DNA of 64,000 nucleotides from NCBI GenBank assembly GCA_964016885.1, contig OZ024747.1, positions 20,832,001-20,896,000 of the forward strand, given 5' to 3'. This stretch comes from Eledone cirrhosa (Eukaryota). The notes below the pieces were generated by a model. That model made no database searches, was not told where the DNA came from, and saw only the letters and a list, made by a program, of their open reading frames with translations. The position numbers and the translations under genes are program-made. The first letter of the stretch is position 1, and every line of letters starts with the position of its first letter. Below are positions 1 to 64,000 of this stretch, one piece after another.

Positions 1-96
1 AACTAGATTAAAATCATTCTCTATTTGACAGGAAATAATTGGCTTTTGTTGTTTTGGTTATTATTAGTTTTGTTATTATTATTATCATCATTACGA

Positions 97-816
97 GGGG
101 CGGTGGATTGACAGTATCGGTAGAGGGGCGGACGCCATGCTTTGACGCATAGAGTTACGGCCCTTGCCATTCTGAGTTCAAATCCCGCTGAGGTTAACTT
201 TGCCTTTCATCCTTACGGGATCGATAAAATAAAGTACCAGTAATGCACTGGGTAATTGCTGGCCTTATGCCAAAAGTAGAAACAATTATTATCATCATTA
301 CGGCGGTGGATTGGCAGTATCGGTAGAGCATCGAACGCCATGCTTTTCAGCATAGAGTTATGTCCCTTTATGATCTGAGTTCAAATCTCGCCGAGGTTAA
401 CTTTGCTTTTCATCCTTACGGGGTCTATAAAATATAGTACCAGTCACGCACTGGGGTCGATTTAATCGATTTACCCCTCCCTCAAAATTGTTGGTCTTGT
501 GCCTATATAAGAAGCCATTATTATCATCATTAGGACGGAGGATTGGCAGTATCGGTAGAGCGTATGACATCCTGCACCACAGCATCGAGTTACGGCCCTT
601 TGGGTTCTGATTTCAAATCTTGCCGAGGTTAGCTTTGCCTTTCATTCTTACGGGGTCAATAAAGTAACAGTAATGCACTGGCCTCGATTTAATCAACTTT
701 CCCCCCTCCCAAAATTGATGACCTTGTATCTATCGTAGAAATGATTATTAAGGACGGTGGATTGGCAGTTTCAGTAGAGTATTGGACACTATGCTTCTAG
801 GTTCAAATCTTGCCGA
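97..816 (+). mobile_element. Head-to-tail chain of four tRNA-derived SINE copies (97-290, 302-525, 533-750, truncated 752-816)
   Basis: Each copy has an A-box-like TGGCAGTATCGG, a B-box GAGTTCAAATCC, the body GTTAACTTTGCCTTTCATCCTTACGGGGTCGATAAAATAAAGTACCAGT and an (ATT)n tail. The same family recurs many times in the window. Confidence 0.85.
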
Positions 817-1760
817 TAGCTGGGCCTATTGTTATGATCCAGAGACCAAGAGACAGAGTGCCTAGTGGAAACATTCTGATTCACCCAGACCCAAAATGGC
901 CAGGCAAAGCAGGTCCACTGGGAAGTTCATGATGATCCCATTCTTCGACAGCAAGGGCATCATCTACATCCACTGGGTCTCCCACGACGAGACAGTCAAC
1001 AAAGCGTACTATGTAGAGGTTTTGAGGCAGTTGAGAAAGAGATTTCGTCACAAGTCTGGTGACACTAGAATAATGCCCTCTACCATAAATCCATATTGGT
1101 GACCAAGTACCTGGCCGATATGGGGATCAGGACTGTACCTTTGAGGATGAAGGAGGCTGTGACAAATGCCTTGATCCCCTTCCCTTTGGAGGACTACAAG
1201 GAGGTCTTCCAGAAGGGGTTGGTAAGCTACAACAAGTGCATTAAAGTTGGAGGACGCTACTGTGACAAATGCCCTGATCCCCTTCCCTTTGGAGGACTAC
1301 AAGGAGGTCTTCCAGAAGGGGTTGGTAAGCTACAACAAGTGCATTAAAGTTGGAGGACGCTACTGTGACAAATGCCCTGATCCCCTTCCCTTTGGAGGAC
1401 TACAAGGAGGTCTTCCAGAAGGGGTTGGTAAGCTACAACAAGTGCATTAAAGTTGGAGGACGCTACTGTGACAAATGCCCTGATCCCCTTCCCTTTGGAG
1501 GACTACAAGGAGGTCTTCCAGAAGGGGTTGGTAAGCTACAACAAGTGCATTAAAGTTGGAGGACCCTACTGTGACAAATGCCCTGATCCCCTTCCCTTTG
1601 GAGGAATACAAGGAGGTCTTCCAGAAGGGGTTGGTAAGCTACAACAAGTGCATTAAAGTTGGAGGACCCTACTTTGAGGGAGATTAGAGTTCTGTGTTGA
1701 TCTTTGCTAATTAAATATCTCTATGATAAAAGTCTCAAAACCTCTTGAGTGTACCTCGTA
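817..1760 (+). mobile_element. Mariner transposon 3' remnant (disrupted transposase plus right TIR)
   Basis: Translates SWAYCYDPETKRQSA*WKHSDSPRPK..FFDSKGIIYIHWV..TVNKAYYVEVLRQLR and ends KCIKVGGPYFEGD*, which are mariner catalytic-domain motifs. The terminus ..GTACCTCG-TA at 1751-1760 is a mariner-type TIR end with TA. Confidence 0.85.
1157..1672 (+). repeat. Five near-identical 103-bp tandem copies of the transposase C-terminal coding segment
   Basis: CTGTGACAAATGCC recurs at 1157, 1260, 1363, 1466 and 1569. Confidence 0.95.
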
Positions 1761-2237
1761 CTTGGGTCAATTTATCTATTTTCCCCTACAAACAAATTAC
1801 TAGCCTAATTGCCTAAAGTAAACATCATTCCTTGTCCAGTTTGAATAAGACGTGATTCGTTTTGCTATCAGTATTGTGGACGTTTTTCACGAGGTGAAAT
1901 TACATTGAAAATATATTTTTTGTTATGTGTGCCATCAACACAAAGATAGATAATAAATTTCTAATGCTGCTGTTTTTCGTTTGCAGAAAAAGGCATAAAT
2001 TTGCGAAGGAAACTATGTTCTCCCACTCGTAAAAGAAACTGATGGCTGCCTCATGCAGAAACGCTTACAATCTTTCAAACGACAAAAAAAACAACACATA
2101 TTTACGGAAAGTAAACAAGAATAAAATACAAGTTCTTAATAAATCACATGTACAGCGCCCCCACCAGTAAAGGTATAGTTTTATGGAAAAAAATAACAAA
2201 AATAGTTTGAGCAACTTTAACAAGACTAGCGATAAAA

Positions 2238-5200
2238 AGAGTAGCAAGAGTAGCAAGAGTAGCAAGAGTAGCAAGAGTAGCAAGAGTAGCAAGAGTAGCA
2301 AGAGTAGCAATAACAGCAACAGTAGCAACAGTAGCAACAGTAGCAACAGCAGCAATAACAGCAACAGTAGCAACAGTAGCAACAGTAGCAACAGCAGCAA
2401 CAGTAGCAACAGTAGCAACAGCAGCAACAGTAGCAACAGTAGCAACAGTAGCAACAGTAGCAACAGTAGCAACAGCAGCAACTGTAGCAACAGTAGCAAC
2501 AGTAGCAACAGTAGCAACAGCAGCAACAGCAGCAATAACAGCAACAGTAGCAACAGTAGCAACAGTAGCAACAGTAGCAACAGGAGCAACAGCAGCAACA
2601 GTAGCAACAACAGCAACAACAGCAACAGTAGCAACAGTAGCAACAACAGCAACAATAGCAGCAGTAGCAACAGTAGCAACAGTAGCAACAGTAGCAACAG
2701 TAGCAACAGTAGCAACAGCAGCAACAGTAGCAACAGTAGCAACAGTAGCAACAACAGCAACAAGAGCAACAGTAGCAACAGTAGAAACAGTAGCAACAGT
2801 AGCAACAGTAGCAACAGTAGCAACAGTAGCAACAGTAGCAACAGTAGCAACAGCAGCAACAGTAGCAACAGTAGCAACAGTAGCAACAGTAGCAACAACA
2901 GCAACAGTAGCAACAGCAGCAACAACAGCAACAACAGTAACAGTAGCAACAGTAGCAACAGTAGCAACAGTAGCAACAGTAGCAACAGTAGCAACAACAG
3001 CAACAGTAGCAACAGCAGCAACAGCAGCAATAACAGCAACAGTAGCAACAGTAGCAACAGTAGCAACAGTAGCAACAGTAGCAACAGCAGCAACAGCAGC
3101 AACAGTAGCAACAGTAGCAACAACAGCAACAACAGCAACAGTAGCAACAGTAGCAACAGTAGCAACAGTAGCAACAGTAGCAACAGTAGCAACAGTAGCA
3201 ACAGCAGCAACAGTAGCAACAGTAGCAACAGTAGCAACAGTAGCAACAACAGCAACAGTAGCAACAGCAGCAACAACAGCAACAGTAGCAACAGTAGCAA
3301 CAGTAGCAATAGTAGCAACAGTAGCAACAGTAGCAACAACAGCAACAGTAGCAACAGCAGCAACAGCAGCAATAACAGCAACAGTAGCAACAACAGCAAC
3401 AGTAGCAACAGTAGCAACAGTAGCAACAACAGCAACAGTAGCAACAGTAGCAACAGCAGCAATAACAGCAACAGTAGCAACAGTAGCAACAGTAGCAACA
3501 GTAGCAACAGTAGCAACAGTAACAATAGTAGCAACAGTAGCAACAGTAGCAACAGTAGCAACAGTAGCAACAGTAGCAACGACAGCAACAGTAGCAACAG
3601 TAGCAACAGCAGCAATAACAGCAACAGTAGCAACAGTAGCAACAGTAGCAACAGCAGCAACAGCAGCAACAGTAGCAACAGCAGCAACAGGAGCAACAAC
3701 AGCAACAGCAACAACAGTAGCAACAGTAGGAACAGCAGCAACAGTAGCAACAGTAGCAACAGTAGCAACAGTAGCAACAGTAGCAACAACAGCAACAGTA
3801 GCAACAGTAGCAACAGTAGCAACACTAGCAACAGTAGCAACAGTAGCAACAACAGCAACAGTAGCAACAGTAGCAACAGTAGCAACAGTAGCAACAACAG
3901 CAACAGTAGCAACAGTAGCAACAGTAGCAACAGCAACAGTAGCAACAGCAGCAACAGTAGCAACAGTAGCAACAGTAGCAACAACAGCAACAGTAGCAAC
4001 AGTAGCAACAGTAGCAACAGTAGCAACAGTAGCAACAACAGCAACAGTAGCAACAGTAGCAACAGTAGCAACAACAGCAACAGTAGCAACAGTAGCAACA
4101 GTAGCAACAGCAACAGTAGCAACAACAGCAACAGTAGCAACAGTAGCAACAGCAGCAACAGTAGCAACAGTAGCAACAGTAGCAACAGGAGCAACAGCAA
4201 CAACAGCAACAGTAGCAACAGTAGCAACAGCAGCAACAGTAGCAACAGTAGCAACAGTAGCAACAACAGCAACAGTAGCAACAGTAGCAACAGTAGCAAC
4301 AGTAGCAACAGTAGCAACAGTAGCAACAGTAGCAACAGTAGCAACAGCAGCAACAACAGCAACAGTAGCAACAGTAGCAACAGTAGCAACAGTAGCAACA
4401 GTAGCAACAGTAGCGACAGCAGCAACAATAGCAACAGTAGCAACAGCAGCAACAGTAGCAACAGTAGCAACAGTAGCAACAGTAGCAACAGTAGCAACAG
4501 TAGCAACGGTAGCAACAGTAGCAACAACAGCAACAGTAGCAACAGTAGCAACAGTAGCAACAGTAGCAACAGTAGCAACAGTAGCAACAGTAGCAACAAC
4601 AGCAACAGTAGCAACAGTAGCAACAGCAGCAACAGTAGCAACAGTAGCAACAACAGCAACAGTAGCAACAGTAGCAACAGTAGCAACAGTAGCAACAGTA
4701 GCTACAACAGCAACAGCAGCAACAGTAGCAACAGTAGCAACAGTAGCAACAGTAGCAACAGTAGCAACAGCAGCAACAGCAGCAACAGTAGCAACAGGAG
4801 CAACAACAGCAACAGTAGCAACAACAGCAACAGCAGCAACAGTAGCAACAGTAGCAACAGTAGCAACAGTAGCAACAGTAGCAACGGTAGCAACAGTAGC
4901 AACAACAGCAACACTAGCAACAGTAGCAACAGTAGCAACAGTAGCAACAGTAGCAACAGTAGCAACAGTAGCAACAACAGCAACAGTAGCAACAGTAGCA
5001 ACAGCAGCAACAGTAGCAACAGTAGCAACAACAGCAACAGTAGCAACAGTAGCAACAGTAGCAACAGTAGCAACAGTAGCTACAACAGCAACAGCAGCAA
5101 CAGTAGCAACAGTAGCAACAGTAGCAACAGTAGCAACAGTAGCAACAGCAGCAACAGCAGCAACAGTAGCAACAGGAGCAACAACAGCAACAGTAGCAAC

Positions 5201-8200
5201 AACAGCAACAGTAGCAACAGTAGCAACAGTAGCAACAGTAGCAACAGTAGCAACAACAGCAACAGTAACAACAACAGCAACAGTAGCAAGAGTAGCAACA
5301 GTAGCAACAGTAGCAACAGTAGCAACAGCAGCAACAGTAGCAACAACAGCAACAGTAGCAAAAGTAGCAACAGTAGCAACAGTAGCAACAGTAGCAACAG
5401 TAGCAACAGTAGCAACAGTAGCAACAGTAGCAACAGTAGCAACAGTAGCAACAGTAGCAACAGTAGCAACAGTAGCAACAGTAGCAACAGTAGCAACAGT
5501 AGCAACAGTAGCAACAGTAGCAACAGTAGCAACAGTAGCAACAGTAGCAACAACAGCAACAGTAGCAACAGTAGCAACAGTAGCAACAGTAGCAACAGTA
5601 GCAACAGTGGCAACAGCAGCAATAACAGCAGCAGTAGCAACAGTAGCAACAGTAGCAACAGTAGCAACAGTAGCAACAGTAGCAACAGCAGCAATAACAG
5701 CAACAGTAGCAACAGGAGCAACAACAGCAACAGTTGCAGCAGTAGCAACAGTAGCAACAGCAGCAACATTAACAACAGTAGCAACAGTAGCAACAACAGC
5801 AAAAGTAGCAACAGTAGCAACAGCAGCAACAGTAGCAACAGTAGCAACAACAGCAACAGTAGCAACAGTAGCAACAGTAGCAACAGTAGCAACAGTAGCA
5901 ACAGTAGTTACAACAGCAACAGCAGCAACAGTAGCAACAGCAGCAACAGTAGCAACAGTAGCAACAACAGCAACAGTAGCAACAGTAGCAACAGTAGCAA
6001 CAGTAGCAACAGTAGCAACAGTAGCTACAACAGCAACAGCAGCAACAGTAGCAACAGTAGCAACAGTAGCAACAGTAGCAACAGTAGCAACAGTAGCAAC
6101 AGTAGCAACAGGAGCAACAACAGCAACAGTAGCAACAGTAGCAAGAGTAGCAGCAGGAGCAACAACAGCAACAGTAGCAACAGTAGCAACAGTAGCAATA
6201 ACAGCAACAGTAGCAACAGTAGCAACAGCAGCAATAACAGCAACAGTAGCAACAGTAGCAACAGTAGCAACAGTAGCAACAGTAGCAACAGCAGCAATAA
6301 CAGCAACAGTAGCAACAGGAGCAACAACAGCAACAGTAGCAACAGTAGCAACAGTAGCAACAGCAGCAATAACAGCAACAGTAGCAACAGTAGCAACAGT
6401 AGCAACAGTAGCAACAGTAGCAACAGTAGCAACAGGAGCAACAGCAGAAACAGTAGCAACCACAGCAACTGGAGCAACAGTAGCAACAGCAGCAATAACA
6501 GCAACAGTACCAACAGTAGCAACAGTAGCAACAGTAGCAACAGGAGCAACAGGAGCAACAGCAGCAACAGTAGCAACAACAACAACAGTAGCAACAGCAG
6601 CAACAGCAGCAACAGTAGCAGCAACAACAACAACAGTAGCAACAGCAGCAACAGCAGCAACAGTAGCAACAACAGCAACAACAGCAACAGCAGCAACAGT
6701 AGCAACAGTAGAAACAGTAGCAACAGCAGCAACAGTAGCAACAGTAGCAACAGTAGCAACAGTAGCAACAGTACCAACAGTAGCAACAGCAGCAACAACA
6801 GCAACAGCAGCAACAGTAGCAACAGTAGCAACAGCAGCAACAACAGCAACAGTAGCAACAACAGCAACAGTAGCAACAGTAGCAACAGCAGCAACATTAA
6901 CAACAGTAGCAACAGTAGCAACAGCAGCAACAGTAGCAACAGTAGCAACAACAGCAACAGCAGCAACAACAGCAACAGTAGCAACAGTAGCAACAGTAGC
7001 AACAGTAGCAACAGTAGCAACAGTAGCAACAACAGCAACAGCAGCAACAACAGCAACAGTAGCAACAGTAGCAACAGTAGCAACAGCAGTAACAGTAGCA
7101 ACAGTAGCAACAGTAGCAACAGTAGCAACAGTAGCAACAGTAGCAACAGTAGCAACAGGAGCAACAACAGCAACAGCAGCAACAACAGCAACAGTAGCAA
7201 CAGTAGCAACAGTAGCAACAGTAGCAACAGTAGCAACAGTAGCAACCGCAGCAACAACAGCAACAGTAGCAACAGCAGCAACAGTAGCAACAGCAGCAAC
7301 GAAAGCAACAGCGGCAACAAAAGCAACAGTAGCAACAGTAGCAACAGTAGCAACAGTAGCAACAACAACAACAGTAGCATCAGCAGCAACAGCAGCAACA
7401 GTAGCAACAACAACAACAGTAGCAACAGCAGCAACAGCAGCAACAGTAGCAACAACAGCAACAACAGCAACAGCAGCAACAGTAGCAACAGTAGCAACAG
7501 TAGCAACAGCAGCAACAGTAGCAACAGTAGCAACAGTAGCAACAGTAGCAACAGTACCAACATTAGCAACAGCAGCAACAACAGCAACAGCAGCAACAGT
7601 AGCAACAGTAGCAACAGCAGCAACAACAGCAACAGTAGCAACAACAGCAACAGTAGCAACAGTACCAACAGCAGCAACAGAAGCAACAGGAGCAACAGTA
7701 GCAACAGTAGCAACAGCAGCAAAAACAGCAACATTACCAACAGTAGCAACAGAAGCAACAGTAGCAACAGTAGCAACAACAGCAACAGTAGCAACAGTAG
7801 CAACAGTAGCAACAGTAGCAACAGCAGCAATAACAGCAACAGTAGCAACAGCAGCAACAGTACCAGCAGCAGCAACAGAAGCAACAGTAGCAACAGTAGC
7901 AACAACAGCAACAGTAGCAACAGTAGCAACAGTAGCAACAGTAGCAACAGCAGCAACAACAGCAACAGTACCAACAGCAGTAACAGAAGCAACAGGAGCA
8001 ACAGTAGCAACAACAGCAACAGTAGCAACAGCAACAACAGTAGCAACAGTAGCAACAACAGCAACAGTAGCAACAGTAGCAACAGTAGCAACAACAGCAA
8101 CAGCAACAGTAGCAACAGTAGCAACAGTAGCAACAGAAGCAACAGGAGCAACAGCAGCAACAGTAGCAACAGTAGCAACAGTAGCAACAGTAGCAACAAC

Positions 8201-11200
8201 AGCAACAGTAGCAACAGTAGCAACAGTAGCAACAACAGCAACAGCAACAGTAGCAACAGTAGCAACAGTAGCAACAGAAGCAACAGTAGCAACAGTAGCA
8301 ACAGTAGCAACAGAAGCAACAGGAGCAACAGTAGCAACAGTAGCAACAACAGCAACAGTAGCAACAACAGCAACAGCAACAGTAGCAACAGTAGCAACAA
8401 CAGCAACAGCAACAGTAGCAACAGTAGCAACAGTAGCAACAGAAGCAACAGGAGCAACAGTAGCAACAGCAGCAACAAGAGCAACAGTAGCAACAGTAGG
8501 AACAACAGCAACAGCAGCAACAGTAGCAACAGCAGCAACATCAGCAACAGAAGCAACAGTAGCAACAGCAGCAACAGTAGCAAAAACAGCAACAGTAGCA
8601 ACAGTAGCAACAGTAGCAACAGTAGCAACAGTAGCAACAGTCGCAACAACAGCAAAAACAGCAACAGTACCAACAGCAGCAACAGAAGCAACAGGAGCAA
8701 CAGTAGCAACAGTAGCAACAGCAGCAAAAACAGCAACAGTAGCAACAGAAGCAACATTAGCAACAGTAGCAACAACAGCAACAGTAGCAACAGTAGCAAC
8801 AGTAGCAACAGTAGCAACAGCAGCAATAACAGCAACAGTAGCAACAGCAGCAACAGTACCAGCAGCAGCAACAGAAGCAACAGTAGCAACAGTAGCAACA
8901 ACAGCAACAGTAGCAACAGTAGCAACAGTAGCAACAGCAGCAACAACAGCAACAGTACCAACAGCAGCAACAGAAGCAACAGGAGCAACAGTAGCAACAA
9001 CAACAACAGTAGCAACAGCAACAACAGTAGCAACAGTAGCAACAGCAGCAACAAAAGCAACAACAGCAACAGTAGAAACAGCAGCAATAACAGCAACAGC
9101 AGCAACATTAGCAACAGTAGCAATAACAGCAACAGTAGCAACAGCAGCAACAGCAGCAACAGTAGCAGGAGTAGCAACAGTAGTAATAGTAGCAACAGTA
9201 ACAACAACAGCCACAGCAGCAACAGCAGCAACAAAAGCAACAGCAGCAACAAAAGCAACAGTAGCAACAGTAGCAATAGTAGCAACAGTAGCAACAGCAG
9301 CAACAGCAGCAACAGCAGCAACAACAGCAACAGTAGCAACAGTAGCAACAACAGCAACAGTAGCCACAACAGCCACAACAGCATCAGTAGCAACAGTAGC
9401 AACAACAGCAACACCAGCAACAGTAGCAACAGTAGCAACAGCTGCAACAGTAGCAACAGCAGCAATAACAGCAACAGTAGCAACAGTAGCAACAGTAGCA
9501 ACAGTAGCAACAGTAGCAACAGTAGCAACAGTACCAACAGCAGCAACAGTAGCAACAGTACCAACAGTAGCAACAGTAGCAACAGTAGCAACAGTAGCAA
9601 CAGTAGCAACAGGAGCAACAACAGCAACAGCAGCAACAACAGCAACAGTAGCAACAGTAGCAACAGTAGCAACAGTAGCAACAGTAGCAACAGTAGCAAC
9701 CGCAGCAACAACAGCAACAGTAGCAACAGCAGCAACAGTAGCAACAGCAGCAACGAAAGCAACAGCGGCAACAAAAGCAACAGTAGCAACAGTAGCAACA
9801 GTAGCAACAGTAGCAACAACAACAACAGTAGCATCAGCAGCAACAGCAGCAACAGTAGCAACAACAACAACAGTAGCAACAGCAGCAACAGCAGCAACAG
9901 TAGCAACAACAGCAACAACAGCAACAGCAGCAACAGTAGCAACAGTAGCAACAGTAGCAACAGCAGCAACAGTAGCAACAGTAGCAACAGTAGCAACAGT
10001 AGCAACAGTACCAACAGTAGCAACAGCAGCAACAACAGCAACAGCAGCAACAGTAGCAACAGTAGCAACAGCAGCAACAACAGCAACAGTAGCAACAACA
10101 GCAACAGTAGCAACAGTACCAACAGCAGCAACAGAAGCAACAGGAGCAACAGTAGCAACAGTAGCAACAGCAGCAAAAACAGCAACATTACCAACAGTAG
10201 CAACAGAAGCAACAGTAGCAACAGTAGCAACAACAGCAACAGTAGCAACAGTAGCAACAGTAGCAACAGTAGCAACAGCAGCAATAACAGCAACAGTAGC
10301 AACAGCAGCAACAGTACCAGCAGCAGCAACAGAAGCAACAGTAGCAACAGTAGCAACAACAGCAACAGTAGCAACAGTAGCAACAGTAGCAACAGTAGCA
10401 ACAGCAGCAACAACAGCAACAGTACCAACAGCAGTAACAGAAGCAACAGGAGCAACAGTAGCAACAACAGCAACAGTAGCAACAGCAACAACAGTAGCAA
10501 CAGTAGCAACAACAGCAACAGTAGCAACAGTAGCAACAGTAGCAACAACAGCAACAGCAACAGTAGCAACAGTAGCAACAGTAGCAACAGAAGCAACAGG
10601 AGCAACAGCAGCAACAGTAGCAACAGTAGCAACAGTAGCAACAGTAGCAACAACAGCAACAGTAGCAACAGTAGCAACAGTAGCAACAGTAGCAACAACA
10701 GCAACAGTAGCAACAGTAGCAACAGTAGCAACAGTAGCAACAGTAGCAACAGTAGCAACAGTAGCAACAGTAGCAACAACAGCAACAGTAGCAACAGTAG
10801 CAACAGTAGCAACAGTAGCAACAGTAGCAACAGTGGCAACAGCAGCAATAACAGCAGCAGTAGCAACAGTAGCAACAGTAGCAACAGTAGCAACAGTAGC
10901 AACAGTAGCAACAGCAGCAATAACAGCAACAGTAGCAACAGGAGCAACAACAGCAACAGTTGCAGCAGTAGCAACAGTAGCAACAGCAGCAACATTAACA
11001 ACAGTAGCAACAGTAGCAACAACAGCAAAAGTAGCAACAGTAGCAACAGCAGCAACAGTAGCAACAGTAGCAACAACAGCAACAGTAGCAACAGTAGCAA
11101 CAGTAGCAACAGTAGCAACAGTAGCAACAGTAGTTACAACAGCAACAGCAGCAACAGTAGCAACAGCAGCAACAGTAGCAACAGTAGCAACAACAGCAAC

Positions 11201-14200
11201 AGTAGCAACAGTAGCAACAGTAGCAACAGTAGCAACAGTAGCAACAGTAGCTACAACAGCAACAGCAGCAGCAGTAGCAACAGTAGCAACAGTAGCAACA
11301 GTAGCAACAGTAGCAACAGTAGCAACAGTAGCAACAGGAGCAACAACAGCAACAGTAGCAACAGTAGCAAGAGTAGCAGCAGGAGCAACAACAGCAACAG
11401 TAGCAACAGTAGCAACAGTAGCAATAACAGCAACAGTAGCAACAGTAGCAACAGCAGCAATAACAGCAACAGTAGCAACAGTAGCAACAGTAGCAACAGT
11501 AGCAACAGTAGCAACAGCAGCAATAACAGCAACAGTAGCAACAGGAGCAACAACAGCAACAGTAGCAACAGTAGCAACAGTAGCAACAGCAGCAATAACA
11601 GCAACAGTAGCAACAGTAGCAACAGTAGCAACAGTAGCAACAGTAGCAACAGGAGCAACAGCAGAAACAGTAGCAACCACAGCAACTGGAGCAACAGTAG
11701 CAACAGCAGCAATAACAGCAACAGTACCAACAGTAGCAACAGTAGCAACAGTAGCAACAGGAGCAACAGGAGCAACAGCAGCAACAGTAGCAACAACAAC
11801 AACAGTAGCAACAGCAGCAACAGCAGCAACAGTAGCAGCAACAACAACAACAGTAGCAACAGCAGCAACAGCAGCAACAGTAGCAACAACAGCAACAACA
11901 GCAACAGCAGCAACAGTAGCAACAGTAGAAACAGTAGCAACAGCAGCAACAGTAGCAACAGTAGCAACAGTAGCAACAGTAGCAACAGTACCAACAGTAG
12001 CAACAGCAGCAACAACAGCAACAGCAGCAACAGTAGCAACAGTAGCAACAGCAGCAACAACAGCAACAGTAGCAACAACAGCAACAGTAGTAACAGTAGC
12101 AACAGCAGCAACATTAACAACAGTAGCAACAGTAGCAACAGCAGCAACAGTAGCAACAGTAGCAACAACAGCAACAGCAGCAACAACAGCAACAGTAGCA
12201 ACAGTAGCAACAGTAGCAACAGTAGCAACAGTAGCAACAGTAGCAACAACAGCAACAGCAGCAACAACAGCAACAGTAGCAACAGTAGCAACAGTAGCAA
12301 CAGCAGTAACAGTAGCAACAGTAGCAACAGTAGCAACAGTAGCAACAGTAGCAACAGTAGCAACAGTAGCAACAGGAGCAACAACAGCAACAGCAGCAAC
12401 AACAGCAACAGTAGCAACAGTAGCAACAGTAGCAACAGTAGCAACAGTAGCAACAGTAGCAACCGCAGCAACAACAGCAACAGTAGCAACAGCAGCAACA
12501 GTAGCAACAGCAGCAACGAAAGCAACAGCGGCAACAAAAGCAACAGTAGCAACAGTAGCAACAGTAGCAACAGTAGCAACAACAACAACAGTAGCATCAG
12601 CAGCAACAGCAGCAACAGTAGCAACAACAACAACAGTAGCAACAGCAGCAACAGCAGCAACAGTAGCAACAACAGCAACAACAGCAACAGCAGCAACAGT
12701 AGCAACAGTAGCAACAGTAGCAACAGCAGCAACAGTAGCAACAGTAGCAACAGTAGCAACAGTAGCAACAGTACCAACAGTAGCAACAGCAGCAACAACA
12801 GCAACAGCAGCAACAGTAGCAACAGTAGCAACAGCAGCAACAACAGCAACAGTAGCAACAACAGCAACAGTAGCAACAGTACCAACAGCAGCAACAGAAG
12901 CAACAGGAGCAACAGTAGCAACAGTAGCAACAGCAGCAAAAACAGCAACATTACCAACAGTAGCAACAGAAGCAACAGTAGCAACAGTAGCAACAACAGC
13001 AACAGTAGCAACAGTAGCAACAGTAGCAACAGTAGCAACAGCAGCAATAACAGCAACAGTAGCAACAGCAGCAACAGTACCAGCAGCAGCAACAGAAGCA
13101 ACAGTAGCAACAGTAGCAACAACAGCAACAGTAGCAACAGTAGCAACAGTAGCAACAGTAGCAACAGCAGCAACAACAGCAACAGTACCAACAGCAGTAA
13201 CAGAAGCAACAGGAGCAACAGTAGCAACAACAGCAACAGTAGCAACAGCAACAACAGTAGCAACAGTAGCAACAACAGCAACAGTAGCAACAGTAGCAAC
13301 AGTAGCAACAACAGCAACAGCAACAGTAGCAACAGTAGCAACAGTAGCAACAGAAGCAACAGGAGCAACAGCAGCAACAGTAGCAACAGTAGCAACAGTA
13401 GCAACAGTAGCAACAACAGCAACAGTAGCAACAGTAGCAACAGTAGCAACAACAGCAACAGCAACAGTAGCAACAGTAGCAACAGTAGCAACAGAAGCAA
13501 CAGTAGCAACAGTAGCAACAGTAGCAACAGAAGCAACAGGAGCAACAGTAGCAACAGTAGCAACAACAGCAACAGTAGCAACAACAGCAACAGCAACAGT
13601 AGCAACAGTAGCAACAACAGCAACAGCAACAGTAGCAACAGTAGCAACAGTAGCAACAGAAGCAACAGGAGCAACAGTAGCAACAGCAGCAACAAGAGCA
13701 ACAGTAGCAACAGTAGGAACAACAGCAACAGCAGCAACAGTAGCAACAGCAGCAACATCAGCAACAGAAGCAACAGTAGCAACAGCAGCAACAGTAGCAA
13801 AAACAGCAACAGTAGCAACAGTAGCAACAGTAGCAACAGTAGCAACAGTAGCAACAGTCGCAACAACAGCAAAAACAGCAACAGTACCAACAGCAGCAAC
13901 AGAAGCAACAGGAGCAACAGTAGCAACAGTAGCAACAGCAGCAAAAACAGCAACAGTAGCAACAGAAGCAACATTAGCAACAGTAGCAACAACAGCAACA
14001 GTAGCAACAGTAGCAACAGTAGCAACAGTAGCAACAGCAGCAATAACAGCAACAGTAGCAACAGCAGCAACAGTACCAGCAGCAGCAACAGAAGCAACAG
14101 TAGCAACAGTAGCAACAACAGCAACAGTAGCAACAGTAGCAACAGTAGCAACAGCAGCAACAACAGCAACAGTACCAACAGCAGCAACAGAAGCAACAGG

Positions 14201-17200
14201 AGCAACAGTAGCAACAACAACAACAGTAGCAACAGCAACAACAGTAGCAACAGTAGCAACAGCAGCAACAAAAGCAACAACAGCAACAGTAGAAACAGCA
14301 GCAATAACAGCAACAGCAGCAACATTAGCAACAGTAGCAATAACAGCAACAGTAGCAACAGCAGCAACAGCAGCAACAGTAGCAGGAGTAGCAACAGTAG
14401 TAATAGTAGCAACAGTAACAACAACAGCCACAGCAGCAACAGCAGCAACAAAAGCAACAGCAGCAACAAAAGCAACAGTAGCAACAGTAGCAATAGTAGC
14501 AACAGTAGCAACAGCAGCAACAGCAGCAACAGCAGCAACAACAGCAACAGTAGCAACAGTAGCAACAACAGCAACAGTAGCCACAACAGCCACAACAGCA
14601 TCAGTAGCAACAGTAGCAACAACAGCAACACCAGCAACAGTAGCAACAGTAGCAACAGCTGCAACAGTAGCAACAGCAGCAATAACAGCAACAGTAGCAA
14701 CAGTAGCAACAGTAGCAACAGTAGCAACAGTAGCAACAGTAGCAACAGTACCAACAGCAGCAACAGTAGCAACAGTACCAACAGTAGCAACAGTAGCAAC
14801 AGTAGCAACAGTAGCAACAGTAGCAACAGGAGCAACAACAGCAACAGCAGCAACAACAGCAACAGTAGCAACAGTAGCAACAGTAGCAACAGTAGCAACA
14901 GTAGCAACAGTAGCAACCGCAGCAACAACAGCAACAGTAGCAACAGCAGCAACAGTAGCAACAGCAGCAACGAAAGCAACAGCGGCAACAAAAGCAACAG
15001 TAGCAACAGTAGCAACAGTAGCAACAGTAGCAACAACAACAACAGTAGCAACAGCAGCAACAGCAGCAACAGTAGCAACAACAGCAACAACAGCAACAGC
15101 AGCAACAGTAGCAACAGTAGCAACAGTAGCAACAGCAGCAACAGTAGCAACAGTAGCAACAGTAGCAACAGTAGCAACAGTACCAACAGTAGCAACAGCA
15201 GCAACAACAGCAACAGCAGCAACAGTAGCAACAGTAGCAACAGCAGCAACAACAGCAACAGTAGCAACAACAGCAACAGTAGCAACAGTACCAACAGCAG
15301 CAACAGAAGCAACAGGAGCAACAGTAGCAACAGTAGCAACAGCAGCAAAAACAGCAACATTACCAACAGTAGCAACAGAAGCAACAGTAGCAACAGTAGC
15401 AACAACAGCAACAGTAGCAACAGTAGCAACAGTAGCAACAGTAGCAACAGCAGCAATAACAGCAACAGTAGCAACAGCAGCAACAGTACCAGCAGCAGCA
15501 ACAGAAGCAACAGTAGCAACAGTAGCAACAACAGCAACAGTAGCAACAGTAGCAACAGTAGCAACAGTAGCAACAGCAGCAACAACAGCAACAGTACCAA
15601 CAGCAGTAACAGAAGCAACAGGAGCAACAGTAGCAACAACAGCAACAGTAGCAACAGCAACAACAGTAGCAACAGTAGCAACAACAGCAACAGTAGCAAC
15701 AGTAGCAACAGTAGCAACAACAGCAACAGCAACAGTAGCAACAGTAGCAACAGTAGCAACAGAAGCAACAGGAGCAACAGCAGCAACAGTAGCAACAGTA
15801 GCAACAGTAGCAACAGTAGCAACAACAGCAACAGTAGCAACAGTAGCAACAGTAGCAACAACAGCAACAGCAACAGTAGCAACAGTAGCAACAGTAGCAA
15901 CAGAAGCAACAGTAGCAACAGTAGCAACAGTAGCAACAGAAGCAACAGGAGCAACAGTAGCAACAGTAGCAACAACAGCAACAGTAGCAACAACAGCAAC
16001 AGCAACAGTAGCAACAGTAGCAACAACAGCAACAGCAACAGTAGCAACAGTAGCAACAGTAGCAACAGAAGCAACAGGAGCAACAGTAGCAACAGCAGCA
16101 ACAAGAGCAACAGTAGCAACAGTAGGAACAACAGCAACAGCAGCAACAGTAGCAACAGCAGCAACATCAGCAACAGAAGCAACAGTAGCAACAGCAGCAA
16201 CAGTAGCAAAAACAGCAACAGTAGCAACAGTAGCAACAGTAGCAACAGTAGCAACAGTAGCAACAGTCGCAACAACAGCAAAAACAGCAACAGTACCAAC
16301 AGCAGCAACAGAAGCAACAGGAGCAACAGTAGCAACAGTAGCAACAGCAGCAAAAACAGCAACAGTAGCAACAGAAGCAACATTAGCAACAGTAGCAACA
16401 ACAGCAACAGTAGCAACAGTAGCAACAGTAGCAACAGTAGCAACAGCAGCAATAACAGCAACAGTAGCAACAGCAGCAACAGTACCAGCAGCAGCAACAG
16501 AAGAAACAGTAGCAACAGTAGCAACAACAGCAACAGTAGCAACAGTAGCAACAGTAGCAACAGCAGCAACAACAGCAACAGTACCAACAGCAGCAACAGA
16601 AGCAACAGGAGCAACAGTAGCAACAACAACAACAGTAGCAACAGCAACAACAGTAGCAACAGTAGCAACAGCAGCAACAAAAGCAACAACAGCAACAGTA
16701 GAAACAGCAGCAATAACAGCAACAGTAGCAACAGCAGCAACAGCAGCAACAGTAGCAGGAGTAGCAACAGTAGTAATAGTAGCAACAGTAACAACAACAG
16801 CCACAGCAGCAACAGCAGCAACAAAAGCAACAGCAGCAACAAAAGCAACAGTAGCAACAGTAGCAATAGTAGCAACAGTAGCAACAGCAGCAACAGCAGC
16901 AACAGCAGCAACAACAGCAACAGTAGCAACAGTAGCAACAACAGCAACAGTAGCCACAACAGCCACAACAGCAACAGTAGCAACAGTAGCAACAACAGCA
17001 ACACCAGCAACAGTAGCAACAGTAGCAACAGCTGCAACAGTAGCAACAGCAGCAATAACAGCAACAGTAGCAACAGTAGCAACAGTAGCAACAGTACCAA
17101 CAGCAGCAACAGTAGCAACAGTACCAACAGTAGCAACAGCAGCAACAGCAGCAACAGTAGCAACAGCAGCAACAGCAGCAACAGCAGCAACAGCAGCAAC

Positions 17201-17389
17201 AGCAGCAACAGCAGCAACAGCAGCAACAGTAGCAACAGTAGCAACAGCAGCAACAGTAGCAACAGTAGCAACAGTAGCAACAACAGCAACAGTAGCAACA
17301 ACAGCAACAGTAGCAACAGTAGCAACAGCAACAACAGTAGCAACAACAGCAACAGTAGCAACAGCAGCAACAGTAGCAACAGTAGCAAC
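2238..17389. repeat. 15.15-kb (AGTAGCAAC)n 9-mer/triplet satellite with nested higher-order repeats
   Basis: Directly visible. Rare variants recur at fixed spacing: CCGC at 7246, 9700, 12463 and 14917; GTGGCA at 5607 and 10833; GTAGG at 8496, 13713 and 16122. Confidence 0.97.
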
Positions 17390-17696
17390 CATTGCATAGG
17401 TTGCAATGGAGAAAATGGCCGAACTACTAACTACACCAGCATCAAAATGTAACTTTAATGACGTTATCTAGCAGAATACATGAAATAAGAAGAAAACAAT
17501 GAAGACACGCTAACGTAGAGAGAGACGTATGAAATAATAATAAGGAAAATAACATAGAAAATAAGAACTATTCCAACATCTGCAACAACAGCTACACTAA
17601 CAAGTCACAAACATGTCGCTTAATAGGTATTTCGCAGAGCTGAATGACCTCAGAGTTCAACAATCAATATATGGGACGTCTTTACAATCTCCAGTT

Positions 17697-19154
<1,458 letters not shown>

Positions 19155-19159
19155 TTATT

Positions 19160-19377
19160 TAATAGGAACGAGTAGGACCCCGACGGCTGAGCTCAAGCCG
19201 TTTCGACGGCTAATTCTTTTTTTTTTTTTTTTTTTTTTAGTCCAGAATAAGCCGTCGAAACGGCTTGAGCTCAGCCGTCGGGGTCCTACTCGTTCCTATT
19301 ACCCATACTACTACCCTAAGTATTGAGTACTTTGGTGCGTTATGGTCCACCTGGTTCCTTACCACATTTCCTTCGTT
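19160..19377 (+). mobile_element. Fold-back mini-element (family E), full palindromic copy in (TA)n
   Basis: 58-bp inverted arms at 19160-19217 and 19244-19301 around a poly-T spacer, followed by a unique ~75-bp tail ending CCTTCGTTA(TA)n. Three other copies are in the window. Confidence 0.8.
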
Positions 19378-19471
19378 ATATATATATTTATATATATGTA
19401 TGTATGTGTATGCATGTAGATATATGTATGTGTGTATATATATATATGTATGTGTGTATATATATATATAT

Positions 19472-19521
<50 letters not shown>

Positions 19522-19706
19522 CATACTGCATAAAGCCATTAAATTACGCCCACACACACACATAAATACATATATATATATAGATACTATGTTGTCTGAA
19601 ATACGTGGCAAACTGGAATATATATTCTTAAGTACACTGAGTTTCCTGAAGTAATGTCAGTCTTCAGAATGTCACCTCTGGACTTTTTTCCTCTTCACAC
19701 AATACT

Positions 19707-20312
19707 CTTTTACGATTTTACTCTGTTCCAGCTATCCGACTGAGGCCATGCTGGGGCACCGCGCTTGTTGCTACACATTCTATCTCCAGCCTGTGTTGGC
19801 TGGCCATTGGTGCAAGAGGGAGTTCGCTGCTGCTGCCCTTAGGTTACCTTCGTACCGTGCTTTGGGCTCATCCGGGATCCTGGATAGTAGGGTGTCAAGA
19901 TGTTTCTTGAAAACATCCACGTCCACACCATGCAGATCTCTCAAATACCTTGGCAGCTTGTTGAAGAATTGAGAGCGTTTGGACCCCAGGCTATTGCAAT
20001 ATCTGCTCCTTATTCTAGATGTAGAAGACGGGGTCTTCAGCACCACAGAGTGACGTCCTGTTCGGAGATTGGTCCAACTCCCAATGCCAAAGTTTAGTGC
20101 TAGTCCCTCCAGAATTTTCCATATGGTATATCACTGCGTATATCTCTCGTCTTCGTTCCAAGGAGTAGAATATCAGTTCTTTTCTCCTCTCCCAGTAGCT
20201 TATCTCCTTCATCGTCGCAATCCTCTTGGTGTAGCTTCGTTGGATTGCCTCAAGCTCCGTGGTTAGTTTGATACTATGGAGCACAGCTGGGAGCAATCGT
20301 CCAGGCGGCTTC
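19707..20312 (-). mobile_element. 5'-truncated CR1-group LINE 3' end, frameshifted
   Basis: LEAIQRSYTKRI..SYWERRKEL..YSLERRRE.YAVIY and FFNKLPRYLRDL..FKKHLDTLLSRIPDEP are typical post-RT motifs of the CR1/L2/Crack group. Confidence 0.75.
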
Positions 20313-20446
20313 CCTGTATGAATATATATTCAGGGCTCTTTAGTTGGTGATTACAACCTTACATTCAGGCTACACACTGATATATAAGTGTGTAATGTTT
20401 ATGAATAATCATTTGAAAGAGTTGAAAGCTGATGACGTAGAGCCAT

Positions 20447-22006
<1,560 letters not shown>

Positions 22007-22319
22007 TTTTATACAGACATACATCTATATACTCATATTTATAAAGATTTACATCATATATTTCTTTGTTCTGTTTCTTTCTAGTCAACTTCCACTCCAA
22101 TTGCAGCTGTAATTTTATTGGATTCTGAACGATCTCATAATACTCGACCGTCCATCTTCTTTCAGGTTAATGTCTGACTTTGGAGAATAGAACGCTCTGC
22201 GGTGTGCGTTTCAGCTCTCTGCACAATTTTGCCTTTGGTCATTTCGAGGTCGATTTTGTAAAGAACCAGTCGAGTAAGGGAGGATGTTTCTCTCCTATAT
22301 GCCCAAGATACGCTCTATG

Positions 22320-22999
22320 TCAGGCATGCTGTTTCAGATCACCTGACATTTCATCAATCTGTTCAGCAATAGTGTTCCTGGTTAATGAAATGTCCTTGAA
22401 TAACTCATGGCGATCATTCGACTGAGTTCATAGCTTGCAATAACGGAAGCGACATTCTCTTCCTGAATTTACATAAAACAGGTCTGTTGCTGTGTTAAGT
22501 TAGGCTTCAATTCCTTGAGTCTTGAAACACGCATTGGGCCTTCATATTTATCGTAAGATAGATAGTTCGTTTCATAATGCCATTTCAAATTGTACTCTTT
22601 TGGTGTGGTGATGCAGTTGTTGACAATTAAATAGTGTATCTTTCCGTTCACCGTTGTGCAAAAATATTGTAATTTCGACTTTTCTTGAAACACTCGCCAT
22701 TCTTTCGTTATTCTCTTAGCTGGAGGAGCACTAGCCATTTTAAAAGAAAAAGCTTTTGAAATTTTGAAAGAAAGTTTTCTGTTTACAACTGTTAATGAGC
22801 TGCGCGTTATTCGTCGGAAGTTAAAAGTAGTTGAGAAAAAACGCACAAATAAAAAACAATCGTATCGATATTTTTTTTCATTTTATATTACGAAGTTCTG
22901 TAAAATAACATGCTCGCCCTGTAAAAACCTTTGTGCGGGCCGCAGGTGTGCTCGCAAAGTGCTGCATGCGGCCCGCAGGCCGTATGTTTGGCATGCCTG
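22320..22999 (-). mobile_element. hAT (Charlie/SPIN/GTF2IRD2-like) DNA transposon 5' remnant
   Basis: The minus strand begins CAGGCATGCCAAAC..GGCCTGCGGGCCGC next to GTCTAGGT, a Charlie-like target. It encodes KRITKEWRVFQEK..KEYNLKWHYET..LKELK..QQ and DISLTRNTIAEQIDEMSGDLKQ. Confidence 0.8.
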
Positions 23000-23034
23000 G
23001 TCTAGGTAGATGAGAAACAAAAGGAGGATGTAGT

Positions 23035-23525
23035 TTATGGAACATCCAAATTATTTAGAAGTCGACCTTAAGTAGGAGCAATAACATTCAGAAAGATATG
23101 AACGACACCACATCATTTTGTATTGAAAATTTTGAAAATAGGTTTTTAAGTATGAATTTTCATAAAATTGGCCTAACGGTAAGTACTACAGACGGAGGAG
23201 ATCCTGGTCTTGGGTTCAATCCTGGTCGAGAGGTACATGTAATCTTATTCGGTGTTTACTTTACATCCCATAAAAAAAAACTGAAGAGGTATACTGGGAA
23301 CCCAACTCCCGACTAGGAACGAACTTCAAAACACCATCACCACCGTCTACGATTCTTCCAACTAAGCCGCCGAGACAGCTACGAAAGTTTACTGAAAATT
23401 AATAATTATAAACCTACTTTCAAAATCAAAGTTTAAAAGGTATGGTGTCGTTCATGGTTTTCTTAGTTCATGCTTTCTCAGTCATATTTAGGGTCGACTT
23501 GTTAATATTCTGGCTCTTTAGTAAC
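23035..23525. mobile_element. Diverged fold-back/MITE-like element with ~230-bp inverted arms
   Basis: AAGTCGACC, ATGAACGACACCA, TTTTGAAA.TAGGTTT and AGACGG.GG.GAT occur on the left and as reverse complements on the right, in mirrored order. Confidence 0.65.
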
Positions 23526-23886
23526 AACATTATTATTTCTATGTTTGGTCTGAGTTCAAATCTCGCAGAGGTTAACTTTGCCTTTCATCCTTACGGGTTC
23601 CATAAAATAAAGTACCAGTAATGTACTGTGGGATTGCTGGCCTTGTGCCAAAAGTAGAAACAATTATTAGAAACAATTATTATTTCTATGTTTGTTTAAC
23701 TGTTGAATTAATTTAATCTAATTATTTTTATTTTAACAAACAAATTATATGGCAACATTGAGGACCGAATAAATTAGATTACCGATATAAAAGACACAGA
23801 AGCGAAAAGTGAAAACCAACCAAACAGTGAGTGTGTTCTGTTATTAATTCTGGCAATATTACACAAATATGACCCTCCCCAAGTAT

Positions 23887-23968
<82 letters not shown>

Positions 23969-23973
23969 TTGTG

Positions 23974-24023
<50 letters not shown>

Positions 24024-24154
24024 GGAAAGTTATATTTAAAATTGTTGGGTTACAACTAGTAAATATTTATAACTGGTATAAAAGCACTCGACAAATATTT
24101 GGAGTATATTTACAATATTAAATAAATGGAAAACTATATTTATAAAACCATATT

Positions 24155-24220
24155 TATTTCATTATATATATTTCGGGGATATCATATTAACAATATGCTA
24201 TGCCTTCATCAGACAAAATA
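24155..24220 (-). ncRNA. Minimal type I hammerhead ribozyme within a Penelope-like terminal-repeat remnant (24021-24297)
   Basis: Minus strand reads UAUUUUGU-CUGAUGA-[stem II AGGCAUAGCAUAUU/AAUAUGAUAUCCCC, partly mismatched]-GAAA-UAUAUA-UA^AUGAAAUA, giving a palindromic stem III and an 8-bp stem I with wobbles. Confidence 0.7.
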
Positions 24221-24297
24221 CAATATAAACAGTTTTATAGACAAATAGGTTCGACATACCGTTATAACACCGACTTCATTTGAAGAGGTTTACTCAG

Positions 24298-24459
24298 CCA
24301 GAATTAGCGTCCAGAATTAGCGTCCAGAATTAGCCGTCGAAACGGCTTGAGCTCAGCTGTCGGGGTCTTACTGGTTCCTATTACCCACTCTACTACCTCA
24401 AGTATTGAGTACTTTGGTGCGTTATGGTCCACCTGGTTCCTTACCACATTTCCTTCGTT
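24298..24459 (+). mobile_element. Family E copy with a reiterated 13-bp 5' end (GTCCAGAATTAGC)
   Basis: Matches 19240-19377 and ends in (TA)n. Confidence 0.8.
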
Positions 24460-24491
24460 ATATATATATATATATATATTTGTGTAATATA

Positions 24492-24529
<38 letters not shown>

Positions 24530-24723
24530 ATGCTAATCATTGTAAGTTTTCATGGGAGCATGGGTTGGATGCAATTTCTTTTTTTTTAGGGGGGAGGGGG
24601 TTCTGCGGCCTCATACTTTATCTGTATTTTATTTTCACTTTTCAGTATGCTATATACGACTGTCCGTGAAGGTAATCAAAACGCTAAGTTGTTAAACGTC
24701 TTGTTTGACATAAATAAACATCA

Positions 24724-24898
24724 CTATCGGTAGAGGGTCGGACGCCATGCTTTACAGCATAGTTACGTCCCTTTACGTTCTGAGTTGAAATCCTGCCAAG
24801 GTTAACTTTGACTTTCATCCTTACGGGGTCGATAAAATAAAGCATCAGTAATGTACTGGGTAATTGCTGGCCTTGTGCCAATATTAGAAACAACTATT
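24724..24898 (+). mobile_element. tRNA-derived SINE copy (a further partial copy lies at 23548-23670)
   Basis: Same body as 97-290. Confidence 0.8.
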
Positions 24899-24960
24899 TG
24901 TTTTAAACGTCTTCGAGATGTCGACGCACACAGACATACGAGTGAACACATTAACACACA

Positions 24961-25029
<69 letters not shown>

Positions 25030-25266
25030 TTTCACACGCACACACAGACGTTCTCTCTCTCACACACACACACAGATACATACTTTCACACACACAAACA
25101 CACACATTCTCTCACACACATACTCTCACACATATATAATCATACACATTTTTACTTGGTATTTCTTGTCACGTGAGTATAGAACATTTTTAAAAGAATC
25201 CTCAATACAAATTGTAGAGAATATATTATATCTGTATGTTTATATGAGGGAGTGTCTCTTGTGACG

Positions 25267-25620
25267 CTAAACTTCGCCAGTCGTAGACTGCGCATTAACA
25301 TGTGATATATCTCTCCACAAATTTCGATCACCAGCAGCAGAGTTCAAAGAACAAAGATCAAGTCCAATCCATGAATTGACATTATCAAGCCATCGTTTTG
25401 GATGCCAGCTTCTGCTTCTCTTACCAGCCAACCTTCCTACCAGGCATAACCTACTCACACCACGAGTTGATCTTTTTATATGGCCGTATAGTTTGAGTAC
25501 TCTTGACTTGACTATTGATGTAATTGATCTAAGTTTGGTAATGTTGAGCAGCTCACTGATACAGATACGTTCGTTGAGCCGCTTACCAGTCATAAGTCTC
25601 ATGATATGGTTCTGAGGGAG
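25267..25620 (-). mobile_element. RTE-clade LINE 3' fragment
   Basis: RVLKLYGHIKR..GKRSRSWHPKRWLDNV..AAGDRNLWR matches the RTE C-terminal pattern GH..R / GKR.RGRP..RW.D / A.DR..WR. Confidence 0.8.
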
Positions 25621-26229
25621 TGTACGACGGACTTTTTCACATTTTTTCCAACTAGCAAATTTAACACACAAGACGTTAGTTTGTCCGAGGCTATAATAGA
25701 AGGTATTTCCCAAGGTACCTATCAGACGAAACCAGAAACCTCGTTGTTACGAGACAAACTTCTCAAACACACTGCGCATGTGTAGATTTATAAATGTATC
25801 ATTTTTTTTTTCATTCGCCCTTTCATTGTTTTGTGTTAAATTTGATCTTCTTCCAACACTCCTCCATATAAATATGTTTTCTAAGTTTTGAATTGCCTTA
25901 GTGCTTTATCCATTTTCTTGGCATTTTTTATATTCCATTTTGTCGTTTTTGATGTTTTATATACATTCCTCGCACTATTATTTGTAATCCAAATATTCCA
26001 TATTTATATATTTGGTGAACATTTGGACTGTTTAGAGATTCCATATGGTCCTGAATGATTGCTTGATTTAGCAAACAGCGTTAACTCGCCTATATATAAT
26101 AAATAGTTAAATGTACTTTGCTTTCATTTTGTAACTTTTTTTAAATCATTCCCTCGGGTGACAGGACTATTCTGAAGCGAAGTGATACAGAAAATTGCCT
26201 TTGAAGAGTTTATTATTAATTGCTATGTC

Positions 26230-26446
26230 AGGGCGGTGGATTGGTAGTATCGGTAGAGGGCCGGACGCCTGCAGCATAGAGTTACGGCCCTTTATATTCT
26301 GAGTTCAAATCCCGCCGAGGTTAACTTTGCCTTTCATCCTTACGGGGTCGATAAAATAAAGTACCAGTCACGTACTGGGGTCGATTTAATCGACTTTCTA
26401 CTCCCCCAAAATTACTGCCCTTGTGCCTATATAAGAAACCATTATT
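26230..26446 (+). mobile_element. tRNA-derived SINE, long variant
   Basis: A and B boxes, shared body, plus the GGGGTCGATTTAATCGAC segment. Confidence 0.85.
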
Positions 26447-26877
26447 AATTGCTATGTTTCTTGTTGTGATCATTGCTTGTATATTAGGTAAGACACAATT
26501 TTATGAAACTGTGCCGAACAAATTCGGCTATTCTTGGGTCGTTGTTGCAGATATCGCTAAGTTTTCTTATCTATCCAAGCTGCTAACATTTTGTTTTCAT
26601 TCTTTTCTTCTAACAGTCTTTCTAAGTTATGCTTTGTATCAGGATTTCATCTTCTTATCCTTAGGCTTTTTTTTTTCTGCCTCCCTTCTATTTCCACTGG
26701 CAACAACTGGTTTACATCTACATGAAGATAATGTTTTTGGTTCAGTAGGTTGAAGGCATGGGAATGTTTGTAGAGAATATTTTAAGCTCATACTATGAGA
26801 AAGAAGAATAGAAGTGGGAACAATAAATTATCTTCTCTTCTTTAATTCTATATACTCGCAAATATCTTTATTATTGT

Positions 26878-27640
26878 AGATTGGCAGTATCGGTAGAGGG
26901 GCGGACGTCATGCCTTTACGCATAGAGTTACGGCCCTTTCCCTTATGAGTTCAAATCCCGCCGAGGTCAAATTTGCCTTTCATCCTTACGGTCGCGATAA
27001 AATAAAGTACCAGTAATGTACTGAGTAATTGCTGGCCTTGTGCCAAAAGTAGAAACAATTATTATTATCATTATCATTATTATTATTGGATTGGCAGTAT
27101 CAGTAGAGGGTCGGACGCCATGCTTTGCAGCATAGAGTTACGGCCCTCTATGATCTGAGTTCAAATCCCGCCGAGGTTAACTTTGCCTTTCATCCTTACG
27201 AGGTCGATAAAATAAAGTATCAGTAATACACTGGGGTAATTGTTGGCCTTGTGCCAAAAGTAAAAACAATTATTATTATTGGATGCTGGCCTTGTGCTTA
27301 AATCAGAAATCGTCATTATTATTATTATTGGTTGATCTGGGGGAAACGTTAGAGCGTTAGATTAAATCCTTTGTGCTATATCTTCCGTCTCATTGTGTTG
27401 TCCAATTGCAGGCGTTGTGTCTAAACCAGAAACGAGTAGCAGTACTGGTAGCTAATTAAAGCAGCAGAATCGTTAGAGCGTCAGACAAAATACCTTGCGG
27501 TATTTAGAAACAGCAGCCTAAATTCTGAATTCAAATCTCGCCAAGATCAGCTTTGTATTTTATTCTTCTGGGGTCTCTATCACTGATTAGTCCTTCCACA
27601 CAAATCTCTTGTCTTGTATCTATGTAAGAAATCATTGTTT
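26878..27640 (+). mobile_element. Second SINE chain: two young copies (26878-27065, 27087-27280) followed by older diverged fragments
   Basis: Same body; copies are separated by (ATT)n. Confidence 0.8.
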
Positions 27641-28677
27641 ATAAGCTAATTAGATGTCTATTTAAATAATCTACTTTTCATCAACTGTAGAAGACTGTCT
27701 ACCTTCTATATTAATAGTATTTTAGATTCAAAGGAGAATTATATTTCAAGATTTCTATTTCGAGAAAAATTCAGTCTCTGTATATGTTGTGTATGTCATC
27801 CTCACAGATGTGTGAACTGTTATACGGAATTACATTAGATGAATAACAGTTTAAATTGGATAAAATTGCAAGAATGTTTCTTTTTTCCTTTCTCTTCAAA
27901 ATGTCTGTAATTTTCTTGAAACGCCGTGTTACATCAGTAATCACTAACAAGATTTCAAGTACATATAAATATGTGTGTGTGCGTATGTGTGTGTGTCTGT
28001 GTCTGCGTGTTTAAATATACATATACATATATGTTAATGTCTGTATGTGCATATATATATATATGCGTATATATTTGTGGTAGTCAGAAATTCACTTATT
28101 AACATGTTTTGTAAATTTGTAAATTATCATGTCTAAATGTTTTGTCATATATTGTGTAATCTTATTTTTTTTCCAGACTCTTTTATTTGATTTTTTTCTG
28201 TTACCATTTAACCAGTAAGGGAAAGGCCCTATGTCATTTGAATTGTCTCAGAGACTAGTTGGAGGGAGGAATGTAACCTGAAACTGGACACATCGTCTGA
28301 AAACTTTCAACAGAGAGGACTTCACTAAAGACACACTAGGTTTTATTTAACTGAAAGTTGGATTAAGTTTAACATCCTAATCAACAATAATAATATGTGA
28401 ACTCAGATCGCAAAGAGTCAGAACAAATTACTTAACCCGCCTTGTCCGACGCTCAAAAACTTCCGCCAATTCACAGCAATTGTCTGATACTTTATTCATC
28501 GGTCCCGAGAGAATGAAGAGTAATGTTATTTTCGGTGGGATTTGAATTCAAAATACAGAGAGCGTAACAAAATATTTTGTCCTAAGCCTAAACAACTCTT
28601 CCGCCAATTTATAACCTTTAATGTCTTCAACTATTATTAGGCTCCATTGGTAAATAAGCAAAGTATTATTTTTTGTT

Positions 28678-28870
28678 GGGCGGTGGATTGGCAGTATCGG
28701 TAGAGGGTCGGACGCCATGCGTTGCAGCATAGAGTTACGCCACTTTACGATCTGAGTTCAAATACCGCCGAGTTAAACTTTACCTTTCATCCTTACAGGG
28801 TCGATAAAATAAAGTACCAGTAATGCACTGGGATAATTGCTGGCCTTGTGCGAAAAGTGGAAACAATTAC
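28678..28870 (+). mobile_element. tRNA-derived SINE, short variant (older minus-strand SINE remnants at ~28380-28620)
   Basis: Same body as 97-290. Confidence 0.8.
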
Positions 28871-30557
28871 TTTTTTGTTGTTTTTTTTGTTCTTGGTTTA
28901 TATCTCTATTTTTTTTTTCATTTTTTTTTTTGTTCTTTTATCCCATATATCAACCTAGCATTTTTCGATGTCTTACTCATTTGGGTGGATTATGAGGTTT
29001 GCTTCATTTCTATATTGATGTTATTTAAAAAAATATATATATCTTTGCGTATTTATTTATTTCCGACTTAGTTATCTTCGGAACCTGTTCCTATTTTCAC
29101 TAAAATGTTTATTGAATCTCAATAGATTGTCTCTTTTCCAATCACTTGATCAGCTCTGCGTTTTTGGAAGACTTTGCTATTTTTGTTCTTTCCTAATATA
29201 ATTATTTCAACCATTATTTTTGTTATTCTGTTTCTTATTTTACTTTTCTTCTTTCATTTTGCTATATTGATTTTCTTTTTTCTTTTTTATTTGTTTCATG
29301 TTTGATTTTTGTAGAAATAAACAAAAGAATTAGAAATATTGTCATTAGTTATAATTTATCAGCTTCTGTATTTTTGTTATTTTCCACAGAGTTTGGTTAA
29401 TCCTTGCCTTATCTTAGGTCTCCCCTTCGTTTATCTCCCTTTGTTCTGTGCATATTCACTTAGTTGTTGTCTAGAGCATATACATTACATATGTTTTATC
29501 TATAAAATGTTTTCAGTTGTGAATAATTTGTGGTTGTACTGCTTTATTTACATGTTTCAGTCTTCGTTTCTATTTATCAGTGCAAGTTGTGTGTGTTTCT
29601 ATTTATCAGTGCAAGTTGTAGTCTGTGTGTGTGTGTGATTTTTCTATCTAAGTACATTCGCGTCATTTTCTTTTGTTTTGTTTTTTTTGCCTTTTTTAAA
29701 AACTTTTTTCTTGTTGTTTTGTGTAAATAAATAGTAAATATGCCTGTCTTGTTATTTTTATTTGATGGGAATAGAGTGACCTCGTATCTTAGAAGTCATC
29801 ACCGTTGTATGACACCATTGTTGCAACTGAGCTGCAGACATGCTGGAATAAGCGACGAGAAGAGTGTCGGAAAATTGCTAATTTTTATAAGTTGTCTCCG
29901 TTGTATTTTTTTCTTGTTTTTTTTCTTTTTTTTTGTTTTAAACAGAATTAGTTGTTTAGTTTACATATTGAGACCACAAATCATCCTTTTTATTTTATAG
30001 CGTATGGGATTTCTAGTAATGTACTTTTATTGTCATGTATAATGTTTTAAATGTAATAAGAAAATTAACTGTCGCAGGAGTACGACCACTTAAAATACAA
30101 TTTCACCGGAGCAAAATTTAATAAGCGGGTGTGTAGGGAAAAATCTGAAAAATTAATAAGCGGGGGGTGCGGGTCTTGACGATTATTTGAGATCCGAGAG
30201 TATATATATATAGGTGTGTGTGTGTGTGTGTGTGTATGTGTGTGTGTCTGTCTGTGTGTGAGTGTGTGTAGGGGTGGGGGTGAAATGTTATTGTTTGAGA
30301 CTCGTTAGACATAGTACTCTATACATTTTTTTCGTTTATTTTCAACTAATCTATCTTCCAAATCACTCTCAATCGACTTATCTTTCCGAAAATGGAAGGG
30401 TGGAGAAGACGGAAACCATCGGAATTTCGCACCCTCGATCGAAATTACCGATAAGCGCCTCTCAGCTGTTCGGTGAGAAATTTTTTTTATCCATGTATTT
30501 TTGGCTATCTCTCTACATCAGTTTGCCGAACACTCAGGCGCATATATATATATATAT

Positions 30558-30590
<33 letters not shown>

Positions 30591-30829
30591 ATGTGTGTGT
30601 GTGTGTGTGTACATAGAATCGGTACCATTTAGTAAAGGAGTAATGATAGAAAAAATAATTGAAAGGGGTGGGAGATAGCAGCTAAATTATATATGTGGTG
30701 GTTATGAGTAGCATTGTAACCGAATTATAACTGCAGGAATGGCACAAGATCATTTCTTCAATGTAAAACACTAAGAAACGAGGGAACGAAAGCTGTTCGA
30801 TGGATCCGAGTGACAGAGCTGCAGCTTGG

Positions 30830-31060
30830 CAAGAAACCCACTCTCCGGGAACTACTGCGGAAGCTGGAGCTGTAGTAGTGCATCTACCTGCGTCGGTTAT
30901 GATGTCGAAAACTTCGGAAGTCGAAGTGGTCGGCAACTTCTTAAAGAAATATGAAAAGTTGACGGAAATATAAATGAACCTAGAAAAGTCGGTGAATTTG
31001 CAGCTCGGCTCCTGGAAAGACAAATACATGCCGTTCAACAACGCCAGGAGGACCGTGCAG
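30830..31060 (+). pseudogene. Decayed L1/Tx1-type reverse transcriptase fragment
   Basis: VMMSKTSEVEVVGNFLKKYEKLTEI*MNLEKSVNLQLGSW resembles RT domains 5-7 of Tx1-like elements. The YADD motif is not intact. Confidence 0.55.
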
Positions 31061-32072
31061 CTTCGGATTTGCATCTGTTTTGCATCTGTCTACATATTTA
31101 ATCATCCCAAAAGCACCAATATTTTCATTGTTTTTAAATTCTATATGCTGATTCATTTAGCTGCTGACTAATTCTGTAAGTTTCTAGATTCATAAATTTG
31201 AAGGAAAACCACTGCTAACTAACAGCGAAAAACAAAACATTCCATTCTATCGTTTCTCTCCATCATTCTCTGTCAATTTTTCTCGTTATTTCTATGATTT
31301 AAGAGTGAGAAAGAAATATGGAAATAAGAACCTGTGGGTATTTTTTCCATCGGTTAACATTTAGTTTTCTCGACTTTTCTGAAATTTATGTGACTTTCAT
31401 AAACAATCGGAAACTTATTTGTTTTTCTTCTCTTCCCTTTTCTCCTCTCCGCAGAACTGGAAAATGGGACTACTCTTTCAAACAAATACGAAAAAAGAAA
31501 TCTAAGATTTGTAAATTGTTCTGAAGGCGTCCACTGGAAAAGAAATGAATATATGGTTAAATCGTTATGATACTTTATTACTTCTATTACTAAAACAATA
31601 ATTCTTTCTAACATTGGCACAAGGCTAGCTGTTTCCTGGAAGGGAAAAGCCGATTATATCGGCGCTAGTACTTAACTGGAACTTAATTCTATCGACCCCA
31701 GAAGGATGAAAAGCAAAAGTGACTTCAGTGGGATTTATACTCAGAGAGTAAAAAGTCGTGACATACCTATGAATTACCAGAAAAATAATATGAAATACAT
31801 ATGAAATCGTAAATGCAAATTACTGTGTTTATAACTTATTTAAAATAGCAAATCAAACTGCAGTTCAATTAGATATTTTGCAGTAGATATTCCAGACCGT
31901 TATGAGAGGACCGATTGCAGTAATTGTCACGACGTTTTCACTTCTAAGCTGCTAGACCGGAGCAAAGAGAAAGTCAGGACGTTACTCCCGCATTCAGATA
32001 TGAGCACTGAAAGAGATGCAGTCTAAAAGAAAATGGTATTAGAAGAGAGAATTAAAATCTGGGGTTACATTC

Positions 32073-32725
32073 AAACGTCGTAGCTGATCTCTCAGTCACA
32101 ATAACGTCGTAGTTGATCTCTCAGTCACATTAACGTCATAGTTGATCTCGCAGTCCCAATAACATGTCATAGTTGATCTCACAGCCTCAGTAACGTCATA
32201 GTTGATCTCACAGCCACAGTAACGTCGTAGTTGATCTCACAGCCACAATAACGTCGTAGTTGATCTCTCAGTCACATTAACGTCATAGTTGATCTCGCAG
32301 TCCCAATAAGATGTCATAGTTGATCTCACAGCCACAGTAACGTCATAGTTGATCTCACAGCCACAGTAACGTCGTAGTTGATCTCACAGCCACAATAACG
32401 TCGTAGTTGATCTCTCAGTCACATTAACGTCATAGTTGATCTCACAATCACAGTAACGTCGTAGTTGATCTCTCAGTCACAATAACATGTCATAGTTGAT
32501 CTCACAGCCACAGTAATGTCATAGTTGATCTCTCAGTCACAATAACATGTCATAGTTGATCTCACAGCCACAGTAATGTCATAGTTGATCTCTCAGTCAC
32601 AATAACGTCGTAGTTGATCTCTCAGTCACAATAACATGTCATATGTGATCTCTCGGTCAGAATAACATATCATTGTTGATCTTTCAACCAAAATAATATT
32701 TCAGAGTTAGTGCTTCTGTCACATT
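32073..32725. repeat. 29/31-bp minisatellite (AACGTCRTAGTTGATCTCWCAGYCACART), ~21 units
   Basis: Directly visible. The variant CGCAGTCCCAAT at 32149 and 32296 defines a 147-bp five-unit higher-order repeat. Confidence 0.95.
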
Positions 32726-32979
32726 AATAACTTTTGATTTAACGTACATTCGTACCACAAATTTATATTGAAAGAATATAGTCGATTTATTAGAATACAA
32801 AATATTAATATTATTTATACAATTTTGTCGGCGTTGTGAAATTTTTGACATAAACGCTGATGAACGAAACTAAATACTGTACGCCCAGCGCACAACTGGC
32901 TTTGGTAATCGAACACATCCGGCATTCAGTGGTATGATGTAACAACGAATATTAAAATGGATAACTACAACAGCAACAA

Positions 32980-33196
32980 TAATGGTTTCTTATATAGGCA
33001 CAAGGCCAGCAATTTTGGGGATGGGGAAAGTCGATTAAATCGACCCCAGTGCGTGACTGGTACTTTATTTTATCGACCCCGTAAGGATGAAAGGCAAAGT
33101 TAACCTCGATGACATTTGAACTCAGGCCGTAAAGGGACGTAACTCTATGCTGCAGAGCATGGTGTCCGTCTCTCTACCGATAGTACCAATCCAAAA
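32980..33196 (-). mobile_element. tRNA-derived SINE, long variant, minus strand
   Basis: Reverse complement of 26230-26446. Confidence 0.85.
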
Positions 33197-33215
33197 CGGA
33201 GCACAACAGCTATCT

Positions 33216-33385
33216 GAAGAAGAAGAAGAAGAAGAAGAAGAAGAAGAAGAAGAAGAAGAAGAAGAAGAAGAAGAAGAAGAAGAAGAAGAAGAAGAAGACA
33301 ACGACGGCAGCAGCTGCAGCAGCAAAAACGTTAGTTGACAAGAACAACAACAGAATCAAAAGCAAAAATAAAAAAGTAACAAAAG

Positions 33386-33438
<53 letters not shown>

Positions 33439-33681
33439 AGAACAACAGTTACATCATCATCAACATCATCAACATTGTCATCATCATCATCATCGTCATC
33501 ATCGTCATCAACAACAACATCATTATGAACAGCCTCAGCATCCTCATTAACAACAACACTACCATCATTATCATTATCTTCAACATCATCATCACCTTCA
33601 TCAACAACAACATCCACAACATCATCACTATCAACAGCAATAACAACAGTATTATCATGAACATCATCATTATCATCATCA
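33216..33681. repeat. Pure (GAA)n tract followed by degenerate (CAT/CAA)n
   Basis: Directly visible. Confidence 0.95.
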
Positions 33682-33726
33682 TTGCTGTTTTTTTTCTATT
33701 GCATACTGTCAATGTATGTATGTATG

Positions 33727-33816
<90 letters not shown>

Positions 33817-33874
33817 AGAAAGAGAGAGAGTTAAATAGATAGATAAATATATAGATAGATAAATATATATATAA

Positions 33875-33918
<44 letters not shown>

Positions 33919-33964
33919 TATGGAATACTGTTGGCTTCTTGCTACAATGTTTTCTATACCTTTC

Positions 33965-34055
<91 letters not shown>

Positions 34056-37000
34056 TAATTACTAATAAGCTATCCAACTTGATGAGTTTTACTGGGTACT
34101 GTGTAAATTGTTAAATGTTATGACTCGAAGTTCGAGTTAATATTTGTTTTCTTTTCTACCATTTTTATCAACAAATCGTTTTATTATCATTTTTTATTAT
34201 TTCTCATTCGTTATTAGTTGTTATATTATTCCACGATCTTTGTTGAGGGTCTTTTAAAATATATTTTATCTCATTAGTCTCTCCACATTTCCTTTAACTG
34301 TCTTCAATTCCTGCATATTTCTCTACACAAATGTCTCGATAGACCTCTTGCGGTAAATACGTCACAATATTTACTGTTGTTTACCTAACTACTTGCAGAA
34401 TTTTCTCTTGTTTTTTATTAAGTATATTATTTATTTTTTCTGTCTCTGGCAATTTCTTTACAACATTCTGATATTTTGTGTCGTTTATATATATTTTTTA
34501 GTTTTTGGTTTTTTTTACCATAATTTTCTGAATATTATTTTCATTTTAACTGCTGCTGTTTCGGGAGGTTGCGCGAACTAACTCATTTTCTTTTATTGCT
34601 TTGATCTGAAGGAAGGGCCAATATGCATTATGTTCTTTACAGACATTTCGAGACCAGTGAGATTATTGTTGCTAACGTACCGCGTAAATCAGCAGCAACA
34701 AGGAAAACGATTACAGCACAAAATTACAGAGGGTTAAAATTTTAATGAGAAAAGCCTGGGAGAAGTGTTTACTGTGAGATATGAGATAGTGAAGACAACA
34801 TGAGTGACGAGTGGATGTATGTCGAAAGAATCTAGAATTCCTTATGAAAGATGACATGTTTTGAAACAGCTCCCAGGAGCGGAAACCTTTATATTAGAGG
34901 TCGAAAAGGCTGGGAGATGAAAAGAACGTTTGAGGACTAGATACCGGAGTGTGTTGATGGAGTTATGCCATGCCTATCATTCGTGTGGACTAAAAGCTGG
35001 AGTGTGTTGGTGAAGTAACGCCATGTCAAACATTTGTGTAGCCTTTCTTTTGTGAATTTCTAAATCGACAGGATACTAACGATCTGAGAAGTTAGTGGTT
35101 TGTATCTTATTATTACCTTTTTGTGTATCTCAAAGGCCAGGAAACACTCAAAAGCTCAAACACAGGTCAGGTCAGCCCTGACCAGTGGCATTTTCCCAAC
35201 ACATTGGCAAAATCGTAGAATAACGGTTAGAATAATACATTGCGATATTCGTTCTGACTCTTTGTGGCCTGAGTTAAAAACCCGATAAGGTCAACTTTGC
35301 CGTTCATCTTTTTGAAGTCGATAAATGAAATACCAGTCCAGTACGACACCGTCGGACTCCAGCAGGAGATACGGATCCAAACATACATAACTAATAACAA
35401 CATCATGATCCTTTATGACGCTCGCTCATTGGTTTGTGATCCCTCACCGTAATATGATTATCTGCCGAAAATAGGGGGAAATTTGAAATATTAAAGAATA
35501 ATCCGTTTAGTAATTCATTTTGCCGGCGAGGAAGATCATGCACACCATATATTATTGTATAATACACTTTGCTCTTGTGTGTGCGCGTGCGCACGCATGT
35601 GTGTATGAATATCTAAAGTACCAATACTGCGTGAGTTTTGAATAAATATTCAAATAACTTCACACTTTCCGTCTATCCAGTCTCATTCGAAAAACTTTAG
35701 TCGAACCCAAGCTGCTTAGTTATAATGGGATGGAAACCTAAATCACGTAATTGCTATGAAAGTCTCTTCAACACATGGTCATGATTGCTTTCTTACACCA
35801 ACCTCTTGCTGCTTTTTCTGGTTTACTTTCACAGCCCTAGGTGTTACAGTCAGGAATGCTCTGTATGTTTATTTCATTGTAAACTTCACATGTATATACA
35901 GTATCTTCACCTTTCAGTTTTGTAACGGAATCTTATTTGTTTATGATGTAATTCTATTTCTATTTTTTCCTCATCAACTCGTCTATACGACTGTTTTCGT
36001 TAATGACATTTGGTATCCCGTATGACCTTCTTTTTTCATCTGTTTACTTTGTATTCTTTTGCAGACCCTTTAAGCTTTTATCTCAAATGTTTTTGTTTTG
36101 TCTTTTTCTTCTCACAAATCTCTGTAACTTAGTAGGGTTCTGATCATTTTTATGTTTTTTGTTCCTTTCACGCTGCCAGAGGCTTAGTACAATGATATTT
36201 TTTTTTTATTCTATTTGTTTTATTATATCTTCCATAGTCAGTTGGTTTTAACAGTATCACCTAGATTTATGGGAAAAACGCAACCGAACAGACAAGGGTG
36301 TGTTTATTATTTTAAGGAAACAGCTGTCCGTTATATCCTTTTTTAATATATTTTGTTAAAGTGTGTTTGAGTTAATGTAAAAAGAGAGTTAAACAGTACT
36401 CAAGTATAAATTTCCATCCAACCCTACCCGACCCCGACATTTTTGTTTTATTTTCTTCAACTCTCGTATTCATTGCACTGCCATTTTCTTTATCGCCATT
36501 TTCTTTTTCAAAGAATCTCAGTGGATTCTACTTTGCAAAAGTAAATTGAGGTATTACTAATGTATCCAAACGTTCAGTTTTAATTTAGTTTATCATCCTC
36601 CTCAGTTTAAGGGTAATTTACTCAATCTTCTCAGCTATTTATAGTGTTCTACTATTATATCATTAAGCTTATTTGTGTTGGGACACACATATTTCAAATA
36701 AAGGGTTTATTTATTTTCCTTCGTGTTGTCTAAACGATCGCATTTGAATGGCTATGGTTAACAATTGTAGTCGGTCTATATATACTGGACAAACTGAAGA
36801 ATTGCTTCCCAGAACCCAGAAGCTCTCCCACCTAAACTTGGAAGACAGCAGGAACTGTAGATGAGTTAGCTGCACTTGATATATGGTGAAACAGGATAGA
36901 GAAAAGAGCGGATAAGAGAAGAATCTAGAAAATATTGAAATTGTCGTGAAGGGTTACATGGACAGATATTTTTTTGTTTTGTCTGTTTTGTCTTGTTTTG

Positions 37001-37579
37001 TTTTTCGGAGGAAAAAAAAATCATGCAACTTTGCTATTATACGATTACTTTGATCAATATCATTTACATAGAAATAGATTATTGAAACGTAGTCTCGACA
37101 AAGAAATAGGAATAAGTGAGGATAAAATTTGATTTTTAGAAAACATTATGGCCGAAGGGGTTTCTTTGAAAATTATTAATCCTGCATAGAAATTCTTTAA
37201 ATGTTGGTAAAGTTAGATATTTTGCATGAAAACAACACATCCTTTTGTCACAAAAGAAGAGCAGCTTACATATTTATCATGTTCACGCAAGCATGCAAAA
37301 CACAGGAAGATAACTGTTCCGTTTAGTTTCCATTCAATTTTCAAAATCAAGTTTAAACATTCCTCTGAACAGCTTTTTTTGTTTTGTTTTTTGTTGTTAA
37401 TGTTGTTTTTTTTTCTTTTGTTCTGTTTATTCTTTGTATGGTATGACTAAGATTTTTTTTCTTTTCATATTAACCTCTGAAAGTCTACATCTACTGAATA
37501 TTCTAACTCTCCGAACACCGAAGACGTGAAACTGGGAACAAAAGTTAGTGGAGTGTTCCTCCCACAATAAATTATACAC

Positions 37580-37975
<396 letters not shown>

Positions 37976-38554
37976 TTGGTGCTTTTCATTGGGAGTTCAA
38001 ATCCCAATGCGGTCAATTTTTCATTCTTTCGGTCGATAAATAAAGTATCAGTTAAGTACTTCCATCGATATAATCGACTTTCTCCTTCCCCCATATTTGT
38101 GATCTGGTTAGAAAGGATTATTTACGACCAGTTTCTTTTTCCACATTCCGACCATAATATAAAAAGAACTGTCTCACAAATGTCACTCCACCTCAAGATT
38201 ACATAAGATTTCAAACATATAAATATACTCCTGTATATTGAAATTTATTTAACATTTATATAGTTCCGTGGTATATGTAGTGAAGTATAGTTGTGATTTT
38301 TTCATTGATTAAATTAATAGGAATATGCAGATTAGCTTAGCGTCGATTGGGCCGAGGGTGTTCCGGAACTGTTTCTTCTCTGCATCATAGGAATGGGTTT
38401 AAATGAACTAACCCTGACGAGGATATAAGAATAGGTTTCCTTAATCCTGTAATGGACTGGGATCCTGTACAGAGGAAGGCGAGTCATTTACTCTTAATCG
38501 CTTAACGCTGAGGAAACCGAGATAAGTACAGATTTGATGAGCTTCCAGGCTTAA

Positions 38555-38838
38555 CCCTTTAGCATTTACATTACTCTATATATACTATTGTATTTTCACA
38601 GTAAAGACTTTATCTAACATAATATCTCACATAACATTTACATTACTCTATATATACTATTGTATTTTCACAGTAAAGACTTTATCTAACATAATATCTC
38701 ACATAATACTGAATCTATGAGATTATTTATTTTGAGAACAATACCTTGATATCAATATGAGAGGCTGGTTACATCCAGCTTGATCAGAGAGAGGTGAGAG
38801 AACACTGGCCGGTTACGGCCAGTTTAAATGCTAAAGGG
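38555..38838. mobile_element. piggyBac-type MITE with an internal 72-bp tandem duplication
   Basis: 14-bp TIRs CCCTTTAGCATTTA / TAAATGCTAAAGGG flanked by TTAA and TTAG. Duplicated segments start at 38563 and 38635. Confidence 0.85.
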
Positions 38839-39109
38839 TTAGGAGATGCTTTAACATTTTTCAAACATGAACTTTTGCAGTATTGGGTGACTATTGAGGC
38901 GAAGAGAAGGGGGGGGGAGCTCTGAGGACTTCATTGGCAAACTTAAACTGATGCTTGGTTTAATAACAGTATCTAGTCTTTGTGTGACTTTAGTGGGGTT
39001 CAATCTGAAGCAAACATTTGAGTGAAGTCACCGGTTTTATGATAATGTCTCCCTTGCTCCAACCAATCTTAAAAACCCGGAACAAAAATTCTAAAGGATC
39101 ACGGTCGTT

Positions 39110-39940
39110 TTAGGGATAGTGATGGTGATGGTGGCTAGGGTGGTAGTTGTGATGGTGGTTGTTACAGTGATAGGGGGGGGTGTTGTTGGTGGATGTTGTG
39201 GTGGTGGTAATGGTGCTTGTAAGTCATGGTGATGGCGGGTTGTAAATGGTGATGGTGGTGTTGGTATTGGTGGTGGTAGTAGTGGTGGTCTTGATTGTTG
39301 TGATGATGGATGTAGTCGTAGTAGTGTTAGTGACAGCAATATTGTTGTTGTTTGTGATAATGGCGTTGTTATTAATGTTTTTGCTATTAATGCTGTTAGA
39401 AATATCTATGGGTAGTTTTTTTTTACCTTATAGTTTTTTCTTTGTTTTAAAAACTAATATTGCAGTTATGTTGCTTTATTTACTATAGTCATTGTTGTGG
39501 TTTGTCATAATGATGATGATGATGATGATGATGATGATGTTGATTTCATGATGATGGAGATGGCAATGGTGATGATGGTGATGATAATGATGATGATGAT
39601 GATGGAGATGATGATGATGATGATGATGGCGATGAGCATGTAGTCGGTGGTGGTGGTGGTAGCGATGGTGGTGGTGATGGTGGTGGTGGTAGCGGTGGTG
39701 GTGGTGGTGGTAGCGGTGGTGGTGGTGGTAGCGGTGGTGGTGGTGGTGGTGGTAGCGGTGGTGGTGGTGGTAGCGATGGTGGTGGTGATGGTGGTGGTGG
39801 TAGCGGTGGTGGTAGTGGTAGCGGTGGTGGTGGTGGTGATGATGGCGATGAGCATGTAGTCGGTGGTGGTGGTAGTGGTAGCGGTGGTGGTGGTAGTGGT
39901 GGTGGTAGCGGTGGTGGTGGTGGTCGTGGTGGTGGTGTGC
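39110..39940. repeat. Degenerate (GGT/GAT)n trinucleotide field
   Basis: Directly visible. GAGCATGTAGTC is duplicated at 39634 and 39850. Confidence 0.9.
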
Positions 39941-40207
39941 TTGTCAAGAAAAACTGATTTATAAGGAGAACACTAAGGAAATATTACAGATTTTTACACT
40001 ATTCTCAAGTGTCCAGCACATTGAATTATTGCTAGTGGGGATGGTTTATACACACACGCCAGTCACACACATATAGAACACATATGCACGTCTAGTTAGT
40101 TATCTATCTATCCAGCTATCTAGCTATCTACTTATATATTTATATATATATATACTTGTTTATCGGTGTATCTATCTGTCCATCTACCTAACTATCGATA
40201 AACATAT

Positions 40208-40303
<96 letters not shown>

Positions 40304-40367
40304 AATAGTTGGAGTGAAATTTATTTTAGTAAGTAAGTTAATTTTTATAATTTTCTTATTTTACGTC

Positions 40368-40407
<40 letters not shown>

Positions 40408-40424
40408 ATATATATATATATATG

Positions 40425-40619
<195 letters not shown>

Positions 40620-40705
40620 ACATATATGAATACATCATTTTAAATAAATTGATACTATATATATATAATATCAATTTATTTAAAATGATGTATTCATATA
40701 TGTGT

Positions 40706-40771
<66 letters not shown>

Positions 40772-40842
40772 ATATATATATATATACCTATATATATATA
40801 TACGCATATGTATGTATAAACATTTGTATATATATATATATT

Positions 40843-40938
<96 letters not shown>

Positions 40939-41237
40939 AACACACGTATATGAATACATAATTTTAAATAAATTGATATTATATATATATATTATAAATA
41001 TGTGGGTATGTGTGTGTGTTCTGCCCCACTGACCTTTGTCTTCCTTCCTCTACCTAATTCTCTTTACTAAAAATTCTCTTTTTCTATTTCCTTTGCTCGT
41101 AACAGTGACACCCAAGTAATGTTTAATTTGTTGCTGTAATGGGGCCGTAAATATATTTTATTCCTTTAATTTCATTTTTTTTTCTTATTCAGGAAGCTCA
41201 TGAAATTGCAGCAGAGTGAGATGCATGTATACACATG

Positions 41238-41312
<75 letters not shown>

Positions 41313-41460
41313 ATACACACATATGAATATATATATGTGTGTCCAGAGAGACCACTAATCAAAGTCATAGTCTGTGCATAATACAATGCAGTATTTGTAT
41401 ATTTAGGAAGAAATAATCGACCGTGAGCTTCTGCGGTTTTTACTCATGATTAAGTCACGA

Positions 41461-41943
41461 GCAGAAACCAGAGGAGTATGTAGCCAAATATCTTCTTCCT
41501 GTCGATCACTCTCTGTTGTTTTTGCCGAGAATATGCAAGAGACATAGTCACTACTTTAAAACTCATAGCGAATGGTCTTCTAAATGTTTTTAATTAAACA
41601 TACAATATATTGCCAAATATACTATACATACATTCATGTATACATCGCTATTTCAGAACACCAATACTAATACCTAATTTTTGCTGGACCGGCAATTTCT
41701 CAGTTTAATCAGCTCTTAAATATTACTTGAATTCTATAAGAATCCGGCTTCTAGAATTATATGCAAAAGCAAGGGAGTGTGTGGTCTAACAAGCGAGAAA
41801 CAGACTGTCTGTCGATCACTCTCCATAATTTTTACCGAGACTAAATAAGTGACATAGTCACTACTTTAAAACTCATAGCGAATGGTCTTCAAAATGTTTT
41901 TAATTAAACATACAGTATATTTCCAATTATACTATACATACAT
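41461..41943 (+). mobile_element. Tandem ~1.5-mer of the 37.7-kb hammerhead unit, with both ribozyme cores damaged
   Basis: GTCGATCACTCTC at 41501 and 41811 gives a 310-bp period. The second copy keeps GAAACAGACTGTC but lacks CTGATGA. Confidence 0.75.
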
Positions 41944-42358
41944 CTTTTTTTTCTCTCTCTCGTCTACGATTTCACAGAACTTATGTTCACCGAATTCACA
42001 GACTAGATTCCTTCTTCCTCCCGTTAGACCTGTACGGAATTCCTTCCTTGCTCACATTCCAACCAGGTTTGATGGTCTTTATTCTCTCTCGTTCACGATT
42101 TCACCGAACTTATATTCATGGAAATTTGGGACTTGACTCGTTCTTCCTCACTTTTCGTTGCTTCACCATCTTTGTTTGTTTACACTCTCGTGTCCCCTTT
42201 ATTTACGTGTCCCAACGACTTTTTTTAGCCGTTGCTCGCACCAACCGGAGGTATATGGTCTTTAAAGCGATGAAATACCAATGATGGTTGGAAGATCACT
42301 GATGAAGGACGAACTTTATTCATATGTAACCCATTTGCAACCACGCAGCACGTTTATT

Positions 42359-42397
<39 letters not shown>

Positions 42398-42403
42398 CTC
42401 TAT

Positions 42404-42440
<37 letters not shown>

Positions 42441-42762
42441 TAAAAGAAAATGCTGACAAATTTTTCCCAGTGAAAAATACTTTAATTAGGAATAAGTAAA
42501 AATTAGTAATAAGTATTGGTTAGTATTCAGTTTTAGTTTTAAGTTTTTACCGGTTGCGCATTTCTAATGCTTTTCAAAAATAATTTTGAGATAGAGCGCC
42601 CGTGATGTTTGTTCTAATCTGATCAGTTTGGGAAATTCTACCTGTTTTATGTGAAAAAAGTGGCTCCAGAGGTATTAAGATTTGGTTGGTTGTTTGAATG
42701 TCACGTGAATGAGTACTATAAATTTCGCGCCAATTCGTATTGAAAAAATTCTTGTAGTCAAG

Positions 42763-42795
<33 letters not shown>

Positions 42796-42796
<1 letters not shown>

Positions 42797-42914
42797 AAAC
42801 GGCTTGAGCTGAGCCTTCGGGGTCTTACTGGTTCCTATTACCCACTCTACTACCCTAAGTATTGAGTACTTTGGTGCGTTATGATCCACCTGGTTCCTTA
42901 CCACATTTCCTTCG

Positions 42915-42916
<2 letters not shown>
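42796..42916 (+). mobile_element. 5'-truncated family E copy in (TA)n
   Basis: Matches 19257-19377; (TA)n on both sides. Confidence 0.8.
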
Positions 42917-42971
<55 letters not shown>

Positions 42972-44332
42972 TGGCGTAAACATTTCAATACAATAGGAGG
43001 AAACATAATAGTACCACTCATAATGTTGCAGATGTGCGACGAAAGAACTTTGATAGACTATATATATATTTATATCTGTATCTTTAAACATTGATTGCCA
43101 AATAAATTAACTATATAAAGATATAAAAGATACAGAAGCGAAACCAACGAAACAGTGAGTATGTTCTGTTGTTATTTCTGGCAATATTATAACAATATGC
43201 AGAAATACATCTTCGAAACTCTATATTACGATTGTCTGGATGAAATTAATCTTTTTTGTACGTAATTCATATTTGGTGAAATTCATTATATCCCAATAGT
43301 TATGCGATGTAAGTCATGTAACGTAGCCAACGTATAGAAAATATTTAGATAAACCGTTAAAATTCATTTGTAGAAACTAGCTTCAGTTTCAGTTAAATGT
43401 AAGCCAGTGGATCAAGAAATGTAAAGAATGAGTTACCAATACCCCAAGCCCTAGAGTAACTGATATTTTCTTTTTTATATTCTACCGATGAAACATTAAA
43501 TCGACACGATCTTCATACATTTGTCAGTTATCGCGTAAACACGGCTCGTGTGCACATTTCTTCAATTGTAGCTTCATCAAATCGCTTAATTCTTTTTCTG
43601 AGTTATAGTTCACTAAATTCTACGTTTACTAAATTTTGATATGAAAAGTGCAAAGTTCGAATACCATTAGTGATACATGCATACATGCATATATACATGC
43701 ATAAATACATACATATAATCGTACATACATACACACGCACATACATACATACGTACATACGTACATACATACATACATACATACATACATACATACATAC
43801 ATACATACATACATACATACATACATACATACATGCATGCATGCATACATACATACATACATACATACATACATACATACATACATACATACATACATAC
43901 ATACATACATACGTACGTATGTACATACATAAATACTTACACACATACATATATACATACATATACAGAAACTGATATGTCAAGAAGTACCTTTATATCT
44001 AAGTAGGGTTAGAAGCAATAAACCGGAACATATTCTGAGTAATCGACTGTTACATAGGAAGAGTTGGTCAGGAATAGCCGCAAAGACCTCCATATAAAAC
44101 TAACATCAGTTTGACACCAAACTCACTGGGGCTAAATATCTAATCAGTGTCTTTTAATGAAGTTTGGGTCTTTCAAAATAGCAGCTGTCATCGATATTTA
44201 CGATTCAATTTATTCATCCCTCTATTATACGCATTCTCTTCCATTATCTAGCTTTGTCTCTCTATCTCTCTCTCCTTTACTCCCCCTCCCCCGCTCTCTA
44301 TCTCTCTCTCCTTTACTCTATTCCCCCCTCCC

Positions 44333-44368
<36 letters not shown>

Positions 44369-44439
44369 GTCTATATAATACACCTACAAATATATACCCC
44401 AAGCACACATACACCCACTATATATATGTACATAATTAA

Positions 44440-44660
44440 GGCGCATGGATAGGTGGTTAGAATGTTGGCCTCGCAATCGCGCAGTTGTGAGTTCGATACC
44501 CGGACTGGGCGGTTCGTTGTGTCCTTGAGCAAGACACTTTATTCTTTCAGTTTAATAAACTGTACAAATGACTTGTGACGTCAGTGGTGCCAAGCTGTAT
44601 TGGCCTTTGATCTTCCGTTGGACAACTTCGGTGGTGTGGAGATGGGAGAGTAATATGTAT
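44440..44660 (+). mobile_element. tRNA-derived CORE-type SINE
   Basis: A box TGGATAGGTGG, B box GAGTTCGATACC and the CORE-like GTGTCCTTGAGCAAGACACTT. Confidence 0.7.
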
Positions 44661-44774
44661 GTGAGGCGAATTGATGACATCGTTAGGACTTTGATAGAAT
44701 GTTTTGAGGGTGGGGGGGGGCTCGATTTTCTACGCCCTCTGTATACAAATTAAGCCGAGTTAAACATTTCCTTT

Positions 44775-45380
44775 CAGGTCGATATAAATCTACATATTAA
44801 GTAATAGGATCGATTCTCCATTTATATCTCATTTTTTATTCCCTTCTTGAGAATAATGGGCTCTGCCAGGTTTAAGATGCACCTATCATTCATATCAAGG
44901 GTTACAGTTACATACATGATAGCTGCCCCCTCGTTATCGAGTATGGCCATTGCACAATATACCATTATTAATAATTATTAATTAATTCTATCGTGCAATG
45001 CCTGTGCGTGAAGATATTTTTTCAAGTGAGGAAAGACTGTGCACTGAGCCAATCCCACTCTCTGAGCGACAGTAGCTATAACCCGAAAAGAAGAAAAGAT
45101 CAACATCATTGGTAACTACTGAGCCACAGGTTTTATATCGGAGTTATCCCAGTTTCCTGAGTTGCCTTCTCCTAGAAGAATGCCCTGACAAAGGTTAGGG
45201 GTCCTTCACTCCCAGTGGTTTAACCGCGCGATCGGGTGTCTAGCCCAGCTATTTCTATGCCCCCGCGCATATACATACACATGCACCCATGTATATACAC
45301 ATATACATACATATGTACATGTGCATATACATATTTACACACTTTTGGATGGCCGTTGACTCTTATGTGTTCTTCCACCC
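44775..45380 (-). mobile_element. Family D non-coding retroposon-like copy (sister of family C)
   Basis: Reverse complement of 59367-59862 and 57333-57692. Contains CTAGGAGAAGGCAACTC. Confidence 0.75.
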
Positions 45381-45405
45381 TACATACATACATACATACA
45401 TACAT

Positions 45406-46012
45406 GGTGGCTGCCAACTCGTTTTCGAGTACGGCCACTACTTTATATCCATGCAGGAGAACCCCTACCGATGCGCTGAATGAGTGTGACTTTTTAGTCC
45501 AGCCAGCGACTTGAAAACTCTGGTACAAACACTATACTTGTGACAACCATTGACACATAGTGCTGGGCCCATGGTACCATGTGACGACTAGTGCAGAGAG
45601 ATCTCCAGATATAAAGCAATGCCTGTGCCGTGAAGCTTTTATAGTGAGCAAAGGCACTGCACAAAGCCAGTCCCACTCTCTTAACCAAGATGATATTTAC
45701 CAAAAAGAAGAACAAGTCAACATCATTGGATACCATCAGAGTTGCAGGTGTTATATCAGAGTTTTCCTTCTCCTAGAATTCTGCCTTGACAAAGGCTAAG
45801 GGGTCATATCTCCCAGTGATTTTGGATGGCCACTGACTCTTAAGAGCTCCTTTGCCCTTTGACAGGTTTTGTTTTTAGTCCTGCAGGATGTCCAAAGTCA
45901 CCCTCCTCACCAAGGAAACCTTGGTGGGGTTGCCAGTTTAGTCGCCAACGACCCGACCATGAGACAGGTTGTACTGGGATACATGTTACCAGTAGCACCA
46001 ACTGGTGACCTG
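45406..46012 (-). mobile_element. Family C ~605-bp non-coding element, copy 1, flanked by (CATA)n
   Basis: Four near-identical full-length copies share the same ends. The strand is inferred from the RTE-5'UTR-like GGCA..CTAGGAGAAGGAAAACTCTGA motif and the (ATGT)n tail. Confidence 0.8.
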
Positions 46013-46065
46013 ACATAATACATACATACATACATACATACATACATGCATGCATACATATATAC

Positions 46066-46336
46066 ATGTAAAACATTCCAAAAATGCTGCCTCTAATAAC
46101 TGCATATACACTTGTACAGATATAAAGCATATACACATACACACATACAATTTAAAACAGACACATCCACACATACAATAACATCCATACCTACACACAC
46201 ATGCTTGCATGCAAACATGCATACATATATACCTCGTTGATGTTGTGTAAATTCCAATGAGAGAGTCTTGTATCTATGTTAGAAACCGACTCTCTCTCTA
46301 TTGGCAAACATTTGTGAAATTATAAAACCAGAAGAA
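46066..46336 (+). mobile_element. R4/Dong family B, 3'-end-only copy
   Basis: Matches 53757-54009; (CATA)n on both sides. Confidence 0.85.
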
Positions 46337-46386
46337 CATACATACATACATACATACATACACACATACATACATACATACATACA

Positions 46387-49300
46387 ATGGCGACCGTTGT
46401 GGTCAGTGTCCGATAATTGGACGTGTGTAATTACGGCTTACATGAAGGCAACATACCATATATTGGAAAAAGTTGAGCTACATTACGCGGTAAGATTACA
46501 TACAATAATTCTACATAAGTGTTTGAACTGTAAGTGTGTTGTAAAACACCTATTTATATGAACGATACATACACTTATGATATATGAACGATACATACAC
46601 TTTAACATATAAATGCAACGTTGTTATATTACATTTATAAAGAAATATAAAAGTAACGTTTTCGATTCAGAAACAAAAATATAAGTGTTTGAACTGTGAA
46701 TGTTGTGAATATGTTGTAGAACACCTATTTATATGAATGATACATAAACTTTAACATATAAATACAGCATTGTTATATTATATTACATTCGTAAAGGAAT
46801 ATACTAAGTAACGGTTCTTTTTGTTCTCGATTCAAACGATTCAAGAACAACGTTTAAAACACAGTTGTAGAATTAAAAACTAACTGAAAAGAAATATTAC
46901 CCAAGCTGTGAATAACTTTAAATTTGATTCTGACAGAACTTTGTCGTAACTTTTAAAGAAGATCATCGACTATTTAAAAAAAATAAATACAAAATATTAG
47001 TGAATAGACGAACTCATCATGGCAAAAAGTACAAGTCTCCTTCGACCAAATCGCAATTACAACCGTTGTATACAGTGGAGCTACGAGCTTAACAAAGAAT
47101 TATATGAAGCATACAAACAATCTGAACCCCAAAAGTTCGGTTTTATGCAAAGGCTAAAAACTTTATGGAACTCCAAACACCCAGAATTAGACTTTTCTCC
47201 AAAGCATCTAAATGAACAGGCAAAACGTATCATTAGATGTAAATTGATACATCTAACGGAATCGAGTGATACTACAAATACAGCCCTTGTAGACAACCAC
47301 CCCACCTCCACTGACAGACAAAGAGAATGGCCGGCTAAATCTAACAGTGAACAGCTCACCAACAATTTTGCTGAAATCCATCCCACTTCCACTGAAGAAC
47401 AGCGAGAAAGGTCAGCTGACTCTAGTAGTAATTGTCACCACATCAACAACGAGGCTGCAATTCATGACTCTACTGAACAAACAGAGCACCAAAAACTTGT
47501 GGGCACCCTACAAGTGATATGGAACGATATGTTTCAAGAGATACACAGCCTTAATGTGAGTGACAGACCATACAACACTAGAGTCAGTAAAGAACCCACT
47601 AAATTGGAATTGGAAGCGGTGAACGAAATAGCTGGCAATTATCTGAAGGCTATACGATCTAAAGGTGTAGAAACGACATTTGAAACGCTCAATGTTTTGT
47701 TATATGTTTCAGCTGTCACATTGCTATCATATAACACACATCTAAAACCACGCAATCAAGATACAAACAGAAAGCCTGAACCAGCGTGGATGCGAAATTT
47801 AAAAACCAAAATTTTGTCCCTGAGACGAAGTATCTCACACATCGCAGTCGTTATGAAATGCAACATAGAGAGAAACTTCACACGACACCAGGAAGACCTA
47901 AAGAAAAAGTTAGAGAGACGATTTGGAGATACCAAATTTAAAACTTTGAACTCCAAATTACACCAGTTGAAACAACAACTCACAGCTACAACAGAAAGAC
48001 TAAAATATAAGTCAACAGCCCATAAACGACAAGTGCTAAATAGATTGTTTGCCAGAGATCCTAAATCAGTTTATCGCAGCTTCGGTGGCAAAAGCTCAAT
48101 CCCTGTAAACGACACCCCTTCAAAAGAACAGGTTGAGAACTACTGGAGATCTGTATGGGAAACGGATGACGGATTCAACAGACAAGCTAATTGGCTAAAA
48201 CAACTGGAACAGGACTACTGCCAACATGTCCAGACAAAACAATATGACATAGATGGGTCAATACTGGAAACAGCTCTACAGAAAATGTCGAATAGGAAAT
48301 CGCCAGGCCCAGACCTCATTACAGGATACTGGTTGAAGAATTTCACTTTCTATCGGCAAGATCTCATACGGCTGTTTACAGAAACCATTAAGGGCACACA
48401 AGAACTGCCCAGATGGTTATCAACTGCCACTACTCTCCTCATTCCCAAAAATAGCCAAACCACCCTTGCTAAAAATTACCGCCCAATTGCCTGCCAAAAC
48501 ATCATGTATAAATTATATACTGGGTGCCTTAACCTGTTCTTACAGGATCACTGTGCTACCAACAACATCATAACACCTGAGCAAGCTGGTGGAAAGAGGG
48601 AGGTGTGGGGTTGCATAGATCACCTACTAACTAACAAAATGATTCAGGAAAAAACAACAAAGAATCGCAGAAACATGACTGTCGTGTGGCTGGACTATCA
48701 AAAAGCATTTGATAGTGTACCTCATGGGTGGATTATTAAGGCTTTACAGTTAGCTAAAGTCCCACAACCATTAGTAGCTGCTGTTGAACGCCTGACCAAG
48801 AACTGGTACACCAATTTGATCCTTAGAGGTGAGAAGGAGCAGGTTAAGACTGATAGGATACATTACCAGAAGGGCATCTTTCAGGGTGATAGCTTGTCAG
48901 TACTACTCTTCGTTCTCTCACTGAATCCACTATCTTACCTACTCAGGAAACAAGGTGGACAAAGAAGTGGGCCCAGAAGTATCTCCCATCTTTTCTTTGT
49001 TGATGACCTGAAGTTGTATGGGCCAAATATCAATGACATCAAGAAACAATTGGACCTCATTACACAATTTTCAACCGACATCAAAATGAAATTTGGTGAG
49101 TCCAAGTGTGCATATTTGGCAGTAAAACGTGGAAGAGCTGTGCCCTCCTCTAGAAATCTAGATATGAACGGCCTGACAATACAACCTCTGCAGTCAGGTG
49201 ACAACTACAGATATCTTGGACAGGATGAGAATGTCAGATATGATGGACCCATAAATAAGGAGAGAACCAGAACTGAATACCTCAGAAGAGTAAAAAAAAT

Positions 49301-50609
49301 ATGGTCATCAGAACTGTCAGCATACAACAAATACATTGCCCACAATACCTATGCTGTGCCAATTATAACGCCAACATTTGGCCTACTGAACTGGTCATTG
49401 CAAGAACTAAGTGAGATGGATGTTAGAACTCGTAAACTTCTCAGTGTTACTGGGAACTTTAACATCAATGGTGATGTGGATAGGCTATACTTCTCACGCA
49501 AGGAAGGTGGCCGGGGTCTAAAATCAATATTAACAACATATGGGACCCGGATAGTAACACTGAAGCAACACCTTCAACAGAGGAAAAAGGTTGGCGACCA
49601 TCTTGCTCAGGTTTATGAGCATGAAAAAAGAAATATCATTAGAATAGCGACTGATCTGGAGGAGAGATATGGAATAAAGCCTGATATAAATCTCTCACCC
49701 AGAGAAATCGGAAGATCCTATTCAATGTTCAAACAAGAAAAAAAAATTGACCAATTTACAGAGAAAGTTGTGCATGGATACTTGAGGCGTAAAACACAGA
49801 CCATAGAGGGGATAAACCACTCAAAAAGCCTGGCATGGAGTTCCGACAAGTTTATGACATCACACCTTGAGGGATATCTCTATGCAATACAGGAACAAGA
49901 ACTCCCTACCAAATATCTGCTGCACAAAAGAGGAGGGCCAGCAGCTGACAATAAATGTAGGCTATGTAAAACAAAGATCGAGGATGTAAGCCACATTGTT
50001 GCCAGCTGCGAAAGAATGTCATCTCGCTACTACCTCCCCATGAGACACGATGGGATAGCTAGAACTATCTGGAACGCACTTCGGAAAACAAAATTAACAA
50101 CAAACGAGGAAGAATATATTGAGACAGATGGCACTAAGGAATACTGGTGGAACCTGAAAATAAAAACTGCCACCAAATTAAAGCACAACCGGCCTGATAT
50201 TGTAGTTTGGGACCACACATTGAAAACGTGTTCTGTTGTGGAGATCAGCTGCCCACTTGATGTAAACGTTGTCAGAAAAATACAGGAGAAGGAGGACATC
50301 TACGGACCATTGATGAGGAGCTTACAAATCCAGTATCCAAGATACACCTTTAGCTTCATACCCATCATTATTGGTGCTACGGGTTATATACCAACCCGCT
50401 TGGACCAGAGTATGACCGAACTTGGATTTGCGGACAAAAAGCGCAGCTCCCTAATTCATAGTCTACAAATGGCTGCGATAGCTGGCACCTTCAAAATATG
50501 CAAAACATTCTTGCGATTCAAGGGATGACAATTTCTTTTCTTTTACAACCTTGCCACCAGGAAGGTGGCCGGTCAAAAAAATATACTCGAAATTAAGAGA
50601 AAGAGAAAA
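46387..50609 (+). mobile_element. R4/Dong-type RLE non-LTR retrotransposon, family A (5' boundary uncertain)
   Basis: Single long ORF and an 81-nt 3' UTR joined to (CATA)n; (CATA)n also lies upstream of 46387. Confidence 0.85.
47019..50528 (+). CDS. Intact 1169-aa reverse transcriptase / CCHC / restriction-like endonuclease protein
   Basis: RT motifs [42 protein letters not shown] and YRYLG; zinc knuckle [18 protein letters not shown]; RHD; RLE motif [16 protein letters not shown]; R4-like N-terminal W-rich domain. Confidence 0.95.
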
Positions 50610-50676
50610 CATACATACATACATACATACATACATACATACATACATACATACATACATACATACATACATACAT

Positions 50677-51279
50677 GGTGGCTGCCAACTCGTTTTCGAG
50701 TACGGCCACTACTTTATATCCATGTAGGAGAACTCCTACCGATGCGCTAAACAAGTGTGACTTTTAGTCCAGCCAGCGACTTGAAAACTCTGGTACAAAC
50801 ACTACACCTGTGACAATTATTGACACATAGTGTTGGGCCCTTGGTACCATGTGACGACAAGTGTAGAGAGATCTCCAGATATAAAGCAATACCTGTGCCG
50901 TGAAGCTTTTATAGTGAGCAAAGGCACTGCACAAAGCCAGTCCCACTCTCTTAACCCAAGATGATATTTACCAAAAAGAAGAATAAGTCAACATCATTGG
51001 ATACCATCAGGGTTGCAGGTGTTATATCAGAGTTTTCCTTCTCATAGAATTCTGCCTTGACAAAGGCTAAGGGGTCATCTCTCCCGGTGATTTTGGATGG
51101 CCATTGACTCTTAAGAGCTCCTTTGCCAGGTTTTGTTTTTAGTCCTGCAGGATGTCCAAAGTCACCCTCCTCACCAAGAAACCTTGGTGGGGTTGCCAGT
51201 TTAGTCACCAACGACCCGACCATGGGACAGGTTGTACTGGGATACATGTTACCAGTAGCACCAACTGGTGACCTGACTG
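50677..51279 (-). mobile_element. Family C copy 2
   Basis: Near-identical to 45406-46012; (CATA)n flanks. Confidence 0.8.
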
Positions 51280-51350
51280 ACATACATACATACATACATA
51301 CATACATACATACATACATACATACATACATACATACATACATACATACA

Positions 51351-51423
51351 AGTCTTGTGTCTATGTTAGAAACGGACTCTCTCTCTATTGGTAAAAATTT
51401 GTGAAATTATAAAACCAGAAGAA
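51351..51423 (+). mobile_element. R4/Dong family B, 73-bp 3' stub
   Basis: Matches the last ~70 nt of 52141-54009; pure (CATA)n on both sides. Confidence 0.85.
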
Positions 51424-51446
51424 CATACATACATACATACATACAT

Positions 51447-52051
51447 GGTGGCTGCCAACTCGTTTTGGAGTACGGCCACTATTTTATATCCATGTAGGAG
51501 AACCCCTACCGATACGCTGAAGGAGTGTGACGTTTTAGTCCAGCCAGCGATTTGAAAACTCTGGTACAAACACTACACTTGTGACAATTATTGACACATA
51601 GTGCTGGGCCCATGGTACCATGTGACGACAAGTGCAGAGACATCTCCAGATATAAAGCAATGCCTGTGCCGTGAAGCTTTTATAGTGAGCAAAGGCACTG
51701 CACAAAGCCAGTCCCACTCTCTTAACCAAGATGATATTTACCAAAAAGAAGAACAAGTCAACATCATTGGATACCATCAGTGTTGCAGGTGTTATATCAG
51801 AGTTTTCCTTCTCCTAGAATTCTGCCTTGACAAAGGCTAAGGGTCATCTCTCCCGGTGATTTTGGATGGCCATTGACTCTTAAGAGCTCCTTTGGCCTTT
51901 GACAGGTTTTGTTTTTAGTCCTGCAGGATGTCCAAAGTCACCCTCCTCACCAAGAAACCTTGGTGGGGTTGCCAGTTTAGTCGCCAACGACCCGACCATG
52001 AGACAGGTTGTATTGGGATACATGTTACCAGTAGCACCAACTGGTGATCTG
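51447..52051 (-). mobile_element. Family C copy 3
   Basis: Near-identical to 45406-46012; (CATA)n flanks. Confidence 0.8.
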
Positions 52052-52140
52052 ACATACATACATACATACATACATACATACATACATACATACATACATA
52101 CATACATACATACATACATACATACGTACATACATACATA

Positions 52141-54009
52141 TTTGTCATTAAACTCCTTGTCCTTTCTGCTCAAGAAATGTGAGGGATACATCATTGGCTC
52201 ACAGGAGGACAGAAATACAAACCTAACCCATAATTTCTTTGTGGACGATATGAAACTCTATGCCAAGAACATGGATGGGATGAAGAAAAATCTTGACCTG
52301 GTTACAACGCTCTCAAGGGATATAGGAATGGAGTTTGGCCAAGATAAATGCTCATACATGACTGTAAAGCAAGGAAAAACAACAACCCAATCTAGCAACA
52401 TAGTCATCAATGGCCTAACTGTTTCACCGATATCTGATGAGGACTGCTACAGATACCTGGGGATAGATGAGAACATATCCTATAATGGTATCTGTAATAA
52501 AGAACGCGTAACCAAGGAATACTACTGGTCATCGGAATTCTCTGCGCAAAACAAAACAGTGGCTCACAATGTGTTTGCTGTGCCTGTCCTAACACCAACG
52601 TTTGCAATACTCAATTGGACGATAGACGAAATCCGAGCAGTTGATGTTGTTGGAACTCGAAAAATACTGAACAACACCGGAAACTTCCACATCAACAGTG
52701 ACATAGACCGCCTTTACTTGAAACGTAAGCAGGGAGGCAGAGGCCTAACATCAGTCCAGACAACATTTGAATGTCGCATCATATCTCTCCGACAACATCT
52801 ACGAACCTCGAAGCGTAGGAGCCCGTTTCTCGAGCAAGTCTATCTGCATGAAACAGATAAGATCATGAGAGTTGGGAAGGAACTCCTCGAGCGATATTCC
52901 CTGTGTGATAATCAAAAACTCACACCCAGGGATGTCGCTCAGCAGTATCGCAGTGAATCCATGGATGAAAAACCGCATGCCTATCAGCAAAAACTCATGC
53001 ATGGATATGTTGCCAGGAAGCTCCAGAGTGAGAGTAATATAAATAAGGAAAGTAGTCTATCTTGGACCAACAACCGCTATATTGGCTCCCACTTTGAAGG
53101 ATACGCTTTTGCAATCCAGGAACAGGAGATAGCACGAAATACCTGATTCACAAAAGAGATAGGGATGCAGGCAAAACACCTAGATATGATAACAAGCGCA
53201 GACTCTGCAGAACTAACATCGAGGATATCACCCATGTCATCAGCAGCTGTCCAAAGATGTCTACGCGGTACTATCGACATATGAAGCATGATGTAGTGGC
53301 CAAAACACTGTACAATGCAGTTCGTAAAAAGGATAGCCCCGATAATAAACACATTAAAAGCTACAGTATTGTGGAAGACATCCATGTACATAATATGAAA
53401 GAGTACTGGTGGAATGTTCCAGTAAAAACCAATAAAATGCAGGCATAACAGACCAGATATTATGATATGGGACAGGGAGAAGAGAGCATGCACAGTAGTG
53501 GAAATTAGCTGCCCAGCAGATGCCAATATAATATCAAAGATTAGTGAAAAGGAGAATATTTATGCAGAACTGATGAGAAATCTGCAGATACTCCGCCCTG
53601 ATTACACCTTCAGATTTATGCCTGTGATTATTGGGGCACTGGGATATGTTAGTAACTGCCTCAATACAAATCTTGAAAAGCTAGGCTTCACAGGAACAGA
53701 AAGAACACAACTAGTTAGGAAATTACAAGTACAATCCATTAATGGAACAGTAAAAATATGTAAGACATTCCAAAAATGTTGCATCTAATAACTGCATATA
53801 CACATATACAGATGCAAAGCATATACACATGTACACATTCAACTCAAAACATACACATCCACACATACAATAACATCCATATCTACACATGCACGCATAC
53901 ATACCTACCTAGTTGAAGTTGTGTAAATTCCAATGAGAGAGTCTTGTGTCTATGTTAGAAACCGACTCTCTCTCTATTGGTAAAACTTTGTGAAATTATA
54001 AAACCAGAA
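52141..54009 (+). pseudogene. R4/Dong family B, 5'-truncated and frameshifted RT-CCHC-RLE copy
   Basis: Begins mid-RT (LSLNSLSFLL..FFVDDMKLY..YRYLG), with frameshifts near 53140 and 53430, RPDIMIWD..VEISCP, a stop at 53788 and a ~220-nt 3' UTR; (CATA)n flanks. Confidence 0.92.
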
Positions 54010-54255
54010 CATACATACATACTTATATTTATATAAAATTAAAACAAATACAAAATTGTTTCTTGCTTTATTTTTCATTTAATACACTTTATTAAATATA
54101 AATGTATTTTTCATCCCCAAAAAAATTTTGGAAGATTTTATATATGGGGTGCGGGAGAGGAGGGGGGGGGGGGGGGGGGGGCACCGAAATATGTTAAGTG
54201 CTTGGAGCCTACCGTCTCTAGCCCACCTCCCCCGTCAACGATCGCCACACATTTC

Positions 54256-54341
<86 letters not shown>

Positions 54342-55257
54342 GTAGATAGATATTTATATGTATATATATGTATATATAAATATATATATGTGTGTGTGTG
54401 TATTTCAGTAGCCAATTTATATATCTTACCCTGCAGTGTACTTTTAAAGCTGAAACTAACAGTAGTGCAGTTTATATTTCTAATTTCATTGTGTATATGT
54501 ATGTTTGTATATGTATAAGTGTGTTGGTGTGTTGCTCATGAACCATTTGTGTATGTGTTTATGTATGTATGAATGTATCTGAGGCTCTATATGTTTTTTT
54601 AATGTGTGTTCTAACCTGTACCTCTTGTTTTAAATGGTGGAGCTGTAGGAGATGGTAAGAATGGTGTATAAGAGGATATTGGGATCGTGTTTAACTGTGA
54701 ATGACACAACTGAGATAAAACAGATTCTAGGTCTAATTAACCTACAACTATAAATGCATAGAGCTCTGTATATACACATAGAAACATACGGACGTGTAGA
54801 GACAAACATATACAGACACCCGAATATACATAGAAATACACAATGAATTCTCTATTATCATAAAAATGAAGTCTTACTGGGTTTTTTCTTCTTGTTTTTT
54901 TCATACTCCTGAATAGAGTAACTAATGCTTCATTCATGTGTGATTATATGGTTATGTGTATATACGTGTAGCTACCTGAGTGTGTCTGTGTACGTAAGTT
55001 AATTTGTATGTGTGTGTGTGTGTGCGTTTAACTATATGTAGGTGTTTGAGTAGGGACACAGATGGTAAAAAATCCCCATTCTACACTGCCCCCACTCTTT
55101 ATCCTTCAATTGCTCTCTGACACATGGTTTCTCTCAAATGAATATCAGGTTCGTTTCGTCTCAGTTTATATCAGCAGTATATATTGTTAACAGCCTTAGA
55201 CATACTAAGATATAGATATGGATTTCATCCAACTATTATTTATATACACAGACAAAT

Positions 55258-55383
<126 letters not shown>

Positions 55384-55485
55384 GGAAAAAATGAAACGAA
55401 ATTTCATTTCTCACTCTTAGTACGGCTGTTACTTAAATATAAGTATGTATACGTACATACATATATATGTATGTACGTATACATA

Positions 55486-55548
<63 letters not shown>

Positions 55549-55553
<5 letters not shown>

Positions 55554-55733
55554 AACGAGTAGGACCCCGACGGCTGAGCTCAAGCAGTTTCGACGGCTAA
55601 TTCTGGACCAAGAATTAGCCGTCGAAAGGGCTTGAGCTCAGCCGTCGGGGTCCTACTCGTTCCTATTACCCACTCTACTACCCTAAGTATTGAGTACTTT
55701 GGTGCGTTATGGTTCCTTACCACATTTCCTTCG

Positions 55734-55735
<2 letters not shown>
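55549..55735 (+). mobile_element. Family E, second full palindromic copy in (TA)n
   Basis: Arms at 55549-55604 and 55611-55666 with a 6-nt spacer and the same tail. Confidence 0.8.
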
Positions 55736-55796
<61 letters not shown>

Positions 55797-55868
55797 TATA
55801 TATATATATATATATATACTTACATATATACATATATATATATATGTGTGTGTGTGTGTATTTGTCTG

Positions 55869-55915
<47 letters not shown>

Positions 55916-56250
55916 GTTTGTCTGTGTGTGTACACGTACACACACAGAGACACAAATATATATTATATGGATGTAACTAAGACAAAAGAGAATTGAAAAT
56001 TAATTCAACCCATATATTGAAAGAAAAATATGTACAATAAAGGCAGTCTCTGGGGATGTGTTTCAGACTGTTAAACGTACAGAAACCTGTGATGACTTAA
56101 AGCGTTCTTCATTGCTAATGTAAAACTACTCACAATTTATGAGGCTACTTAAATACATCGTGTAAGCCGATATACCAAATAAACTTTTGTGATAGTAATG
56201 TCGTTGTACCGCTAGCGCTGGAGAATTCTGGCATTCTTGCTCCCTAAACC

Positions 56251-56400
56251 AGGAAGCTGGCAAATCATGTCTGGTCCCGCAAAGATGCCACTGTGGATTT
56301 CTCCATTAAATGGAATATCTTGGAAAAATCAAGTGCTTACTTCAACTGTAAAAATACATGTAAAATGTGCAACAATGAACGCTGGAACATCTTAATACGG
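56251..56400 (+). pseudogene. Penelope-like (Naiad-type) GIY-YIG endonuclease C-terminal remnant
   Basis: KLANHVWSRKDATVDFSIKWNILEKSSAY..TCKMCNNERWNIL fits the L..H.W..KD..F.IKW.I..Y..CxxC..E..I pattern. Confidence 0.65.
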
Positions 56401-57020
56401 TTACATACTATAAAAATATGCCTATATGTGCTTAAATATATCCCTCATAATTGGAAATACCCTGGAAAACATCTAGCCACAAACCACAACTTGGTACTTA
56501 CTGTTATAAAACTTTCCCATCTGTAATATCTTTGTAACACACCAAACACGAAAAGAGAAACAATAACCTCTCTACGAAGTTCTAACCTCTATTGTAGCTA
56601 TCTAGCACCTAAGAAACCTTTGAGATAAAACCCCCACTAAATCTTTCCAATGTACATAATCGATTTTCAAACCTGAAGTTGCTTCCATTTTGCACAAGTC
56701 TAATTTAGAGTTATTCTCTTTTATCTAACTTACAATCGACCACCCACCCTCAGTTTTCTCCCCTTCTATAAGAACTCGTAGAAATTTAATGCTCACATCT
56801 ATAACAAATATGTCGAACTCTCGAACTACGGAAATAACAACTTCCCCAGCGAAACCGGCATATTCGACGGCTGAAAAGGTGGATTTAACCATATTCTGTA
56901 TATTACAACTTATCACTCGGACTGAGGATTCTAGCAACTTTGGATATAAATTTTTTTTATACGAAATTCCCTACATTTTATATGTATGCATAATCTACGT
57001 GCATATAAACATGTGTGTAT

Positions 57021-57692
<672 letters not shown>

Positions 57693-57749
57693 ATATATAC
57701 ATATGTAATATATATAAATAGTGTGTGTGTGTATGTATATATATATATG

Positions 57750-57782
<33 letters not shown>

Positions 57783-58238
57783 GTGTGTGTGTGGGTGTGT
57801 GTGGGTGTGTGTGGGTGTGTGTGTGTGCGTGTGTGTGTGTGTGTGTGTGTATGTGTGTGTGTGTGACGCAGCACCGAAAATCCAATGAAAAGAATCTATA
57901 TTTATTGACTGTATGAATTAGAGAGATGAGTTGAGACCTGATAGCCTGATGTTTCCTGATTACTGGATTAAATGATGTGATGTGAATGGTTATCAACAAT
58001 ACAGTGCAGCATAATATGCACTATAAATTGATACGTCGCTATATGTAACCACATACACATACATACACATGCACACCCATCCGCACAGGCACACACACAC
58101 ATACATCTAAACATTTCTATTTATGTGTGTACGTATGTACGTATCTACATACATACACACATACATACATACATACATACATACATACATACATACATAC
58201 ATACATACATACATACATACATACATACATACATACAT

Positions 58239-58844
58239 GGTGGCTGCCAACTCGTTTTCGAGTACGACCACTACTTTATATCCATGTAGGAGAACCCCTA
58301 CTGATGCGCTGAACAAGTGTAACTTTTTAGTCCAGCCAGCGACTTGAAAACTCTGATACAAACACTACACTTGTGACAATTATTGACACATAGTGCTGGG
58401 CCCATGGTACCTTGTGATGACAAGTGCAGAGAGATCTCCAGATATAAAGCAATGCCTGTGCTGTGAAGTTTTTATAGTGAGCAAAGGCACTGCACAAAGC
58501 CAGTCCCACTCTCTTAACCAAGATGATATTTACCAAAAAGAAGAACAAGTCAACATCATTGGATACCATCAGGGTTGCAGGTGTTATATCAGAGTGTTCC
58601 TTCTCCTAGAATTCTGCCTTGACAATGGCTAAGGGGTCATCTCCCCCGGTGATTTTGGATGGCCATTGACTCTTAAGAGCTCCTTTGCCCTTTGACAGGT
58701 TTTGTTTTTAGTCCTGCAGGATGTCCAAAGTCACCCTCCTCACCAAGAAACCTTGGTGGGGTTGCCAATTTAGTCGCCAACGACCCGACCATGAGACAGT
58801 TTGTACTGGGATACATGTTACCAGTAGCACCAACTGGTGACCTG
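58239..58844 (-). mobile_element. Family C copy 4 (solitary)
   Basis: Near-identical to the other copies; (CATA)n flanks. Confidence 0.8.
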
Positions 58845-59318
58845 ACATACATACATACATATATACATACATACATACGTAAGGAATCGTTCTTAGATGT
58901 ACAACGCACAAATTCAACCATATTGTAGTCTAGTTTTCTTTTTCTTTTGTGTGGCTTATTCAGGTCACGATCATAAGGTCGTGCGTTCGATTCCTGCCGG
59001 CGTGTTTTGTCTTTTAAAGACCACTGGGCTCCCTGTTTAACATAAGTTATTTTTTATAGTTACCTCCCTTTTCATTTAGATTATTCAATGGATTTGTCTC
59101 TTTATAGATAAATTCGGGGTTACCTATCCTTAGAACTCTCCTATGTTGTCTAGTATCTTCACGGTGGGAAGACATTTTTATTTATATGACAGGCTGAATG
59201 AGTTGAATAACCCAACGAAACGTAAGCACTTGAACATGTCACTGTTGTAACTAAATATACTTAACTTATCCTATGGTCTGAGTGCTATAGCCCTTTATTT
59301 ATACCAAATGTGTACTAC

Positions 59319-59350
<32 letters not shown>

Positions 59351-59366
59351 TGTATGTGTATGTATA

Positions 59367-59892
59367 GGCGCTGGGATATAGAAATAGTCGGGCTAGATAC
59401 CCGATCGCGTGGTTAAACCACTGGGAGTGAAGGACCCCTAGTCTTTATCAGGGCATTCATCTAGGAGAAGGCAGCTCAGGAGACTGGGATAACTCCGACA
59501 TAAAACCTGCGGCTCAGTAGTTACCGATGATGTTGATCTTTTCTTCTTTTCTGGTTATAGCTACTGTCGCTCGGGGAGTGGGATTGGCTCAGTGCACAGT
59601 CTTTCCTCACTTTAAAAAAAATCTTCACGCACAGGCATTGCACGATATAATTAATTAATAATTATTAATAATGGTATATTGTGCAATGGCCATACTCGAT
59701 AACGAGGGGGCAGTCATCATGTATGTAACCGTAACCCTTGATATGAATCATAGGTGCATATTAAACCTGGCGGAGTCCATTATTCTCAAGAAGGGAATCA
59801 GAAATGAGATATAAATGGAGAATCGATCCTATTACTTAATATGTAGATTTATATCGACCTGGAGGCAAATTTATAACGAGGTGGCAGCTATC
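59367..59892 (+). mobile_element. Family D copy with a doubled 3' terminus, flanked by (TATG)n
   Basis: ATAACGAGG.GGCAG..ATCATGTATGT occurs at ~59699 and again at ~59873. Confidence 0.75.
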
Positions 59893-60500
59893 ATGTATGT
59901 ATGTATCTATGTATAAGACCTATTCATACACATACTCATTGTAATTATGCCGACATATAAGTATTAAAGTATATAAACCACAAAATCTTTATATAACTTT
60001 CTGGTTTAAGTTGGGTCACGCCGTTGATTAAATAAAATAAACCTCAAGGCGAAACATGTTGATGTGAGTCTATGAGTTACGTATCAAAAGTGTTGTTTTG
60101 TTTTTTCATATATTTCTATATATCCATAGATCTGAAACACTGGCGTACGCATATGCTTACACCAATAGAAAAACCGCCCGGTGGGCAGTATTTCTGCTTA
60201 TATATGTATGTGTATATGTATGTATGCATGTATGTATGTATGTATGTATGTTCAATTACAAATTCATATATGCGGTGCCTATGGTGTAACAAAAGAGACA
60301 TTCTATTATATAGCACACACAGATTCTTACAGAAACACATGCATGCATGCATACATGCATACATGCAAACATACATACATACATACATACATAAGTACGT
60401 ACGTATATACATACATACAAACATACATATATACATGCATACATACGTACATACACACATACATACATACATACGTACATACATACACATATATACACTG

Positions 60501-61168
60501 AACACATTAAAAGCTACAGCATTGTGGAAGACATCCACGTACATAATATGAAAGAGTACTGGTGGAATGTTCCAGTAAAAACCCCAATAAAATGCAGGCA
60601 TAACAGACCAGATATTATGATATGGGACAGGGAGAAGAAAGCATGCACAGTAGTGGAAGTTAGCTGCCCAGCAGATGCCAATATAATATCAAAGATTAGT
60701 GAAAAGGAGAATATTTATGCAGAACTGTTACGAAATCTGCAGATACTCCACCCTGATTACACCTTCAGATTTATGCCTGTGATTATTGGGGCACTGGGGT
60801 ATGTTAGTAACTGCCTCAATACAAATCTTGAGAAGCTAGGCTTCACAGGAACAGAAAGAACACAACTAATTAGGAAATTACAAGTACAATCCATTAATGG
60901 AACAGTAAAAATATGTAAGACATTCCAAAAATTTTGCATCTAATAACTGCATATACACATATACAGATGCAAAGCATATACACATGTACACATTCAACTC
61001 AAAACATACACATCCACACATACAATAACATCCATATCTACACATGCACGCATACATACCTACCTAGTTGATGTTGTGTAAATTCCAATGAGAGAGTCTT
61101 GTGTCTATGTTAAAAACCGACTCTCTCTCTATTGGGAAAGAATTTGTGAAATTATAAAACCAGAAGAA
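60501..61168 (+). mobile_element. R4/Dong family B, 5'-truncated copy (RLE domain plus 3' UTR)
   Basis: Near-identical to 53348-54009 but without the 2-bp deletion (KTPIKCRHNRPD is in frame); CATA-rich flanks. Confidence 0.9.
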
Positions 61169-61688
61169 CATACATACAAACACACACAGACATACATATA
61201 TACATACATACATACACACAGACATACACACATACACACATACATACATACACACATACATACATGCACACATACATACACACATACATACACATACATA
61301 CATGCATACATATATACACACCACACATACATACATACATACATACACACACATACACATACACACATACGCACACACATACACACATATACATACATAT
61401 ATACATATTGAAGGACAGTGTCATTGTCTGAGTAATGGGAGGAATTAGGGAGACGTCCTACCAAATTCACAGCCCAGTTGGTGTCGACGAAACGAATAGC
61501 ATAGAATACTTCATTGTTTCGATATTAATGGGAGCAAAAGTTGGCGCTTAAAAATATCCAGACTGTTAATATCAGTTGTCTAGACAGTTCCACATTAAAC
61601 GTCTGAATTTGTGTTTATATACATACATACACACTCTCACACATACACACACATACTCAAACATATATTTGATGGTATGTATGTATGT

Positions 61689-61740
<52 letters not shown>

Positions 61741-61744
<4 letters not shown>

Positions 61745-63020
61745 GGTGAGTAATATTGTAGAACAATAAAACTATGCATATATCAGATATGTAGCACTCA
61801 ACAATTGGTAGAACTGGAGTATATATAATAAAGATGAAATAAAGATGGTTATAATAGTTCCATATTATTATACGTATTTCGATGGTTATAATAGTTCCAT
61901 ATTATTATACGTATTTCGAATACAAAATCATGCTGCGACAGATGTGTTCTCTTCAGATAAAAAAAAAGGTACAATGATATGAGATATAATAGCACTTGTT
62001 TATAGAATAGTGCTAAGTCTACATATGACAGAAATATATGTGTTAATACTATAGTAAGAAATAGATAGGAAAAGAGAAGAAATGGAAAGAAGAAGAGAAA
62101 AAAGGAAAAAGAAAGAAAAGAAGAAGGAAGAAGCGAGAGAAAGAGAGAGACTTTTGATCAGGAACGCTGTCAAAATGAAAACAGCTGTAAATAATGATTA
62201 AAAAATAAATTGATGAGGAGTATGTGCGAATATTATAGAAGGTATTCAAATATTAGAGGTCTAAATATAGAAACTGGGTATTTTATTTTATATTGGGTTT
62301 AAATACTAAAAATTGGTTTAAGAAGTGTAAAATTGTATTAATAAAATAGATATAAAAAGGTTTTTATAAAATAAAATGAAAATAGTCTATGTATGTCAAA
62401 GTTAATAATTTCTAGTAAAAAATATATATGTGGGGTATACTATTTAAGTTTTATTTTATATCATCAAGTAAATAAAGGAAATTGCTAGAAGGATTTATAA
62501 ACGTAGAAAAAACGTAGAGAAAATCTATTATAATATGACGTCAACTTTTATTTACAAATTCTACGAAGGTTTGAGCGAAAATCTAAGGCTATACAAAAGA
62601 AGATCAAAGGCTTAATATATAATGAGAAAACCAAAATAACACATTGTAGAATATAATGAAAGAGGTGTAAAGATAATAGTGACTCGTGGAATATGTTATA
62701 GGACATCAGCTATATACTTTGTGAAAGGTCTTGTAGGATTTATGATTACAAAGTCCAAATAAATCGGTTCTTCGATTTATTATTGCGTTGAAATTCGAGG
62801 TAATGGTAAATTTTTCAGCTAGACATAAATTACAAACACTAGATATGGAAGCATTGGATCTTCTTTTGTATAGCCTTAGATTTCGCTCAAACCATCGTAG
62901 AATTTGTAAACAAAAGATGACGTCATATTATAATAGATTTTCTTTACGTTTTTTCTACGTTTATAAATCCTTCTAGTAATATCCTTTATTTACTTGATGA
63001 TATAAAATAAAACTTAAATA
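61741..63020 (-). mobile_element. Inverted terminal repeat of a Naiad-type Penelope-like element (endonuclease C-terminus, 3' UTR, hammerhead)
   Basis: Minus strand 62840-62706 reads SVCNLCLAEKFTI..IINRRTDLFGLCNHK; a hammerhead lies at 61.9 kb; the segment ends in (TA)n at 61740. Confidence 0.7.
61900..61962 (-). ncRNA. Minimal type I hammerhead ribozyme
   Basis: UUUUAU-CUGAAGA-GAACACA..UGUAUUC-GAAA-UACGUA-UA^AUAAUA, with a palindromic stem III. Confidence 0.7.
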
Positions 63021-64000
63021 CACGACAACAAAAAAACGGAGACACCACAACAAATTGCAAAACGACAGCAATGCACTACTAAAAAAACTACGCAACACCA
63101 ACAGTATTATAGTAAAAGCAGACAAAACATCAAACGTATACACCATGAGCCTCAATACATACAATAATTTTATACGACGGGAATTGCACAAAAAATACAA
63201 AAAAAACAACAGAATTTGCACTCACTAGCATTAATAAGGAAGGACTTAGAATAGTAAAAAAACTGAAAATATCTGATAGAAACGAGCCTCTAACCCCACA
63301 TTTAACCTAAAGAATGACAAAAATAATTTCGAAATAGACCCCACAATTAGATTAATATGCCCATCTAAGTCGGATATCGGTAGAATTAGCAAGTATATAC
63401 TAGATAGAGTAATCGCACAAATTAAGGACAAACTAGTAATTAAGCTATAGACTGGTTCAGCAAAATAAACAGTAAAGAAACATCTAACTTCGTACAATTC
63501 GACATTAATGACTACTACTCATCCATATCCCCAGTCACCCTGGGTAAAGCGCTAGCCTTTGCCCAGAAAAATTCGGACCTTACCTCGGACGAAATTAAAA
63601 TAATACTATCTGCTAGAAGGACTATCATTAGATTCGAAAATAGTTGCTGGGAACGAAAAAACAGACAGAATAGCTTCGATATCACAATGGGATCTAACGA
63701 CTCAGCGCAAATAATGGACTTGGTGGGAATATATATAGCGCACGACTTACATAAGGAATTCAATAACCTCCAAGGAGGAATTTATAGAGACGATACACTT
63801 CTTCTAGCCAAAAACCTAAATAATCAGAGCATGGAAAGATTACGAAAAAACATTAGAGTATTCTTCAAAAAACTAGGTCTAGGTATCACTTTCGAACTTA
63901 ACTCTAAAAAAGCAAATTTCTTAGATATAACTCTCAACCTAAACATAGGGTTAATAGAGCCCTTCCATAAGAATAACGAAAATCTAGCCTACATTAGTTA
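63021..64000 (+). pseudogene. Penelope-like element reverse transcriptase (Naiad-type), frameshifted, runs off the window
   Basis: Manual translation gives IIVKADKTSNVY, PTIRLICPSKSDIGRISKYILD, then after a frameshift near 63440 FVQFDINDYYSSI, FDITMGSNDSAQIMDLVG, GIYRDD and NFLDITLNL. Confidence 0.85.

Follow-up and report, generated by a model that had tools for sequence, protein, structure and literature searches.

Two R4/Dong-type LINE families of Eledone cirrhosa found in (CATA)n microsatellites with fixed strand and register

RESULTS

A nest of elements in (CATA)n arrays

The window, the whole 64,000-nucleotide stretch of Eledone cirrhosa DNA analyzed here, contains a nest of repetitive elements at 45383-54021 in which a LINE family A, a second LINE family B, and a shorter element C follow one another in the order C-B-A-C-B-C-B, with further copies of B and C downstream (Table 1). 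In all five A and B copies of the window, the 3' terminus ..GAA or ..GAAAA is joined to CATACATAC on the plus strand; the B copy ending at 54009 has one GAA less at this junction. Each of the four B copies begins at a different point and has CATA upstream, the array 5' of 60501 being imperfect. These five junctions, the four truncation points with CATA in front of each, and the uninterrupted 1,169-aa frame of A had been described in a sequence-only reading, and all were borne out when the window was reread. That reading also called the A and B proteins clearly divergent and their 3' UTRs unrelated. This agrees with the matches of the A protein to the B remnants of the window, which stand at 42% (aa 646-1164, spanning frame breaks) and 53% (aa 1032-1167), and with the finding that blastn detected no similarity between the A and B UTRs. 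Element C, of which four copies lie in the CATA arrays of the window in the opposite orientation, had been overlooked.

Table 1. Elements and arrays of the window (B positions in parentheses refer to the 4,087-bp full-length B copy)
Feature	Position	Strand	Remarks
Family A, full-length R4/Dong-type LINE, 4,223 bp	46387..50609	+	Start base common to 39/39 full-length copies; shared 3' end ..GAGAAAA
A 5' UTR, 632 bp	46387..47018	+	Sharp 5' end; no HDV-like ribozyme detected
A ORF, 1,169 aa	47019..50528	+	Stop-free
A 3' UTR, 81 bp	50529..50609	+	Abuts CATA
Family B, 5'-truncated (B 3830-4087)	46066..46336	+	
Family B, 5'-truncated (B 4016-4087)	51351..51423	+	
Family B, 5'-truncated (B 2202-4084)	52142..54009	+	Broken RT/RLE coding remnant
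Family B, 5'-truncated (B 3418-4087)	60501..61168	+	
(CATA)n target array	46337..46386	+	B 3' end to A 5' end
(CATA)16	50610..50674	+	A 3' end to element C
(CATA)17	51281..51350	+	5' of truncated B
(CATA)18 + 3 units	52053..52141	+	5' of truncated B
Element C, ~610 bp	45404..46014	-	No coding region seen; same array, opposite orientation
Element C copy	50675..51277	-	
Element C copy	51445..52053	-	
Element C copy	58237..58846	-	(CATA)n array without A or B

Family A encodes an intact RLE-type protein

The A protein combines, in a single ORF, a reverse transcriptase (RT), a CCHC knuckle, and a C-terminal PD-(D/E)xK nuclease, the arrangement of RLE-type non-LTR retrotransposons; the fixed 3' end, the variable 5' truncation, and the lack of LTRs place the element in the same class. 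Its motifs included the RT motif FVDD at 660-663, the CCHC knuckle from C980, RHD at 1009, and the RLE residues PD at 1059-1060, E1075, and K1091, and FVDD, CCHC, RHD, and PD..E..K were conserved over 80 aligned proteins. A Pfam scan of the protein returned RVT_1, with zf-RVT below the cut-off, and no match to the APE endonuclease family; the RLE lies at the C-terminus. In fold comparisons, the AlphaFold model (pLDDT 88.5) had the R2 TPRT structures as its best match, with an E value of 1e-34. Residues 22 to 74 were modeled as three helices (pLDDT about 90) that align with the N-termini of the Bombyx and Pediculus proteins and for which the Atlas lead was Myb_Rap1 (score 0.85); a low-confidence model of an N-terminal fragment (pLDDT 63) had no PDB match. 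The three helices probably form a Myb-like domain, its identity being a lead, and such a reading is consistent with the Myb/SANT domain of R4/Dong elements (PMC7998251).

Of 39 full-length A copies, 28 kept an ORF 1,165 aa or longer (median identity, 99.86%); since some of these 39 were found by protein search, intact copies are overrepresented in the sample. The 33 copies with equal ORF length differed pairwise by a median of 7 positions in 3,507 nt (0.2%); six of them encoded one identical protein, and the window copy was in the minority at residue 842 only. Codon differences among copies comprised 101 synonymous and 286 non-synonymous changes. No source copy was identified from these differences, the pattern of which looks like drift after insertion. 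Judged by its divergence, A is very young, and the youth of the copies suggests that it is likely still active.

An HDV-like ribozyme was found in neither A nor B nor the TAA-ending family E described below by a custom scan and Rfam, the same scan being positive for the control locus L277; as family E was also negative, a divergent fold could be missed. L277 is inserted in 28S rDNA, carries a duplication of 13 bp, and at its 5' junction has an HDV-like fold that was recognized by the custom scan and weakly by Rfam. Rfam matches on the nest itself were repeat-driven and below gathering scores.

A 3' ends join CATA across the genome

Exact-pattern counts over the whole 3.0-Gb genome placed CATA directly after 1,489 of 1,656 exact A 3' ends, compared with 0.66% of positions in a random background of 600 kb of evenly spaced genome (0.075% for the two-sided pattern). 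The next base after the A end was C in 1,583 cases and A, G, or T in 73. Among the first 30 of these 73 non-C ends, which made up the sample of exceptions (the 94 C-but-not-CATA ends lying outside it), 29 had at least two CATA units within 40 nt, none had TATG, and the remaining one was an old A copy (L420) in a CA repeat. Copies with flanks other than CATA were thus uncommon genome-wide. At the fetched A loci, with L066 (position 4066) left out of the junction counts for an anchor error, 83 distinct 3' junctions had CATA directly in 78 cases, CATA within 2 to 4 nt in 4 cases, and extra A's leading into an AT/CATA mosaic in 1 case; the first 3' unit was nearly invariant, with C, A, T, and A in 78, 78, 76, and 77 of 78, respectively. 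A-like sequence was also present in sequencing runs under several organism labels, runs with a small share of it being left out; no RNA run was among those listed, which carries no information about expression. Among the four runs examined, contigs of run X7 (another organism label) went on into CATA past the A 3' end, and run X24 had reads with CATA before one truncation point.

In the 600-kb background, perfect runs of CATA covered 0.36%, those of TA 4.3%, and those of CA 0.85%. TA repeats are therefore 12 times commoner than CATA, yet they are not used as such. This bears on the idea that insertion is broad and that copies outside microsatellites were afterward purged by selection, or that the pattern is an effect of assembly. 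The arrays are noncoding and tolerated, although direct support for the idea was not found. Purging could yield neither the fixed strand and register nor the avoidance of the commoner TA and CA arrays at a divergence of 0.2%, it is contradicted by the genome-wide A junction counts, and within this one assembly the copies of family E are found at TAA; the idea is hardly credible.

A mostly splits preexisting arrays near their 3' ends

Upstream of the element, at least three CATA units were found within 40 nt in 76 of 80 A copies with both junctions, namely 38 of the 39 that are full-length and 38 of the 41 that are truncated (background, 1.1%); the loci had been chosen by element sequence or protein score and not by flank. 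Of the three truncated copies below this threshold, one reflects an internal deletion, one has a short array lying between tandem copies, and one (L341) is at a plain AT-rich site. CATA is thus not confined to 3' ends, and because it lies upstream of truncated copies as well, the repeat is the target and not only a tail, as the sequence-only reading had held; CATA as a mere tail was ruled out by these flanks.

The 5' join of full-length copies was ACA to ATGGCG in 37 of 39, with one common start base, and 18 of the 38 truncated junctions that could be anchored had 2 to 5 nt in common with the repeat. The content of variant repeats correlated across the two flanks of A (rho 0.36, p 0.0009; 0.53 for full-length copies; 0.18 and not significant for truncated copies alone), a pattern that the splitting of a preexisting array would produce. 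The perfect CATA run was longer upstream in 63 copies and longer downstream in 15 (p 4e-8), with medians of 51 bp upstream and 17 bp downstream. The lengths of background CATA arrays have a bimodal distribution (41 to 94 bp in 14 of 95), and the summed run length of A (median, 71 bp) matches that of long genomic arrays. Since the upstream run is the longer one and the summed length falls in the range of long arrays, A mostly splits long arrays close to their 3' ends.

A longer upstream run would also be produced if the element wrote CATA at its 5' junction by slippage, so that upstream runs were partly products of insertion, and reiterated sequence at single junctions, of A in L399 and of B in L206 and L219, points in the same direction. 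In a systematic test, however, element-start words occurred in 2 upstream and 4 downstream flanks of 81; the upstream and downstream lengths together are those of ordinary long arrays, and a small initial bias could also have been enlarged by later slippage. Synthesis of the repeat by the element is therefore very improbable, and the splitting of existing arrays is preferred.

Among the 39 full-length A copies, the largest exact duplication that is possible did not exceed 4 bp in 9 and did not exceed 7 bp in 14. A fixed 13-bp duplication is excluded by these values, and the length of the A duplication is bounded only, because empty sites were not seen. A fixed long target duplication was likewise ruled out, a 27- to 28-bp match at L012 being an isolated case.

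Family B, element C, and the TAA-ending family E

A genome-wide pattern found 4,681 exact B 3' ends joined to YATA, a figure that stands without the total of B ends. Among 30 B loci picked by element sequence, YATA followed the end directly in 27 and within 4 nt in 2, and the remaining one lay in a CACG/CA repeat; B has a few off-target sites. Other copies were mostly 85 to 95% identical to the 4,087-bp full copy, and a whole ORF was found in none of 20 long B loci. The A protein matched B at 35% in the N-terminal half and at 50% in the C-terminal half. From its divergence and decay, B is judged older than A, a decayed earlier wave. In 62 B copies with both junctions, the downstream run was at least 7 bp in 57, the 5 with shorter runs including CA/CACG-type sites, and the upstream run was at least 8 bp in 45. 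The asymmetry between upstream and downstream runs was absent across these 62 copies (32 versus 28; p 0.7), B junction calls being blurred because its own 3' UTR is CATA-rich and the family is old. For both A and B, targeting at the junction is real, strand-specific, and in register.

At loci not selected for element C, 31 copies of C were whole, 51 lacked the right end, 3 lacked the left end, and 4 lacked both. Partial copies mostly lack the right end, and therefore C runs on the opposite strand. Element C also occurs in TA arrays, and its use of CATA arrays is loose.

Family E was found via a Bombyx homolog and has a 1,216-aa frame with 29% identity to A. All 30 family E loci had (TAA)n at the 3' end, and several had TAA at truncated 5' ends too. 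E thus has the (TAA)n target of Dong in the strict sense, unlike A and B, which use (CATA)n. A search for further families with protein P0020 gave A alone.

Placement of A and B

The closest named homolog of A was from Argonauta hians (53%), and over its length A shared about 29 to 30% identity with both Bombyx P0076 and family E. The C-terminus was reached in 44 of 80 metagenome loci, and in 21 of these 44 it was followed by a run of TAA type. The closer relatives L221 (43%) and L225 (36%) had (CTTA)n directly at the 5' end and no repeat at the 3' end, and in L226 a short run of CTTA was present at the 3' end; a (CTTA)n target at these loci is a lead, since all three are single contigs.

In quick RT trees, A, B, L221, L225, and L226 fell into one clade (SH-aLRT 100 with 86 rows and 99 with 46 rows), distinct from E, Bombyx, and the loci ending in TAA, beside which it took a sister position. 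The 46-row tree omitted 40 of the 86 rows and used the R4-type locus L277 as the outgroup in place of named Dong, Rex6, HERO, or NeSL references, and 6 of the 23 rows of the A/B clade in it carried a repeat label. A and B are not sisters, since the former grouped with Argonauta and the latter with L221. These trees support A and B as members of a separate subclade of R4/Dong. Like R4/Dong elements, both insert site-specifically into a microsatellite, and the R4/Dong assignment made in the sequence-only reading is supported by domain order, fold, and this quick tree without named Dong or Rex6 sequences.

DISCUSSION

How the site is chosen

A and B are, very probably, R4/Dong-type single-ORF LINEs that insert into (CATA)n on one strand and in one register, with their own protein likely picking the site. 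In the proposed mechanism, this protein would attach to upstream CATA repeats and nick the TATG strand, where reverse transcription would then be primed. By analogy with R2 biochemistry, the RLE domain would make the nick opposite A^CATA, or a base earlier should the final A belong to the target; the Myb-like domain and the RT surface would hold roughly 10 to 35 bp of upstream repeat; and the second strand would be joined via 0 to 5 nt of microhomology. The outcome would be either a small deletion or a duplication of a few bases at most, to which any multiple of 4 may be added. R2Bm recognizes its site at positions -34 to -22 and -6 to +1, the upstream part being essential and the downstream part dispensable (PMC10499050), and the longer upstream run of A would fit an R2-like upstream footprint.

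Specificity might instead be led by the RNA, with the CATA tail of read-through transcripts annealing to nicks that a loose endonuclease makes in (TATG)n. CATA lies behind every donor copy, so transcripts could carry it; R2 priming is helped by 3' homology; and the loose occupation of CATA and TA arrays by element C indicates that a looser route into arrays exists. An RNA-led choice is nevertheless improbable, given that the 3' register is fixed with a nearly invariant first unit, that A 3' flanks mirror the style of the local array and have no common tail, and that long upstream runs are found at truncated 5' ends as well. Recognition of the array by the element's own protein accounts better for these features.

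Novelty and significance

The sequence-only reading had not recognized a (CATA)n specificity as characterized. This holds for an RLE enzyme and its subclade, which, as far as checked, are new as users of a CATA target; it does not hold for the repeat, since (ACAY)n is already the target of the APE-type Waldo elements, and the enzyme class is known as well. No R4/Dong element with a CATA target appeared among the literature listed; Repbase, Dfam, Fell 2025, and the supplements of the octopus papers lie outside this comparison and may hold one. We hold at about even confidence that A and B represent an undescribed branch of R4/Dong in which (TAA)n gave way to tetranucleotide targets, (CATA)n in these two families and (CTTA)n in their relatives, and the 5' HDV ribozyme was lost.

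If so, a CATA enzyme and a TAA enzyme, each in near-identical intact copies within one genome, would form a natural pair for locating the domain that reads the repeat. How site-specific retrotransposons switch targets remains to be explained, and enzymes of the R2 type are under development for gene insertion. The genome offers an intact and very young RLE enzyme with a simple target of fixed strand and register and an intact TAA relative alongside, so that domain-swap tests would be direct. In addition, thousands of LINE insertions in this genome have been steered into one microsatellite class, building nests like that of the window.

Comparison with known systems

Most RLE clades are site-specific, some of them for microsatellites (PMC4640811). 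Dong elements target (TAA)n (PMC3812793), which is the target in most insects, molluscs, and cnidarians (PMC7998251). Dong of Bombyx mori, DongAg, DongBg, and other R4/Dong elements resemble A in having a single ORF, a Myb/SANT-like domain (a probable one in A) at the N-terminus, RT, RLE, and insertion into microsatellites (PMC7998251, PMC3812793). Both Dong and R4 cleave themselves at their 5' ends, and Dong has an HDV ribozyme (PMC3774820); Dong thus differs from A and B, with their (CATA)n target and no HDV ribozyme found, in both its (TAA)n target and its 5' end.

Young Dong-R4 elements are also described in octopuses, with five families and 1,129 recent copies in Octopus vulgaris (PMC13282606) and young families in O. 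bimaculoides (PMC9115989). They are likened to A, which is young too, by description, their sequences and supplements lying outside the comparison; the available text gives no insertion target for them, and the word "target" occurs 0 times in that of PMC13282606.

R4, the nematode large-subunit rDNA element, has the same architecture as A. Its site lies in 28S rDNA, with a 13-bp duplication. The R4-type locus L277 has the 28S rDNA position, the 13-bp duplication, and the HDV-like fold, whereas A has neither a fixed duplication of that size nor such a fold. R2 (R2Bm and R2Tg) provides the best sequence and fold match to A among solved structures, and its target use is similarly biased upstream; the two differ in that identity is 18 to 19%, the N-terminal zinc finger of R2 is not seen in A, and the A target is a dispersed microsatellite.

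The Waldo elements WaldoAg1, WaldoAg2, and WaldoFs1 come closest in target, as (ACAY)n includes (ACAT)n, which is the (CATA)n of A and B (PMC3812793). Waldo is of the R1 clade and APE-type, whereas the RLE of A is C-terminal and A gave no APE match, and a target common to Waldo and to A and B would be a case of convergence.

Arrays and elements around families A and B

The long perfect CATA runs of the window clustered in length at 16 to 19 units, and background CATA arrays were distributed bimodally (12 to 19 bp versus 25 to 94 bp). Unusual 5' junctions of the R4/Dong-type families A and B were seen at loci L116, L102, L399 (family A), and L206 and L219 (both family B); these comprised joins at CATA-like words within the 5' UTR of A itself and brief sequence reiterations at the junction. 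Element C, which may be RTE-like judging by its motifs, was abundant and occupied both CATA and TA arrays. Element D was a relative of C, matching it at about 70% across 230 bp, and its 3' stem-loop and TATG tail resembled those of C. Among 80 copies of A, 13 had the 3' end of C or D no more than 200 bp downstream.

The 9-bp tandem array comprised 1,688 copies with 87% matches, and several of its frames were open over about 5,000 codons. The arms of the inverted repeat were 95% identical and lay 235 bp apart, and the RT-like remnant looks Penelope-like by its motifs.

Features of the window and related loci
Feature	Location	Remark
CATA runs, long and perfect	window 43764-43911, 50610-50673, 51281-51348, 52053-52124, 58160-58235	
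Element C, ~610 bp	window 45404-46014, 50675-51277, 51445-52053, 58237-58846	orientation opposite to that of A and B
Element D	window 44909-45230, 57382-57699, 59406-59727	
Tandem array, 15 kb	window 2240-17389	9-bp unit
Inverted repeat, 173 bp	window 62441-62613, 62849-63020	
RT-like coding remnant	window 63040-64000	broken
Family E	source genome (G000), L301-L330, e.g. C2:127435634-127439101	young Dong-like LINE
(CTTA)n beside A/B relatives	L221 1-101; L225 1-56; L226 about 3645	single metagenome contigs
L277, R4-type element	112-203, about 4070-4082	in 28S rDNA

Comparison with related elements

Copies of family E were about 99% identical, encoded a frame of 1,216 aa, and ended 3' in (TAA)n; an HDV fold was not found in their ~1.1-kb 5' UTR. 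In L277, the R4-type outgroup of the RT trees, insertion into 28S rDNA was accompanied by a 13-bp duplication, and the 5' junction carried an HDV-like ribozyme fold. The metagenome relatives of A and B adjoined (CTTA)n, which differs from CATA by one base.
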